Part shown: positions 1 through 64,000 of the stretch, in pieces | How positions within the stretch are numbered: the first letter of the stretch is position 1 | Layout: each line of letters begins with the position of its first letter | Origin: an uncultured Desulfobacteraceae bacterium | GTDB taxonomy: Bacteria > Desulfobacterota > Desulfobacteria > Desulfobacterales > UBA11574 | Direction of reading: 5' to 3' | Assembly (NCBI GenBank): GCA_964410925.1 | Contig: CAYPIW010000086.1 | Span: 17,605 to 81,604, forward strand | Length of the DNA stretch: 64,000 bases | The notes under the pieces: model-generated | The model's database searches: none | The model's input: only the letters and a program-made list of their open reading frames with translations | What the model was told of the DNA's origin: nothing | Position numbers and translations under genes: made by a program

Positions 1-55
1 TTAAATAACGGGACTGAATAACGAATTCGCCGCAAATAAGGAGTTTTTATATCTT

Positions 56-361
56 ATGCAAAAGAGAACTAATGAACGCCATAAATGCGAAGCCTCCGTT
101 ATATGCAACTGTTTCAATAAAGATAAAACCATTAAGGCCACCATGCTTAACTGCGCCGAAGGCGGTATGTATTTCGAGTCCAATTCATTTTTCAAAGAAG
201 GAACCAATATTTTATTCAAGGTGAAAACCTGTTCCTTTGATACTTCCGCACCGGAAGCGTATAGTGGGCTGCGCACCGTATCGCTTGCTCAAGTAAGATG
301 GTGGAAGGAAATGAGCGACCAGGACGCCTCTCGTTTTGGTATTGGCGTGAAATATTATTAA
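56..361 (+). CDS. PilZ-domain-like small protein (possible c-di-GMP receptor)
   Basis: 101-aa ORF with a basic N-terminal stretch (KRTNERHK) followed by a beta-rich segment (NCAEGGMYFES). This is PilZ-like by eye only. The overlapping minus-strand ORF 1..276 is judged spurious. Confidence 0.4.
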   Translation: MQKRTNERHKCEASVICNCFNKDKTIKATMLNCAEGGMYFESNSFFKEGTNILFKVKTCSFDTSAPEAYSGLRTVSLAQVRWWKEMSDQDASRFGIGVKYY

Positions 362-508
362 CGTCTTTCATCTTTTTATTTTCTACGCGCCAAGGGTGTT
401 CCATGGTTTACGCCCGGAAGGACGGCCTCTGTACCACCTTTCCACCCCGTCGACATAGCATTTTCTAAGAAAAATTTAAGCCGTATTCAAACACGTTGCA
501 GGAGCCGG

Positions 509-1171
509 CTAACAACACCGGTTTTCAAAATCAGTGATGGTTTTGCAGAGTTGGCGCACCCTTTCCGTGATATCCGCAGCACACGTTATGCCGGTGATCA
601 TGGCCACGCGGCGTGCACCCGCTTTCAGAACCCGACCGATATTATCCGGGTGGATACCACCCATGGTAGTAAAGGGCACCGTGAGCTTCGGCCCGATTTC
701 GGCGATGGCTTCAGTTCCCAGAAAACGGACCGTATTTGCTTTGGTCTTGGTAGGAAAAATGGGACCGATGTTCACGTAATCGGCGCCGTCTTGCTCGGCC
801 CTTAGAGCCTCTGCCAGGTTGTGGCTGGAAGCGCCGATAATCAGGTCCGGGGCGATGTTGCGTGCCGCCTTGATGGGCAGATCTTCCTGACCCAGATGGA
901 CCCCGTCGGCGCCCGCAGCCAGGGCTATGTCCACATGATCGTTGATAATCAAAAGCGCATCGGAACTGCGGGTGCGTTTGCCAAATTCAACGGCCAGTTC
1001 ATAGATATCCTTCTTGTCCCAATGCTTTTCCCTGAGCTGAATGATTTTGGCACCGCCCGCCAGGACCGCCGCCAACACTTCCAGATTGGTTCGCCCTTCC
1101 GAAAGCTCCTGGCAGGTAACCGGATAAATATCGATGGCCTTTAATTTTATCAAACGTTCCTTACGATTCAT
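509..1171 (-). CDS. thiE: thiamine-phosphate synthase
   Basis: 220 aa with ThiE/TenI-type motifs (IIQLREK, INDHVDIALAAGADGVHLGQEDLP). It is the last gene of the thi operon and overlaps the thiS stop by 4 nt. Confidence 0.9.
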   Translation of the reverse strand: MNRKERLIKLKAIDIYPVTCQELSEGRTNLEVLAAVLAGGAKIIQLREKHWDKKDIYELAVEFGKRTRSSDALLIINDHVDIALAAGADGVHLGQEDLPIKAARNIAPDLIIGASSHNLAEALRAEQDGADYVNIGPIFPTKTKANTVRFLGTEAIAEIGPKLTVPFTTMGGIHPDNIGRVLKAGARRVAMITGITCAADITERVRQLCKTITDFENRCC

Positions 1172-1374
1172 CCCCCACCTACAAATCGAATAAGTTCCAG
1201 TTCATCACCTTCTTTCAAGATAACGCGATCAAACATATCCCGGTGTAAAATATTTCGGTTGCGCTCCACCACAACACTGGCAGGAGGCACCTTCAATGTT
1301 TCCAGCAAAGATAAGATATCCATGCGGTGTTCAAGCGCGTGGGGTTTACCGTTGAGCGTGATGTGAATCGGCAT
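1168..1374 (-). CDS. thiS: thiamine biosynthesis sulfur-carrier protein
   Basis: 68 aa ending in ...RFVGGG, the C-terminal Gly-Gly of ThiS/MoaD carriers. It sits in the thi operon. Confidence 0.85.
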   Translation of the reverse strand: MPIHITLNGKPHALEHRMDILSLLETLKVPPASVVVERNRNILHRDMFDRVILKEGDELELIRFVGGG

Positions 1375-1460
1375 AAATAGCTCCTCGTGTCACCCGTGGA
1401 TTTACCGGGTTATCGAAAAAAAACCGCCTGGCTCATACCCACAAAAGAAAGGACCGTATG

Positions 1461-2585
1461 TCAAGGCTGTATGTCATTCAAAAAGCCCGCATCCCAATCC
1501 TTCCAGACCGCCTCGTAACCGTGGGCGGCAATCATGCGGACGACTTGTTTTGGACTGCGAAGGTCGCTGATCTCGAACTGGCCCTCGACGTTTTCTTTTA
1601 CGGCATACCCCCCCGGTGCAGTTTTACTGCCCGCGCTCATTTGGGTAATTCCCAGGGGCAGCAAATTCTCGCGCAGGCTGGCGGGTTCGCGCGTGGACAG
1701 CACCAGGCCTGCATCGGGCATCCAGAGTCTTAACGCGCACAAGAGCTGCACCATATGGGCGTCGGTTACAGGAAATTGGGGTTGAAATCCACCTGCCGCG
1801 GGGCGCAGGCGCGGAAAAGAGACCGAAACGTGGCTTTGCCAGTAGCGTCGTGCCAGATAATCGGCGTGTAACCCTGCAAAGGCGCCGTCCACGCGCCAGC
1901 CGGACAATCCTAGCAGGACGCCAATATTCAAACGACGGAATCCGGCCCGGCCCCCGCGGTCCGGGGTTTCCAGGCGCCAGCGGTAGTTGCGCTTGGGACC
2001 CGCCGGGTGAACCTCGGCATATTGTTTTAAGTGGTAGGTTTCCTGGTAAACGGTCAATCCGTCCACGCCGTTTTCGATCAGGCGCCGGTAGTCATCTGTT
2101 GCCATGGGATAGATTTCAACGGATATGGACGCTAAAAGCGGTTGTAATCTCCGGGCGATACGAATCAAGTAGTCCACCGGTACGTGCTGTGGTGATTCGC
2201 CGGTGAGCAACAGCACGTGACGGAATCCCTGTCGGTGCAGAAAAATTACTTCTTTCTCTACTTCTGCCACGGTAAGAGTGGCGCGGGATATCTGATTGTG
2301 CCGGTTGAACCCGCAGTATACACAGGAATTGGTGCACTCGCTGGATATATAAACAGGAGCGAACATTTGGATGGTCCGCCCGAAGCGCTGAACCGTCAGC
2401 CCATGAGCCACCTGGGCCATTTCTTCCAGAAAACCGGATGCTGCCGGAGAAAGCAGTGCCAGTAAATCGTCGAAGTGCCGAGTCGATGCTCTCAAAGCCT
2501 GTCGAACATCTTCGGCGGTTTTACGGAGAATCGCCGCTTCGATTCCATCCCAACGATATTGAATGATTTTTTCCCAGAAACTCAT
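1461..2585 (-). CDS. thiH: 2-iminoacetate synthase (tyrosine lyase), radical SAM
   Basis: 374 aa with the radical SAM cluster motif [10 protein letters not shown] (CX3CX2C). It overlaps the thiG stop, and its length and context fit ThiH. Confidence 0.85.
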
Positions 2586-3370
2586 GCGTGATTGCTCCTT
2601 AAAAATCCGGTCAGAGGAGAACTGGCTTCCGCCTGCCAGGAGTGTTGGCCCAGGCCTGCCCGATATGCCCGATACCCGGCTTCCACACCCAGCCGGAACG
2701 CTTTTGCCATGCCCACCGGATCATCTGCCGTAGCAATGGCGGTGTTGATTAAAACGGCATCAGCGCCCATCTCCATGGCTTCGGCCGCATGGGAAGGCGC
2801 CCCCAGGCCGGCATCCACCACCACCGGCACCTGTGCCTGTTGGATAATGATCTGAATCGAGTCTCGTGTTTTCAACCCGCGATTGGTTCCGATCGGGGCC
2901 CCCAGTGGCATCACCGTAACCGTTCCCACATCTTCCAGGCGCTTGGCCAGGACCGGGTCCGCATTAATATACGGAAGCACCTTGAATCCGTCTTTAACCA
3001 GAATTTCAGCTGCTTTCAGGGTTTCCACCGGATCGGGCAGCAAATAATGGGGATCGGGGGTAACCTCCAGCTTGACCCAGGGCTCGCATCCCGCTGCCCG
3101 TGCAATCCGTGCCAGACGAACAGCTTCCTCCGCATCCCTGGCACCGCTGGTGTTGGGCAAAAACAGGTATCGATCTCGATCTACGGCTTCCATAAGGTTG
3201 TCCTGTGGATCACTCAAATCCACACGGCGCAGGGCCACGGTGACAATCTCGGCCCCCGAGGCCGCAATCGCCTGCTGCATTATCTGCGTAGAGGCAAACT
3301 TTCCGGTTCCCACCAGCAGGCGGGAACCAAAGGCACGATCCGCAATAATCAGCGGGAGTAATTGGGTCAT
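2582..3370 (-). CDS. thiG: thiazole synthase
   Basis: ThiG-like sequence ([24 protein letters not shown]). The start is placed at MTQLLPL (3370), because the ORF-track start at 3424 would overlap thiF. Confidence 0.9.
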
Positions 3371-3384
3371 GGTTGTCTCCTTTT

Positions 3385-4149
3385 TTATTGGATGAATTTT
3401 GCTGCCCGGCATACGTCGCAACATGGCGGCGGCAGTTCTATTTCCCGAAATACCAAATTCAGGGCGTCGAAGGTCAACAGCCGCCCGAGCAGAAGTTTTC
3501 CGCCGCCGGTCAGGAATTTGACGGCTTCAGCGGCCTGAAGGGTTCCCAATATGCCGGGCACCACCCCCAGAACCCCGACTTGGTCGGTGGAGGATACCTG
3601 ATCCGGTTCGGGGATGTTGCCAAACACGCATCGGTAACAGGGCCCTTGACCGGGTACGATGGTCATGACCTGGCCGAACATGCCTAAGATACCGGCATGA
3701 CAAAAGGGCACCCTGGCATGAATGCATATATCGTTGACCAGAAATTTGGCGTCGAAATTATCCGTGGCTTCGATCACGAAATCGTACTCTTTTACCAACT
3801 CGTGGCCGTTTTTTGCAGTAAACCGCTCGCCGTACGGCTTAATGCAAACATCCGGGTTCAGACGATGCAATTTATCCTGTGCGGAGTGGATCTTCAGCTT
3901 GCCCAGATCCTCCGAAGTATGCAAAATCTGGCGCTGCAGGTTAGACAGTTCGACTCGATCCCCGTCTACGATACCGATAGTTCCTACGCCGGCGCAGCCC
4001 AGATAGAGTAAGGCAGGACAGCCCAACCCTCCGGCGCCTATGACCAGGACCCGACCCTTTAAAAGTTTTTGCTGTCCGGTCATACCGATTTCCGGCACCA
4101 GAATATTGCGCGAATACCGAATCTTCTGGGTTGGGGTCAAATCTTTCAT
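3385..4149 (-). CDS. thiF: ThiS/MoaD adenylyltransferase (E1-like)
   Basis: Rossmann motif VIGAGGLGC typical of ThiF/MoeB, plus CxxC pairs (CYRC, CDVC). The likely start is MKDLTPTQ at 4149. Confidence 0.8.
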
Positions 4150-4205
4150 CCGATCCTTTCCTGCGGGTTCCGGACAGCGAGGCCCTCGGTCGGCTGCCAA
4201 TTCCG

Positions 4206-5483
4206 TTAAAGCATGATACGATCAAACGTCTTAATCGCGCAAAGATCACCGCACATGGTGCAAACATCCCGATCATGATCTTCGGTCTGCATGCGGCGCT
4301 TGCGGGCCAGATTCGGGTCGATGGCCTGGCTATACATGGTTTCCCAGTCGAATTTTCGTCGTGCCAGGGACATCCTCCGATCCCAGTCACAGGACCCCGG
4401 CAGCCCCTTTTCCAGATCGCCGATATGAGCCGCAATACGCGTGGCCATGACACCGTCATGCACATCCTGGACCGTAGGCAGATGCAAGTGCTCTGCAGGT
4501 GTCAGATAACACAAGAAATCCACACCGCTGGCCGCAGCTATCGCTCCGCCGATGGCACCGACCAGATGATCGTAGCCAGGAGCAATGTCCGTGGGCAACG
4601 GCCCCAGCACGTAGTATGGTGCGTTGTCGCAAACGCGCTTTTGTAATTGCACATCCCCGGCAATGCGTCCCAGCGGAACATGTCCGGGACCTTCGATCAT
4701 TACCTGGACACCCTCATTGCGGGCGCGTCTCGCCAGATCGCCCAAAATCAAAAGCTCTGAAATTTGGGCACGATCTTCCGCATCATGGATGGCTCCGGGG
4801 CGCAGTCCATCCCCCAAAGACAGGGTAACATCATGTTGCCGGCAGATTTCCAACAAACGATCGTATTGGGAAAACAGGGGGTTTTCCTTTTTATTGGCGG
4901 TGATCCATTCGGCGATAAAGCTGCCGCCACGAGACACCATGCCCATAATCCGATTGCATCCCTTGAGGGCACTTAAGCTTTGTCGGGTGATACCGCAATG
5001 CACCGTTATGAAATCGACTCCCAGATCGGCCTGCGTCTCGATTTCCTCCATAAGGTCGTCTGCGGTCATCTGTACAGGAGTTTTGTGATTTGCCATCAAC
5101 TTGCTGACCACTTTATAGATTGGAACGGTGCCTACCATAACCGGGGAGTGTTTCAATATGGTTTCCAGTATGAGGTCTAAATTTCCGCCGGTGGAAAGGT
5201 CCATCACCGCATCCGCACCGGCCGCAACCGCGGTATCGAGTTTGACCAGTTCTTCTTTCAAATCATGGTGGCTCGGTGAAGTGCCGATATTGGCATTCAC
5301 CTTGGTTTTCAATCCCTGGCCGATGCCGCGTGCTTCAAAATTCCGGTTTCGGTTTTTGGGAATCACCACCACGCCGGCGGCTACTTTTTCTCGAACCTGT
5401 TCGGCGCTTAGACCCTCCTTTTGGGCAACCTGATGCATGGCCTCTGTAATCCGATTGCTTCGGGCCGCTTGAATCTGTGTCAT
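4206..5483 (-). CDS. thiC: phosphomethylpyrimidine synthase
   Basis: ThiC-like throughout, with the C-terminal Cys motif CTMCGDLC. The start is set to MTQIQAARS at 5483, which has a GGAGA ribosome-binding site upstream. The 55 codons upstream in the track look non-coding. Confidence 0.9.
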   Translation of the reverse strand: MTQIQAARSNRITEAMHQVAQKEGLSAEQVREKVAAGVVVIPKNRNRNFEARGIGQGLKTKVNANIGTSPSHHDLKEELVKLDTAVAAGADAVMDLSTGGNLDLILETILKHSPVMVGTVPIYKVVSKLMANHKTPVQMTADDLMEEIETQADLGVDFITVHCGITRQSLSALKGCNRIMGMVSRGGSFIAEWITANKKENPLFSQYDRLLEICRQHDVTLSLGDGLRPGAIHDAEDRAQISELLILGDLARRARNEGVQVMIEGPGHVPLGRIAGDVQLQKRVCDNAPYYVLGPLPTDIAPGYDHLVGAIGGAIAAASGVDFLCYLTPAEHLHLPTVQDVHDGVMATRIAAHIGDLEKGLPGSCDWDRRMSLARRKFDWETMYSQAIDPNLARKRRMQTEDHDRDVCTMCGDLCAIKTFDRIML

Positions 5484-5664
5484 TTCATATCTCCGTTCGT
5501 TGCGTTTTTCCCATTTTATGGGATCCGAAGGCCAGGTACTGCATTTTTGGCCTGAAATGCCGGGTTCCTTGATTGTGTTGAGCAGTGAGAAACCCGGGTT
5601 GAATAGAGGTGTTATCTGGTCGGATGGCAAAAAGGCGGCGATCGGCAAGCAAATAAATTGTATT

Positions 5665-5700
5665 AAAAAAAAAGCCGTTTTTTTGAATAAGAAAACGGCA
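5665..5700 (-). terminator. intrinsic terminator (expression platform of the TPP riboswitch)
   Basis: On the minus strand the sequence reads gccgttttcttattcaaaaaaacggc followed by a run of 9 T. It lies directly 3' of the riboswitch aptamer. Confidence 0.65.
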
Positions 5701-5721
5701 TGGACAATAACATCCGAATCG

Positions 5722-5814
5722 CATGCCCGTTTCCCTTCGCAGGTATTACCCTGATCAGGTGGTTAAGGGTTGTCCCTTGCCGGACTCTCAGATGATACCA
5801 ACACCCCTAACGAG
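5722..5814 (-). promoter_or_regulatory. TPP (THI-box) riboswitch aptamer
   Basis: The minus strand reads ggggtgttggtatcatctgagagtccggcaagggacaacccttaaccacctgatcagggtaatacctgcgaagggaa. This contains the conserved GGGGUG, CUGAGA, ACCCUU, ACCUGAUC-GGUAAUACC and GCGAAGGGAA blocks. It lies upstream of thiC. Confidence 0.9.
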
Positions 5815-5983
5815 ATAATACCATTCTAAATCCAACTGATTCGGTTGTCAAGAGATCTTTGTTTAAAGTGATACGACACTCAATAAACTAATTTTGTTGA
5901 AGTCATATATTGTGAAGGTTTGACATTGAACCGTAAATGTTTATTTTTTTAACACTTATCATAAACAACTACAGGAGGAATTC

Positions 5984-8572
5984 ATGCGTTTTGATAAATT
6001 TACTATAAAATCACAGGAACTTATTCAAAATGCCCAATCCATGGCCACAGAACATAATCACCAGCAGATCGAGCCGGAACATCTGCTTTTTGCCATGCTC
6101 AACGAACCGGAAGGAATTGCACGGGCCATGCTGAATAAACTGGGTGTTTCTTCGGATGATGTTTCCCGTGAACTTACCGCAGCTATTGATAAATTTCCAA
6201 AAGTAAGCGGATCTGCGATTGGAGACGCCTTCATATCTCCCCGGACAAAAACTGTTCTGGATGCTGCGTTTACGGAAGCCGCCAAGATGAAAGATCAATA
6301 CATCAGCATTGAACACATATTTCTTGCCATATCAGACGAAAAAAAAGGAGACGCCGCCAAAATTTTAAGGGAAAAGGGAATTTCAAGAGAAACCATTTTA
6401 AAGGTTCTCCTGGATATTCGAGGGACCCAGCGGATTACCGATCCGAACCCGGAAGAAAAATACCAGGCCCTTGACAGGTTCAGCCGTAATTTGACCGATC
6501 TGGCCCGCCTGGGCAAGCTCGATCCCGTTATCGGACGCGATGATGAAATCCGGCGGATTGTCCAGGTTCTGTCCCGGCGTAAAAAAAATAACCCCGTTTT
6601 AATCGGAGAACCGGGTGTGGGAAAAACCGCCATTGTTGAGGGGCTCGCCCAACGTATTATCTCCGGAGATGTATCTGAAAGCCTTAAAAACAGGCGGCTG
6701 GCCGCCCTTGATATGGGAGCGCTCATTGCGGGCGCCAAGTACAGGGGAGAATTTGAAGATCGTCTGAAAGCGGTTCTAAAAGAGGTGGAAAAAGCAGAGG
6801 GAGAAGTTATTCTTTTTATTGATGAGCTGCATACCCTTGTGGGAGCGGGAGCCAGCGAAGGGGCCATGGATGCTTCAAACATGTTGAAACCCGCCCTTGC
6901 CAGGGGAACCCTGCGGTGTGTGGGTGCGACCACAATCAATGAATACCGTAAGTACATTGAAAAAGATGCTGCCCTGGAACGGCGTTTTCAACCGGTTATG
7001 GTGCTTGAACCCACGGTGGAAGATACCATATCCGTGCTCCGGGGCCTTAAAGAAAAATACGAGGTCCATCACGGAGTACGGATTAAGGATTCGGCCATCG
7101 TTGCCGCTGCCACCCTGTCTCATCGCTACATTTCCGACCGATTTCTTCCCGACAAGGCCATTGACTTGATGGATGAATGCGCTTCAAAACTCAGGATCGA
7201 AATCGATAGCATGCCTGTGGAGATAGATGAGATCCAGCGCAAGATAACCCAGGCTGAAATAGAACGGGAAGCATTAAAAAAAGAATCTGATTCTGATTCC
7301 AAAAAGCGTCTTGCCGATCTTGAAGCCAGGATAAACACCCTGAAGGATGAAATCCTTGAAACCAAAGCCCACTGGCAAAATGAAAAGGATCTGATCCAGA
7401 CCATCAGAAAGATCAAGGAGCAGCAGGAGCAATTGGGTATTGAAGAACAGCAGGCTGAAAGAGAGGGGAATCTGGCAAAGGTTGCGGAGATCAGATACGG
7501 GAAGGCTGCGGAACTCAGGAACAACTTGAACCAGGCCAATGAAAAACTCGCCAATCTTCAAAAAAACAAAAAGATGCTTAAAGAGGAAGTGGATGCCGAA
7601 GACATTGCTCAGGTTATATCCAGATGGACCGGCATCCCGGTGAGCAGGATGCTTGAAGGGGAACGGGCGAAACTTATCCGTATGGAAGATCGCCTCGGGG
7701 ATCGGGTAATTGGACAAAGAAAAGCCATAGTTGCAATCTCAAATTCAGTTCGTCGGGCCCGCTCCGGGTTGCAGGACCCAAACCGGCCCATCGGATCTTT
7801 TATTTTTATGGGTCCCACCGGTGTGGGTAAGACCGAATTGGCCAAGGCGCTGGCGGAATTTCTTTTTGACAGTGAACAGGCCATGGTCAGAATTGACATG
7901 TCGGAATTTATGGAAAAGCATGCGGTTTCGAGACTGATCGGAGCGCCTCCGGGGTACGTGGGATATGAAGAAGGGGGATATCTTACCGAGGCTGTCCGCC
8001 GGAGACCCTATTCTGTGGTGCTGTTTGATGAAATCGAAAAAGCACATCCCGAGGTTTTTAATGTGCTGCTTCAGATTTTAGATGACGGACGGATGACGGA
8101 CGGCCATGGACGGACGGTCGATTTTAAGAATACGATTATCATCATGACGTCAAACGTGGGCAGCCGGTGGATTCAGGAACTCGGAGAATCAAGACGCGAA
8201 GAAATGGAATCTAGAATTACCGAAGCCCTGCGATCTAAATTCAAGCCCGAATTTTTAAACCGGATCGATGAAATCATCATTTTTGATAATCTCACACAGG
8301 AACAAATCCGTGAAATCGTCGACATCCAGGTTAAACGGCTGGGATCGCGGCTTGCTCAAATGAATATGGCCCTTGTCCTTTCAGAAAATGCGCGGAATTT
8401 TCTTGCTGAAAAAGGATTTGATCAAACATATGGCGCCCGCCCATTGAAGAGAGCCATTCAAAAATATATCGAAAATCCGCTTTCCATGGAAATTCTTCAG
8501 GGAACTGTTTCAGAAGGAACAAAGTTGAAAGCTGATGTGAAAGAAGATCGAATCGTGTTCACCCCGGTGTGA
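5984..8572 (+). CDS. clpB: ATP-dependent disaggregase chaperone ClpB
   Basis: 862 aa with a Clp N-domain, two AAA+ modules (Walker A GEPGVGKT and GPTGVGKT) and a long coiled-coil middle domain. Confidence 0.95.
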
Positions 8573-8599
8573 CAGGGAATCAATCAAGGCTGAATGCCC

Positions 8600-8627
8600 C
8601 TGACACCTGAAACCTGACACCTGAAAC
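8600..8627 (+). repeat. tandem 14-nt motif CTGACACCTGAAAC x2
   Basis: Two perfect head-to-tail copies lie just 3' of clpB. The same motif occurs as an inverted pair at 37608-37676. Confidence 0.8.
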
Positions 8628-8666
8628 CCAATAGCCCGGCGTATCATAAGCCAGGCTATTGGGTTT
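8627..8666. terminator. bidirectional stem-loop between convergent clpB and atpF
   Basis: cccaatagcc-cggcgtatcataagcc-aggctattggg forms a stem of about 10-11 bp and is followed by ttt. It lies between two convergent gene ends. Confidence 0.55.
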
Positions 8667-8706
8667 ATTGTTATGAAAAAGATTCGACCGGTTGAAATAT
8701 TAAATT

Positions 8707-9288
8707 CTATTTCACTGAGGTTAAATACTCGGCCGTCAGTTTATCATTATCTTCAGTGGTAATCTCTTTAGGAAGCCTTTCCATTGCAAGATCAAAAGCC
8801 CTGTCGATCAGTTCCGCCTTAAATTTGTTTTTGGCCTTCACAAAATAAGCATCGATTCTTCGTTTTGCATCTTCCAGCATCATCTTGCTTTGATCTTCAG
8901 CGGTTTGGATAATGGCCTCTTTTTTCTGTTCTCCCTGGCGAACAATTCGCTCTTTTAATTCTTCAAAACGGACTTCACTTTCATCGAGAATTTTCGAAGT
9001 CTCCATGATCTTACCTTTAAGCTCCGCCTTCTCATCTTCTATCTGCTTTATTTCCCGAGCCAGATTTTCTTTTTTACCCTGTAAAAAATTCATGAGAGGC
9101 GCTCTGCCAAATTTAACCAACACAAAGGCAAGTATGATGAAATTGATCCATTTTAAGATGATGTCATACGTACTGCGCCAACCCCCTGCGTTTTCAGCAG
9201 CCCAAACGTCTTGCCCGCAAAGATGAAAACTTATAATCCCGGCTAAAAAATAAACACACAGCCACATTGTTTTATCGAACCGTTTCAT
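8707..9288 (-). CDS. atpF: F-type ATP synthase Fo subunit b
   Basis: One N-terminal TM helix followed by a long charged coiled coil. The start is placed at MKRFDK (9288), which has GGAGG 7 nt upstream. Confidence 0.8.
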   Translation of the reverse strand: MKRFDKTMWLCVYFLAGIISFHLCGQDVWAAENAGGWRSTYDIILKWINFIILAFVLVKFGRAPLMNFLQGKKENLAREIKQIEDEKAELKGKIMETSKILDESEVRFEELKERIVRQGEQKKEAIIQTAEDQSKMMLEDAKRRIDAYFVKAKNKFKAELIDRAFDLAMERLPKEITTEDNDKLTAEYLTSVK

Positions 9289-9740
9289 TGAACCAGCCTC
9301 CGATCCAACAAACATTCCATGATATCCACCACCAGAGATTCCGATTTTTTTGGGATATTTTTTCTGGCATCAGAAAGCAGAGTTTCAACTTCTTTTTCAG
9401 CCTTTTGTTTGTTAGCTTTGATCTCCTTTTGGACGGAAGCGTATATCTTAGCGGCATCCTCTTTCCCTAATGCTTCGATTTCGCTCTGTAATTCAAAAGC
9501 CTGAGTTTTTGTTTCCATTTCCTTGGCTTGCAGCTTATCTTTGAGGCCTTGAAGCTCCCGGGTCGCATCCGCAATGTCGCGACTTATCTGATCTATATAG
9601 CTCTCCCTTTCGCTCATTGTATTTTGTAAAGGACGAAACATAATACGGTTAATGATAAACAAAAAGATTAGAAAGGAGATCAGTTGAGCAAACAGCGTTT
9701 CATTTATGGTTATAAGACCTATGTTGCTGATAATATGCAT
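9285..9740 (-). CDS. atpF: F-type ATP synthase Fo subunit b'
   Basis: 151 aa with a single N-terminal TM (LISFLIFLFIINRIMFRPL) and a coiled coil. It is the second b-type gene, directly upstream of b. Confidence 0.8.
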   Translation of the reverse strand: MHIISNIGLITINETLFAQLISFLIFLFIINRIMFRPLQNTMSERESYIDQISRDIADATRELQGLKDKLQAKEMETKTQAFELQSEIEALGKEDAAKIYASVQKEIKANKQKAEKEVETLLSDARKNIPKKSESLVVDIMECLLDRRLVQ

Positions 9741-9769
9741 AATCTGTTTTCCGAAAAAAACTTGAGTAG

Positions 9770-10018
9770 TTAAACAACAAAAAGAAGTAATAAAGCGATC
9801 ACCAGTGAATAGATTCCGGTGGATTCGGAAACCGCCTGACCGACGAGCATCGTTCGGGTCAAGAGTCCCGCTTCTTTGGGGTTTTTCCCGATGGCTTCAC
9901 ATGCTTTTGCAGCGGCCATGCCTTCACCGACTCCCGGTCCTATGGCTCCGAACCCCATTGAAATTCCCGCTCCCAAAAAAGCAGCTGCTTTTATAATATC
10001 CGCACCTTCGATTGCCAT
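9770..10018 (-). CDS. atpE: F-type ATP synthase Fo subunit c (single hairpin)
   Basis: 82 aa with helix-1 motif GAIGPGVGEG and helix-2 ion-site motif GQAVSESTGIYSLV. Confidence 0.9.
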   Translation of the reverse strand: MAIEGADIIKAAAFLGAGISMGFGAIGPGVGEGMAAAKACEAIGKNPKEAGLLTRTMLVGQAVSESTGIYSLVIALLLLFVV

Positions 10019-10070
10019 TTTTATCCTCCTAAAAATTTATGGTTTATTTCGTTATTAAAAGAGATTATCC

Positions 10071-11045
10071 TCACATGACAAAAATTAAAACCAGAGCGAT
10101 CACCAGTGAATAGATTCCGGTGGATTCGGAAACCGCCTGGCCTACCAGCATTGTTCTTACTAACTCTGCACTATTATTCTGATTTTTTCCTACCTGATCC
10201 ACTGCGCTGGACGCTGTCAGTCCTTCTCCGATTCCAGGACCAATAGCACCGACCCCCATGCATAAACCCGCAGCAAGTAAGGCCATGGCAGGTGCAAAAG
10301 TGTTTGTTGCCGGAAAGGTTTTGAACATCAGTATAAAGCTTATTAAAAGTCCGTATATGCCTGTTGTTTCAGTAACCGCCATTCCCAAGAGCATACTACT
10401 TGTCGAAGGTGTCGCTGCCGAAGGTTGCCTGGCCACCACCTTACAGCAGGCACCCGCAACCAAACCTTCGCCAAAACCCGGACCGGCGGCAGCTATTCCG
10501 CACGCAAGCCCTGCCCCCAGAACAGCCGCCCAGGTTGGGGAAAGGGGATGACCGGAGAAATCTAAATTTAAAAGAATAAGAGAAGTTACCAGAGCATAGA
10601 TTGCGGTTGTTTGGGCTATTGATGAACCCACCAGCATAATTGTGTTCAGGCGTTTGGTCATTGACGGCTGGCGTGCTATTCCGGCACATGCTTCGGCCGC
10701 AGGGAACCCTCCGCCCACACCTGGACCTATGGCTCCGAATCCCATACATAAACCGGCCCCTATATAAATTGGCACATTGATAATCGACGGATGGGGGTTT
10801 TTTAAAAACAGCAACATCATCGCAACGATCAGGCCGAAAATCCCGGCTGTCTCGGCAATGGCCTGTCCCACCAGCATGGTTTTAAAAATTTCACCTGACA
10901 TCTGGGGATTGCGCGATATGGCCTCATTGGCCTTGGAAGCCGCATATCCTTCACCAATTCCTGCTCCAATGGCGCTCAAACCCATGGAGATTCCGCTTCC
11001 CACAAATGCAGCCACATTTATCCAGATATTCATATCATATGACAT
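10071..11045 (-). CDS. fused ATP synthase c subunit with four tandem hairpins (about 8 TM)
   Basis: 324 aa containing four c-subunit repeats. The motif pairs are GAGIGEG/AIAETAGIF, GPGVGGG/SIAQTTAIY, GPGFGEG/AVTETTGIY and GPGIGEG/AVSESTGIY. It lies between atpB and atpE. Confidence 0.85.
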   Translation of the reverse strand: MSYDMNIWINVAAFVGSGISMGLSAIGAGIGEGYAASKANEAISRNPQMSGEIFKTMLVGQAIAETAGIFGLIVAMMLLFLKNPHPSIINVPIYIGAGLCMGFGAIGPGVGGGFPAAEACAGIARQPSMTKRLNTIMLVGSSIAQTTAIYALVTSLILLNLDFSGHPLSPTWAAVLGAGLACGIAAAGPGFGEGLVAGACCKVVARQPSAATPSTSSMLLGMAVTETTGIYGLLISFILMFKTFPATNTFAPAMALLAAGLCMGVGAIGPGIGEGLTASSAVDQVGKNQNNSAELVRTMLVGQAVSESTGIYSLVIALVLIFVM

Positions 11046-11048
11046 AAC

Positions 11049-11723
11049 TTAATTAACCTGCACTGAAATGTATACAAGCGTTAGCATGGTAAACACAAAA
11101 GCCTGAATGGTGCCGACAAAAAGTCCAAAAAAAGCATTTAAAAACGGTGGGAAAATGATACTGTAGGTCAGATAGGATACCACTAGAATAATAATCGACC
11201 CCCCCATAATATTGCCGAACAGACGGAATGAGATGGAAACAATCTTGGCAAGTTCACCGATTACGTTCAGCGGCGCCATGATAAAGATCGGGTGGCAGTA
11301 ATCTAATAGATACCGTTTTAAACCCTTGGCCTTAATTCCGGAATAATGGGCAATGAAAAACCCCATGATGCCCAGACTTAACGGCGTGTTGAGGTCCTTG
11401 GTCGGTTCTTCAAGGTGAGGAATGAGTCCCAGCCAGTTGCAAACTAACAGAAACATAAACAGCGCACATATTAGGGGTGCATATTTTTTTGCCAGCTTCT
11501 CATCCAGGGCATCCCCAGTCAAACCGTAAAGGCCTGTAATAAATAATTCTCCCACTACCTGTAAGGGCCCTGGCAGCATATTCCGTTTTCTGGCAGCCAA
11601 AAAACCAAAACAAATCAACCCTGAGATAACGATCCAGGTCATTACAATAATTTCAAGATTAAAGACCATATCGTGTCCGAAAAACGGAACGATGAGTTGA
11701 TGGATTCTACCTAAATCTTCCAT
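11049..11723 (-). CDS. atpB: F-type ATP synthase Fo subunit a
   Basis: 224-aa polytopic protein with the conserved a-subunit arginine region SISFRLFGNIMGG. Confidence 0.9.
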   Translation of the reverse strand: MEDLGRIHQLIVPFFGHDMVFNLEIIVMTWIVISGLICFGFLAARKRNMLPGPLQVVGELFITGLYGLTGDALDEKLAKKYAPLICALFMFLLVCNWLGLIPHLEEPTKDLNTPLSLGIMGFFIAHYSGIKAKGLKRYLLDYCHPIFIMAPLNVIGELAKIVSISFRLFGNIMGGSIIILVVSYLTYSIIFPPFLNAFFGLFVGTIQAFVFTMLTLVYISVQVN

Positions 11724-11735
11724 AATAAAATCTTC

Positions 11736-12122
11736 CTAAACCTGTTTTCCACGGGCGGACCATAACAAAGTTAACACGTGATCCGCCATAATAAAAATCT
11801 GGACAAAAAAGATACCGATAACGACAGCAACAAAATTGTAGTGTTCAAATTTTATGGCCAGTATCAATGGCACGGCTAAAATAAAATATCTGAACAGTAT
11901 GGAACTCAGGGAAAACAAAAAAGTTTTGCCTTTTGATTTGCCTATTTTTAAGGGAAGCGTTTCCCCCATTAAAATAAAATTGATAATACTGAAAATCGTT
12001 CCCAAAATCAAACCCTTGCCAATGGGTTTGAAATCCATCAGGATAAATAAAAGTCCTGTAAAAATTGCAACCATGATTGCTCGGGTACAGTATTTTTTTT
12101 GGGTTTGTCTAAGGGTCTCCAT
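11736..12122 (-). CDS. atpI: ATP synthase protein I (AtpI-like)
   Basis: 128 aa with four hydrophobic segments, positioned immediately upstream of atpB. Confidence 0.6.
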   Translation of the reverse strand: METLRQTQKKYCTRAIMVAIFTGLLFILMDFKPIGKGLILGTIFSIINFILMGETLPLKIGKSKGKTFLFSLSSILFRYFILAVPLILAIKFEHYNFVAVVIGIFFVQIFIMADHVLTLLWSARGKQV

Positions 12123-12393
12123 TTTCGGAATTTATTTTCTCATTTTCCTTTTGTTCGGTGATCTCGAGAATTTGACGATATACAACGTTTGCGCCACCGA
12201 TAACACCCAAAATAATAAAGATGCTGATAAACACCCCCCGTGTTCCCAGCCATCTGTCAAGATATAGTCCGATAAAAAAACAAAAAGTGATACAACCGGC
12301 CATCGTAAGGCCCAGTTGCGTAACGATATAAAGATTTTCGACCCAGGGACGGTTCCTTTTGTAGTCAAAAACCTTTCTTTTCTTTTTTGGCAT
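12109..12393 (-). CDS. atpZ: AtpZ-like small membrane protein (ATPase_gene1 family)
   Basis: 94 aa with a basic N-terminus and two TM helices (LGLTMAGCITFCFFIGLYLDRWLG). It is the first gene of the atp operon and overlaps atpI. Confidence 0.55.
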   Translation of the reverse strand: MPKKKRKVFDYKRNRPWVENLYIVTQLGLTMAGCITFCFFIGLYLDRWLGTRGVFISIFIILGVIGGANVVYRQILEITEQKENEKINSENGDP

Positions 12394-12712
12394 CCTGCCT
12401 GATAAAAACTTTATAAATTCGAAGCACTGCTTTGTTGTTTAATAAATGCCCCTGAAAAAAATGATAGACTGATAACAGATATTATTTGGAACTGTCAAGA
12501 AGATAAACGATTTTTTTTGCTTTATATGAATCGAAAAAAAAGTGTGATTGCATTAATTTTTTTTTGTAATATGGTATAAGTTATTCAACGCTTGTCCGAA
12601 TATCTTGTTTTTTTGGCCAAAAATTCGATACCTGAAGCCAGGGCCTCGAATTTCACATGGGTTTAAAACAAAATCTTAACTGTTAAAGATAAGAGTTTGA
12701 CTGAATGCCCCT

Positions 12713-13702
12713 ATGACACTTTCCGCCGTCGAAAAATTGCGCCGTTTTTATGAAGCGTTCGGGGGAGACAACACGGTTCTTATCCTGATCAATGCCGATC
12801 CGGATTCCATTGCAAGCGCGATGGCTGTCAAAAGATTGCTTTGGCGCAAAGTCTCCAGAGTAACCATTTCCAATATCAACATCATTAAACGTCCGGACAA
12901 TCTTGCAATGGTCCGACTATTGGATGTGGATCTTGTCTCCGTCAAAGACATTGTCAAAGACGCCTTCAACCGTTTTGTAATTGTGGATTCCCAGCCCGAT
13001 CATAATGAAATATTTAAAGAGTACCCGCCGCATGTCATTATAGACCATCATCCCGACACGGGCACGAATGCGCCTTTTGTGGATATCCGCCCGAAATACG
13101 GAGCAACTGCTACTATTATGACCGAATATTTAAGGGCGGCAAAAATTAAACCTTCCGGGAAACTGGCCACCGGCCTGTTTTACGCCATTAAAACAGATAC
13201 GGACAATTTCGTACGTCAAACCTTAATTGAAGATGTCAGGGCATTTCAGTTTCTTTACCGCCATGCAAATCTTCATCTTATCAACAAGATCGAGCAGTCG
13301 GAATTGACACTCGACTTTTTAAAATATTTCAAAAGTGCCCTTGATAGCAAACGGGTTCGTAAAGGACATATGTTTGCTTACCTCGGTCCGGTCGCAAATC
13401 CTGACATTTGCGTGATTATCGCAGATTTTTTTATGAAAATCATCTCGGTGAACTGGAGCATTGTCTCCGGGTTATATAGTAAAAAACTGATTATCGTGTT
13501 CAGAAACGACGGTCTTCGCAAGGATGCAGGTAAAGTCGCAAAACAAAGTTTCGGACAAATCGGTTCCGCAGGCGGCCATAAAAGCGCGGCACGTGCTGAA
13601 ATTTCAGTTGAAGCCTTAAAAGAAGTTGTCGATTATAAGGATGATAAAAAGCTTTTAAGATGGATCATCAACAAAATTGAAAAAAAAGCAGGAAAAAAAT
13701 GA
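12713..13702 (+). CDS. DHH-family phosphoesterase (NrnA-like oligoribonuclease/pAp phosphatase)
   Basis: 329 aa with DHH motifs (NADPDSIASA, VIIDHHPD) and a DHHA1 GGH motif (GSAGGHKSAARA). Confidence 0.8.
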   Translation: MTLSAVEKLRRFYEAFGGDNTVLILINADPDSIASAMAVKRLLWRKVSRVTISNINIIKRPDNLAMVRLLDVDLVSVKDIVKDAFNRFVIVDSQPDHNEIFKEYPPHVIIDHHPDTGTNAPFVDIRPKYGATATIMTEYLRAAKIKPSGKLATGLFYAIKTDTDNFVRQTLIEDVRAFQFLYRHANLHLINKIEQSELTLDFLKYFKSALDSKRVRKGHMFAYLGPVANPDICVIIADFFMKIISVNWSIVSGLYSKKLIIVFRNDGLRKDAGKVAKQSFGQIGSAGGHKSAARAEISVEALKEVVDYKDDKKLLRWIINKIEKKAGKK

Positions 13703-14484
13703 GTACTGCTTCCGTCGAAATATCTGTCACCATTTTGGGTTCCGGAACATGCGTGCCTTCTCTTAAGCGCAGTTCATGCTCAATACTCATGAAAATAAGG
13801 GACAAATTTCTTTTGTTCGATTCCGGAGCCGGTACCATGCGCAGGCTTCTTGAATACGGTATTGAGATTTTCGATATTTCTTTTGTCTTTTACAGTCATT
13901 TCCACCCGGATCATACCGCTGAACTGGTCCCGTTTTTATTCGCCAACAAATATCCCGACGGAAGCCGGCGTAACATTCCGCTGACCCTGACGGCCGGAAG
14001 AGGCTTCACAAAATTCTATGACAACCTGAAAAATGTTTACGGCCGCTGGATCGAACTTGGACCGGATCTTTTAACCATTGTTGAACTCGACAATACCGGT
14101 CATGACATGATAGCGTTTGATGATTTTAAAGTGGAATCGCTTCCGGTTGAGCACAACCCGGAAAGCATTGCATTCAGAATAACCAGTCCCGGCGGGACAT
14201 CCGCGGTCTATTCCGGAGATACGGATTTTTCAGAAAACCTGGTGACCCTTTCAAAGGATGCGGATCTTCTTGTTTGTGAATCGGCGCTTCCCGATGAATT
14301 GAAGGTAAAAGGGCATCTTACCCCTTCTCTGGCAGGGGAGATTGCAACCCGGGCCAATGTTCGCAAACTGGTGTTGACCCATTTTTATCCGGAATGCAAC
14401 CGGGTCGATATCGAGAAACAGTGCCGAAAAACCTATTCCGGACCTCTGCTCCTTGCAGAAGATCTGATGCAAATCCATCTATAG
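13699..14484 (+). CDS. MBL-fold metallo-hydrolase (RNase Z/BN-like)
   Basis: 261 aa with the HxHxDH motif (YSHFHPDH). It overlaps the DHH gene stop by 4 nt (ATGA). Confidence 0.75.
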   Translation: MSTASVEISVTILGSGTCVPSLKRSSCSILMKIRDKFLLFDSGAGTMRRLLEYGIEIFDISFVFYSHFHPDHTAELVPFLFANKYPDGSRRNIPLTLTAGRGFTKFYDNLKNVYGRWIELGPDLLTIVELDNTGHDMIAFDDFKVESLPVEHNPESIAFRITSPGGTSAVYSGDTDFSENLVTLSKDADLLVCESALPDELKVKGHLTPSLAGEIATRANVRKLVLTHFYPECNRVDIEKQCRKTYSGPLLLAEDLMQIHL

Positions 14485-17400
14485 CAATCCAACGGCGTCG
14501 GACGCCGGTTCTGTGGAATGATCCCGTGCAATCAGCATGTAAATGGACGGAACAATAAAAAGGGTGAAAAGACTGCCGATGGCCATGCCGCCGACGATCA
14601 CCAGACCGATGGAATTTCGCGCCGCGGCACCTGCGCCCGTAACCAGGGTCAACGGGAAATGACCGGCAATCGTGGCTCCGGTGGTCATGAGAATCGGTCG
14701 CAGCCGCGTCAAGGCCGCCTCTCGAACCGCCTCGTGTTTGGATCGTCCCTCTGCCTGGACCTTATTGGCAAACTCCACAATAAGAATGCCGTTCTTGGAC
14801 ACCAGCCCCACCAGCGTCACGAGGCCCACCTGGGAATAGATATTCATTGTAGAGGTCCAGCCGTGGGTCCAAAACGGAATATTGGGGTCCGGCATTTTAA
14901 GGAAAGTGAATACCAGCGCACCGAACATGGCCAGCGGCACCGATCCGGCAAGGATGACAAAAGGGTCGCGAAAGCTGTTAAATTGTGCGGCCAGCACTAA
15001 AAAAATAAGCACCACGGCAAACCCGAAAGCGGGCAGGAATTTGTTGGCTTCCATGCGCAACTGGCGGGATTCTCCGGTGTAATCAATTATGTAGCCTTTT
15101 GGAAGAATTTTTGCCGCTTCGTCCTCAAGATAGCGAAGCGCTTCATCCAGGGGACGCACCGATACCCCGCTGATCTTTACGGCATTTAACTGCTGGAATC
15201 GGTTCATGGAGCGCGGTACGGTGGTATTACGGATGGAAGCCACCGTACTGAAGGGCACCAGATGACCCTCCGGGCCGGTGATATAAATATTATTGAGCTG
15301 TTCCGGATTGAGTCGATCCACCCGTTTGATTTGGGGAATGACCTTGTAGCTGCGGCCGGCGATATTAAAGCGATTCACGAAATCTCCCCCCAGCATGGAC
15401 GCCATGTCTGCCCCAACCTGCTCAAGGTTGAGACCCAGGTCCGCCACCCGATCACGATCAATAACCAGTTCTGCCTGGGGCTGGTCAATCTTAACGTCAA
15501 TAATGGGGGGAAAAGCAAACAAGCCGCTTTGCATGGCCTTGATCTGAATCTGTTTGGCAAAGGAGAGGATCTGTTCCGATTCTGCCGTGGAAGCAAGGAT
15601 AAACTCAACGGGGAACTCCCCTCCCCCGGGAAGCGCCGCCGGTGTTACCGGAAGCACTCGAACCCCGGGTATGGCATGCAATTTTTGCTGCACTTCGGGC
15701 AAAATCTGAAAAATATTCCGTTCTCGTTCGCTCCAGGGGACAGTGGCCATACCGCCGAATCCGGAGGAGGGCATGGTCAGCTGAAATGTGTGGTCCGTTT
15801 CCGGTATACTTAAGAAAACCTGGTTCACCGCAGCCGCAGAATGACTGGTCTGGTCAAGGGTTGCGTTTGCCGCAGCATCAATGATACCGAAGATCACCCC
15901 CTGATCCTCGGAAGGTGCAAGTTCTGCCGGAGACATGATAAACATAGGGATAGTGAGCAAACTGACCACTAACCACACTATATAGACCGCCGGACGGGCG
16001 TTAAGAGTGGCATTCAGCAATCGTCCGTATCCGTCTCTAACACGGCTGAACCCCCGGGAAATTTTTCCGGCCAGTCCCCGTTCTTCAATCCCCGGTTTCA
16101 GTAATTTGGATGCCATCATCGGAGAAAGCGTCAGGGCCACCAAACCGGAAATGGTCACCGCACCGGCCAGGGTAAACGCAAACTCCCTGAAAAGCGATCC
16201 GGTAAGCCCTCCCTGCAAAGCGATGGGGATGTAAACCGCCGCAAGGGAAACCGTCATGGCAATGATAGGACCGACAAGTTCACGGGCCCCCAGTATTGCG
16301 GCATCAAAGGGAGACAGCCCTCTTCTCAGATGCCGCTCCACATTTTCCACCACCACGATGGCATCGTCCACCACAAGCCCCACGGAAAGTACGATGGCAA
16401 GCAGGGTGAGCAAGTTAATGGTAAAGCCAAACATCTGCATCAGAAAGACCGCGCCGATAAGGGACAGGGGAATGGCGACCACAGGGATTAATACGGATCG
16501 AAAGGAACCGAGAAACAGAAAAATAATGATCACAACAATGAGCAGGGTTTCACCGAGGGTTTTGGTCACTTCTCGAATGGCGTTTTGGATGTATTTGGTG
16601 CCATCGTAGGCAACGCTCGCGTCCATTCCTGTGGGAAGTTCCTTTTGAATGCCTTGCATCTGGACACGAATCCGGTTAATGACATCCAGGGAATTGGCAT
16701 TCGGCAGGGGCCAGATGCCCATAAACACGGCGGTTTGTCCTGAAAAACGCACTTCCGTATCATAATCTTCCGCCCCCAACACGATGTCTGCAATATCCTC
16801 AAGTCTGATAATGGCGCCATTCTGCTGCCGGATAACCAGCTGTTTGAATTCTTTTGTGGAGCGCAGGTCCGTATCGGCGGTCAGATTCACCTGAATCAGC
16901 GCCCCTTTGGTCCGGCCCACTGCGGCAAGGTAATTGTTGGCGGCCAGCGCGCGTCGCACCTGCACCGGGCTGACGTTGAATGCCGCCATGCGATCGGGCT
17001 TCAGCCAGATGCGCATGGCAAATGTCCTGCCGCCGAGAATATCGGCCCGTTGCACCCCTTCTACCGAAGAGAGTCGGGGTTGAACCACACGAACCAGGTA
17101 GTCGGTGATCTCATTTTGCATCAGCACATCGGAAGTAAAACTCAGATACGATGAGGCAAACCGGCTCTCGGCCGATTCCACATTAATGATGGGAACCTCT
17201 GCTTCCGGGGGCAAATCGTTTCGAACCTGATCCACCTTGGAACTGATTTCGGAAAGCGCCTGGATGGGATCGTAATTGAGTTTCAAGCGAATGTTGATGG
17301 TGGAGAGGCCCAGTGCGCTTTGAGATTCCATATAGTCGATGCCGTCGGCCGCGGCAATGGCACGTTCCAGGGGGGTGGTAATAAATCCCCGGACAAGATC

Positions 17401-17568
17401 GGCGCTTGCCCCCACATAAACCGTCGTGACCGTAACCATGGAAGTCTCGTTGCGGGGATACTGGCGAATATTGAGCGACCGAATCGCCTGCAGGCCCGCA
17501 ATAATAATCAAAAGATTAATGACCCATGCAAGGACCGGACGACGGATAAACAGATCGGTTAATTTCAT
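14479..17568 (-). CDS. RND efflux transporter, inner-membrane permease (AcrB/MdtB-like)
   Basis: 1029 aa with a 12-TM architecture and two large periplasmic loops. The N-terminus is the typical FIRRPVLAWVINLLI. Confidence 0.9.
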   Translation of the reverse strand: MKLTDLFIRRPVLAWVINLLIIIAGLQAIRSLNIRQYPRNETSMVTVTTVYVGASADLVRGFITTPLERAIAAADGIDYMESQSALGLSTINIRLKLNYDPIQALSEISSKVDQVRNDLPPEAEVPIINVESAESRFASSYLSFTSDVLMQNEITDYLVRVVQPRLSSVEGVQRADILGGRTFAMRIWLKPDRMAAFNVSPVQVRRALAANNYLAAVGRTKGALIQVNLTADTDLRSTKEFKQLVIRQQNGAIIRLEDIADIVLGAEDYDTEVRFSGQTAVFMGIWPLPNANSLDVINRIRVQMQGIQKELPTGMDASVAYDGTKYIQNAIREVTKTLGETLLIVVIIIFLFLGSFRSVLIPVVAIPLSLIGAVFLMQMFGFTINLLTLLAIVLSVGLVVDDAIVVVENVERHLRRGLSPFDAAILGARELVGPIIAMTVSLAAVYIPIALQGGLTGSLFREFAFTLAGAVTISGLVALTLSPMMASKLLKPGIEERGLAGKISRGFSRVRDGYGRLLNATLNARPAVYIVWLVVSLLTIPMFIMSPAELAPSEDQGVIFGIIDAAANATLDQTSHSAAAVNQVFLSIPETDHTFQLTMPSSGFGGMATVPWSERERNIFQILPEVQQKLHAIPGVRVLPVTPAALPGGGEFPVEFILASTAESEQILSFAKQIQIKAMQSGLFAFPPIIDVKIDQPQAELVIDRDRVADLGLNLEQVGADMASMLGGDFVNRFNIAGRSYKVIPQIKRVDRLNPEQLNNIYITGPEGHLVPFSTVASIRNTTVPRSMNRFQQLNAVKISGVSVRPLDEALRYLEDEAAKILPKGYIIDYTGESRQLRMEANKFLPAFGFAVVLIFLVLAAQFNSFRDPFVILAGSVPLAMFGALVFTFLKMPDPNIPFWTHGWTSTMNIYSQVGLVTLVGLVSKNGILIVEFANKVQAEGRSKHEAVREAALTRLRPILMTTGATIAGHFPLTLVTGAGAAARNSIGLVIVGGMAIGSLFTLFIVPSIYMLIARDHSTEPASDAVGLL

Positions 17569-17685
17569 GCCTTAACCATAGTAATATGAGTTGAACGTAA
17601 CCACTCGGGTGGACGGGCTGAAGGCTGAAGTTGATCTATCCACCCAAGTTACAAAGAAACTTCATTTGTGTTGCGTGTTTTTGAA

Positions 17686-18822
17686 TTACGCATCTGCCGG
17701 TTCAGGCATTTGCTTGAATTCGGGAGACAGGGTATTGTCTATAACAACGGCCTGGCCGTTTCGAAGCTTGAACACGCCGGTAGTGACCACTGTATCCCCC
17801 GGTTTGAGTCCGGAAATAATCGATACAAAGTCCCCGCGTTTTTCTCCCAAACGAACGAATTTTTGGTTCAGCACCAGGCCGGAGGATTCTTTTGCATCAT
17901 TTTTTTTCTCTTCAACCACAAACACGGAGTCTCCGTAAGGTGCATACAGCACCGAGGTGGAGGGAATGGCGAGCACCTCAATCCTGTCCGGCAACACCAC
18001 CGATACGTTCACGTACATGCCGGGACGAAGCAGCTTTGCCGGATTTTCCACGGTTGCCTGGATCCGAATGTTTCGGGTAGCGGCATCAACCTGGGGGTTT
18101 ATGGCTGTAATTTTTCCGGAAATCAGCTGTCCCGGAAACGCATTGGTGGTCAGGCGAATGGCCAGACCCGGGTGTATTTGGCCAAGCCGTTGCTGGGGTA
18201 AAAGAAAATTCACATAAATGGGATCCAGAGACTGGAGTGAAACAATCTCATCCCCCTCATTGAGCGTTTGCCCCAGGTTCACCTGGCGAATACCGAGACG
18301 GCCGGCAAACGGGGCTCGAATGGTCTTCTTTCCGATCACTGCACGAATGTTATCTGCCTGGGCCATCGCCTGTTTATACTTTGCATCGGCATTATCAAAA
18401 TCGGATTGGGATACGGTTTTATTGGCCACCAGTTTTTTTATGCGCTCAAAATTTATTTTTGCGAGGGCCACCTCAGCCTCGGCCGCGCGCAACTGCGCCG
18501 ATTCTACCGACGTATCCTGCTGCACCAAAAGATCACCCGCTTTCACCACGGAGCCCGGTTCAAAGGCGATATGCACCACTTTTCCCTTAAGTTCCGCGGT
18601 AATGATTACTCCCTGCACGGCTTCCAGGGAGCCGACAGCGGTTAAAAACGATTCCCACGAGTCGGTTTCGGCCATGGTCGTTGTAACAACTTCCGGCGGC
18701 GGTACAAAACTGTCCCCATGGGCGATCATCCGTCTGATTTGAAGGCTTTTAATCCCGGCCAGCCCTCCAACCAACACAATTAGTCCAATCAAAGTGATAA
18801 TTATTCGTTTTATCATAACCAT
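17686..18822 (-). CDS. RND efflux periplasmic adaptor (membrane fusion protein)
   Basis: 378 aa with an N-terminal TM anchor, a lipoyl-like/alpha-hairpin region (ALAKINFERIKKL) and a beta-barrel. It lies upstream of the RND pump. Confidence 0.85.
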   Translation of the reverse strand: MVMIKRIIITLIGLIVLVGGLAGIKSLQIRRMIAHGDSFVPPPEVVTTTMAETDSWESFLTAVGSLEAVQGVIITAELKGKVVHIAFEPGSVVKAGDLLVQQDTSVESAQLRAAEAEVALAKINFERIKKLVANKTVSQSDFDNADAKYKQAMAQADNIRAVIGKKTIRAPFAGRLGIRQVNLGQTLNEGDEIVSLQSLDPIYVNFLLPQQRLGQIHPGLAIRLTTNAFPGQLISGKITAINPQVDAATRNIRIQATVENPAKLLRPGMYVNVSVVLPDRIEVLAIPSTSVLYAPYGDSVFVVEEKKNDAKESSGLVLNQKFVRLGEKRGDFVSIISGLKPGDTVVTTGVFKLRNGQAVVIDNTLSPEFKQMPEPADA

Positions 18823-19059
18823 ACGTTCTTTGCCGAGCCCTTACATCCGGCACTGCTTTTTGATGTTCCATCCGGTTTTCACCAAAAATGTAGAGATTAC
18901 CCCATTTGAAGGAGATATTCAAGAGAAACTCGCCGTCGCTTTGCTGCACCAAAATTAAAGATCAAAAAGTGATTGCTTAATCAATAAGACCTGCTATAAA
19001 TTTAGAAAATTAATTGAAATGCTAATAAAAATAAAACTTGGAGATTAAAGGAGGAAGCA

Positions 19060-19788
19060 ATGAAAAAAACATTTATTCAAGTCCTTACGGTGAGCCTGAT
19101 GCTCATCGCTCATTCTGCCTTTGCTCAATGTCCGTCTGCCCGGGATTGCAATTTAATTCTTACCGACGGCATGGCCGAGGTCACGGGCCAAAATGATTCA
19201 GCCAAAGTCTCCGTTGCCGTCGTGACCCAGGGGCGAAATTTGGAACAGGTTAGCTTAGAAAATGCCGGCAAAACCAAAGCGGTCATACAATCCATAAAGG
19301 GTTTGAACATTAAAGATCTTAAACTGAAGACTTCCGACTATCGCGTTACGCCTCAGAGGGATTATAAAGCCAGGCCCCCCAAAATTAACGGGTATGAAGT
19401 ACACAATGCCATTGAAATTACGCTGGAAGGATTTGAGCCCGAGCCTTTATCCAAGACTGTTTCCATAATGATCGAAAAAGCTCTGGAGAGTGGTTCCAAC
19501 AATATCAATCAAATTCAATTTTATATTAAAAACAAATCAGCATTGGAAAAGAAAGCCTTAAAACAATCAACTCGGCAAGCCATGGATCGGGCGATAACTC
19601 TGGCCGAGTCAGCGGGCGTGAAATTAAAACGCATTGTTTCACTCAGCACCCAGCCGATTCACATACCGACCCGGCAAGATATGCTTCGGGCAGCCGGAAT
19701 GAGAACCGAAGCCTCACCAGCACCGCCCATTGAGACAGGAGAAAGTACAATTCGCGTTCAGGTCAGCATTGCATATGAAATAGAATGA
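19060..19788 (+). CDS. SIMPL-domain (DUF541) periplasmic protein
   Basis: 242 aa with a signal peptide (MLIAHSAFA). The SIMPL-like layout is visible in YEVHNAIEITLEG and QIQFYIKNKSALEKKALKQSTRQAMDRA. Confidence 0.65.
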   Translation: MKKTFIQVLTVSLMLIAHSAFAQCPSARDCNLILTDGMAEVTGQNDSAKVSVAVVTQGRNLEQVSLENAGKTKAVIQSIKGLNIKDLKLKTSDYRVTPQRDYKARPPKINGYEVHNAIEITLEGFEPEPLSKTVSIMIEKALESGSNNINQIQFYIKNKSALEKKALKQSTRQAMDRAITLAESAGVKLKRIVSLSTQPIHIPTRQDMLRAAGMRTEASPAPPIETGESTIRVQVSIAYEIE

Positions 19789-19868
19789 GAAAAGGGAGAG
19801 GGGGGCACAAGCGAAGCACAACCGCGATACAGGGGAGTCCTTGCTCGTACCTTGTTCCATGTTTTCCT

Positions 19869-20873
19869 TTATTTGATACCATCTTTATAGTAGCGTGACG
19901 GACCGTTCCAGATGTCCCAATTGCTTTCCTGAAAAATAGATTTGCAGCTACTAACGGTTTCACCTCTGCCTTGTTCTGTTTTTTCCTTTATATCTCGTGG
20001 ATTGGCTCCGACTTCCGCCCAGAAGAGATTTGCCCCGGCGATTGCGCCTAAAGTACAAGGCTCATGCGTACAGTTGCCCGTCACAGATTGTGGCATTCCC
20101 AGTCTGGTAACCGCGACGATTTGAGCCATACGCATCTCGTTGATTACCCCGCGTTTGGCTATCGCGGTTCCGGGTATGGGGATCCGTCTGGCTGCGCCGC
20201 TGTATGAGGGATTGAAGGAAGCCGTGAATTCTATCATCTCAGCCAGCTCTTCGTTCGTATGTTCCGGCCCCACGGGCTCGACGCAGGTGCCTACTTCAAG
20301 ACCGGCTTCCTTGAAGTTTTTGATACTCTGTTTTCTCTTTTCCACCGAAAGTCCGGTGTCTATTCCCTCGCGCAGCCGAACGGCGTGATACACGCCGGAA
20401 AAGCCCGCCTCCCTGAGCCGGATTGCATTCTTATGAGACTGGTCTCCGACGTTAGCGATCAATGTTGTTTCGGGCTTCAGGTTTTTTTTAACCTCCCTCG
20501 ACATTTCTATGAAGCGTTCAAACGGGTATCTGGCCGTTGACATCATGAATACGGCATTCGCGCCGTCATTTTCAAACTGGCGGGCATAGGCCACGGCCTG
20601 CTCCGGGGTCAACTCTGTCGTCGCGCTGAAGATACCATTGATCTCAGCGAAAGAGCAGAACAGACAGTTGCAAGCACACGGTGCGAGATTGACAGCGAAT
20701 TGAGCATGGACTTCGGCCTTGCCGCCTGACAGCTCTTTGGAAACACGGGTCGCCTCAGCCATGAGCAGATAATTTTCAGCAGAATCCGGCGCCCGGCTGA
20801 GCAGGTAGACAAGTTCTTCTCGTGACAGCACATCGCCCGCCCGAGACTTCTTTATCAGTTCGTCAATATGCAC
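19869..20873 (-). CDS. radical SAM protein, BioB/HydE-like
   Basis: 334 aa with the cluster motif CACNCLFCSF (CX3CX2C). The TIM-barrel-like remainder resembles biotin-synthase-family enzymes. Substrate unknown. Confidence 0.6.
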   Translation of the reverse strand: MHIDELIKKSRAGDVLSREELVYLLSRAPDSAENYLLMAEATRVSKELSGGKAEVHAQFAVNLAPCACNCLFCSFAEINGIFSATTELTPEQAVAYARQFENDGANAVFMMSTARYPFERFIEMSREVKKNLKPETTLIANVGDQSHKNAIRLREAGFSGVYHAVRLREGIDTGLSVEKRKQSIKNFKEAGLEVGTCVEPVGPEHTNEELAEMIEFTASFNPSYSGAARRIPIPGTAIAKRGVINEMRMAQIVAVTRLGMPQSVTGNCTHEPCTLGAIAGANLFWAEVGANPRDIKEKTEQGRGETVSSCKSIFQESNWDIWNGPSRYYKDGIK

Positions 20874-21369
20874 GATCTATGCCCTTTCTTTTTGTTTTTG
20901 TCGGACATGAAATGAAAGTAGATGGCCTAACCCGGTTAAGGGTGATTTTGGCTTTGAAAATACATCCCACAGCACAGAAGCGTATTGGATTATAAAGAGA
21001 TGAAAATAAAATTTGTTAGATTTTATTTTGCATATCACTAATTTTAACGGATCACAAATAATTCTTTCTTGAATTTCCGGAACTGCCGAAAAAAGGCGGG
21101 CGACTCCATGGCTCTTCGCTCATTGGTCAACCAGCGACTTTTAACAGAATATACACCACAAATTTGGAATCTTGTCTAAACCCGTTCGAACTAATCTGTT
21201 TGAAAAATCTCATTAAATTTTATGCAATATTCAGTTATGTACCGGGCAGTGTGGGTAGGGGGGAAGGGGGTTCAGGCGACGGCGGTTCGGGCGATGGGGA
21301 TGGCGCCGATATTATGTTGATTTTGGAATGAAGGTGAAAGTCTCTTTGAAACACCGACCGGCATATCTT

Positions 21370-22194
21370 CTAACCGATGACACTCCCGAAGTCGTTAGCG
21401 GTAGCCCCACCCAACGCCTGTGATTCTTTCCGTAACAAGTCCCCGATCGATCCAATCCCCTCCGGAAGCTTCAAACGAATTCGCTCCCTGATGTTTGGCG
21501 GAGCATAGTTCTCGCTCAATTTTTGCAGAAGTTTGTCCGTTTGGAGGAGGCGAATAGTATTTTCACGCCAGATGATCAGATCCTCTTGCAGCGTTTTCAA
21601 TGCCTTGGAAACCGTAGAAAGGCTCATGGCTTTCTTATCCCAGCATTCTACCAGCAGGTTCCGTTGGTTGATTTCTGCGCAGACATCTTGAACGGTATCG
21701 TACTCGGGGCGAAGGAGAAAGACCCGTCCAACTATGGAACTGTTTTTCCTATAAATATTCTTGATTGGTGCAGAAGAAGTAAAGCGGTTTTTTTCGCCGC
21801 CGCGGAACACGGCGAACATTTCCTGAACAACCACCACACCGTTTCCACACAGATCGATGCCACTGATCTTCTCACGCTCCAACTCCTGCAATTGCCGTTC
21901 ACTAAGAAACGGCACGAATAGCAGAGGCCGACAGCCCTTCGGAAGCGACGATGTTTTCAGCAGGTTGAGCCCATCCTGAAACGCCCTGGACGTGGAAAGC
22001 GATTTGCATTTTACAGCGAACTTTGCTACGCTCTCACCCCATGATGCCTCAACCAGTGCATCGAAACGCAGGTTTCCCCCTGCTTGTGGCCCGGCCTTCA
22101 ACAAACGAAAAGAGATCGGGGGCAGCAAAACCCTTCCCATTCGGAGCTGTTCGATCATCTCTCTTTCAGTTGGTATTTTCCTGATTCTTTCCAT
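21370..22194 (-). CDS. hypothetical protein (possible PD-(D/E)xK-like core plus C-terminal HTH)
   Basis: The start is moved to MERIRK (22194) because the first 50 codons of the track ORF overlap repeat copy A. Weak motifs only: FDALVEA...FAVKCK and MSLSTVSKALKTLQEDLII. Confidence 0.35.
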   Translation of the reverse strand: MERIRKIPTEREMIEQLRMGRVLLPPISFRLLKAGPQAGGNLRFDALVEASWGESVAKFAVKCKSLSTSRAFQDGLNLLKTSSLPKGCRPLLFVPFLSERQLQELEREKISGIDLCGNGVVVVQEMFAVFRGGEKNRFTSSAPIKNIYRKNSSIVGRVFLLRPEYDTVQDVCAEINQRNLLVECWDKKAMSLSTVSKALKTLQEDLIIWRENTIRLLQTDKLLQKLSENYAPPNIRERIRLKLPEGIGSIGDLLRKESQALGGATANDFGSVIG

Positions 22195-22273
22195 TTTCCT
22201 GTTTAAGAAAATAACGTCTTTTAGGAAAGTACGCCAGCAATTCTTATTATGGCAGCAGTGGGTAATTTGCCAA

Positions 22274-22430
22274 GCACCCCGATAAGTTACTGCCGATTCC
22301 ATAATACTCACAACCTTCCTTAAAAGGCTCATTTTTGGGGCCAAAAAGAGTGGTTTAAGACGATTTTAGGGCCTGTCTCAGGCTTGTTTTGCTGTTATTA
22401 TGGATGGTTACCGTGGTCCGACCCCGAGCG
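22274..22430 (+). repeat. inverted-repeat-bounded element, copy A
   Basis: It shares the core gtggtttaaga-gatttt-gggcctgt...gttattat...ggttaccgtggtccga-cccgagcg with copies at 27478, 28064 and 26626 (the last degenerate). The left end is ccccgataagtt...cataat. Confidence 0.75.
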
Positions 22431-22924
22431 TACCCCGAGCGTGCGCCTGAACGTGGCGATTCCGGCGGGGTCGCAGTCTCCCCGGGGCTTCATATATCCC
22501 CCGACTCACTTCCAGTAAAGAGATAGGGACGAATGTAGGATGGAGAAGGCCGCTGAAAGTTGCCGCCGTTTTGCTCTGGCGGTCCAGTGCCCTCATTCTC
22601 GCAGTTCCGAGCACTCCTTGCCATAGTGCTTGATGACTTATACCATTTAACCAGTGTGGTTTACATTAGATAGTCTCGATTTTTAGAAATTATTTAGAAT
22701 CCCATATATTGTGGTCTGCCTAAAATTTGAGAAATGCAGATACCTTATCGGAATTTTATCTCTGAAAATTTCTGTGATTTATTGAGACTATAGCACGAAA
22801 ACGGACCATTGAAAAGCGTGTGCTTTCTTACAATAACGACATTGTTCGCTACAAAAATTTATATTCAAATATCATAATTTTCAACTGTCAAATGAATTCT
22901 GTTTTTAACAATTAGTCTGATCTT

Positions 22925-23266
22925 CTATTCATCCCATGACCAGGCCACCTTAACAAATTCAATCTCATCATTATTTAACGCTCTATCCTTTCCTATCCCA
23001 TGCCATTTCTGAATACAACCCCAGCGACAAGCAGCCGGGGCATGCTGAGCAATGAAAACCGGGTGCCCTCTCATTGGGGTCTGTTCGCCATCATTTTTTG
23101 GATGCTGGGGAGCAATTCTTTTGGAAATGAAATCATGAGCGTGCTGTCTGATTGTATCAATACCTTTATTTTCAATATACTGTCGCTCTTTTTCTGCCAG
23201 TTTGAAACTTGATCTGAACTTTGATATTTTCGGCTCTTTCAGAATTTGAAATGTCCGGTATGTCAT
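22925..23266 (-). CDS. DUF4186-family protein
   Basis: 113 aa. The central block MRGHPVFIAQHAPAACRWGCIQKWH matches my recollection of the DUF4186 signature. Confidence 0.55.
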   Translation of the reverse strand: MTYRTFQILKEPKISKFRSSFKLAEKERQYIENKGIDTIRQHAHDFISKRIAPQHPKNDGEQTPMRGHPVFIAQHAPAACRWGCIQKWHGIGKDRALNNDEIEFVKVAWSWDE

Positions 23267-23458
23267 CTGCTGGTGTCCGGAAATTATTTTTCTCTTGAAT
23301 CTAAACCATACAGAATAGTCTTCAGAATCGGAATAGTTGCAGTCAACAGGAATTTGTGATATGAATTTTAAGCTAAGAGAAACAGTTTATTCAACAATTT
23401 TATTTACTGTAATATTATTTAAAATGATAAAAGCTGAAGTTGAGAAAGCGTAAAAATT

Positions 23459-24283
23459 ATGAGCCTGTTAACCGTAGATCAAGAGAAATGTGAGCGTGAC
23501 GGTATTTGTACTGAAGTTTGCCCTGCGGGAATCATCGAATTTAAAGACAAAGATGCTTTCCCCACCCTTGTCGATGGCGCAGATAGAATGTGTATCAGAT
23601 GCGGACATTGTGTTGCTGTTTGTCCGCACGGTGCCATGTCTCATATAACTATGAAACCAGAAGAGTGCCCACCGGTGAAAGAAGACTGGTTATTTGACCC
23701 GGAACAAGTCGAACATTTTTTACGCTATCGAAGGTCTATAAGAAACTACGAGAAAAAACAGGTTGAGCAAGAGGTTCTGACAAAATTAATTAATGCAGCA
23801 CGATTTGCCCCTTCCGGACACAACCGCCAACCTGTCAGATGGCTGGTTATATATAAAAGGGATGAGGTTCAACGAATGTCTGGATTCGTTATTGATTGGA
23901 TGCGATACTTAATTAAAGAAGATTCTCCACTCGTTTCTGCAATGAACCTGAATCGAGTCGTTGCTTTCTGGGAAGGCGGGAATGATCCCATATGCAGAAA
24001 TGCACCACATATTATCCTTACCTATGCTCATAAAGATGATGTAACAGCTCCGACCGCTTGCACTATTGCCTTAACATACTTGGAACTGGCTGCTCCGTCT
24101 TTTGACCTTGGGACATGTTGGGCCGGTTATTTTAATGCAGGAGCAACTTTCTGGCCGCCAATGCAAGAAGAACTGAGACTCCCTGAAGGAAATGTTAGCT
24201 TCGGATCAATGATGGTAGGATATCCGAAATTTAAATATCAAAGACTGCCGCTCAGAAATGATGCCAAGATAATGTGGCGCTAA
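23459..24283 (+). CDS. ferredoxin-domain/nitroreductase-family fusion protein
   Basis: Two 4Fe-4S motifs sit at the N-terminus (CERDGICTEVCP, CIRCGHCVAVCP). A nitroreductase-fold region follows (RRSIRNY, ARFAPSGHNRQP). Confidence 0.8.
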   Translation: MSLLTVDQEKCERDGICTEVCPAGIIEFKDKDAFPTLVDGADRMCIRCGHCVAVCPHGAMSHITMKPEECPPVKEDWLFDPEQVEHFLRYRRSIRNYEKKQVEQEVLTKLINAARFAPSGHNRQPVRWLVIYKRDEVQRMSGFVIDWMRYLIKEDSPLVSAMNLNRVVAFWEGGNDPICRNAPHIILTYAHKDDVTAPTACTIALTYLELAAPSFDLGTCWAGYFNAGATFWPPMQEELRLPEGNVSFGSMMVGYPKFKYQRLPLRNDAKIMWR

Positions 24284-24300
24284 ATCTAAACATGATTAAA

Positions 24301-24870
24301 CTACATCAAAAACACTCCATATTTCTTCATTTTTTTACTCATCTCTTTGGCATTTCCCACAAACTTATTTAATTCCGCCCAAAATCTCTTGGTGTGATTT
24401 TTTATCCGGGTATGAACGAGTTCGTGTAACAGGACATAATCAATCATTTCATCCGGCAACCTGACCAGCTTCATGTTGAGGCTAATATTATTTTCGGAAG
24501 AACAACTCCCCCATCTGGTCTTTTGGTTTCTCACGGACACCTTGTTATAGCGAAAACCGTGCTTCTCGGACAATTCACTAAGCCGGTTAACCAGTTTTTT
24601 TCTGGCTTTTGCTCTGTTGATTTCAGGCAGATACTTTGAAAAGGCTTCATGTTCCTTTTCCACGTCTTTCATTTTATCCAGATGTTTTTTTATCCAGTCC
24701 TTTTTGGATTGTGCAAATTGCCTGGCGTTATCAAATGATACTCTATAAGGAACGGCCACTCTTACGCCTTTAAATGGTTTTACAGAAATTCTAATATATT
24801 TTGACCGGTTACTGCGCTCAAACAAAACCTTACCAACACTATCAATTTCAATGAGTTTAGATTTCGTCAT
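24301..24870 (-). CDS. YgjP-like (DUF45/M48-type) zinc metallopeptidase
   Basis: 189 aa with RWGSCSSENNISLNMKLV and the HExxH motif LHELVHTRIKNHTKRFW. Confidence 0.75.
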   Translation of the reverse strand: MTKSKLIEIDSVGKVLFERSNRSKYIRISVKPFKGVRVAVPYRVSFDNARQFAQSKKDWIKKHLDKMKDVEKEHEAFSKYLPEINRAKARKKLVNRLSELSEKHGFRYNKVSVRNQKTRWGSCSSENNISLNMKLVRLPDEMIDYVLLHELVHTRIKNHTKRFWAELNKFVGNAKEMSKKMKKYGVFLM

Positions 24871-24898
24871 TTAACAACTCGCAACACATGGGTTTCCC

Positions 24899-25090
24899 TT
24901 ACCACTTTGGCCTTTTCCGTCTGTCTTTGTAAACAAGTTCCAATTTGTCCAATATAGCATCAGCCACAAACTCCTCAATCGGTATATTTCTTCCGGTACA
25001 AAAATTCTTTAATCTTTCAAGCAATCCTTCATACAGGTTAATGCTTAGCTTCTCAGCTTGGATTTTTTCAGGTGCCGGTTTCTTTTCCAT
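24899..25090 (-). CDS. small hypothetical protein (possible ribbon-helix-helix)
   Basis: 63 aa. The beta-alpha-alpha pattern is suggested by KLSINLYEGLLERLKNF...IEEFVADAILDKLE. It is tightly packed between YgjP and a small TM protein. Confidence 0.35.
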   Translation of the reverse strand: MEKKPAPEKIQAEKLSINLYEGLLERLKNFCTGRNIPIEEFVADAILDKLELVYKDRRKRPKW

Positions 25091-25253
25091 GGTAATCCTT
25101 TCTTTTGCCTAAAATGATAAAAGGCAGGGCAAACGGGCCGAACAAAATTCCCATGATAAACCAGAATTGTTTATTATACCCTTTCCGGCCAGCCAGATAA
25201 TAACACAGCACTCCGAAAAGCAATGAAATAAGAATAACGGCTGCAAGTTCCAT
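25068..25253 (-). CDS. small two-TM membrane protein
   Basis: 61 aa with two hydrophobic helices (AAVILISLLFGVLCYYLAG, FWFIMGILFGPFALPFIILG). It overlaps the downstream ORF. Confidence 0.4.
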   Translation of the reverse strand: MELAAVILISLLFGVLCYYLAGRKGYNKQFWFIMGILFGPFALPFIILGKRKDYHGKETGT

Positions 25254-25260
25254 TCAGTTA

Positions 25261-25959
25261 TCATTCAACCTTTTCAACATATTCCAGAATAGCCTTAAAT
25301 AACGAAGCACTGTGGCTTATTTGCTCATATGCTTCATCTCTGGTTAACAACCTTTTCTCATCTTCAATTTGATATCCTTTCTTGAGTGAAAGGTTGGCAA
25401 TTCTGGCGATCTTATTTGTCAGATCTTCTTCAGAATCTATTTTTATGGGGTAGATTTTGATCCTGTCCATATTATCCAGAACTTCATCGTTGATTATCCC
25501 ATCTGTGGTTTTATGGTACTTACGATTGTATGAATTGTATAAGGTGTTATGAAGCGGTTGGGAAAGATCACCGACATAATGGGTACAAAAGCCAAGATGA
25601 TATTCACCATACTTACCTTCATGTCTTGCTTTTAAATAATCCCGAACTGAGGCTATGATAGCACCATAAAGATGGCCGATTGGATCATTTGTTGTGTTAT
25701 ATTTTTTTACCTGCTGGAGAACCATTGCTGGAGTTACAACTGTTCCTCTCGGGTTATTCACATAATGATTCTGCTTTTCCAAATCCCCAGCCTTCAATTT
25801 AGACATGTCGGCACCGGTGGCATTGTACCATTTCTTATACCCCGTGGCTTTTGCTATGGCTATGTGGATTTCATCATGCCATGGATATGAGTTGTCAGAA
25901 AAACTGATTACAAAGAAAATTGAAAGAAGGGTAATGATGGGATACTTTATTGCTTTCAT
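25261..25959 (-). CDS. secreted S1/P1-nuclease / zinc phospholipase C superfamily protein
   Basis: Signal peptide followed by W-H (SYPWHDEIHIA). The S1/P1-type metal motif is HYVGDLSQPLHN. Confidence 0.55.
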   Translation of the reverse strand: MKAIKYPIITLLSIFFVISFSDNSYPWHDEIHIAIAKATGYKKWYNATGADMSKLKAGDLEKQNHYVNNPRGTVVTPAMVLQQVKKYNTTNDPIGHLYGAIIASVRDYLKARHEGKYGEYHLGFCTHYVGDLSQPLHNTLYNSYNRKYHKTTDGIINDEVLDNMDRIKIYPIKIDSEEDLTNKIARIANLSLKKGYQIEDEKRLLTRDEAYEQISHSASLFKAILEYVEKVE

Positions 25960-25967
25960 TTACTTTT

Positions 25968-26201
25968 CTATTTGTTTCCCTTGGTTCCCGAACAGGTGAA
26001 TGCCTTGGAAATCATTTTAATATAAGGCCCCTTATCTATACCAATGTATTTCCCACAAGAGCATTTTATTTTTCCATCTTTATTTAGCTGAGAATAAATT
26101 TTAATGATTCGATCTTTATGACATCTTAAAACTTCACCGGAGCCAACCTTGTCATATTTCCAGAGTTTCTTTTTACATGCAGCACATCTTATGACTAACA
26201 C
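25968..26201 (-). CDS. small zinc-ribbon protein
   Basis: 77 aa with Cys pairs CAAC...C-H and CSCG. It lies 9 nt from the downstream gene. Confidence 0.4.
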   Translation of the reverse strand: MLVIRCAACKKKLWKYDKVGSGEVLRCHKDRIIKIYSQLNKDGKIKCSCGKYIGIDKGPYIKMISKAFTCSGTKGNK

Positions 26202-26213
26202 AATGCCCTCAAA

Positions 26214-26642
26214 TTATTTGCGTTGCCCCCATTTGGATTTCAGTCTCAAATATTTCCTGGTAAGCTCAGGATCTCCCCAAATATTCAGCTTCTCTTTCCG
26301 GGCCTGCTTCTCGGCGGTTAGAAATTGAGCATCGTATTTTTCACTCTTGCCATACTTGATGTAATACGGTGATAACCCCTGCCTGACGAGATCTATGTTT
26401 AAATTTTTACCGTCTAAAAATACATAAGCCAGAAGCCTTCCATGATTTCCTCGTATTCTGCCCATTTCAAATCCAAGGTCAACATATTTGCCATATTCAT
26501 CGAGAAGTTTCTTTTGCGTAACCTTGGGGACAAGGCGGTAATAAATTTTTTCTATGCCATGCTGAAGGGTATAACCTTTTGTTATCTTAATATATAACGT
26601 CCATTGGAATATTGGTTGACGATGTGGATCAGACCACGCTAA
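26214..26642 (-). pseudogene. thermonuclease (SNase)-family remnant
   Basis: The last 83 aa match the SNase C-terminal core (HGRLLAYVFLDGKNLNIDLVRQGL...AEKQARKEKLNIWG). The frame stays open 59 codons further upstream with no ATG, GTG or TTG and no recognisable Ca/catalytic motif. It runs into repeat copy D. Confidence 0.5.
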
Positions 26643-26844
26643 CTATCTGATAATCTGTAAAAAAGCTCAAAAAATGGCCGTTTTTTGGTCTTCAGCATAT
26701 CATTTTGGATGGAAAATAACCGGCTTAAGAGATTTTAAAGATCGTCTAGTTTTATAAACAAAAGCAACCTTGTAATATTTCTTTATTCGCCTTTGCCAGA
26801 ATACCTTACAGGTTGTTGGAGTAAAACGGAAATCCCGCACAGCG
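26626..26844 (+). repeat. inverted-repeat-bounded element, copy D (degenerate)
   Basis: The left end ggatcagaccacgctaactatctgataat matches copies B and C. The interior (ggcttaagagattttaaag) and right end (ggttgttggag...cccgcacagcg) are diverged versions of the core. Confidence 0.55.
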
Positions 26845-27249
26845 GGGCTGCGGGGAGCTTCATCAAAACAACAAAACCCCACCTCTCTATGTGAGAAACG
26901 GGGTTCATGGTCTGCAACATATGTGTTCTCCCTTATCCTAAATAGTGCCTGAACGAAAACTGTCTTTTCCGCCAATATCTGCGCCTTGTGAAATGCGGAG
27001 CCTATTTCTCTGGGGTCAGACTCTAATTTTAATCCTCGAAATACTACCAGTATTCCTGTCTGCCCCGTAGGTCCGGCAGATCGTACTGGGATGGTTAAAA
27101 TTTTCGTCTTTCCCTACGGGCCGGAGGCTTGATCTTAACGAAAAACCCTGGTTTTCGTTCGGGCATTATAAGTTGAGGAAAAATTCGAACATTACGGGCA
27201 ATTTTACTCCTATGAAATATTATGTCAAGGAATTTAGGATATTAAGAAT

Positions 27250-27399
27250 GACGCCTTCGTAAAAAGTCCAATTTCTGCGTTGCGCTTCATTTCATGTTCA
27301 CTGCGGCGTACATCAGTACGCCTCATTCCACGAAATTCGCAACGCCTTTTTATCCAAAGAGATTTGTTCGGGGGAACTTGAACTTTTTACTTTGCCGTC
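27250..27399. repeat. nested palindromic (rod-like) element of unknown function
   Basis: The outer arms are gacgccttcgtaaaaagtcc / gaactttttactttgccgtc. The middle stem is gcgttgcg / cgcaacgc. The apical hairpin is ggcgtac-atca-gtacgcc. There is no ORF. Confidence 0.6.
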
Positions 27400-27477
27400 T
27401 CAATTTTAACTTTTTACAAGTTCATCAAGAATGATTGCTAAAGTTAACAAAACCAAATCATTTGTATCTATCCAATG

Positions 27478-27611
27478 GGAGCCGAATACGCTAACTGTCT
27501 GATAATTCATAAAAAGAGGTTGCGAAATGAAAGGATTAAGAAGATTTTAGGGCCTATTTTAAACTTCTATTGACAATATTATGGGTTGTTACCGCGACCC
27601 GATCCCAAGCG
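27478..27611 (+). repeat. inverted-repeat-bounded element, copy B
   Basis: Left end gggagccgaatacgctaactgtctgataattc, core ggattaagaagattttagggcct, right end attatgggttgttaccgcgacccgatcccaagcg. Confidence 0.75.
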
Positions 27612-27636
27612 TTTCTTCTTTTGATTTATTCATTTT

Positions 27637-27930
27637 TCAACGGCTGAATATGCTTTTTCCCTTGCAGATGTGTAAGCCACCTTTCAGCGCCCCTCCCTCT
27701 GTTCCTGGTTGTAAGGTAACTCGCCCTCCGGATTCAAATACAATATCTGTCTTCATCAATCTCCCTGAAACATAATCTGATGAAAAGCACAGGCATTCGT
27801 TCTCGAATTCAAGGCCCTGAACAAAATATTCAAGGTTCCATTCTTCGTCCGGAATAAAATGCATTTCGGAAATGCCCCGTGGTGCTGAATATGAAAATGA
27901 CATCAATGATAGGGCAAACAAGACCCCCAT
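27637..27930 (-). CDS. hypothetical protein (possibly 5'-truncated)
   Basis: 97 aa with no family recognised. The reading frame stays open 36 codons upstream of the ATG with protein-like sequence (ADPGRIKEITVNTYHRIIFQIKEEEPDLWA) but no start codon. Confidence 0.35.
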   Translation of the reverse strand: MGVLFALSLMSFSYSAPRGISEMHFIPDEEWNLEYFVQGLEFENECLCFSSDYVSGRLMKTDIVFESGGRVTLQPGTEGGALKGGLHICKGKSIFSR

Positions 27931-28063
27931 CGCCCATAAATCAGGTTCTTCCTCTTTTATCTGGAAAATAATTCTATGGTAGGTGTTGACGGTAATTTCT
28001 TTGATTCTACCCGGATCGGCACCCCGATTTTCGAATTCTTACCGGTATACGCTTTGCTCGAAT

Positions 28064-28259
28064 GGGGAGCAGACCACGATAAGTATATGATAATTCAAAA
28101 TAAATATCAAAAAAATAGACGTTCTAAGGATTTTTTTTGAAATACCGTTCATCTTAACAGGGTCTTTTTGGCGCCCAAAAAAGTGGTTTAAGAAGATTTT
28201 TGGCCCTGTGTGGGCTTTTTTTGTTATTATAGCTTGTTAACGTGGTCCGATTCCGAGCC
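28064..28259 (+). repeat. inverted-repeat-bounded element, copy C
   Basis: Left end ggggagcagaccacgataagtatatgataattc. Internal hairpin tttttgg-cgc-ccaaaaa. Core gtggtttaagaagatttttggccctgtgtgggcttttttt. Right end gttattatagcttgttaacgtggtccgattccgagcc. Confidence 0.8.
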
Positions 28260-28280
28260 ACCCGCTATAACGACACCCTC

Positions 28281-28682
28281 TCATCGCGGCTCGATAACGG
28301 TTATCGGCGAGTCAATAACGCCAGCGTAAAAAACGACAATCTCCGCAGGAATTTTTCCTTGATTAATACCATGGTGCGACGTGTTCACTACCTCGACGAT
28401 AGGATCTCCTGCTTTGAGATGCAGCGTTTTCCCGTGTGTTGTCACGACTGTGAGCTGCCCGCTTATCAGAACGCTGGCATTTATTACCGGATGACGGTGA
28501 GTATCGAGCCGGGTTCCCGCAGGTATGCTAATCCGCAGAATAGTGATTTCAGGCTGACCTGTCGGATATGCAGGCAAAAACTCCCCATTCCAGCTTTGAG
28601 TGGTTTTAACGAGTTTCTTAACGATTATAGACTTCTCGTTCGCCTCCGGACGGGTCCGAACCATGGCACAACCAGATTGCAA
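28281..28682 (-). CDS. cupin-domain protein, probably a lipoprotein with a disrupted 5' end
   Basis: The cupin core is RISIPAGTRLDTHRHPVINASVLISGQLTV...HHG. In frame upstream lies a signal/lipobox-like peptide (NTIRILAAVSVIIFLQSGC). The only ATG (28734) is one frame off, across an A7 run. Confidence 0.6.
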   Translation of the reverse strand: MQSGCAMVRTRPEANEKSIIVKKLVKTTQSWNGEFLPAYPTGQPEITILRISIPAGTRLDTHRHPVINASVLISGQLTVVTTHGKTLHLKAGDPIVEVVNTSHHGINQGKIPAEIVVFYAGVIDSPITVIEPR

Positions 28683-28753
28683 GAAAATAATAACAGAAAC
28701 GGCTGCGAGAATTCGAATGGTGTTTTTTTGTCATGAAATTGCCTCTTCTCTTG

Positions 28754-29113
28754 TTAAATTTTGTTTTCCGATGCACATAGCGCCATGCCGAACGAATGAA
28801 TAGCGAGAATTTTTTTGCGTTTATTGGGCTCCTTCCGCACCACTTTGAAACAAGCCTTTACACAAAAACCTGTGCAAAGATACCCTGAGAATTGTGCAAA
28901 TTTGCAGATCATTGAGATGATATTGTTGAAAACGGATTTGTCAAAACCCGATCGCTTATTATGAACACAAGCTGAAACCAAATTTCGTTCATTACATATA
29001 CCATAAAAAATGAATCGCGCAAACCTGGTGAGAACCGAAAGCCCTGATTTATGGTTTGATGAACGCTGTTTACCCATCACAAATCTCCTCATTTTGGAGA
29101 ATACCACTATCAT
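28754..29113 (-). CDS. hypothetical protein
   Basis: 119-aa Cys/Phe/Lys-rich ORF with no recognisable family. It may not be coding. Confidence 0.25.
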   Translation of the reverse strand: MIVVFSKMRRFVMGKQRSSNHKSGLSVLTRFARFIFYGICNERNLVSACVHNKRSGFDKSVFNNIISMICKFAQFSGYLCTGFCVKACFKVVRKEPNKRKKILAIHSFGMALCASENKI

Positions 29114-29425
29114 CTTGACATTTCATTCATACCCGTAATAGTCTGCTTTTAAAGAATTTGGGAGGGTTCCAGGGCAGGCACAACCCGACATCATTTGCAC
29201 TACCGTGGATGAGGAAGGCCGGATCCGTATGGCCTCAAATTTTTCCATTCTGGTGGACGTCCGGCAGCAAAGCGGCGTCAACCTTCTTTGAGCACTCGCT
29301 CTACAGCACTCTGAAACCAACAACCGTTCAAATTCGAATTCCCGAAAGCGGGCGCTGGCCTGCCGCACTGTGAAAACTGGTAACTGAAAATCCTTAAATG
29401 AACAGTCTCTCAATGGAGGTGCCTC

Positions 29426-30619
29426 ATGAGAAAAATTTCGGTACTGGCGTTGATCTTGTCTCTGGCTTCAATCCTGGTAATCCCGCCGGTATGGGCGGAG
29501 GACACAATCAAGGTTGGCATCGTTTTGCCTCTCACCGGAAGCCAGGCTGCCTTTGGTGAAATCGAAAGAAACTCGTTTGAAATGGCTCTTGAGAAGATCA
29601 ATGCCGATGGCGGCATCAATGGGAAAAAGCTGGTATTTCTGTTTGAAGATGATACCGGAAAACCCGAGGTAGCTCGATCCGCGGCCGAAAAGCTTATCAA
29701 CAAAGACAAAGTAGTGATGCTCGGCGGCGGTTATGGAAGCTCGGAAACCTTTGCGCTTGCGGGAGTGGCTCAACAGAACCGAATGCCGTTTCTGGTCAAC
29801 ACGGGCTCGGCCGACAAGATTACCGAACAGGGATGGAATTACGTGTTTCGCCTCAACCCGCCTGTAAGTGCCTATCCGGAAGGCCTGGAATCTTTTCTTG
29901 TCGAAGTGGTCAAGCCAAGAACAGCAGCCATTCTATTCGAAGACAGCGCTTTTGGTACCAGCGGCTCCAAGAACTTCAGGCAAACCTGTGAGGACCAGGG
30001 GATCAAAATCGTATTGATGGAAGGCTATTCCAAAGGCGGTCTGGATTTCAAGCCGATGCTCGTGAAGGTCAAAAAAGCAAACCCCGACTTGATCTATATG
30101 ATCTCCTATATTATGGATGCGGCCCTGCTTATGAGCCAATCCATGGAGTTGCATGTTGCGCCCAAACTTTTTGTGGGCGGCGGAGCGGGCTTTACACTTC
30201 CCGAGTTCCAGAATAACGCCGGAAAAGCAGCCAATATGGTCTATTCCGTGACCCTCTGGTATCAGACCCTTCCTTACCCGGGGGCGAGGCCGTACTACGA
30301 CGAATATGTGAAAAAATACGGCAAACCAACGGAATACCACGGTGCCGAGGCTTATTCAGCCGCCCAGATCATCGCCGATGTGCTGAAGCGCACCCAATCG
30401 TTCAAGGCTGAAGACGTACGAGCCGCTTTGGCTGGAACAAATGTCATGACGGTGTTCGGCCCGGTGAAATTCATCTCCTACGACAAAAAAATCAACCAGA
30501 ACAGACTGCCCACCTATCTGGTTCAGTGGATGGACGGAAAACTTGATCTCGTATGGCCCAAGGATGTCGCAACAAGGCCTTACGTGTATCCGATTGATTG
30601 GGCACAAGTCTGGGAATAA
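29426..30619 (+). CDS. ABC transporter substrate-binding protein, branched-chain amino acid (LivK/LivJ-like) family
   Basis: 397 aa with a signal peptide. The type I periplasmic-binding-protein pattern is visible in IKVGIVLPLTGSQAAFG and GGGYGSSET. A GGAGG ribosome-binding site lies upstream. Confidence 0.85.
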   Translation: MRKISVLALILSLASILVIPPVWAEDTIKVGIVLPLTGSQAAFGEIERNSFEMALEKINADGGINGKKLVFLFEDDTGKPEVARSAAEKLINKDKVVMLGGGYGSSETFALAGVAQQNRMPFLVNTGSADKITEQGWNYVFRLNPPVSAYPEGLESFLVEVVKPRTAAILFEDSAFGTSGSKNFRQTCEDQGIKIVLMEGYSKGGLDFKPMLVKVKKANPDLIYMISYIMDAALLMSQSMELHVAPKLFVGGGAGFTLPEFQNNAGKAANMVYSVTLWYQTLPYPGARPYYDEYVKKYGKPTEYHGAEAYSAAQIIADVLKRTQSFKAEDVRAALAGTNVMTVFGPVKFISYDKKINQNRLPTYLVQWMDGKLDLVWPKDVATRPYVYPIDWAQVWE

Positions 30620-30706
30620 CGCCATTTTCCAAGGGGGTGCGCCGGGGACCCCCTCTGAGCCCTTCATCTGGGTTTCACCATCCTTTAAACGAAAGGTCTG
30701 CACTCC

Positions 30707-31582
30707 ATGAACGTGTTCGTTCAAACGCTCGTGTCGGGGATTCTTATCGGAGGCATTTATGCACTGATCGGACTCGGCATGACCTTGATCATGGGTGTCA
30801 TGAAAATCATCAACCTGGCTCACGGGCAGTTGATGATGATAGCCATGTACATCACCTATGTTCTCTACAACTACTTCCATCTGGATCCCTATTTTTCTCT
30901 TCTGGTGGCAATGCCTGCCCTATTTCTCATAGGAGCCCTTCTCCAGAAATACCTTTTGAATCCACTTCTCGAAATCGATTCCATTCTCCCGGAAAACCAG
31001 GTTTTAATGACCGTGGGAATCGCAATGGTCCTGACCGAGGTTATCCGCTTTATTTTTCAATCCGATTATAGATCGGTCAAAACGGGCTATAGCTCCGCCA
31101 CTTTTTTTATCGGCGACATCTCATTCAATATCCCGATGTTTGTGGCCTTCGGCATTGCGATTTTTCTGACGGTCTGCCTGTTTTTCTTTTTGCTCAAGAC
31201 GGATCTGGGCAAATCGGTTCGAGCCACCGCGCAAAACAGGGACGCCGCCCTTTTGATGGGAATCAATGCCTCCCGGATAACCATCCTGACCTATGGACTG
31301 GGATCTTCTCTGGCGGCTGCGGCGGGTACGCTCCTGCTGCCGATCTACTATCTTTTTCCCGACATCGGCGGGCCTTTCACTCTAAAGGCTTTTGTCATCA
31401 CCATGCTGGGCGGCATGGGAAGCACGATCGGGGCAATCATTGGGGGAGTGGTTCTGGGAGTGGCCGAATCATTGGGCGCTACCTACATCTCCATGGCTCT
31501 GAAAGACGCCGTGGCAATGGTCATTTTCCTCCTGGTACTCATCTTTCTGCCGGGTGGACTCAAGACACTGACCAAGGTGTAG
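30707..31582 (+). CDS. livH: branched-chain amino acid ABC permease (LivH-like)
   Basis: 291-aa polytopic protein with the N-terminus MNVFVQTLVSGILIGGIYALIGLGMTLI typical of LivH. Confidence 0.85.
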   Translation: MNVFVQTLVSGILIGGIYALIGLGMTLIMGVMKIINLAHGQLMMIAMYITYVLYNYFHLDPYFSLLVAMPALFLIGALLQKYLLNPLLEIDSILPENQVLMTVGIAMVLTEVIRFIFQSDYRSVKTGYSSATFFIGDISFNIPMFVAFGIAIFLTVCLFFFLLKTDLGKSVRATAQNRDAALLMGINASRITILTYGLGSSLAAAAGTLLLPIYYLFPDIGGPFTLKAFVITMLGGMGSTIGAIIGGVVLGVAESLGATYISMALKDAVAMVIFLLVLIFLPGGLKTLTKV

Positions 31583-31595
31583 CAGGGGTGATGTT

Positions 31596-32585
31596 ATGAA
31601 ATTGTTTCGATGGCCTACAATCATTATCGTTGCCTTGCTCGTTCTCTTCCCGTTCTTCGTCGAATCCGGCTACTACAGGCACATTTTCATTGTTTCCTTG
31701 ATGTGGGTGGTGATCGGGTCCTCCTGGAACCTTCTGGCCGGGTATACGGGGCAGGTTTCCTTCGGACACGCCATTTTTTTCGGTATAGGGGCTTATGCCG
31801 CTGGCCTGTGTGTCACCAAGCTGGGAATTTCCGCCTGGTGGGGCATGCTCCTTGGAGGCCCCGTCGCACTCCTGGCGGGTCTTGTCATCGGATGGATCTG
31901 CTTTCGGCTTCGGGGTCCCTATTTTGCCCTCGCAACCATAGCCATCGGCGAGATCTTCCGGTTGTTCGCCATCGACTGGAGGAGCCTTACCCAAGGGATG
32001 GAAGGCATCCTGATCATTCAGACCTTTCGGAGCAAGCTTCCCTACTACTATGTAGCTCTTTTCCTGGCCATTGCATGTACTTATACGATCTATCGGGTAC
32101 TGGATTCAAAATGGGGCTATTACTTCATAGCCATCCGCGAAGACCAGGACGTCTCTGAATCCATCGGGGTCAGCTCGTTTCGGTACAAGAGCCTGTCTCT
32201 GATGATCAGCTCTTTTTTCACGGGCATGGCGGGTGCTTTCTATATGAACTACATGGCTTTTATTGATCCGCACGTGGTTTTTTCCCTGCACGATGTTTCC
32301 ATCATGGCTATTCTGGTTGCGATCATCGGAGGCGTCGGGACCCTCATGGGGCCAACGGTGGGAGCGTTCATCATGGTGTGGCTTCAGGAGACTTTCCGAA
32401 GCGCTTTTTTCGGTCTGGCGCCTTCGTGGGTAAGCAAAGCACACGTGCTGGTTTTCGGTTTGCTCGTCATTTTTGTGATCCGCTACCTGGCGAACGGGAT
32501 CATAGGGGACTGGCGGAAGATCGTGAGGATCCGACCCAAAAGAGAAAAGGAACCGTCTTGCTCGGTTGGTGGCAACTGGCCATGA
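31596..32585 (+). CDS. livM: branched-chain amino acid ABC permease (LivM-like)
   Basis: 329-aa polytopic protein with NLLAGYTGQVSFGHAIFFGIGAY typical of LivM. Confidence 0.85.
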   Translation: MKLFRWPTIIIVALLVLFPFFVESGYYRHIFIVSLMWVVIGSSWNLLAGYTGQVSFGHAIFFGIGAYAAGLCVTKLGISAWWGMLLGGPVALLAGLVIGWICFRLRGPYFALATIAIGEIFRLFAIDWRSLTQGMEGILIIQTFRSKLPYYYVALFLAIACTYTIYRVLDSKWGYYFIAIREDQDVSESIGVSSFRYKSLSLMISSFFTGMAGAFYMNYMAFIDPHVVFSLHDVSIMAILVAIIGGVGTLMGPTVGAFIMVWLQETFRSAFFGLAPSWVSKAHVLVFGLLVIFVIRYLANGIIGDWRKIVRIRPKREKEPSCSVGGNWP

Positions 32586-33295
32586 ACCTTTTCGAAACAC
32601 AACATTTGACGAAAACGTTCGGCGGTTTGACGGCTCTCAAAAACCTCAGCTTCCGGGTGAAAGAAGGGGAAATATACGGCTTGATCGGCCCGAACGGGTC
32701 GGGCAAGACCACGGTTTTCAACCTCATTACCGGTTTCTACCCCATCACCTCCGGAGATATTTTCTATAAAGGCGAAAGGCTCAATGGCCTTCCCACCTGG
32801 AAAATCTGCAAACTGGGCGTTGGAAGGACATTCCAGGTCGCCAAGCCCCTGAGGCGAATGACAGTTATGGACAATGTCATGGCTTCCGCATTCAACCGGA
32901 CGTCGGCAAACGATGAAGCCTATGAGAAGGCTCTGGAAGTACTGAAGTTTTGTGAACTCGAAAAGAAGAAGAATTACTCGGCCAAGGACATCACCATCGG
33001 AGACCGGAAGCGGCTCGAGATTGCCCGTGCCCTGGCCACCGGTCCGGAGCTTCTCCTGCTGGATGAAACCATGGCCGGCCTTACGCCGCAGGAACAGACA
33101 GACGGGTCGCTCCTTATCCGCAAAATCCGCGATTCAGGAATCACCATCATTATCGTCGAACACATCATGCAGGTCATTATGAACATTTGCGATCGTGTGC
33201 TGTGCATTAATTATGGTAAAGAAATCGCCCAGGGATCCCCTGCGGAAGTCGGCAACCACCCGGCCGTCATTGAAGCGTATCTTGGAAAGGAATAA
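32582..33295 (+). CDS. livG: ABC transporter ATP-binding protein (LivG-like)
   Basis: The start is set at MNLFETQHLTK, overlapping the livM stop (ATGA). Walker A is GPNGSGKTT and the signature-like sequence is GDRKRLEIARAL. Confidence 0.85.
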   Translation: MNLFETQHLTKTFGGLTALKNLSFRVKEGEIYGLIGPNGSGKTTVFNLITGFYPITSGDIFYKGERLNGLPTWKICKLGVGRTFQVAKPLRRMTVMDNVMASAFNRTSANDEAYEKALEVLKFCELEKKKNYSAKDITIGDRKRLEIARALATGPELLLLDETMAGLTPQEQTDGSLLIRKIRDSGITIIIVEHIMQVIMNICDRVLCINYGKEIAQGSPAEVGNHPAVIEAYLGKE

Positions 33296-33299
33296 AATC

Positions 33300-34004
33300 A
33301 TGCTGCAGGTGAAAGGCCTTGACGCAGGGTATGGAGATATCCAGGTGCTCTGGGACGTTTCCTTTCATGTGGAAGCCAGGGAGTTCGTTGTCCTCGTCGG
33401 CGCCAACGGAGCCGGGAAAAGCACCATCATGAAGGCAGTGTCCAGCCTTATCTCTCCGTTGTCAGGCGAAATCCTTTTCGAGAACAAACGTCTCGATCGT
33501 GTTCATGCCTGCCGAATCTCCGATCTGGGCATTGCCCACGTCCCCGAAGGGCGGCAGTTGTTCCCCGAAATGACGGTTCTCGAAAATCTTGAACTGGGAT
33601 CACTCGGCCGCAAAGCCAAGGCGCGCCGCAAAGAGAGACTGGAATGGATTTTCGAGCTGTTCCCCAGACTGCGGGAACGGAAAAAGCAAATGGCGGGAAC
33701 GCTTTCCGGAGGAGAGCAGCAGATGTGCGCCATCGCTCGAGGACTTATGTCCTGCCCCAAAATGGTACTTTTCGATGAACCTTCCCTCGGCCTGTCCCCC
33801 CTCCTCACCCAGGAAATCTTCCGGCTTGTCCGAAGGATCCACAAGCAAGGACTGACTCTGCTCATGGTGGAGCAAAATGTCAAGCAGACCCTCGCCATCT
33901 GTAACCGGGCATATGTTTTGGAAAACGGTCGAATTACCATGGAAGGCAGGGGCCGGGAACTGCTGCAAAACGAACGGATAAAACAGGCATTCCTGGGGAT
34001 CTGA
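33300..34004 (+). CDS. livF: ABC transporter ATP-binding protein (LivF-like)
   Basis: The start is set at MLQVKGLDAGYG. Walker A is GANGAGKST, the signature is LSGGEQQM and Walker B is VLFDEPS. Confidence 0.85.
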   Translation: MLQVKGLDAGYGDIQVLWDVSFHVEAREFVVLVGANGAGKSTIMKAVSSLISPLSGEILFENKRLDRVHACRISDLGIAHVPEGRQLFPEMTVLENLELGSLGRKAKARRKERLEWIFELFPRLRERKKQMAGTLSGGEQQMCAIARGLMSCPKMVLFDEPSLGLSPLLTQEIFRLVRRIHKQGLTLLMVEQNVKQTLAICNRAYVLENGRITMEGRGRELLQNERIKQAFLGI

Positions 34005-34154
34005 GGGCTGATTGAGGGTGATACTCCGTTTCTGTGGCCGGCGACCTGACGGGCGAGCCAGTTTCGTTCTGAAGAAAATATCCATTACCTGGTAATTGCG
34101 CGATATGCCAGGCACACAATGCCGGGTTGTTCACCAGCCTGCTCAGTTAGGAGC

Positions 34155-35528
34155 TTAGCGTGTGTGCACATAGACGGTTTTAATATTAACGAATTCCTTA
34201 ATACCGTAATGTGAAAGCTCGCGGCCGTAGCCACTTGATTTGATACCCCCGAACGGAAGCCTGGGATCGGATTTTACGAAAGCGTTCACAAAACAGCTGC
34301 CCGCTTCCAGATCGTAGGTGGCGATTCGCTCGCCGCGTTCGATATCTCCGGTGAAAACAGCCGCACCAAGACCGAAGCATGAATCGTTTGCTACCCGAAT
34401 CGCTTCTTTTTCATCTTTAACAGAAATAATCGCACTTACAGGTCCGAAGATTTCTTCCTCATAGGCAGGCATGCCTTTTTGAACACCGTTGAGAACTGTG
34501 GGGGGATAAAATATCCCTTTGCCTTTTGGAATTTCTCCGCCGAGGAGGCATTTAGCGCCTTTTATGATGCTCTGGCTTACCTGACGGTGAAGATTTTCCC
34601 GCAGATCAAAGCGGGCTTGAGGACCAATATCAACGTCTTCTTCCAAAGGATTTCCCATCTTTTTCATGCGTATCTGCTCAACAAACATGCTTTCAAACCG
34701 ATGGCGGACGGCCTCAACGACAACAAAGCGTTTTGCGGCGATGCAGCTTTGTCCGGAGTTCAGAAGTCTGCTTTCAACGCAGGTTTTAACGGCACTCTCA
34801 AGGTCAGCGTCTTCCAAAATGATATACGGATCACTGCCGCCAAGTTCAAGCACTGTTTTTTTCAGTAATTTGCCGGCCTTGGCCGCTACCGCTTGACCGG
34901 AGGACATGCTTCCCGTCAGTGTCACGGCACGTATTAGCGGATGTTCTATCACCTTTTTTACCTGTTTTCTGGAAATTAGAAGATTTTGAAAAAGGTGTTC
35001 AGGAAATCCCGCCTTTTTGAAGATATCTTCGATTGCCAGAGAACAGCCAGGAACATTGGAGGCGTGTTTCAATACCACCGAATTGCCAGCCATTAATCCC
35101 GGAGCGACAAACCGAAAAACCTGCCAGAAAGGATAGTTCCACGGCATGATCGCAAAGATAATACCCAAAGGTTGAAACGATACGAAGTAGCTGCCGACGT
35201 CGGTGTCAATTATCTCGGGCAGCAACATTTTTGAAGCATTGTCGGCATAGTATTCGCACACCCAGGCACATTTTTCGATTTCAGCACGACCCTGACGAAT
35301 GGGCTTTCCCATTTCAAGGGCCATCATTTTCGCATATTCTTCCTTGTTACTGGTTAGTACTTGAGAAGCTTTCCTCATTAATTCGGCTCGTTGGAGAAAT
35401 GTCATTTTTTTCCAGATGGTAAACGCCTCATGGGCGGTCTTCACTCGGTTATGGATTTTCTCTGCGGTTGTTTTTTTGTATGTTTTGATCTTATTGCCGT
35501 TTGCCGGATTGATTGCGGTTAATGCCAT
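34155..35528 (-). CDS. NAD(P)-dependent aldehyde dehydrogenase (succinate-semialdehyde dehydrogenase-like)
   Basis: 457 aa with ALDH motifs ELGGSDP and the catalytic Cys context GQSCIAAKRF. Confidence 0.8.
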   Translation of the reverse strand: MALTAINPANGNKIKTYKKTTAEKIHNRVKTAHEAFTIWKKMTFLQRAELMRKASQVLTSNKEEYAKMMALEMGKPIRQGRAEIEKCAWVCEYYADNASKMLLPEIIDTDVGSYFVSFQPLGIIFAIMPWNYPFWQVFRFVAPGLMAGNSVVLKHASNVPGCSLAIEDIFKKAGFPEHLFQNLLISRKQVKKVIEHPLIRAVTLTGSMSSGQAVAAKAGKLLKKTVLELGGSDPYIILEDADLESAVKTCVESRLLNSGQSCIAAKRFVVVEAVRHRFESMFVEQIRMKKMGNPLEEDVDIGPQARFDLRENLHRQVSQSIIKGAKCLLGGEIPKGKGIFYPPTVLNGVQKGMPAYEEEIFGPVSAIISVKDEKEAIRVANDSCFGLGAAVFTGDIERGERIATYDLEAGSCFVNAFVKSDPRLPFGGIKSSGYGRELSHYGIKEFVNIKTVYVHTR

Positions 35529-35590
35529 ATGGCCTCCTCATTCAATTAAGATTTAACTTTTATGATAATGCACCACAATTTTAGGTGGTT

Positions 35591-36331
35591 TTATTCATTC
35601 GAATCATGATCAAAAATATAGCCCACTGATCTGACGCTTTTAAAATAAACCGGTTTTTTTGGATCGTTTTCAAAATACTTCCGAAACCTAACGATAAAAT
35701 TGTCCACGGTCCGTGTGGTCATACTCCCTGTATATCCCCAGCCGATTCCCAACAGCTTGCTCCTTGAAATGGGTTTTCCCTTATTGGCGATAAACAGCTT
35801 CAAAAGCTTGACCTCCTGTTCGGTAAGACATATTTCACCGCATTTGCAACAGGCAACAGACAATTCAAAATCGATCCGGTTGCCGCCAAACATATAGGTC
35901 TTTGTCAATGAAGAAGGATCGGTTTCGTCCGGGCCGCCATTCTTGCGATACCAGGATGCATGGGTCAAAAGGCGTTCCACCCTCAGCAAAAGCTCCTCGA
36001 GGTCGAAGGGCTTTGCAAGATAATCATCCACACCGTACGAAAGCCCTTTAACCTTATCATCTGCAGCGCTTTTGGCAGACAATATCAGAATCGGAATCCG
36101 TTCATCTTCAAGACGTATGCTTTGAAGAACGGACAACCCGTCAATACCGGGAAGCATTATATCGAGTATGATCAGGTCGGGCTGCCATTTCTTCCATTGA
36201 TTAAGGCCCGAAGCCCCGTCCGGAGCTATCACGACATCATACCCTTGAAGCGCCAGGTTCAGTTTCAAACCTTCTGCGATATGACGCTCATCTTCTACGA
36301 TCAAAATACGTTTTTTTTCAATCCGTTTCAT
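35591..36331 (-). CDS. OmpR/PhoB-family response regulator
   Basis: Receiver domain (ILIVEDE, DLIILDIMLPGIDG, LSAK) plus a winged-helix output (LTEQEVKLLKLF...VRSVGYIF) joined by an unusually long linker. Confidence 0.85.
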   Translation of the reverse strand: MKRIEKKRILIVEDERHIAEGLKLNLALQGYDVVIAPDGASGLNQWKKWQPDLIILDIMLPGIDGLSVLQSIRLEDERIPILILSAKSAADDKVKGLSYGVDDYLAKPFDLEELLLRVERLLTHASWYRKNGGPDETDPSSLTKTYMFGGNRIDFELSVACCKCGEICLTEQEVKLLKLFIANKGKPISRSKLLGIGWGYTGSMTTRTVDNFIVRFRKYFENDPKKPVYFKSVRSVGYIFDHDSNE

Positions 36332-36480
36332 AAAAGCCTTCTTGTATCAATGGAAGTCTCGGATTTGTGCAAAATTCAAGTTCAAGGCGTCGCAAATTTC
36401 GTGGAATGAGGCGCACTCATGTACGCCGTAGTAAACACGGAATGAAGTACAACGCAGAAATTGGATTTTTTACAAAGCCG

Positions 36481-37446
36481 TCAAGATTTAAAAGGAAGTA
36501 TTACAGTAAACACCGACCCTTTCCCGCACCCATCGCTTTGAGCAACGACTTTTCCTTTATGAATCCGTGCAATATTCTGCACCAGGTGCAATCCGAGCCC
36601 GCTCCCTCTGGCTGTCATATCATCCGCCCGGCCTGACTGATAAAATTTCTTGAAAATTTTTTTGAGTTCCGTCTTTTCAATGCCGATCCCGTTGTCCTCA
36701 AATCGTATATGCAATCTGCGATGATACAACTTAAAAATAATATCTATCGTTGGTTTTTCCGAGTCATTATACTTAACCGCATTGATCATAAGATTCATCA
36801 AAAGCATCTCAAATAAAGACAAGTTAATACGATATGCAAAGGAGCGTCCTGAAGGATTATGAATATTGATTTTGCAATTTTGAAAAATATGGTCATTATC
36901 TTTAATAAATTGCTCAACCGTGGCCACAAGATCCGCTGTAACAAATTCTTCAGCATAAATCTTGCTCTCAATTCTTGCGAGATTCAGAATGCGGTGGATA
37001 TTTTCCGAAAGCCGTCCCACATCCTGAACCATGTAATCAAGATACGTTAACTGCTCATCACGGGCAAGTTCGTATTTTGTAAATGTTTCCAGATAAAGTT
37101 TTAACGAGGTAACCGGAGTTTTAAGCTCATGGGTAAAATTATTTATAAAATTGTTTTGCAGCCGGTAGAGTTGTATTATTTTTTGATTGTACACAAAAAT
37201 AATAAAAATCCCCACCAGAATGATTCCGACAAGAATCGAAAGTACCAGAATAACCACCCAGGTATCGGATTCCAAAAACTGCCCGGGGTCCAGGTTGAAT
37301 CTTCCCGCAACCTCCTTGAGCCCTGTGCTGACTTCCATATACCAGTAGATGTACAATACCAGGGATGTGGCCAGCGCTACGATGGAAAAAATAAAGATAA
37401 AAACGGGATGAAAAAACCATTTTGTTCGAGTTATTGCCCGTTCCAT
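36481..37446 (-). CDS. sensor histidine kinase
   Basis: Two N-terminal TM segments, H-box FTHELKTPVTSL, N-box LMINAVKYN, G-boxes DNGIGI and GSGLGL. Confidence 0.85.
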   Translation of the reverse strand: MERAITRTKWFFHPVFIFIFSIVALATSLVLYIYWYMEVSTGLKEVAGRFNLDPGQFLESDTWVVILVLSILVGIILVGIFIIFVYNQKIIQLYRLQNNFINNFTHELKTPVTSLKLYLETFTKYELARDEQLTYLDYMVQDVGRLSENIHRILNLARIESKIYAEEFVTADLVATVEQFIKDNDHIFQNCKINIHNPSGRSFAYRINLSLFEMLLMNLMINAVKYNDSEKPTIDIIFKLYHRRLHIRFEDNGIGIEKTELKKIFKKFYQSGRADDMTARGSGLGLHLVQNIARIHKGKVVAQSDGCGKGSVFTVILPFKS

Positions 37447-37607
37447 TTGGTAACCAACCGTTTTTTAATGAAAATATTTTGGGAGACATCGGAAAGCAAT
37501 TTTCTAAACATCATAGATGTCTTTAAAAATGACCCGTTCCCCGTGTGTGATTCATTGATGTTGGTTAACAGCGGTCATTTATTACTTTCCATCGGAATTC
37601 GAAGGTC

Positions 37608-37676
37608 TGGTTTCAGGTGTCGGGTGTCAGGAGGACGAACGTAAGAGCTGACACCTGAACACTGACACCTAAAACC
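37608..37676. repeat. inverted pair of the CTGACACCTGAAAC-type motif (long hairpin)
   Basis: ggtttcaggtgtcgggtgtcag - 18 nt - ctgacacctgaacactgacacctaaaacc. It is related to the tandem copies at 8600-8627. Confidence 0.75.
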
Positions 37677-37770
37677 TGGATTGCTTGAGCTAAATCACCA
37701 ACAATCTTGATTTACACCCTCTTTCCCCGGTTATTTATTAATGAATTTATATAACAAATTTATCTGGGCT

Positions 37771-37790
37771 TTGTAAAACTTTTGTAAAAC
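37771..37790 (+). promoter_or_regulatory. direct repeat TTGTAAAAC-N2-TTGTAAAAC (candidate response-regulator site)
   Basis: Two perfect 9-mers with an 11-bp period lie in the divergent intergenic region between the HK-RR operon and the B12-rSAM gene. The function is inferred only. Confidence 0.3.
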
Positions 37791-37902
37791 CAAAAAAGAC
37801 CCGTGTAATTTTTCAACCATTGCTATTACACTATATTATCAAAGAGACCCGTGAAAAATGACGATTTTTGGTCATACACCCCTAAAATTCAGGATATAGA
37901 TT

Positions 37903-39651
37903 ATGAAACCTGCACCATCTGTCCATCCACTCGGCACCCGTGCCCGCGTGTTACTATCCAGCGTCTTTGGGCCATATGCCCAAAATGACAAATACGGAAG
38001 CCGGAAAATCAATCCCATGGAACTTTATCATAACCAGGTCACAAGGCTTCAGGGCGCTTTTTCTCTCCGAATGTTTCATCGCAGCTTCGGGTTGATGTTA
38101 ATTCAGAGCAATATCCAAGCGCCGTGCACCCTTCTCGATTTTCCGTCCCTGGACCGTTTTATTCGCGAAATCGAATATCATTCCTACGACATCGTCGGCA
38201 TCAGTTCCATTATACCCAATATCGGAAAACTGAAAAAAATGTGTGAACTGGTCAGAAGATTCCTGCCAAAAGCGACGATTGTCGTTGGAGGACATGTGGC
38301 CAATAAAGGCGGTCTCAACGAAATCATTGACGCGGATCATATCGTGAAGGGAGAGGGGGTTCAATGGTTTCGCGCCTTTCTGGGACAAAATACAACCGAC
38401 GCCATAAGGCATCCCATGGTCTATTCCGGATTCGGCGCCAGAATCCTGGGGATTACGCTTCGAGACCAGCCCGGCGATACCGCCGCTGTCTTAGTTCCTT
38501 CCGTGGGGTGTCCCGTGGGCTGTAATTTTTGTTCGACGTCCGCATTATTCGGCGGCAAGGGCAAATTTATCAATTTTTACCCAACCGGCGATGAGCTGTT
38601 TTCCGTCATGTGTCAGCTGGAAGAAAAACTCAACGTTCAATCTTTTTTTACCATGGATGAAAATTTTCTCCTTCATCGAAAAAGAGCGCTGCGACTTCTT
38701 GAGTTGATGCAAAAAAACAATAAAAGCTGGTCACTGTATGTTTTCAGCTCGGCCCGGGTACTAAAATCTTATACCATTGAGCAACTGGTGGAGATGGGAA
38801 TATCCTGGGTGTGGATGGGACTGGAAGGCAAACAAAGCCAATATTCCAAGCTCAAAAATATAGACACGTTGTCTCTGGTCCGGTGTCTTCAATCCCATGG
38901 AATTCGAGTTCTGGGATCATCGATTATCGGCCTGGAAAACCATACCCCCGACAACATCCATCGTATCATCGACCACGCCCTTAGCCATCATACGGATTTT
39001 CATCAGTTTATGCTGTACACCCCGATTCCCGGGACGCCGCTGTATGAAGCGCATCAAAAACATGGAACCCTTTTGCCCGAATCGGAATTCCCGCTGGCCG
39101 ACAGCCATGGGCAGTATCGCTTTAATTACCGTCATCAACACATTCCAAACGGCCGGGAAGAACAATTCATTCTCGACGCTTTCCAGCGTGATTTTGAGGT
39201 CAACGGTCCCAGTATTGCCCGATTGATCCGAACCCTATTAAAGGGCTGGAAAAGATACAAAGACGACCCGGACAAGCGGATTCGAGACCGTTTTGCACGG
39301 GAAGTCAAGCCGCTCCGAACAACTTACGCCGCTGCGGTCTGGGCCATGAAGAAACGATTCCGGACAAACAAACGAATGGCCGCAAAAATGAATTCTCTGC
39401 TCCAGGATATTTACGAAACCTTCGACTGCAAAACAAGGGTAATCGCTCCCCTGGCAGGGATATACGTTTATGCTGTTCTTAAAAAAGAAGAAAGACGCCT
39501 GGAAAAGGGATGGACGTATGAGCCCGATTGTTTTTGCGAAAAAAATGCTGAGGCCCTGGCCCTGGAAAATGCCTCACCGCCCTGCTCCGAACCGCTATCC
39601 CCAAAAATCAGATGCGTTTCATGTAAGCCTTCCCTCGTCCCCGGCAAATAA
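37903..39651 (+). CDS. B12-binding-domain radical SAM protein (class B rSAM)
   Basis: 582 aa with an N-terminal cobalamin-binding-like Rossmann region (DIVGISSI...IVVGGHVA) and the radical SAM motif GCPVGCNFCS. Confidence 0.75.
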   Translation: MKPAPSVHPLGTRARVLLSSVFGPYAQNDKYGSRKINPMELYHNQVTRLQGAFSLRMFHRSFGLMLIQSNIQAPCTLLDFPSLDRFIREIEYHSYDIVGISSIIPNIGKLKKMCELVRRFLPKATIVVGGHVANKGGLNEIIDADHIVKGEGVQWFRAFLGQNTTDAIRHPMVYSGFGARILGITLRDQPGDTAAVLVPSVGCPVGCNFCSTSALFGGKGKFINFYPTGDELFSVMCQLEEKLNVQSFFTMDENFLLHRKRALRLLELMQKNNKSWSLYVFSSARVLKSYTIEQLVEMGISWVWMGLEGKQSQYSKLKNIDTLSLVRCLQSHGIRVLGSSIIGLENHTPDNIHRIIDHALSHHTDFHQFMLYTPIPGTPLYEAHQKHGTLLPESEFPLADSHGQYRFNYRHQHIPNGREEQFILDAFQRDFEVNGPSIARLIRTLLKGWKRYKDDPDKRIRDRFAREVKPLRTTYAAAVWAMKKRFRTNKRMAAKMNSLLQDIYETFDCKTRVIAPLAGIYVYAVLKKEERRLEKGWTYEPDCFCEKNAEALALENASPPCSEPLSPKIRCVSCKPSLVPGK

Positions 39652-40033
39652 TCTGATGTATCGATAGTTCTACAACTTATCGAAAATATAGGTTTTTAAT
39701 GGCAATCTGTTTGTGCTGTCAGAATGGAAGATCGGCCACCGGCCCCTCTTTCATCCCTATAGCTTACAGGCGGACTTGCAGTTCGCAGAAACTACAGCTC
39801 GTAGAGCAGGCCGGAGTTTTCCGGCACTGCCTTAAGAATCTCTGCAAGAGTTTGAAGTGAACTAAATCCGCTGGAATACAATGGCGGATAAAGTTTAATT
39901 TCAGATATTATGATTTATTTGACATAACAGGCTTATTTTTCTATATTCCATGACAAAAAGAGACTTTCTATCGCTGAATTGGCATTATGCTTATTTGCAT
40001 GTCTGAAAAACGGCATAGGGAAACAACTGCAAT

Positions 40034-41761
40034 ATGAAACAGCGATTTCAATGTGTGGCCGGAAGCATCATTTTTTTACTGGTGCTCTGCATCCTGACTA
40101 CCGACGGATATGCGGCAGAACGCGGTATCAATGTTGTGAAGATAATCGACGCCCAGGGGCTGGAAGTCGGTTTATATCACCAAAGCCATGCTTTGGTTAT
40201 CGGTGTCAGTAACTATAATGAAGGATGGCCTCCATTGCCGGGTGTTCAGCAGGATGTCAGGGAAGTATGCCTTGTTTTAAAGGAACATGGATTTAACGTA
40301 GAAACTGTTACCAATCCCACAAGAACGAAGTTGAACCAAGCGTTTTTAAATTTCATCAATCGGTATGGCCAAACCGTCGAAAATCGCTTGCTGTTTTATT
40401 TTGCCGGTCATGGTCATACGCGCAAGCTGGCTTACGGCGAAGATATGGGCTATATTGTGCCGGTGGATGCACCGAACCCCAGTCGTGATCCTCAGGGCTT
40501 CACCGTAAAAGCGATGGATATGCAGGAAATTGAGGTATTTGCCAAACGCATCCAGTCAAAACATGCCTTGTTCATCTTCGACAGTTGTTTTTCCGGTTCC
40601 ATTTTCTCTTTATCAAGGGCGGCCCCCGACAACATCACTTACAAAACGGCCAAGCCCGTACGCCAATTCATCACTTCCGGGAGTGCCGAGGAGAATGTCC
40701 CGGATAAAAGTGTTTTTCGCCAGCAATTCATCGCGGCTCTGAAAGGAAATGCCGATGCGGATAAGGATGGGTATGTCACGGGCATGGAACTGGGAGAATT
40801 CCTGCAGAAACAAGTAGTTAATTATTCCCATAACTGCCAGCATCCACAATATGGTAAAATTCGAAATCCTCATTTGGACAAAGGAGACTTTGTATTCGTC
40901 ATGCCCGTGCCAAAATCACTCTCCCGTCTCGTCCAAAAGCCACCCATTCCCGGTTCAACGGCTGAATCGGTCAACCCGGACACCTTTGAACTTACCTTCT
41001 GGAACTCTATTAAAGACAGTTCCAACCCGGACGATTACCTCGCCTATCTGAAACAGTATCCCAATGGCCGTTTTGCTGCATTGGCCAAAATCAGAGCAAA
41101 GCCAGCTACACAGGTAAAAGCAACCCCGGATACAAGAGTATCTCCGCAACAAATAGATACATGGTTACAGCAGGCCAAAGGGCATCTGGCCACCTCCCGG
41201 TTGACCAGCCCCAGGGGAAATAATGCCCGCGAATTATATCAGAAAGTGCTGAACATAGACCCGGACAATCCGGATGCCCGAGAGGGGCTTCACGAGATAG
41301 CCGACAAATATTTGGACTTGGCAACGCAAGCTCTTGATGAGGAAAACTTGTCCAAAGCAAAGACTTATGTGAACCGGGGTTTGGAAGTCGTAAAAGATCA
41401 TGAGGGTTTGTTGGAGTTGCAGATGGGATTAGTAACAGGGCAACCGGACTCTGATGAGCGATTCTCGCACCCTCCACCAAGTTACCCTGCACATGGTGGC
41501 ATACCCCGTAGCAATCTGAACGGTGTGTGGCAGAGCCAGGATGGAACCATCGTTTTTATAGAAGGTAACAGCTATAGGATCTCTTTAGGCAACTCTGTAA
41601 TGGATATGGGCAGCTACACCTTGCAGGGGAATCAAATTGTCGTCTATAGCATGATGGGCTTAAACAGAATCGTGAGCTACTCTTTGCAGGAAAATAAGTT
41701 AACCTTCTTTGATTATTCGAGTGGTTATCCACTGACCACTGTCTACTATCGTATGAAATAA
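40034..41761 (+). CDS. exported caspase-fold (peptidase C14) protein with TPR-like region
   Basis: Signal peptide. The caspase dyad contexts are FYFAGHGHT and IFDSCFSGS. An EF-hand-like ADADKDGYVTGMELGEF and the motif YLKQYPNGRFAALA follow. It is paralogous to 45503..47056. Confidence 0.8.
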   Translation: MKQRFQCVAGSIIFLLVLCILTTDGYAAERGINVVKIIDAQGLEVGLYHQSHALVIGVSNYNEGWPPLPGVQQDVREVCLVLKEHGFNVETVTNPTRTKLNQAFLNFINRYGQTVENRLLFYFAGHGHTRKLAYGEDMGYIVPVDAPNPSRDPQGFTVKAMDMQEIEVFAKRIQSKHALFIFDSCFSGSIFSLSRAAPDNITYKTAKPVRQFITSGSAEENVPDKSVFRQQFIAALKGNADADKDGYVTGMELGEFLQKQVVNYSHNCQHPQYGKIRNPHLDKGDFVFVMPVPKSLSRLVQKPPIPGSTAESVNPDTFELTFWNSIKDSSNPDDYLAYLKQYPNGRFAALAKIRAKPATQVKATPDTRVSPQQIDTWLQQAKGHLATSRLTSPRGNNARELYQKVLNIDPDNPDAREGLHEIADKYLDLATQALDEENLSKAKTYVNRGLEVVKDHEGLLELQMGLVTGQPDSDERFSHPPPSYPAHGGIPRSNLNGVWQSQDGTIVFIEGNSYRISLGNSVMDMGSYTLQGNQIVVYSMMGLNRIVSYSLQENKLTFFDYSSGYPLTTVYYRMK

Positions 41762-41846
41762 AGGAACAAAACTTGACCGGAAAACTTTCTCAAGCTCTTC
41801 TTAACAGGACCCGCTATTCCTGATTCCATAGAATAGGGAGTTAAGC

Positions 41847-43331
41847 GTGCAACCCGTTAAAGCCGATCGCAAACTGACAGTGTTACTCTTCTCTCTATGG
41901 TTTGTCTTCTCTCTATGGTTTGTCTTCTCAGGCTGTGTTCACTCATTCAAGGCCTTACCTGATGGTATTGATTACCAAAGCAAAGGATATTGTGCTGGTG
42001 CCGGGGATATAGAATTCCTCGTGGATTTAACGTATAAAAATACTCTTGGAAACACCTTACATGAACAGGAAATTTTTGACACGATTTTTAATCTGATTGA
42101 TAACGCCCGCAAGTACATTCTAATTGACATGTTTCTCTTCAATTCATATCAGGGCAAGGCAGAAAAAGCTTACCGCAGGCTTTGTTTTGAGCTCATGACC
42201 CGACTCGTAGAGAAGAAAAAACTGATTCCGTCGATAAAAATAGACTTTATCACCGATCCGGTGAATAATGTGTATGGCGGGGTAAAATCCAAAGAGATCG
42301 AATTAATGAGGGAAGCCGGAATCAATGTTATCTACACGGATCTTAAAAAATTACGTGACAGCAACCTGTTGTATTCCCCCATTTGGAGAATATTCATACA
42401 ATGGTTTGGCAACTCCGACAGCGGGGGTATTTTCAAACATCCTTTCAGCGAAAATGAGCCGGGCGTAACGCTAAGATCATACCTGGCTCTCTTGAATTAC
42501 AAGGCAAATCACCGGAAGGTTGTTTTGACGGATGACAGGGAACAGTGGACAAGTGTCATTACCTCCGCCAATCCCCACGACGGAAGCTCAGCTCACTCCA
42601 ATATTGCCTTGAAGATTACCGGCGACTTTTGTCGGGAGGTCTATGTTGCCGAAAAATCGATTGCCGCATTCTCCCGTGGAAAATTACATGATGTTGTCTT
42701 TGAATATGAGGATAGTGCAAATCCCGTTCAAACCAATTGTGTGTATTTATTCCTGGTGACCGAAAAAAAGATTCAAGACGAACTGATTCGACAGCTCGAG
42801 GGCCTCGGACCGGGTGACCGTGTTCTCATGGCAGTGTTTTACCTCTCGGACAGAGATATTATAAAAGCTTTGTTGAAGGCTGCCCAAGCCGGCGCGGAGG
42901 TAAAAATCATTCTTGACCCGAGCAAGGATGCGTTCGGCCGTGAGAAAAACGGCATTCCCAATCAGCCTGTGGCCTGTGAATTGATGAAAAAATCATGCAG
43001 CAAGATAAAGATCAGGTGGTACCATACCCATGGGGAGCAGTTTCACACCAAACTCACTCTGGTTGAAAAACAGAACGGTAGCGCTGTGGCTCTATTAGGA
43101 TCGGCGAATCTGACGAGAAAAAACATCGAAAATTTCAATCTGGAATTAAATGTCAAGGTCCTCGGAACTTCGTCAGCAGAAGTTATCCGGGAGATAAAGC
43201 AATATCATGATAGAGTCTGGCACAACAAGGGGGGACATTATACCGTTGATTATGAGTTCTATGAGGATAGATCCTTGAGCAAAACCTTTTTATACCGATT
43301 ATATGAATCTACGGGTATCTCCACTTTCTGA
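41847..43331 (+). CDS. phospholipase D-family (HKD) protein, membrane-anchored
   Basis: Two HKD-type motifs are present: HRKVVLTDD...SANPHDGS and HTKLTLVE...GSANLT. There is an N-terminal TM segment. Confidence 0.75.
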   Translation: MQPVKADRKLTVLLFSLWFVFSLWFVFSGCVHSFKALPDGIDYQSKGYCAGAGDIEFLVDLTYKNTLGNTLHEQEIFDTIFNLIDNARKYILIDMFLFNSYQGKAEKAYRRLCFELMTRLVEKKKLIPSIKIDFITDPVNNVYGGVKSKEIELMREAGINVIYTDLKKLRDSNLLYSPIWRIFIQWFGNSDSGGIFKHPFSENEPGVTLRSYLALLNYKANHRKVVLTDDREQWTSVITSANPHDGSSAHSNIALKITGDFCREVYVAEKSIAAFSRGKLHDVVFEYEDSANPVQTNCVYLFLVTEKKIQDELIRQLEGLGPGDRVLMAVFYLSDRDIIKALLKAAQAGAEVKIILDPSKDAFGREKNGIPNQPVACELMKKSCSKIKIRWYHTHGEQFHTKLTLVEKQNGSAVALLGSANLTRKNIENFNLELNVKVLGTSSAEVIREIKQYHDRVWHNKGGHYTVDYEFYEDRSLSKTFLYRLYESTGISTF

Positions 43332-43388
43332 AAATTGCACTTTACCATCATAATTAATCCAACCGCCTGAAAAATACTTATACGATCG

Positions 43389-44600
43389 GTGACTGTCAAC
43401 GATACTGCAGGTTTTTTGCAGGAGGCAATAATGGTAAACTTTTTACGGAAAAACCTGTCTTTCCTGGCAAATAACCCAATGTTCAAGGGGTTGTCCAATG
43501 ACCAGCTTGAAGAGGTCATCCAAGTGCTGGAAGAAGTGCATGTCAAGGCAGGAGAAATAATAACTATGGAGGGAAATCCCGCATCAGAACTCTATTTCAT
43601 AAAAAGTGGTACCGCAGAAGTTTTTAAGAAAGAACCCGGGATTGATTATGAACATCGGCTGTCAGCACTGTCACCGGGCGACAGCATCGGTGAAATGCCG
43701 GTTCTGGATTGCAAACCTCGTTCGGCTTCTGTCCGGGCGGTTTCGGATTGTTCCCTTTTACTGCTTAAAAATGACAAACTACAATCCCTTTCAGCGGCCG
43801 AAGAATCCGCCTATTCCAAGATCAAAAGCAATCTGAGTTGTGAAATGAGTGAGCGCTTACGTCAGACCAACGAAATGACGGTACGTTCCTTACGAATACA
43901 GCTGGCCGAAGAAAAATCCAGAGTCTCTATGGGAATTCTCATCTGCATGCTGCTGGTGGGAATATGTTTGTATGTGTTCTCTCTACAGGTTATTGCATCT
44001 TGGGCCAAGGCGGCGTCAACAACTACGGTAGTTAGCGTAAACATTATCTTCCTGTTTGCGGCAATGTCTTTTTTTGTTATTAAAAAAGGTGGTTATCCCT
44101 TTAGTATGTACGGTCTCACTACGGATAACTGGCGCCAATCGGTGATGGAGTCTATTCTGTTTCTGGTCCCTATTCTACTATTCTTATACGTTCTGAAATG
44201 GGTTTACCTGACCCGGCTCTCCGGCATGCAGGAATATCCGTTGATATCCCTGGGACAACATTTAAAACTAAGCAAAATCGGCCTCATCATCACTTGTTTA
44301 GCCTATTCGCTGTTCGCCCCTGTGCAGGAATTTATCGCCAGGGGATGCTTTCAATCTTCCTTTCAAAATTTCCTGACAGGCAAATATAGAACTTTGACTG
44401 CCATTGTTATTTCAAATCTTATGTTCAGTATGACCCATCTTCGCATCTCCATCAGTTTTGCTCTGGTAGCCTTTATTCCCGGACTTTTCTGGGGGTGGCA
44501 ATATGGACGTCATAAAACGCTCATCGGAATTTCAATTTCACATATTATCATCGGCCTATCCGCTTCTATTTTCATTGGGTTCCCGGGAGTTTTATCATAA
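43389..44600 (+). CDS. cyclic-nucleotide-binding domain fused to a CPBP (CAAX/Abi) intramembrane protease domain
   Basis: The cNMP-binding beta-roll is NPASELYFIKSGTAEV...GDSIGEMPVLDCKPRSASVRA. About 6 TM segments follow, with CPBP-like motifs PVQEFIARG, MFSMTHL and ISISHIIIG. An alternative start is MVNFLRK at 43431. Confidence 0.65.
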   Translation: MTVNDTAGFLQEAIMVNFLRKNLSFLANNPMFKGLSNDQLEEVIQVLEEVHVKAGEIITMEGNPASELYFIKSGTAEVFKKEPGIDYEHRLSALSPGDSIGEMPVLDCKPRSASVRAVSDCSLLLLKNDKLQSLSAAEESAYSKIKSNLSCEMSERLRQTNEMTVRSLRIQLAEEKSRVSMGILICMLLVGICLYVFSLQVIASWAKAASTTTVVSVNIIFLFAAMSFFVIKKGGYPFSMYGLTTDNWRQSVMESILFLVPILLFLYVLKWVYLTRLSGMQEYPLISLGQHLKLSKIGLIITCLAYSLFAPVQEFIARGCFQSSFQNFLTGKYRTLTAIVISNLMFSMTHLRISISFALVAFIPGLFWGWQYGRHKTLIGISISHIIIGLSASIFIGFPGVLS

Positions 44601-44640
44601 AGAAATCCGTTCATAAGAATCCCGGTTACCATCGAATCTC

Positions 44641-45390
44641 CTAACGCCAGCCGCCGGGCAGTATGGTGAAGTCGGAAAATGTGACTTCAACCGGTTGCGC
44701 GCTCCAGGTTTTAACAATCATCCCAACACGATTCAGATTATCTTTGGCCGTGGTCAGAATACTACCGAGATCCTGCCATGCGTCCGCCCCGGCCAACCGA
44801 ACCCAGAACCGAAACGTGGTTCCTGTCTTTGCAACCCGAAGCAAGCCGGAGGTTCCTTCATATTTGATCAGAAACTCACCCGCGTTGTCTGGGATCTTTG
44901 CAAGATCGTAATGAGCACCAGTACAGTCATCCCGATAAGACCCGGAAATAACAACGTCATTGGTCCCGGCCGGACCAAAATAAAGGGCGTATGCAGGTTT
45001 GTCTTCGTTGCCATTCCATAAGACTATACCCACATGGCTGTTTCCAACACGTTCCGGCATCTGAAATCTGACATGGGCGATCCAGGTTTCCCGCGGCGGT
45101 GCTTCAACCGTCAACATGGGGGCCAGTCCCCGGTCGCAGTCCCAAATGTTATGTTCCCCGTTCGCCTTCATAAGCACAGTGTTACCAAGAATCTGATGCA
45201 TGGAGTCGCCCTGGGGATCACTCCACTCGAAATCGGAGAACTTTATCCCGGAAAAGACTTCCGACTCACCGTTTTCCAGCCGGGTGAAATAGGACGGCAT
45301 CCATTGCCGGATTCCTGCTACGCCCACCGCCACCTTAAAATCAGAAAAACTAACACTCACGGGATTGCCCGCCCAGGTCTTGCTAATCAT
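44641..45390 (-). CDS. beta-sandwich repeat protein, likely the detached C-terminal part of the upstream caspase gene
   Basis: 249 aa. Residues about 55-249 repeat the C-terminal extension of 45503..47056 (SDPQGDSMHQILGNTVLMKANGEHNIWDCDRGLAPMLTVEAP vs SNPQGDGMYKIDGKWIHMRANGGRNIWDCNRGQAPMLTVKAP). Confidence 0.55.
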   Translation of the reverse strand: MISKTWAGNPVSVSFSDFKVAVGVAGIRQWMPSYFTRLENGESEVFSGIKFSDFEWSDPQGDSMHQILGNTVLMKANGEHNIWDCDRGLAPMLTVEAPPRETWIAHVRFQMPERVGNSHVGIVLWNGNEDKPAYALYFGPAGTNDVVISGSYRDDCTGAHYDLAKIPDNAGEFLIKYEGTSGLLRVAKTGTTFRFWVRLAGADAWQDLGSILTTAKDNLNRVGMIVKTWSAQPVEVTFSDFTILPGGWR

Positions 45391-45502
45391 GCCGATCCGA
45401 TTGAATCCGTCTTTGACCGTTGTTAAAACAGAGCCCAGTTCCTGCCATTGTTTCTTAAAAGGTGACCTGAAGAAGAAACTGTAGGTGTCGGCATTTCGAA
45501 CC

Positions 45503-47056
45503 TCACCCAGGCTCTGTCCATGTTTGGGTTACGGGTGCTTTTACCGTCAGCATGGGCGCCTGTCCGCGATTGCAGTCCCAGATATTGCGCCCTCCGTTGG
45601 CCCGCATGTGAATCCACTTGCCATCAATTTTATACATACCGTCTCCCTGTGGATTGCTGAACTGCCAGGCATTGGCGGAGACACGGCCCTCTCCTGTTTC
45701 CTGGATAATCTTTTCTGAGGCCGAAGCCGAATCTTTTGGAGATATTGCAGATAGTTCTGCTCCTGAAATGAATAAATTACCCAGCTCTTCCTGGGCCGAG
45801 ATTTTAAAGGAAGGTTTCGTTTGAGAAAGTGCTTTTGGTGCCCATTCGTCCTGTTTGCCCCCCCCCGCTTCAGAGATTTCCTGAGCGGACGATATTTGTA
45901 AGGGAATTGCCTGTTCTTCGCTCTTTACCTCCGGCGCCACAACTTTTCGTTTTTCTTTAAGATCGCCAGTTTTCCGTGCATTGAGAGACTCGATCTTTTT
46001 ATGTGCAACGGCCGCAAAATTACCATTGGGATATTTTTGAAGGTAGCCCTCAAAATCAGCGGGGCTTTCACTGGCAGCCACCGATGCCCAGTAAGTTATT
46101 TCGACCATGGCGTCCTCACCGGTTGGAACCACGGAAGACAGACGTGCCGTTTCACTTTCCGGCGCCAGGTGGCCGGGCAAAAGAAAAACAAAGTCGCCCC
46201 GGTCAAAATCAGGGTCACGGAGCTTACCGTAGCGGGGGGTTTGGGCCTGCTCCGTTAAATTTGTGATCCGGTCGGAGAGATACATGCCCATCTCACTGGC
46301 GGTAAGGTAGCCGTCTCTGTTGGCATCGGCCCGCTCTTCGCCCCGTATTCCGCGCAGGAACAACTTTCGAAACGCACCGTCGTCGCTAACGGTTTGATTG
46401 GCGTCACCCGAACTGAGAAACTGGCGGACAGGCAGGGTAGTTGCCCGGGTAATCGAGGCCGGAACGGCTCCGGCACGGGCTTCAGAAATGGTGCCAGCAA
46501 AACACCTGTCGAAAATGGCGAATACATGTTTGGATTCTGCCAGCCGCATGAACCCGGCAAAGTCACGCATATGGATTGCTTTCAACTTAAACTCCGGTGA
46601 GATCGGTTGCGGTGCATCGACCGGAACCAGAAAGCCTTCACCCTTGATGGTGTGTCCATGGCCGGCAAACCAAAGAAACAGCCTGGCCTCCGGATCGGAC
46701 CCCTTGATCGCAAAAAAATTCTTCAGGCTTTGTTGAAGTTCATTTGATTTAAGATCTTTCTTGAATATAACCTCAAATCCGCGGTTCTCCAATTCGGTTG
46801 CCACCTCACGGGCATCTGATACGGCATTATGAAGCGGAGGCCATCCGCTCGTATACGTATCGATACCGATAACCAACGCATAGCTTTTATCATAGAGTTT
46901 AAGCGTCTCGGTCACCGGGGCGCTGATGCTATCCTCCGCTCGGATTTTTACGATGATCCCCCGGTCTTGAGCATGAGCAGCCCGAAAGCCGATAGAGGCG
47001 ATCCATACAACCATGGTCAATAACAAGCCAACTCTGTTTAAACTCAACATCTGCAT
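45503..47056 (-). CDS. exported caspase-fold (peptidase C14) protein, C-terminal domain truncated
   Basis: Signal peptide. The dyad contexts are LWFAGHGHT and IFDRCFAGT. ADANRDGYLTASEMGMY and YLQKYPNGNFAAVA follow. The frame ends inside a beta-sandwich repeat. The start is placed at MQMLSL. Confidence 0.75.
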   Translation of the reverse strand: MQMLSLNRVGLLLTMVVWIASIGFRAAHAQDRGIIVKIRAEDSISAPVTETLKLYDKSYALVIGIDTYTSGWPPLHNAVSDAREVATELENRGFEVIFKKDLKSNELQQSLKNFFAIKGSDPEARLFLWFAGHGHTIKGEGFLVPVDAPQPISPEFKLKAIHMRDFAGFMRLAESKHVFAIFDRCFAGTISEARAGAVPASITRATTLPVRQFLSSGDANQTVSDDGAFRKLFLRGIRGEERADANRDGYLTASEMGMYLSDRITNLTEQAQTPRYGKLRDPDFDRGDFVFLLPGHLAPESETARLSSVVPTGEDAMVEITYWASVAASESPADFEGYLQKYPNGNFAAVAHKKIESLNARKTGDLKEKRKVVAPEVKSEEQAIPLQISSAQEISEAGGGKQDEWAPKALSQTKPSFKISAQEELGNLFISGAELSAISPKDSASASEKIIQETGEGRVSANAWQFSNPQGDGMYKIDGKWIHMRANGGRNIWDCNRGQAPMLTVKAPVTQTWTEPG

Positions 47057-47361
47057 CCTCCCTGGTTGCGGCCTTCTCAACGGTTTCTTATTACGGCAAA
47101 GCTCTGCCAAATATCCTAACCATATATAAAAGAACCTGCTTAAATATGGAAAAAAGTCAAGCGGTTTTGATTAAATTAAACCGGGGGAAAAAATATTTTC
47201 AGGCCACTTGATTACAATTATAAAATGTATTCTTTATTGACGTTTAAATATTAGATGATGTAGATTGTTTTTATGATATCGTGCTGGTATTCATATCGCG
47301 TAATTTGCTGATATCATACTATATTTATACAGAAAATCCTGCAGGAAACAAGGCGTATCAA

Positions 47362-48711
47362 ATGAAGGATGGGTCTGTTTTAAGAAAACTCTGTCAAGAG
47401 TATGGCAATACTGTATCCTGGACGGTGCCGGCCGCTCTTTTCATCCTCATTTTCATGTCTCTAAATACACTTGCCGCTTCCGGCGAAATCACCGGATCGG
47501 ATCTTTTGAAAAAATACGCACCTGTTTTATACTTCCATCCCGAAGAAAAAGTGTATCCCTGGGGAATCAACAGCATGCTATATAATGCCGATTTGAAAAA
47601 GATGAGAAATAAACGGACAGTTCCTATGCCGGTTGGCTCTAAAGATCTATTATCCAATAACAGTGATAAGCTCTATCTGGATATGCGAAATATAGATCCC
47701 TATCATGACGCTGTAAATTCCTTAAAAAGTATAGATACCACCTTTAAAAGATTTCCCTTTAAAGTTTGCGGAAGACGGATAGATCCCCAGAAAAATTCTA
47801 CTCATATTGTACTCCAATACTGGCTGTTCTATCCCTTTAACGACTGGCATAATGATCACGAAGGGGACTGGGAACTCCTCCAAATCCGTTATGCCAAAAA
47901 TAGACACGGACCCGACCAGGTCACGACTTCGCACCATCACAGTGGATCTGTGACCGCATGGGATAACATCAGCAAGATAAACGGAACCCATCCTAAAGTT
48001 TTCGTTGCCAAAGGAAGTCATGGAAACTGGCCGGCCGGCGGCAATCACGCCGTTGGGAAAATATGGAGAAAAGTGGGCGTTTTCCGGGATAAAACTTCGG
48101 AAAATGGAATGGTTTTGTATCCTGAAGATATTATGGACACCGTTGGTGGAAAAAAACAAAAATACATACTTGAGGACATCAGTGATATGCCGGGATCAAG
48201 CTGGATATACTGGAACGGAAGATGGGGAGATGTCAAGGTTTTATTTTGGGGCTATAGAGGCCCGGCAAGCCCGGGAGTGCAGGATAAATGGAAGGACCCC
48301 ATAAAATGGGGAAACAGTCCGGCGAAATCGTCGTTTTGGGTATACTTCGGTAGTCCGGGTTACCTGCATATCTATGACCCTCACGGCAACCATGTTGGCG
48401 TAACTGAAGAAGGCCGGAAAGATACAATCGATGAAATAGAAGGAAATATACCCGGCACTTATTTTTACGTGCCTTCTTCTGATAAGGTCCCGGAAGCATG
48501 CGCATGGATTAATACTTCAGAAAACCTTCGATTTGAAATAAAGGCCACGCGTTCAGGTAACTTCAATCTTTGTTTCGACTCTGATCCCAGGACTGCAGGA
48601 CAAAATCAGGGGGAAATTGCCATTCATGTCACATATAAGGATGTTAAGATCACGAAAGGCGGTATCCGCCAAGGCGAATGTACCGTCGGAAAAATTAAGC
48701 GAACGGCTTAA
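47362..48711 (+). CDS. Vps62/DUF946-like secreted protein
   Basis: The start is set at MKDGSV, ahead of the signal peptide. YAPVLYFHPEEKVYPW and NDHEGDWELLQIRY resemble the Vps62 family. The C-terminal part looks like a beta-sandwich. Confidence 0.45.
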   Translation: MKDGSVLRKLCQEYGNTVSWTVPAALFILIFMSLNTLAASGEITGSDLLKKYAPVLYFHPEEKVYPWGINSMLYNADLKKMRNKRTVPMPVGSKDLLSNNSDKLYLDMRNIDPYHDAVNSLKSIDTTFKRFPFKVCGRRIDPQKNSTHIVLQYWLFYPFNDWHNDHEGDWELLQIRYAKNRHGPDQVTTSHHHSGSVTAWDNISKINGTHPKVFVAKGSHGNWPAGGNHAVGKIWRKVGVFRDKTSENGMVLYPEDIMDTVGGKKQKYILEDISDMPGSSWIYWNGRWGDVKVLFWGYRGPASPGVQDKWKDPIKWGNSPAKSSFWVYFGSPGYLHIYDPHGNHVGVTEEGRKDTIDEIEGNIPGTYFYVPSSDKVPEACAWINTSENLRFEIKATRSGNFNLCFDSDPRTAGQNQGEIAIHVTYKDVKITKGGIRQGECTVGKIKRTA

Positions 48712-48718
48712 AGCCATT

Positions 48719-49204
48719 ATGACGCAGGAGCCGGATAAGATAAAAGTCTTTGGAATAAATGATTCGGTTTCAAAAGAGTTTGAATCAACGGAGCTGGAAC
48801 TTGAGGACATGATAAAAAAAAGCAGAGCATATATCCAGCAGAGGTCAAAGAAAAAAGTGGCCGAGATAATGGAAAAAGAGCTGGCGGAGCTGGAAGCTTT
48901 GCTCAAAGCCGGCGCCATGGAAAAATCGGTAAATACAAAAGACGATGATGAAGCGGATATTAAGTTAGCGGAGCTGGAACTCGAAAACATGGCTGAGATA
49001 GCCGGGTTATCGAGAAAGTTGGTAAGAAAAAAAGGCTTGGATAGAGTGGATGAAGAATTAGCAGAAATAGAAGATACACTCAAGGGGGTTAATCTGCTGG
49101 AAAGGATGTTGAAACCCATTCTTATTATGAAAATAGATTTGGACGGAAACGGAACTGTAGACGAATTCAGACAGCCGGATAGGATCTTTTGGGTTGAGGA
49201 ATAA
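48719..49204 (+). CDS. acidic coiled-coil protein with C-terminal EF-hand-like loop
   Basis: The start is placed at MTQEPDK, 8 nt after the upstream stop. Repeated ELAELE/ELAEIE heptads are followed by DLDGNGTVDEF. The track ORF start at 48617 would overlap the upstream gene. Confidence 0.4.
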   Translation: MTQEPDKIKVFGINDSVSKEFESTELELEDMIKKSRAYIQQRSKKKVAEIMEKELAELEALLKAGAMEKSVNTKDDDEADIKLAELELENMAEIAGLSRKLVRKKGLDRVDEELAEIEDTLKGVNLLERMLKPILIMKIDLDGNGTVDEFRQPDRIFWVEE

Positions 49205-49262
49205 AAAAAGCAATCTTTAACAGCGAATTTTGAAAATATGATCTGTTTGAAAGGGGCATATT

Positions 49263-50744
49263 TTGTTTGATACTGTTTTTTGGCAAATCCTCATTGCTGT
49301 GGTTTTACTCAGCGGATACGTTATTATATCCAAACGGTTCCGGGAAATACCCGACATTCCCATCGGGCTTATCATCCTTTATCTGATTACACGTATCATC
49401 CTATCGATTACCCGCAATCTGAGATGGACGGCGCATTGGGCACCATGGATTCACCTTGCGTCCTTTGTTATTCTATCCTGGGCAGTCGCCCGGTTAACTT
49501 TTTTTCTTTTTGTCGAGTTGCCTCTCCGCCTGAGAAAAAAAAAAGAGCTTCCCATTATTACCCGTGACCTTATACTCATTACCTGTTATGCAATCCTTTT
49601 TTTTATTGTGCTTCGCTTTAAAAGTAATATTAATCTTACCGGCATACTCACAACCTCAGCGGTTTTGACCGTTGTCGTGGGTTTTGCTGCCCAGACAACA
49701 TTGAGCAGCCTTATTTCCGGTCTTTTGCTGCAAATCGAACGTCCTTTTGCATTGGGAGATTGGATTAAACTTGGGGAAAATTGCGGCCAGGTGATCGGTA
49801 TTACCTGGAAATCCACGCGACTGCTTACCCGTCAAGATGTTTTGGTTTATATCCCCAACGCAGAAATAACCAATAAAAGCTTTTTGAATTATTCGAAACC
49901 CACTCGAAGGATTGTCTCTCGAATGAACATCGGGTTAGAATACGGAGCACCCCCCAACACGGTTCGGAAAGTTGTTTTAGAAATCATAAACCAGCATCCC
50001 CAGGTTTTGGAAATACCTTCGCCGGAAATTTATCTTGTCAGTTTCGATGATTTTGCCATTACCTATGAAATTCGATTTTACCATAATAATTTTGCCGATG
50101 AACGTAGAATCAAGTCCGACATAAATACGAAACTCTGGTATGCGCTTCGTCGCAACAACATCAAAATTCCCTTTCCAATCCGCGATGTTCATCACAGCCA
50201 CATAGAAAGGCGCTTTCATGCCAAAAAATTGGCTGCACAAAGAAGTTCTTTTGATATTGAAGGATTGCTTAAGCGCGTCTCGATTTTTTCATCCCTGTCC
50301 GAAGAACTCCTGACCCGGATCGCAGAACGTTCGGAAATTATCGATTATGGTTCCGGAGAATTCATTGTTCGTCAGGATGATCAAGGAGATTCCCTTTATA
50401 TCATTCGCTCGGGGTTATGCGGGGTTTACATCAGAAAACATGGAAAGCAGGAGAAAAGAATTGCAACCATTGACACCGGCGGATTTTTTGGCGAGATGAG
50501 CCTTTTGACCGGCGAACCGCATACTGCCACGGTACAGGCCGTGGAAGATACCTCGGTTATCATAATTGACAAGGAAAATTTCTCTAATATTTTAACCGAA
50601 AATCCTTCTATTTCTGTCCAGCTGGGTGAGATCCTGGCCGAACGACAGAATGAGCTGGCCGAGGAAGCCGGCCGGATCGTCGCAGCCTCTGCTTCCTCCA
50701 CCAGCATGATTGCCAAAATCAAGTCGTTTTTTCGAATCGACTGA
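49263..50744 (+). CDS. MscS-family mechanosensitive channel with C-terminal cNMP-binding domain
   Basis: TTG start. The MscS core is LSSLISGLLLQIERPFALGDWIKL...VIGITWKSTRL. The cNMP domain is FIVRQDDQGDSLYIIRSG...FFGEMSLLTGEPHTATVQA. Confidence 0.8.
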   Translation: MFDTVFWQILIAVVLLSGYVIISKRFREIPDIPIGLIILYLITRIILSITRNLRWTAHWAPWIHLASFVILSWAVARLTFFLFVELPLRLRKKKELPIITRDLILITCYAILFFIVLRFKSNINLTGILTTSAVLTVVVGFAAQTTLSSLISGLLLQIERPFALGDWIKLGENCGQVIGITWKSTRLLTRQDVLVYIPNAEITNKSFLNYSKPTRRIVSRMNIGLEYGAPPNTVRKVVLEIINQHPQVLEIPSPEIYLVSFDDFAITYEIRFYHNNFADERRIKSDINTKLWYALRRNNIKIPFPIRDVHHSHIERRFHAKKLAAQRSSFDIEGLLKRVSIFSSLSEELLTRIAERSEIIDYGSGEFIVRQDDQGDSLYIIRSGLCGVYIRKHGKQEKRIATIDTGGFFGEMSLLTGEPHTATVQAVEDTSVIIIDKENFSNILTENPSISVQLGEILAERQNELAEEAGRIVAASASSTSMIAKIKSFFRID

Positions 50745-50823
50745 GCAGTCGATGTTACGTTCTGATTGAAGAACCATTAACACTTTTATATTATTTTTTT
50801 AGCGAAAAACACAGGAACGACTC

Positions 50824-51867
50824 ATGACGGATCATCATAACCCCGCATCAAATGTATCTGCGAACCCCACCGACACGCTAAAGACATGTCTTGAAGTTGG
50901 CAAATTATTAACTTCGACGTTGAATCTGCAGGAAATTCTGGAACTGATTATGCTTAAGGTCAGTCAACTCATCAGAGCACAGAACTGGTCGTTACTTTTA
51001 AAAAATGAAGAATCCGGCGAACTGACCTTTGAAATTGTAGTGGGTCTTAAGCAGGAGTTATTTAATGGATTATATCTGTCGCCAGGCGAAGGGATAGCCC
51101 CCCATGTCGCAGAAACCGGCAAAGCAGTATTCATACCGGATGTTAATGATTCCCCCCTGTTCAACAGAAAGGTTGATCTTCATACCGGCTTTATCACCCG
51201 GTCGGTAATTTGTCTGCCACTTATTTTCCGTGGAAAGAGTCTGGGAGTTATTGAAATCGTCAATGTCAGGGACATGAAGATTTTTGAATTAGAGGATTTC
51301 CCCATTTTAACCATCCTCACGGATTATGCGGCAATCGCAATCGAAAATTCCCGGTATGTCGATAAAATCAGGAAAATGAGTATAATGGATGAGTATACAG
51401 GCCTGTATAACTCCCGTTTTCTCCACCAGATATTAGATGAATTTTTCAGTAAAACAGATCAAAAAACACAACTTTCCGTCGTTTTTATGGACATTGATAA
51501 TTTTAAATCCATTGTGGACAAATACGGCCATCTCCTTGGAACCAAATTATTAAAAGAAATCGGTATAACCATCACAAGCAATCTTTGGAAAGAGGATATT
51601 CTGATAAAATACGGCGGGGATGAATATATAATCATCCTTCCCGGCAGAAGTAAACCCGAGGCGGTAAAACACTGTGAAAACATCCTCTTTGCGATCAACG
51701 AGTCAACCTATCTGAAATCAGAAGCAGAGCCCGCCAGAATTACGGCAAGTTTTGGAATTGCAACTTATCCCGAGGATGCAGAGACCAAAAAGGAGGTATT
51801 GATTTTAGCCGATAATGCTTTATTTAAAATTAAAAACTCAACAAAAAACAGTGTGGGTACGGCCTAA
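50824..51867 (+). CDS. GAF-GGDEF diguanylate cyclase-like protein
   Basis: GAF domain followed by a GGDEF domain (DEYTGLYNSRF, FMDIDNFKSIVDKYGH). The active-site motif reads GGDEY rather than GGDEF. Confidence 0.8.
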   Translation: MTDHHNPASNVSANPTDTLKTCLEVGKLLTSTLNLQEILELIMLKVSQLIRAQNWSLLLKNEESGELTFEIVVGLKQELFNGLYLSPGEGIAPHVAETGKAVFIPDVNDSPLFNRKVDLHTGFITRSVICLPLIFRGKSLGVIEIVNVRDMKIFELEDFPILTILTDYAAIAIENSRYVDKIRKMSIMDEYTGLYNSRFLHQILDEFFSKTDQKTQLSVVFMDIDNFKSIVDKYGHLLGTKLLKEIGITITSNLWKEDILIKYGGDEYIIILPGRSKPEAVKHCENILFAINESTYLKSEAEPARITASFGIATYPEDAETKKEVLILADNALFKIKNSTKNSVGTA

Positions 51868-51915
51868 ATCTGGGAGGAATGATCGATTTGACACAATACA
51901 ATAGAAGGAAAACCC

Positions 51916-52251
51916 ATGTTTAAGTTTTATTCCAAATTGTGGCGCGGTGAACTGAAACTGGCGCATACGTTCTGGATAGCGAATGTTGCGGTATGGCTCG
52001 CATGCATGTTTTTCTTTCATCTATGATCCAAGGTTCTCAGTATGAGCTCAGGCCCTGTGGTGGGCATGCCTCTCGGCCTGATATTTGTCATCTATAATGC
52101 GGTGGCCCTGTCCGGAGTGATCCGCAGTTCCTGCAAAGGCGGCACAAAAAAAATCTATGGGTTCTTTACAATTCTTATTTCATTTTTGCTCTTAATACTC
52201 TCATTGTGGGTCCCGATTTATTTTTACGGAAAACCGCTGATCCGTCTTTAG
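51916..52251 (+). CDS. small membrane protein interrupted by an in-frame TGA (36 aa + 69 aa)
   Basis: The ATG at 51916 has an AAGGA ribosome-binding site. A TGA lies at 52024-52026. ORF 52042..52251 is in the same frame, and both halves are hydrophobic. Confidence 0.35.
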
Positions 52252-52752
52252 GGAACTGGAAATGCCGTGACTCATTGGATTCACTATAAACCTGATCATC
52301 TGAATTTTCCACGAGGCCCTAACCCCCGGCTCGTCCGTTTTTACTTACTTTGCTCCAGATGACAACTGAAACAGGGATAAGTAGAATTAACATGAGTATC
52401 CAGAAACAGGCCATGATTTCCTGTGGAAGAAATCTGTGGCCCGCCATGGACTCATAGACCCACTGCGAGATGGCAGGCAGGGCTGCTTTTCCATTCCTGA
52501 CGTGGGCATAGAAATGAGTGAGAAGGATATCCAGGAGTGACCTCATGAAAAAAAGAGGGATGAAAGAAATCAGAATGCAATAGAGATTATTTTATTGGAC
52601 AAGCTTGTAACCGCCTGTTATGAATAATATAAGGTGGAAAATAAATCCTTATATATACTTTCTCGGCAAAAACTCAAACAGGCGAGAAGTTGCCACCTGC
52701 AAGCTTTTTTACAACTCATTTACAATGATGCAACAGGCGGGTTTTATTACAG

Positions 52753-53958
52753 ATGAAATATTTCATTCTAATCGTTTTGTGTTTGGTGCCTTTTGGCTGT
52801 GGCCCTACATACAGACAAATTACATCCGACCCACCCGGTGCAAGCATTTATTTTGGCCGGTCAGAGGATAAATTGAAAAGAACTGCTTATGGACTGACTC
52901 CTTATAGTCATAGCGATTTCGGGTTCTTAGCCGAAGGATACTTTCAGGTGCGAAAAGACGGCTATCATGATTCAGAGCTACAATACTGTCCAGGAGGTCC
53001 AGGGAACTTCCGGTATCATTTCACGCTAGAGCCAGAGAATGCAAGTCAAACAGAAGTGGTTTCTTCCAGCAACGGTGCGGTTTTGATTGAGCCTTCTCCT
53101 CAAACACAATCCACAGACAATTTAAGGATTTCTAAAATAGAAAAAGAGTTACAGCCCATGTATTTACAGTCTCAGAAGTGGGCGGTTATCATCGGAATTT
53201 CGGAGTACAAGTATGCAGGCCGGAATGATTTGACCCATCTGATCTTTGCAGATGATGATGCGAAGGCGTTTGCGCGCCTGCTCAGAAATCTGGGATGGAA
53301 CCAAGGTCATATGAGACTGCTGGTCAATGAGGAGGCGACCCAGAGAAACATAATTATAGCTCTGGAATCATGGCTCACGAAGGCTGGCTCTGATGACCAG
53401 GTGGTGCTGTTTTGGTCCGGACATGGTTTTCCTGACCCGGAGGATCCGGAAAAAGTCTATTTTGTATGTTATGATACTGACATCTCAATTCCTGCTACCG
53501 GTTATAGAATGGACAGAGTCAGGGATGCTCTGGAAGAGAGAAGGACTCGAAACGTGGTTGTTTTTGCCGATACCTGTCATGCGGGTAAACTCATCACCCG
53601 TGGGGAAAAGGGTATATCAATTATGCCAAAGATAGATCAAATGAGTCGGGAGAACAGAATTCCGAAGGGTTGGATTTTTATGGCAGGAGCTGATACTGAC
53701 CGAAAAGCGTTTGAGCATACTTCCTGGAGAAATGGAGCCTTCACGCATTGTTTGTTGAACGCCCTCTCCGGAAAAGCTGACGGCTATATGAGTTCAGGAG
53801 CAAAAGATGGAATTGTCACAATGGGAGAGCTGCGCGCGTATATGAACAGTGTAATGCCCGATGAGACTCAGAAAGTCATCGGAGTGGCCAAAAGGCCGGT
53901 CATCAGCACAAGCACGGGGGATCCTGAAATCTGGAAGCTGTCGTTGCAAGACAAATAG
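52753..53958 (+). CDS. lipoprotein with PEGA-like domain and caspase-fold (C14) domain
   Basis: Lipobox LVPFGC and a PEGA-like ITSDPPGASIYFG...GLTPY. The caspase contexts are WAVIIGISEY, LFWSGHGFP and FADTCHAGK. Confidence 0.75.
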   Translation: MKYFILIVLCLVPFGCGPTYRQITSDPPGASIYFGRSEDKLKRTAYGLTPYSHSDFGFLAEGYFQVRKDGYHDSELQYCPGGPGNFRYHFTLEPENASQTEVVSSSNGAVLIEPSPQTQSTDNLRISKIEKELQPMYLQSQKWAVIIGISEYKYAGRNDLTHLIFADDDAKAFARLLRNLGWNQGHMRLLVNEEATQRNIIIALESWLTKAGSDDQVVLFWSGHGFPDPEDPEKVYFVCYDTDISIPATGYRMDRVRDALEERRTRNVVVFADTCHAGKLITRGEKGISIMPKIDQMSRENRIPKGWIFMAGADTDRKAFEHTSWRNGAFTHCLLNALSGKADGYMSSGAKDGIVTMGELRAYMNSVMPDETQKVIGVAKRPVISTSTGDPEIWKLSLQDK

Positions 53959-54153
53959 GGCCCCGTCGCCATTGAAAAAATGATATCCCCGTAATTTTTA
54001 AGATCTGTCTGGTGGATTCCGACGAAAAATTCATAACCGATAATGATAATGTATATTTTACCGCATATATGTGAGCTATACGATTCATATATGGGATCAA
54101 AGCTGTACCAGCATGACCAAAATTGAAGATTTCTAAAAAGAATGCCTCAATAC

Positions 54154-55572
54154 TTAGGGGCTTCTTCGGGTGATGATAAAACAGGTGTCAGAAACATGAG
54201 ATCCCGTGTCATCCGTAGAAGTATCTCCGGTAAACTTTGCCACTCCAATTCCTCTACTTTGGATCGCTTCACGGACACTTCTGGTAACTTTTTGATAGTA
54301 CTGGCCACTGGCGGCAGCCTCACGTAGACTTTCCTCGATGTCGGCAAACTGGCTTGTCGAGGCAACCACCGTGACAATATCTTTGCCATAGGGTGTTTGT
54401 GCCACAAGCTCCCCCATTTTGCCGATAATCGACGGTTTCCCGGCTTTAATAAAATTGTTTCGATCATGAAGATTGGGAAACAGCAGGGTATTCATCCGGG
54501 TCTCACCGGCGCCCTCATCACTGATGGAAGAAAGATAGATAACTTTAACGTAGCAATCTCTTGATCCATGGACACGGAACCGGATGCATTCCCCATCATA
54601 ATAAACTGCACCCTGGCCCTTGAGGGGAGTAATTCCAACAGTAAATTCCGGATTCATGCTTTGGTTCCTCACATCATCCTGGGTCAGGGCCAGAAAATGA
54701 TCTCCCTGTATATTGTTGGAAATTTTAGCGAATAATTCCTGAAGAGCTTTACTTTGAGACATTAGAGCTTCCATCTGGGAACTGCCGGCGGATTCTTTGA
54801 AAAGATCTTGCAGCGCTTCATTTTTACGCATCAGTGCTTCCATCTTTTCATTCTGATCGCGAAGCATCTGTTCCTGTTTATTCCACTGATTCCCGAGTTT
54901 TGTAATTTCACTTTTTATGCCGGCATACTCCACTTGGGTCTGATCACCCGCTGAACCCACCTTCTGGCTAATGGTTTTCAACAGTTTTTCAAAATTATTC
55001 ATCCTTTTTTGATAGAACTGCATCTGCTGATTGAGGACGGCGGTCATTTTCTTTATTCCGGCAACGATTTCCCGTTGATTATTTTCCAGTCGATTGACCA
55101 CCTCATTAACAAAATTCTGCTGTTTGGCCTGCCTGTCCGCTTTTGCCTTGTCAATCACCACCATTACCCAGTAAACGCTGTTTTGGGGATCAGCCCAATT
55201 TTGCTTTTCCCGGATACCGGAAAACACTTTGCGCGATTCGACAAAAAGGGACGACGCCACTTCCTGTTCCGAATATTGCCCTTTCTGGGATAGATTTTCC
55301 TTTAATTCGGATTTAACGGACACCGAGAGCTGATAACAGAGTTCATCCAAGGCGCGGTCTTTGGATAGTTTTCTACTATCATAATTCGGTTGATCACCTA
55401 TAAAATCTGCTGACCCCACGCCGTAATAAACTCCCGTCAAATGAAGGGTTCCATCATGATACGCCTGCAGCCATTGAGGATAATTTGAGGAATACCCCAT
55501 ACCCGGAATGACCAGCAAAAGCCATAGGGCCGCTGCCATCCGGAAAATCCGGGAAGTATCTTTTTTTATCAT
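54154..55572 (-). CDS. exported LPP20-like / coiled-coil / DUF4384-like protein
   Basis: Signal peptide and an N-terminal LPP20-like region (YYGVGSADF...DRALDELCYQLSVSV). A Q/N/K-rich coiled coil follows. The C-terminal block IRFRVHGSRDCYVKVIYLS...LLFPN...GKDIVTVVAS is DUF4384-like. Confidence 0.55.
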   Translation of the reverse strand: MIKKDTSRIFRMAAALWLLLVIPGMGYSSNYPQWLQAYHDGTLHLTGVYYGVGSADFIGDQPNYDSRKLSKDRALDELCYQLSVSVKSELKENLSQKGQYSEQEVASSLFVESRKVFSGIREKQNWADPQNSVYWVMVVIDKAKADRQAKQQNFVNEVVNRLENNQREIVAGIKKMTAVLNQQMQFYQKRMNNFEKLLKTISQKVGSAGDQTQVEYAGIKSEITKLGNQWNKQEQMLRDQNEKMEALMRKNEALQDLFKESAGSSQMEALMSQSKALQELFAKISNNIQGDHFLALTQDDVRNQSMNPEFTVGITPLKGQGAVYYDGECIRFRVHGSRDCYVKVIYLSSISDEGAGETRMNTLLFPNLHDRNNFIKAGKPSIIGKMGELVAQTPYGKDIVTVVASTSQFADIEESLREAAASGQYYQKVTRSVREAIQSRGIGVAKFTGDTSTDDTGSHVSDTCFIITRRSP

Positions 55573-55589
55573 GCAGCCTCCTCATCTTT

Positions 55590-58166
55590 TTATTTTTCGT
55601 GAAGCAGGTTTAGAAACTGCCGGGCATCCTTATTGTCCGGCTCACGATGCAGGACCTCTTTATATATGATTTCCGCTTTTGACGGCTGACCGGACAGATA
55701 GAAAGCAGAACCCAGATGTAACAGATATTGTGAGTTATCAGGATCAAGCTTCGTAGCCCGGTGATAGTTGAAAATAGCCTTTTTCAATTGGCCGGTTTCA
55801 AGATAACAAAAGCCAAGCCAGAAGCGTGCTTCGGCCTCCCGTGATTTCTCTTCTTTTGCGATGTTTAAAAGTTTAATTGCTTTAGGGTAATCCTTTTCCC
55901 GTACTGCCGAGACCCCCTGGATAAAGGCATCCAGAGTAGATTTTATGTCGGCTTTAAGTGTATCCGGTTGAGTTGCAGTGGATTTTTGTTCGGTTGTTGC
56001 AGCCTCCACTTTTCCCGAAGCAGGGGGTTGTGCCGCAAGGGTAGAAATTATCAGGCTTTTTTCATTTTTTGATGCGGATTCAGTTAATGGGGAAATTGCG
56101 ACCGTCTGATTCTGACCTTGATAATCTTCCGAAGTCAGGATTGTGATATGGGCTGTTTTATGCCCCGGATGCGAACTGAAAATACGAACATCCCGGGGAT
56201 TACCAAAATAGTTCAAATCGATTTTCAATGATAAAAGGTCCATATTCTTTGATACGATTCCATTTTTCAGGTTACCAATGATCTGGTTCCCGCCGATCAG
56301 TGCAGGCGCCTGATCCAAAAAAACGCCATTTTGGTTATAGCTGATGTCATTTTTAAGCACTTTGGCCGGAGAGCGAACAAGCTTTATGCCGGTAACCGAG
56401 TTATAGGCGATCCGGCAGCCTGTGATACGCGCTTTAGCCATATCCACCGCCTCAATTCCATTGGTTTTATTTCGGTAAATGGTCAGATCATTCAAATGCG
56501 GAGCTGCGTTGCTGCCTTCAATCCGTATTCCGGTAATGCACTCTTTTACCGTACCACCGGATATTTCCGGAGAGCTTTCGATAATTCGAAAGCCGATCTC
56601 GGAACCGTGCACTTCAAAATGAGACAGCCGGCATTTCTCCGAAGACCTTTCGAAAATGATTCCCCCCCAGTTTTGGTCTTTATCCGCCGCTAAAAAAAGC
56701 ACAGGCGCATTTTTTTCCCCGCTGACATCCAATGTCCCCCGGAGAATCAAACGGGACTTTGGGTCAGCCTGGACCATTACTCCCGGGTGTATGGTAAGTA
56801 TGGAACCCGCCGGGACAATGACATCACCTTTCAAACAGTAGGGATTGGCACCGGAATGCCACACCGAATCCTCAGCAAGACTTCCTTGAACCGGTGTAGG
56901 ACCCGGCGGCACAGGAGTAGCGGGAATACCCACATTCGTCTGACTGTTGTTTCCGGCTAGGTCGGCCGCAATAACCCGGTAAAAATAACGGGTATAATTC
57001 TCCAGGTCTTTATCTTCAAAACGCGTAAATTCAGTGGTATGAATTTTTTCATATCCGGAAAGCGGGGTAATGCTCCGCCATATGCTGTAGCCGGCAACAT
57101 CGGCTGCAGTAGATTTGTTCCACCGAAGAACTATTTTTTGGCTGCCCGCTATGGTTTGCAGACCGGTAGGAGGGTCCGGCGGAGCTCCGTCGACATTTAC
57201 GAACCCCAGAGTGTCTTCCCATCTGCAAACATTATTCCAGTCGTCTGACAGCCGAACCACAATCACTGCGTCACTAAAGGTATCATTATGCCGGACAAGA
57301 CAGGAGCCGATATAAGTTCCCGGAGTTTTTTCCTGCATTTCAACAGCAGTTTTCCAGGGGGCAATGCTAAAAGTCGCTTTCAATCCGGCAGTGCCTTCAA
57401 TACCCACCTGAAGGCGCTCTCCCTTTCCAAGAGTTCGGTTCATGCCGTCATGGACCAAATTGGATATTTTGGGAAAGGATTTGCCCTTTAGGTTAGCGGA
57501 AGGCGGAATTGTCTCCACCGCAGCCTGGCAAAGTTTATTGATTGTGGTAATAATGTGGTACCTGGACAGATCAAGTGCACTGGAAGCCGCCGCAATAATA
57601 GCCCCAATGGGAGTTGTCGGAATGCTGCCGCTTCTTTGAATCTCCTTGTGTTTTACGGACCACAGCACCCGCCGGGTTTCTGCATCAATCATTTTAACCT
57701 CAACCGCAACGGTAAAAGAAGAGTAAATCCCCGCATAATAAGATTTAAATTCCGTTATCCGGCCAATGATCAGTGCGTCGGAGGCAAGGAGTTCTCCGGT
57801 TTTCGCAGGATCGATATTTTCAAAAATATTTTGCGGGTTAAAATTTTTCAGATTGGCATTTATGGCGCTCAGTTCGATATCCTTATAAGCCAGGGAACTG
57901 AAATTATTGTAAAACAGGCGTTGCAAAAGAACAGATGCTTCCTTTTCTTGGGTCAGGTTTTCAAAAGGAAGGATGGCCACAGACAAGGGCCGGTCTTTAT
58001 TATAATCCGGGGCAACAAATATATTTTCAACAGGGATTTTACGCTCAAGTGCCCCCTGAACGCGATCTATTTGTTCACTCAACCTGCTGCCCAGGCAGGC
58101 AAACAGCAAAAAACAGATACTGATTGAAAATACAGCTGTCAGAATCAGTTTGCAGAAGGATTTCAT
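55590..58166 (-). CDS. multidomain lipoprotein: DUF799-like + FN3 + right-handed beta-helix (PbH1/NosD-like) + TPR
   Basis: The start is set at MKSFCK with lipobox LLFAC. The DUF799-like region is VAILPFENLT...IIGRITEF. The FN3 domain is PPTGLQTIAGSQKIVLRWN...YFYRVIAADLAGN. Repeated NGI/TGI beta-helix turns follow, then C-terminal TPRs. Confidence 0.65.
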   Translation of the reverse strand: MKSFCKLILTAVFSISICFLLFACLGSRLSEQIDRVQGALERKIPVENIFVAPDYNKDRPLSVAILPFENLTQEKEASVLLQRLFYNNFSSLAYKDIELSAINANLKNFNPQNIFENIDPAKTGELLASDALIIGRITEFKSYYAGIYSSFTVAVEVKMIDAETRRVLWSVKHKEIQRSGSIPTTPIGAIIAAASSALDLSRYHIITTINKLCQAAVETIPPSANLKGKSFPKISNLVHDGMNRTLGKGERLQVGIEGTAGLKATFSIAPWKTAVEMQEKTPGTYIGSCLVRHNDTFSDAVIVVRLSDDWNNVCRWEDTLGFVNVDGAPPDPPTGLQTIAGSQKIVLRWNKSTAADVAGYSIWRSITPLSGYEKIHTTEFTRFEDKDLENYTRYFYRVIAADLAGNNSQTNVGIPATPVPPGPTPVQGSLAEDSVWHSGANPYCLKGDVIVPAGSILTIHPGVMVQADPKSRLILRGTLDVSGEKNAPVLFLAADKDQNWGGIIFERSSEKCRLSHFEVHGSEIGFRIIESSPEISGGTVKECITGIRIEGSNAAPHLNDLTIYRNKTNGIEAVDMAKARITGCRIAYNSVTGIKLVRSPAKVLKNDISYNQNGVFLDQAPALIGGNQIIGNLKNGIVSKNMDLLSLKIDLNYFGNPRDVRIFSSHPGHKTAHITILTSEDYQGQNQTVAISPLTESASKNEKSLIISTLAAQPPASGKVEAATTEQKSTATQPDTLKADIKSTLDAFIQGVSAVREKDYPKAIKLLNIAKEEKSREAEARFWLGFCYLETGQLKKAIFNYHRATKLDPDNSQYLLHLGSAFYLSGQPSKAEIIYKEVLHREPDNKDARQFLNLLHEK

Positions 58167-58248
58167 CCCATAACCAGTGAATGTTAATTGATTCAGACTC
58201 GCAACAACCACATCCATGCCTGCAAATTTGTTCAGTTATCGGCAGGGA

Positions 58249-59067
58249 CTAGCGTGCCGGAGTCGGCATTCGAGCCAGGGCATAAAAACATTTGCCGGCA
58301 TGGCTATAGGCATGCCGGCAAATGGCAGCACCTGTTAGAACAACTTCAGCCGTGGTCTCAGAAAGGTTTTGAGACATGGAGCCGGTATTTTTAGAACTTG
58401 TTTTTTGAAGGACATTGTATCGGGCCGAAAGCTTAAAGGCCAGGTCGGCTCTGGCCTGACGCTCGGCTTCCTGCCAGGCCTCACCCGGTTTAATATAACT
58501 TGGAGCAGTGCCGATCCCGTATACATATTCAGCAGGTGATTTCGGTTCTTTGACCCATTCAGGAGGCTCATCAGAGTTTATATCGACCAGACGGTTATCA
58601 ATTTTATTTATCATTTGTTGTAGCAAAGATCCATCCGGACAGATTGCACAAAGAGCGATAACCCCACTTCCCAAACGATATTCGTGAACAATCTGAAGAT
58701 GTTTTTCCAATTGGGATGCCCGATCCTGCCATCCGTTTTCTATCACATAGGATGCTGTCAGACTTTGGCTATGGGTTTGGGTGCCGGCCCATGCCGCTTT
58801 AATAAAAACTTTTTGGTTTTTCGCCATATTCGCGGCACCGCTTTTCACAAGCATTTCTTTCTGGCATTTTTGGTCAAGATATATTCCACTGTACCCATAA
58901 GCAAACCGGCACCCATTAACATTGGGCTGTTCAGCATACCATCCGGGTACCATCAAGATTCCAGACAGATTTGATTTCTCGATTGGTCGCGTAAGGTCCT
59001 GCCGGGGACTTTGACAGGAAATCAGGGATATTATCAATGCAACTGAAAAAAGGACCCGCAGGGTCAT
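58249..59067 (-). CDS. LPP20-family lipoprotein
   Basis: The start is set at MTLRVLFSVALIISLISCQ (lipobox). The LPP20-like C-terminal region is PPEWVKEPKSPAEYVYGIGTA...AERQARADLAFKL. Confidence 0.55.
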   Translation of the reverse strand: MTLRVLFSVALIISLISCQSPRQDLTRPIEKSNLSGILMVPGWYAEQPNVNGCRFAYGYSGIYLDQKCQKEMLVKSGAANMAKNQKVFIKAAWAGTQTHSQSLTASYVIENGWQDRASQLEKHLQIVHEYRLGSGVIALCAICPDGSLLQQMINKIDNRLVDINSDEPPEWVKEPKSPAEYVYGIGTAPSYIKPGEAWQEAERQARADLAFKLSARYNVLQKTSSKNTGSMSQNLSETTAEVVLTGAAICRHAYSHAGKCFYALARMPTPAR

Positions 59068-59352
59068 GCAGTGGTGGCATCCTCTAATCTTTACAAATTG
59101 CCGATAGCAACTATATTTTTTAACTGTCATCGGATATTTAAATGGGTCTCTGTACACAAAGCCGACCCTGGGAGATTGATCAAACGTTAGTTCTATGCAT
59201 CTGGAAATCTGCTGTTCAGACTTTCCTGTAAGAAGTGCAACAGGCAAAACTTTTAAATTAGGGTGCCCGTTCATTTTATTCAATGAATCATACGGGCACC
59301 CTACCCTGAAAGCGATTTGCATAGAACTGTGAAAAGAACTCCGGTAATGAGT

Positions 59353-59949
59353 CTATTCTTCGGTAAAATCGAGTTTGTCGAGTTCTTTTTGTAACTCGTC
59401 AAAGCCTTGTTTTGCTTTGAATTCATTATAAAGGGCTTGCTCATTTTTAACCAGCTTTTTGGTCTGATCGTCGATTTGCTTTTTAAGTGCCTCTGCATTT
59501 TCTATGGGCCATAGAGCTAAGCTGTGCCAGGTGCCGTCCGGACATACTTCACGCTTTACGATTTTGCAGCCGTAAAGAACATGGGAAGCAATCGCTTTGC
59601 TTACCGACTCAGAGAACTGGAGCGCCTGGGCTCCTTCTCCAATGCCGGACTGCTGCATAAAGTCTTTCATCATGGTTTGAACTTTGACCCGGATGGCCAT
59701 AACCACTTCATCCCGGGCCCGCTGGTCAGCCGTTTTCTTTGAAAGGGCCGCCATTTGCATTTTGGCGAGCCCGCTTCCGTAAATACCGTCTTCAGCGGAA
59801 GGCGGATTTTTTTCCCATTCCGGGATACACTGAGCCTGTTCGGCAGGCCCTGCAGGACGAGGCTCCGGGGCTGTTGCACAGGCCATAATTAAAAAACAGC
59901 CCATAATAATAATTCCCAATACCAAAGTCCTTTTTTTTCCGTTCATCAT
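59353..59949 (-). CDS. LPP20-family lipoprotein
   Basis: 198 aa with lipobox IMACAT and PEWEKNPPSAEDGIYGSGLAK...ADQRARDEVVMAIRVKV. Confidence 0.6.
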   Translation of the reverse strand: MMNGKKRTLVLGIIIMGCFLIMACATAPEPRPAGPAEQAQCIPEWEKNPPSAEDGIYGSGLAKMQMAALSKKTADQRARDEVVMAIRVKVQTMMKDFMQQSGIGEGAQALQFSESVSKAIASHVLYGCKIVKREVCPDGTWHSLALWPIENAEALKKQIDDQTKKLVKNEQALYNEFKAKQGFDELQKELDKLDFTEE

Positions 59950-60010
59950 TTACGTCTCCTTTTTATCTTCTGGTTAACAGGTTAAACTAAAATAAAAATT
60001 TATCACATAT

Positions 60011-61147
60011 TCAGAGACCACGATAAATTTTAGATCGACTGAACACTCTCTGAATATAGTCCTGGGTTTCCTTATACGGAAGTTTTTTTCTCAGGGCCAT
60101 ATGAATATCCTCCGTAGTCATGCTTTGGGCTTTTTTCACTGCCGGTTTCAGATTGGTTTTTCCGGTGAGTGCCCTTGCAACATTGCCAGCTCCGGTGTTA
60201 TAGGCTGCAACCGTCAGTAAATAGGCAATCCCCGGGTTTTCAATTCCTGCGAAATACACATTTTTCGTCAGGTCCAAATAGGCCACTCCCAAATTGATAT
60301 TGTTTTCTGGATTGTACAGAAATTCGGCTGAAGGTTTCTTATCCTCATTATAAAGATGCTTATACGCATCCCGTCCGCCTGAGACGGGGACAAGTTGCAT
60401 TAAGCCATAGGCAGGAACGTGGGAACGGGCCATGGGATTAAAATATGACTCGGTATGAATGAGGCCGAATACAATACTGGGATCTATGTTCCGTTGTTTG
60501 CAATATTTAAGGACGATGGGTTTATATCGGTCAGCACGAATTTTCAGGTGCTCCGGCACCATCTGGACTTCAACGGATACGACTCTTTTGGGCGGTGCGG
60601 ACGGTTGAGGTATGAGTTTTGAAGATGTTTTCAACTTTTCTTTAAGACGCTCTTGGACAAATTTATCAACGTTTTCCGGGGAGAGGTCTTTTTTACCGTC
60701 AACAGAAATCTGACCGGTAAGCAGATTTTTGCCTGTGGGCCAGCGGTCCGACATCATGCGTTTGAGTTGGCGTTTAATTTTTTCACTGGCTGCCTGTCGC
60801 GGATTTTTTTCATTCTCCGGGATAAGGACTTCAAGGGAAATCTTGCCTGATTTAAAATCAACCTGGCTTCGACTTTCTTTATCGGCCCCGTAATCAACCC
60901 AGACCTTTTTGCTGGAACCGATAAACTCTCCCCACTTGGATCTCACTTCGGCCTGATAGGCGGCGTAATCCTTTTCCTGTTCGTCGATGAAAGAGCTGAA
61001 TTGCTCCTTTTCTTGTTTAACAAAAGACTGGAAATCCTCATCGGAAGCAAAAATTGGATTGGCAACCGCCAAAAACAGGAAACAGGATAGAATTGTGAAA
61101 AGAACATCTTTTATGCTGCGCATGGTGCCCTCCCGGTATTTTTTCAT
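60011..61147 (-). CDS. membrane-bound lytic murein transglycosylase (MltC-like)
   Basis: Signal peptide with an MltC-type N-terminal domain. The SLT catalytic region is GLIHTESYFNPMARSHVPAYGLMQLVP...AAYNTGAGNV. Confidence 0.75.
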   Translation of the reverse strand: MKKYREGTMRSIKDVLFTILSCFLFLAVANPIFASDEDFQSFVKQEKEQFSSFIDEQEKDYAAYQAEVRSKWGEFIGSSKKVWVDYGADKESRSQVDFKSGKISLEVLIPENEKNPRQAASEKIKRQLKRMMSDRWPTGKNLLTGQISVDGKKDLSPENVDKFVQERLKEKLKTSSKLIPQPSAPPKRVVSVEVQMVPEHLKIRADRYKPIVLKYCKQRNIDPSIVFGLIHTESYFNPMARSHVPAYGLMQLVPVSGGRDAYKHLYNEDKKPSAEFLYNPENNINLGVAYLDLTKNVYFAGIENPGIAYLLTVAAYNTGAGNVARALTGKTNLKPAVKKAQSMTTEDIHMALRKKLPYKETQDYIQRVFSRSKIYRGL

Positions 61148-61477
61148 AACTTAATGCATTATAGGAGATCAATCTAACTGTCAAAACAGCGACCCGGCAA
61201 ACGTAGATTAAAATTCATATTTCCCGGACAATACAACCAAAGCTTTTTTGAAATCAAGTGCATATACGATGCAACCATCTTGCATTCAAATTTTCAATAT
61301 GCTAAGTGTAGTTATTGTTATTATAGGTGATTTCATTCTTAACCGGATGATATCAATGTATATATTAAGTTTTAGTAAAAAATGTCAACATTAATTCATT
61401 CTTCCAAGGACTCCCTTTGATTCGCACAGATTTGCAGAACTTAAAGGCGATTGTGATGGTAACGAGTTCTGCGAGCT

Positions 61478-63685
61478 ATGATCGGAAGGCTCATGATTTT
61501 CCAGAATTTTTTTACAAGATTTAGATCATCATTTCCCGAACAATATAAAAAATGGTATTCAGGATTGGCAGTTGCTTTCCTGATCTCCTTTTTGATTGTA
61601 ATCTTGCAGCGGTTTTCCTTTATGCAAATTCTGGAGGCCAAAACTCTTGATTCCAGATTCTCAATAAATGATCCCCCTGAACAAGTATCCGAGGATATCA
61701 TTCTGGTGGGAATAGATGATTCGAGTCTGAAATATTTTTCCGACAACGGCATTTCCTGGCCCTGGCCAAGGGATTTTTATGCACACCTTTTAGGCTATTT
61801 AACGGATTCGGGCGTAAAATCCGTAATTTTTGATCTTTTATTTTACCAGCCGGATATCGATCGGGGTGAATCTGATGCAACCGAAACAGATAAAGCCTTT
61901 GCCGGTGCCATTCACGCAAACGGCACCGTCGTCCTGGCAAGCCAACTCACCCAAGAGAACCTTGGGTCTCACTTCGATCTTTCAAGATTCTATCTCCATC
62001 TCAACAAAAAAGATAGCATCACCTTGAACCCCTATAATGGCATTCTTGCTCCAATAGAATCCTTTCTCCATGCGACTCGCCATTTGGGTATCGTGAATGT
62101 GGAACCTGATGCGGACGGGATTATCCGGCGGGTCCCTTTAATATATCCGTTCAATGGCCGTTTTCTGCCGCAGATAGCGGTTAGCGCGTTTCTGTCTTCC
62201 AAAAATAAACCGGTTCCTTTGCGACTGTCATCAAAATATCTGGATATCGGCCAAACACAAGTCCCCCTCGACAATGCCGGTAACTATCTTATTCACTGGT
62301 ATGGTCGCCAAAGCACCTGCCAATTCATCCGATGTGTTCCTCTCGCGGCGGTGATTCAGTCGGCCTCTGCCGTTCAGGCGGGGGTAACGCCACAGCTTTT
62401 ACCGAATGTTTTCAAGAACAAATTCGTTATTATCGGTGTGACCGCTGCGGGGCTTATGGATTTAAAGTCCACACCTGTCTCAGACATTCATCCGGGCATG
62501 GAAATATGGGCCACAATTCTCCTCAACCTGATACGGAACGATTTTGTTAAGCACAGCAGCTTACTTCTGAACTCGTTACGGGTAATGATCGTCACTTTTG
62601 GTGTATTCCTGCTTATCACAAAAATTCCCGGCATTGCATCCCATGTTCTGGTTCTTCTCATGACGCTCCTGGTTGGGGTTGAAACGGTTTGGGCGTGGCG
62701 GTTTCATCGGCTGGCCTTAAGCTTCACCATGCCCATATGCGGGTTAATGGTATCCTATTTAGCCCATACGTCCCTTGGGTATTTCATTGAAGGGCAGGCA
62801 AAAAGAAAAATAAGCAAGGCCATGACTCGCTATCTTCACCCGGACATTGTGCAACAAATTGCACGCGACCCGGAACAGGTTAAAATGGGTGGGCAGGAGG
62901 TGGAAGCAACAGTGATGTTTTCAGATATATACGATTTTACGACTATTTCAGAAAACTTTTCGCCACATGAGCTTGTTGCCCACCTGAACCGTTATTTTTC
63001 CGATATCAGCAGCTTTATTCTTGACCACGGCGGCATGCTGGACAAATATACCGGTGACGGAATTATGGCCATTTTTGGAGCGCCGCTTCCAAGGGAGGAT
63101 CATGCCCTTCTGGCATGCCGCGCGGCACTTGCCCATAGGAATTTTAGCAGTAAACTGGGTAGCGGAAAGGAGTTGTCCGTCTCGGATCGGTTCCACAGTC
63201 GCACTCGACTCGGAATCCATTCCGGCAATATCGTTGCCGGAAATATTGGGTCCGAACGGCGAATGGACTATACCGCAATCGGAGATACCGTAAACCTGTC
63301 CGCCCGGCTGGAAGGAGTTAACAAAATTTACAAAACCAAAATCATTCTCAGCCATGCCACCTATAAACGGATTAAAAATGAGTTCATTTGCAGGGAATTG
63401 GATTTTTTGAAGGTAAAAGGGAAAACAACCCCCACCCGGATTTACGAATTAATCGCAAATCGGGAATTTTCAGACCCTGAGCAGTTTCAATGGATAGCAA
63501 ACTATCACGAGGCCCTTTCCCTCTATCGTCAGGGAAACTGGGGAAAGGCCGGCACCCTTTTTGAATCACTGGTCCATTCGGCCTGTCCCGATCCGGCCAG
63601 TGTGGTAATGTTGGAGCGTTGCGGGCATTTAATTAAAAATCCGCCCCGGCACTGGGATGGAATTATAAAGCTTGAGGTGAAATAA
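61478..63685 (+). CDS. CHASE2-sensor class III adenylate/guanylate cyclase
   Basis: The CHASE2 region is IILVGIDDSSLKYF...WPWPRDFYAHLL...IFDLLFYQPD. TM segments follow, then the cyclase core ATVMFSDIYDFTTISE...KYTGDGIMAIFGAP...GDTVNLSARLEG. Confidence 0.85.
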   Translation: MIGRLMIFQNFFTRFRSSFPEQYKKWYSGLAVAFLISFLIVILQRFSFMQILEAKTLDSRFSINDPPEQVSEDIILVGIDDSSLKYFSDNGISWPWPRDFYAHLLGYLTDSGVKSVIFDLLFYQPDIDRGESDATETDKAFAGAIHANGTVVLASQLTQENLGSHFDLSRFYLHLNKKDSITLNPYNGILAPIESFLHATRHLGIVNVEPDADGIIRRVPLIYPFNGRFLPQIAVSAFLSSKNKPVPLRLSSKYLDIGQTQVPLDNAGNYLIHWYGRQSTCQFIRCVPLAAVIQSASAVQAGVTPQLLPNVFKNKFVIIGVTAAGLMDLKSTPVSDIHPGMEIWATILLNLIRNDFVKHSSLLLNSLRVMIVTFGVFLLITKIPGIASHVLVLLMTLLVGVETVWAWRFHRLALSFTMPICGLMVSYLAHTSLGYFIEGQAKRKISKAMTRYLHPDIVQQIARDPEQVKMGGQEVEATVMFSDIYDFTTISENFSPHELVAHLNRYFSDISSFILDHGGMLDKYTGDGIMAIFGAPLPREDHALLACRAALAHRNFSSKLGSGKELSVSDRFHSRTRLGIHSGNIVAGNIGSERRMDYTAIGDTVNLSARLEGVNKIYKTKIILSHATYKRIKNEFICRELDFLKVKGKTTPTRIYELIANREFSDPEQFQWIANYHEALSLYRQGNWGKAGTLFESLVHSACPDPASVVMLERCGHLIKNPPRHWDGIIKLEVK

Positions 63686-63686
63686 A

Positions 63687-64000
63687 ATGAGACCGTTTTT
63701 ATGCATAGTTATTCTGTTCGTATGTTTCAGTCCTTGCCTTTCAATCGCCGAGGAATCAACAGTTCATGTGAGGCAGGACCGGGCAGTTATACGCAACGGT
63801 CCGGGATCATTTTATGAGGTGCTTGCCACCGTACCCAAAGGCGCCACCTTAAACTCTTTAGAGACTGTCGGTGGCTGGTTAAAAGTCCGTTTCCGCAATA
63901 AGGTGGGATTTATGTCTGCGAAGGTTACTCGAGAGGTCTCACCTCACAAAGATGTTTTTTCTCAAATGGCATTTCATCCGGCCGCGCTCAAGCTCTCGCG
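63687..64000 (+). CDS. secreted SH3b-like protein (partial, runs off window)
   Basis: Signal peptide followed by VIRNGPGSFYEVLATVPKGATLNSLETVGGWLKVRF, typical of a bacterial SH3 domain. It starts 2 nt after the cyclase stop. Confidence 0.5.
   Translation, partial: MRPFLCIVILFVCFSPCLSIAEESTVHVRQDRAVIRNGPGSFYEVLATVPKGATLNSLETVGGWLKVRFRNKVGFMSAKVTREVSPHKDVFSQMAFHPAALKLS

Follow-up and report, generated by a model that had tools for sequence, protein, structure and literature searches.

A conserved block of five envelope genes

Positions 54154-61147 of the window, the whole 64,000-nucleotide stretch of DNA that was analysed, hold five ORFs (g1-g5, from the ORF list), and their products raise the question of whether an uncultured relative of sulfate-reducers encodes here a single envelope system and, if so, what that system does. 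All five genes named in a first-pass annotation are present on the minus strand. That annotation described every product as exported or lipidated; all five are predicted to be extracytoplasmic, but conserved lipoboxes are predicted only for g2, g3, and g4, whereas the leaders of g1 and g5 appear to be of the signal-peptidase-I type, which would leave both non-lipidated. The LPP20, DUF799, and DUF4384 assignments were recovered by profile or by fold, although an N-terminal LPP20 domain in g5, FN3, and PEGA stayed below the profile thresholds. None of the five products matched a defence-system model in PADLOC-DB 2.0.

The gaps of 17-61 nt reported earlier hold for the longest ORFs. Based on lipobox positions, Shine-Dalgarno sites, and homologue lengths, the likely starts are 61123 for g1, 59067 (or 59130) for g3, and 58166 for g4, and the gaps then become 61 (g1-g2), 222-285 (g2-g3, not 30), 82 (g3-g4), and 17 nt (g4-g5). 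More than one transcription unit is conceivable, because the g2-g3 spacer contains a strong hairpin and a terminator-like hairpin lies inside the 3' end of g3. The conserved strand and order, together with a g4-g5 gap of 17 nt or an overlap, would fit a single transcript, as indirect evidence only.

Relatives in which g4 is 86, 84, 74, and 49% identical have all five genes in unchanged order, and this order, adjoining a divergent CHASE2-cyclase gene, is conserved in Desulfobacterales MAGs to 49% identity, in agreement with the earlier proposal that the genes are co-conserved as a block. Reshuffled modules were found at 28-32% identity in further related loci (L008; L005 and L006, which are Thermodesulfovibrio-like; L007 from a Hydrogenophilales MAG; L035-L039; and L045). 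These contain the giant gene corresponding to g4, LPP20-like partners of ~300 aa, and a DUF4384 protein, and some add a caspase, CHASE2-cyclase, or MltC-like gene. Only a single order-level group of uncultured MAGs is documented to have complete synteny of the five genes; there the g4-g5 spacing (17 nt or overlap) is also retained in relatives. The synteny of the five genes over such wide divergence is more than chance.

The transglycosylase and the LPP20-type lipoproteins

The gene g1 (60011..61147, minus strand) encodes a predicted secreted MltC-like family-1 lytic transglycosylase. The Pfam domains MltC_N (~60530-60967; 33 bits) and SLT (~60152-60508; 75 bits) both exceeded their thresholds, and the catalytic TES and AYNTG motifs were read directly from the translation. 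A GGGAGGG Shine-Dalgarno sequence precedes the second Met, and signal peptidase I is predicted to cleave between IFA and SDEDF. A Cys in the leader is missing from the L002 and L003 homologues and is thus not conserved; given this and the leader type, g1 was rejected as a lipoprotein. The MltC_N (DUF3393) plus SLT architecture is common to g1 and E. coli MltC. However, g1 is far under the cutoff of the NCBIfam MltC equivalog model (NF008670; 169 bits against 375), is apparently secreted via its signal-peptidase-I leader and not lipid-anchored, and heads a lipoprotein operon. It is the best-conserved gene in the block (59-90% identity) and stays with the module in the clade of the window, which bears out the suggestion that a peptidoglycan-cutting enzyme belongs to it. 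An MltC-like gene is also found at the edge of L008, a locus at 32% identity.

The following two genes had been annotated as LPP20 lipoproteins, a description that holds marginally for g2 and, by profile, for the isolated C-terminal half of g3. The 198-aa g2 product (59353..59949, minus strand) has a predicted IMAC lipobox, with its Cys conserved in five of five homologues, and a C-terminal helical tail, and its score of 27.1 bits for Pfam LPP20 (PF02169; IPR024952, SHS2-like) narrowly passes the threshold of 25.9. Comparison of g2 with the C-terminal domain of g3 by hhalign gave a probability of 62%. The g3 ORF (58249-59322, 357 aa with start 59322) is probably over-extended, and a start at 59067 (alternatively 59130) yields a 272-aa putative lipoprotein (58249..59067, minus strand) with an LISC lipobox whose Cys is conserved in 69 of 70 homologues; the family comprises 73 clusters. 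While the whole g3 ORF had no profile match, its C-terminal half (58264-58575) in isolation scored 32 bits for LPP20. The N-terminal half (58588-58965) is LPP20-like by eye only, and neither Pfam profiles nor hhalign detected a relative.

The long g2-g3 spacer and its hairpin were overlooked in the first-pass annotation, which gave gaps of 17-61 nt. Folding and conservation place a stem-loop at 59258..59307 on the operon (minus) strand, with a minimum free energy of -30.5 kcal/mol and z = -5.8 for 59245-59320. L002, L009, and L011 retain the hairpin, with a compensatory change from C:G to U:A; the L003 spacer also has a hairpin, but of different sequence. No match was found in Rfam. It may be an RNA element inside the operon that serves in processing, stability, or attenuation.

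The g4 fusion and the g5 stalk protein

The gene g4 (55590..58166, minus strand; longest ORF 55590-58217) encodes an 858-aa putative lipoprotein with an LFAC lipobox, the Cys of which (C24) is invariant in homologues. Based on coordinates taken from a custom HMM, a GNA1162/PelC-like domain (57507-58034) is followed by an Ig-like domain (57177-57503), an FN3-like domain (56946-57176), a right-handed beta-helix (56097-56879), a low-complexity linker, and TPR (55608-55916). The product had been described as a DUF799-FN3-beta-helix-TPR lipoprotein. Its DUF799 domain, here GNA1162-like (PF05643), scored 34.8-36.4 bits against 25.9 over residues 54-191, Pfam Beta_helix/NosD and TPR passed their thresholds, and the lipobox also stands, whereas fn3 reached 18-20 bits, under its threshold of 25, and the Ig-like domain between the GNA1162-like and FN3 domains had been missed. 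No sequence relative of the beta-helix was found among solved enzymes.

An AlphaFold2 model of g4 residues 1-345 had a pLDDT of 81. In Foldseek searches, the top match of the N-domain model was GNA1162 (4hrv_B; E = 2.5e-9, TM-score 0.75 on the target side), and further matches included the LPHT ring of Vibrio (8z5n), FlgT (3w1e), CsgG (4uv2), and TolB, with probability ~1.0. Structures of PelC, a dodecamer (5t10, 5t11, 5t0z, and 9h80), were matched with probability 1.0 and target-side TM-scores of 0.57-0.77. The likeness to CsgG is at the level of fold only, as the CsgG profile gave 14.3 bits against a threshold of 20.8 and curli genes were not found, and a role for g4 as a curli channel was rejected. 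Likewise, g4 is not the single-domain DUF799 lipoprotein of ~190 aa known from a three-gene cluster, because it is an 858-aa fusion and a profile search of the five products found no DUF4810.

The last gene, g5 (54154..55572, minus strand), encodes a 472-aa protein that is predicted to be secreted and non-lipidated; its signal-peptidase-I leader and lack of a conserved Cys led us to reject it as a lipoprotein. It consists of an Lpp20/Tip-alpha-like head (55123-55491), a coiled-coil stalk of ~165 residues (~54655-55149), a DUF4384 beta-sandwich (54337-54660), and a conserved C-terminal DTCFI motif. Of the earlier LPP20/DUF4384 assignment, DUF4384 (PF14326) was recovered by profile (42.9-44.1 bits against 27), whereas the N-terminal LPP20 profile failed its threshold (14 bits, E = 0.066) and the head was recognised by fold. 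In the AlphaFold2 model (pLDDT 71, and 80-93 for the DUF4384 beta-sandwich) the head has a beta-alpha-beta-beta arrangement, and the best PDB matches by Foldseek were Tip-alpha (2wcr; E = 3e-4, probability 1.0) and HP1454 (4kzs), both of which are structural homologues of Lpp20. FlgP, Lpp20, and FlgT share an SHS2-like fold, and ring formation correlates with the presence of an insert that separates the SHS2 helix from strand 2 (PMC12222027). The g5 model has a low-confidence insert at this position, which holds the invariant residues S107, S108, and L109.

The g5 family extends beyond the operon, a point that escaped the first-pass annotation. It comprises at least 165 clusters at 90% identity, with only 17 representatives at 50% identity having E ≤ 1e-30, and most of its loci (L013-L031) are without g1-g4 nearby. 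Since the family mostly occurs apart from g1-g4, g5 may belong with caspases and be loosely tied to the lipoproteins.

Caspase and cyclase neighbours

A PEGA-caspase lipoprotein gene had been noted as convergent with g5. The gene at 52753..53958 (plus strand) encodes a 401-aa caspase-type protein (Peptidase_C14 by Pfam, 66 bits) with a predicted FGC lipobox, and the orientation was also correct, but PEGA was sub-threshold at 12 bits. The NCBIfam caspase_w_EACC1 model gave 86 bits, under the cutoff of that model. Judging from the SGHG and DTCHAG motifs (His/Cys dyad) read from the translation, this caspase is probably catalytically active, and as the occupant of a "caspase slot" beside g5 it is likely a functional partner.

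The hint that DUF4384, a domain reported in the literature in fusions with proteases and orthocaspases, is associated with caspases was underplayed in the first-pass annotation, as exported caspases are the commonest neighbours of the g5 family. In 10 of the 22 loci that could be assessed, a gene with a caspase domain lies immediately beside a g5 homologue or one gene further on (rough binomial P of 1e-6 to 1e-8). These caspases belong to at least six differing architectures (PEGA-FGE-sulfatase, WD40, Lcl_C, PEGA-like lipoprotein, and others), and every one inspected has a signal peptide, a lipobox, or a membrane anchor at its N-terminus. There are three exported caspase genes inside the window. 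In L003 and L009, the 8-10 kb around g5 contained no caspase. In L002, L010, and L011, a gene for a 171-aa membrane protein lies between g5 and a gene for a WD40-caspase with a signal peptide, and a 75-aa remnant of this membrane protein is found in the window at 52319..52546 (minus strand).

A conserved partner on the other side of the block, likewise overlooked earlier, is a CHASE2 sensor fused to a class III nucleotidyl cyclase (61478..63685, plus strand; Pfam CHASE2 171 bits, Guanylate_cyc 84 bits). It is divergent from g1 across a 330-nt region, a putative shared promoter region, and holds the identical position in L002, L003, L009, and L032; in L008 and L037 a CHASE2-cyclase lies directly downstream of the giant gene. 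Adjacency to this cyclase was found in three different gene arrangements. On this divergent side, L002 and L032 both retain M48-SH3 and MlaE/F/D genes, L003 and L009 retain M48-SH3, and L008 has MlaEFD in the same gene string. Other conserved flanking genes encode an MscS-type channel with a cNMP-binding domain (49263-50744, plus strand; assigned from a 79%-identical L002 homologue and PADLOC cNMP-domain matches) and a GAF-GGDEF protein (50824-51867, plus strand; Pfam). L002 has both genes, and L003 and L010 have the channel; the membership of the two in the system is uncertain. PADLOC matches of the neighbours were to generic caspase, cyclase, and cNMP domains (PycC-like and effector-like, at domain level only).

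Proposed function and alternatives

The LPP20 plus GNA1162/DUF799 lipoprotein module is already known, but it is uncharacterised. Our best reading, put forward tentatively, is that the block is a Desulfobacterales-specific version of this outer-membrane module that serves as a caspase-docking platform coupled to cyclic nucleotides. PelC, CsgG, FlgP, and FlgT, the structurally solved proteins that share these folds, form rings or disks, and by analogy g2, g3, and the g4 N-domain may oligomerise on the periplasmic side of the outer membrane to give a platform shaped like a ring or disk. Secreted g1 would open the peptidoglycan locally, so that the long arm of g4 (Ig, FN3, beta-helix, and TPR) could enter or cross the sacculus, binding glycan or partner proteins. 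The g5 protein would dock on the platform via its Lpp20-like head and present DUF4384 at the tip of the coiled coil, where secreted caspase-type proteases may use the beta-sandwich as a handle, with DUF4384 as their tether, regulator, or substrate, and the CHASE2-cyclase may read out or control the platform via a cyclic nucleotide. The output is likely envelope-associated proteolytic signalling or remodelling and not a secretion channel. The earlier description of an envelope-spanning assembly is unsupported because all products are periplasmic proteins or lipoproteins, and the conserved block has neither an integral inner-membrane protein nor an outer-membrane beta-barrel.

A rather unlikely alternative is an accessory to exopolysaccharide export or modification, with the g4 N-domain as a PelC-like funnel ring, a passage made by the transglycosylase, a beta-helix that modifies or binds the polymer like AlgG or NosD-like CASH domains, a TPR region that scaffolds a porin or synthase encoded elsewhere, and matrix regulation by the cyclic-nucleotide and GGDEF neighbours. 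The best fold matches of g4 include PelC and PelBC, its Beta_helix, NosD, and TPR matches with a PelC-like domain are a signature of polysaccharide export accessories, GAF-GGDEF and CHASE2-cyclase genes adjoin, and the related CsgG-like/GNA1162 cluster of A. baumannii is required for PNAG, Cup pili, and biofilm. Yet the conserved neighbourhoods examined are devoid of glycosyltransferases, synthases, barrels of the Wza/PelB/AlgE type, and enzymes that modify polymers, solved enzymes include no sequence relative of the beta-helix, and the recurrent caspase and DUF4384 links are left unexplained. Those links would be central if the platform sensed a breach by phage, predator, or toxin and activated periplasmic caspases for surveillance, conflict, or programmed death, with the CHASE2-cyclase triggering cNMP-gated effectors such as the MscS-cNMP channel. 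The three exported caspase genes of the window, the substitution of non-orthologous caspases for each other beside g5, the caspase/WD40/FGE-sulfatase/CHASE2/DUF4384 network known from orthocaspase surveys, the cyclase and cNMP-binding channel conserved nearby, and the domain-level PycC-like and effector-like PADLOC matches are all consistent with such a role. We nevertheless regard it as unlikely, given that g1-g5 themselves have no PADLOC match, that the cyclase and cNMP matches are generic domains, that L003 and L009 have no caspase near g5, and that conservation is vertical with stable synteny, not patchy or mobile as is typical of defence islands.

Fold matches to TolB allow a further reading, in which a LpoB/TolB-N-like domain and the LPP20 partners position and regulate the MltC-like transglycosylase for peptidoglycan remodelling or outer-membrane homeostasis, cooperating with MlaFED and the M48-SH3 protease encoded nearby as cells grow or divide. 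The high conservation of the transglycosylase and the recurrence of M48-SH3 and/or Mla genes near the block in L002, L032, L003, L009, and L008 argue for it. This reading is distinctly unlikely, however, as the L005 and L007 giants (28-31% identity) occur without transglycosylase or Mla, the DUF4384, coiled coil, and caspases are not accounted for, and the narrow taxonomic range speaks against a core growth function. Very improbable is a disk or collar that serves in the periplasm as an accessory to a machine encoded elsewhere (a flagellar motor or a pilus, for example), comparable to FlgP/FlgQ/PflA/PflB or FlgO/FlgP/FlgT. Top fold matches of g4 include FlgT and the Vibrio LPHT ring, LPP20 is the FlgP fold, and g3, if a double LPP20 protein, would have a parallel in FlgQ, a protein similar to a repeat of two FlgP protomers; in Campylobacterota, flagellar accessory genes are often unlinked to flagellar operons. 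Against this, the likeness is at fold level only, the neighbourhoods examined contain no flagellar or pilus genes, and the actual partners are caspases, CHASE2-cyclase, and Mla. That the genes form no functional unit at all, being five unrelated envelope genes joined by recent common ancestry only, is consistent with complete synteny in a single order-level group and with the long g2-g3 spacer. This is the least credible reading and is already disfavoured by the conserved g4-g5 spacing and by the reassembly of the domain set in other orders and fusions in other phyla at 28-32% identity.

Comparison with known systems

The caspase-docking platform proposed here shares its GNA1162-like lipoprotein domain with the CsgG-like/DUF4810/GNA1162 (DUF799) clusters of N. 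meningitidis (GNA1162, 4HRV) and A. baumannii (D1G37_12595-12605), the latter of which is tied to envelope and matrix phenotypes. In both cases other small outer-membrane lipoproteins are encoded alongside. In contrast, the domain here heads an Ig/FN3/beta-helix/TPR fusion, the block has no DUF4810 or CsgG-type channel protein, and the partners are LPP20-type, MltC-like, and DUF4384 stalk proteins, caspases, and a CHASE2-cyclase. PelC (5T10, 5T11, 5T0Z, and 9H80) resembles the modelled g4 in its lipoprotein fold, probable outer-membrane anchoring, and TPR association, but the TPR of g4 is on the same chain, whereas that of the Pel system is on PelB. No pelA-G genes, including that of the PelB TPR-porin, were found in the window or related loci.

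The FlgP/FlgQ basal disk of Campylobacter and the FlgO/FlgP/FlgT H/T-ring of Vibrio (3W1E, 8Z5N) resemble the block in their SHS2/LPP20 lipoproteins, FlgT-like domain, and TPR-type scaffolds, and they are rings that lie in the periplasm under the outer membrane in association with a dedicated transglycosylase, an enzyme type that g1-g5 likewise include. This likeness is at the level of fold, and g1-g5 have no flagellar context; to our knowledge, flagellar motors have no caspase, DUF4384, or CHASE2 partners. In H. pylori, the lpp20 operon (Lpp20/HP1456, HP1454, and HP1457) and Tip-alpha offer another case of several LPP20-fold proteins encoded side by side, and HP1454 is, like g5, a secreted multi-domain protein with an Lpp20-like first domain. 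The downstream domains of g5 differ in being a coiled coil and DUF4384, and we know of no GNA1162-like giant, transglycosylase, or caspase in that operon.

No published link of the caspase/DUF4384 network to LPP20 or GNA1162 lipoproteins was found. Orthocaspases and metacaspases with DUF4384, WD40, FGE-sulfatase, or CHASE2 represent the identical domain network, but here DUF4384 is carried by a separate, non-catalytic stalk protein (g5) beside the caspase, and all partners are exported.

Gene content and predicted export

The ORF listing contains five minus-strand ORFs at 54154-61147, encoding an MltC-like transglycosylase (g1), two proteins of LPP20 type (g2 and g3), a giant GNA1162-like protein (g4, of the family called DUF799 in the first-pass annotation) and a DUF4384 protein (g5), and the base composition shows no break over this block. 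Most of the earlier domain labels were confirmed by profile searches, whereas fn3 in g4, LPP20 at the g5 N-terminus and PEGA in the adjacent caspase remained below threshold. The g1 product matches SLT (75 bits) and MltC_N (33 bits) over the Pfam thresholds, and its score of 169 bits against the NCBIfam MltC equivalog lies under the cutoff of 375. The LPP20 match of g2 is narrowly above threshold (27.1 bits versus 25.9 in Pfam). The whole g3 ORF has no Pfam match; its C-terminal half in isolation matches LPP20 (32 bits), PF02169 is precomputed for several g3 homologues, and its N-terminal half found no relative by Pfam or hhalign. In g4, the GNA1162-like, Beta_helix/NosD and TPR domains exceed their Pfam thresholds, while fn3 reaches 18-20 bits against a threshold of 25. 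For g5, DUF4384 is above the Pfam threshold (43 bits), and LPP20 at the N-terminus fails at the sequence level (14 bits, E = 0.066). Searches of the PDB by sequence gave no match for the g4 beta-helix segment, only coiled-coil noise for the g5 profile and mainly TPR proteins for the g4 profile, and Tandem Repeats Finder returned nothing relevant.

The most likely starts are 61123 for g1, which has a GGGAGGG Shine-Dalgarno site, 58166 for g4, giving 858 aa (most homologues have 857 aa), and 59067 for g3, where GAGGA precedes the Met, with 59130 as an alternative. The longest-ORF start of g3 (59322) was rejected, as the lipobox Cys, kept in 69 of 70 homologues, would fall at residue 103 inside the protein and the ORF would run across a conserved hairpin. 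The gaps of 17-61 nt reported in the first-pass annotation thus apply to the longest ORFs only, because a g3 start at 59067 or 59130 leaves 222-285 nt between g2 and g3; L002 and L003, two of the related loci (L002-L054) used for comparison, have equivalent spacings of 345 and 261 nt, respectively. From their sequences, g2, g3 and g4 are predicted lipoproteins with conserved lipoboxes, and g1 and g5 carry predicted ordinary signal peptides. Since the Cys of the g1 leader is not conserved, g1 is predicted to be soluble in the periplasm, unlike E. coli MltC.

Two hairpins were found within the block on the operon strand. A stem-loop in the g2-g3 spacer (about 59258-59307, minus strand; the region 59245-59320 folds at -30.5 kcal/mol, z = -5.8) is kept in four relatives, with one compensatory change of a C:G pair to U:A, and the hairpin of L003 differs in sequence. 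It may be an element of intra-operon processing, stability or attenuation, and Rfam had no match over 51800-61600, the stem-loop included. A terminator-like hairpin at 58289-58324 (minus strand) lies within the 3'-terminal part of the g3 coding sequence, about 40 nt ahead of the stop; 8 of the 14 base pairs in its stem are G-C, and a T run comes after the stem. The peptide encoded there is not conserved in L002 or L003. A scan for consensus promoters and terminators gave results at background level.

Conservation and rearrangement of the module

The five genes are co-conserved across loci, and the profile searches do not, on the whole, reject the LPP20, GNA1162-like and DUF4384 assignments; the first-pass annotation had named failure on either point as grounds for refutation. 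The same gene order occurs in L032/L033 and L009 (g4 homologue 86% identical to that of the window in both), L002, which equals L012 (74%), and L003/L004 (49%), and in L011 (84%) up to g2, where the contig ends. A divergent gene for a CHASE2 sensor fused to a class III nucleotidyl cyclase (CHASE2-cyclase) stands beside the block in every locus whose flank is present. An M48-SH3 protease is usually present as well, followed by MlaE/F/D in L002 and L032. Transporter genes of the MlaE/MlaF/MlaD type lie beside the module at L002 1-2906, L008 944-4681 and L032 496-3192. In L008 they belong to the same gene string as the module, in L002 and L008 a gene for a TPR protein (about 300 aa) comes next, and the equivalent would fall past the window end at 64000.

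Distant giants still have GNA1162-like, Ig and beta-helix domains as their core, and their partners are drawn from the same set in other arrangements. The locus L008 (32% identity) has an MltC-like gene at its edge. Its gene string then opens with MlaEFD and a TPR protein, continues with a short LPP20-like/DUF4384 protein, three LPP20-like proteins of about 300 aa each and a separate TPR lipoprotein, and closes with the giant and, directly downstream of it, a CHASE2-cyclase. In L037 (30%), the giant stands between three LPP20-like genes upstream and a CHASE2-cyclase downstream. Besides a CsgG protein, the Thermodesulfovibrio-like L005/L006 (28%) encode an LPP20-like protein and a second, short one of LPP20-like/DUF4384 type, and a caspase lipoprotein gene immediately precedes that of the giant; L039 also has a caspase in this position. 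The Hydrogenophilales locus L007 (31%) was at first read as being without the module for want of a Pfam GNA1162 match, a reading overturned by a custom HMM, which found the GNA1162-like, Ig and beta-helix domains there, together with an LPP20-like partner divergent from the giant. Among generic single-domain GNA1162-like loci from a metagenome scan, the custom LPP20 HMMs matched nothing and the neighborhoods were heterogeneous. A family of proteins of about 300 aa, with an LPP20-like N-terminal domain and an unassigned C-terminal domain bearing the motif GLIVDARGLG.KPA, recurs beside distant giants (L008 5806-6669, 8047-9006 and 9019-9972; L005 2068-2976; L007 8771-9721; also L035, L037, L038, L046 and L054) and has no member in the window.

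Full-length relatives of g4 with the same architecture number 46 at ≥49% identity, and 10 more are full-length at 26-35%; the g3 family comprises 73 clusters. The g5 family comprises at least 165 clusters at 90% identity; at 50% identity and E ≤ 1e-30, only 17 representatives remain, and weaker matches mostly cover the DUF4384 region alone. An identical copy of g5 is present on a JGI sediment metagenome contig, and the named relatives are all MAGs of uncultured Desulfobacterales, ‘Deltaproteobacteria’ or Thermodesulfobacteriota. The cultured Thermodesulfovibrio aggregans encodes a g4 homologue (28% identity), and metagenomic contigs with this homologue have a caspase lipoprotein gene directly upstream of the giant gene. 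In the MAG Zod_Metabat.1361, two g5-family genes occur on separate contigs (L016 and L020), and therefore paralogues can coexist.

Exported caspases and cyclic-nucleotide genes

When ORFs were clustered around 23 non-redundant g5-family loci, the commonest neighbor family was that of caspase-domain proteins, with domains confirmed by Pfam. In 10 of the 22 assessable loci, the first or second neighbor of g5 is a caspase gene, located on the g5 strand except in the window and downstream except in one case. Against a background of about one caspase per 85 kb in the same flanks, the binomial P for this adjacency is roughly 1e-6 to 1e-8, or 4e-4 to 3e-3 if only six independent arrangements are counted. 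The architectures are non-orthologous among loci: caspase-PEGA-FGE-sulfatase (L015, L016), WD40-caspase with a signal peptide or membrane anchor (L002, L010, L025), caspase-Lcl_C (L031), other exported caspases (L023, L024) and, in the window, a caspase lipoprotein with a weak PEGA-like N-terminal domain. The locus L011 was grouped with the WD40-caspase loci, although its contig ends within the WD40 gene before any caspase domain. Every inspected caspase has a signal peptide, a lipobox or a membrane anchor at its N-terminus. Fusions of DUF4384 to protease and orthocaspase domains have been published, as have CHASE2, WD40 and FGE-sulfatase as accessory domains of orthocaspases.

The convergent neighbor of g5 (52753-53958, plus strand), annotated at first pass as a PEGA-caspase lipoprotein, retains the caspase and lipoprotein parts of that name (Peptidase_C14, 66 bits; lipobox and SGHG/DTCHAG motifs in the translation), while PEGA scores only 12 bits. 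It is one of three exported caspase genes (Peptidase_C14 with a Sec signal peptide or lipobox) within 14 kb, the others being 40034-41761 (plus) and 45503-47110 (minus). In L002, L010 and L011, a 171-aa membrane protein is encoded between g5 and a signal-peptide WD40-caspase. The window is without the WD40-caspase, and a different caspase on the opposite strand occupies the slot beside g5; an internally deleted 75-aa remnant of the membrane protein persists at 52319-52546 (minus), and therefore this slot has been re-filled. L013-L031, with g5 homologues of 43-50% identity, have no g1-g4 nearby, and in L003 and L009 the 8-10 kb around g5 contain no caspase gene, which argues against a tight link between caspases and the lipoproteins.

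Cyclic-nucleotide genes are densely placed around the block. All on the plus strand, they encode a cNMP-binding protein fused to a Rce1-like CAAX protease (43389-44600), an MscS channel with a cNMP-binding domain (49263-50744), a GAF-GGDEF protein (50824-51867) and the CHASE2-cyclase (61478-63685). The cyclase and cNMP-binding domain give domain-level Pycsar matches in PADLOC.

Predicted folds

In the AlphaFold2 model of g4 residues 1-345 (pLDDT 81), a beta-sandwich follows an alpha/beta lipoprotein domain. The model's top PDB match in Foldseek is GNA1162 (4HRV, E = 2.5e-9), and it also matches the Vibrio flagellar LPHT ring (8Z5N), FlgT (3W1E), the PelC dodecamers (5T10, 5T11, 5T0Z), PelBC (9H80), CsgG (4UV2) and TolB, the best matches all having a probability of about 1.0. 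PelC, CsgG and the flagellar-ring protein FlgT oligomerize as rings beneath or within the outer membrane.

In the g5 model (pLDDT 71), the head has a beta-alpha-beta-beta topology, about 165 residues form a coiled coil, and DUF4384 is confidently modeled as a beta-sandwich. Top PDB matches of the model are Tip-alpha and HP1454 of H. pylori, which are regarded in published work as structural homologues of Lpp20. FlgP, Lpp20 and FlgT form one SHS2-like family, in which ring formation accompanies an insert located after the SHS2 helix and before strand 2 (PMC12222027). The g5 model has a low-confidence insert exactly at this position, containing the invariant residues S107, S108 and L109; the insert is compatible with an oligomerization element, short of proof. 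Compared with L002, residues 249-271 of g5 (window about 54760-54830) form a 23-residue coiled-coil insertion that resembles a partial duplication (MEALMRKNEALQDLF / MEALMSQSKALQELF) and would make the stalk longer. Judged by length (470-483 aa versus 447-452 aa in the rest), about seven g5 homologues would have it.

A possible periplasmic platform and its alternatives

Taken with the export signals, synteny and neighborhood statistics, these domain identities best support an outer-membrane-anchored periplasmic platform of LPP20-type and PelC/GNA1162-type lipoproteins, for which we infer oligomerization, docking and signaling. The secreted transglycosylase g1 would set the platform into the sacculus, the long g4 arm would project from it, g5 may serve as a stalked adaptor towards exported caspases, and the CHASE2-cyclase may be its signaling partner. 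The system was initially proposed to be envelope-spanning, which is not borne out, as no integral protein of the inner or outer membrane is encoded in the conserved block. Carried to its full extent, the reading makes the block the structural core of an undescribed periplasmic caspase platform, in which an LPP20/PelC-like ring anchored in the outer membrane and set in peptidoglycan by the transglycosylase holds exported caspases on DUF4384 coiled-coil stalks, with activity coupled to the CHASE2 cyclase and cNMP-gated effectors; this composite is tentative and, as a whole, unlikely. If true, it would be an extracytoplasmic analogue of caspase-activation platforms, acting in envelope-damage sensing or developmental proteolysis, and would give the orphan CHASE2 sensor domain its first candidate input.

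An accessory role in exopolysaccharide export is possible, if on the unlikely side: g4 combines PelC-like, beta-helix and TPR signatures and a related A. baumannii cluster affects PNAG, yet no synthase or porin is encoded nearby. A surveillance or defense system centered on the caspases seems rather improbable, given that PADLOC has no match for g1-g5 and that the synteny is stable and vertical. The block could instead form a homeostasis complex for peptidoglycan or the outer membrane together with M48-SH3 and Mla, which we consider doubtful. There is little likelihood that it supplies an accessory disk for a machine whose genes lie elsewhere, for instance a flagellar motor, and it is very improbable that the arrangement reflects inherited synteny alone. 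If the platform readings are wrong, the locus would be another lineage-specific envelope operon.

Relation to known systems

To our knowledge, LPP20/GNA1162-type lipoprotein clusters, bacterial exported orthocaspases and the CHASE2 sensor domain are all widespread and have no assigned molecular function. The locus and its relatives join the three through conserved adjacency and domain fusion, and raise the hypotheses that DUF4384 is a handle for caspases, that the lipoproteins build a PelC/FlgP-like ring and that CHASE2 reads the state of the platform. This putative link, drawn from comparative genomics of uncultured organisms, is a real lead on three orphan families. In the literature, no paper was found on the GNA1162-Ig-FN3-beta-helix-TPR fusion or its LPP20 partners, on the family with an LPP20 head, coiled coil and DUF4384, or on a tie between these lipoprotein/DUF4384 families and exported caspases plus CHASE2-cyclases, and a full-text search returned none on LPP20 together with DUF799. 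Among described systems, the CsgG-like/DUF4810/GNA1162 cluster has one defining domain in common with the g1-g5 locus and differs from it in context or architecture. Similarly, PelC, CsgG, FlgP/FlgT and Lpp20/HP1454 have folds in common with the locus, which departs from each of them in context or architecture.
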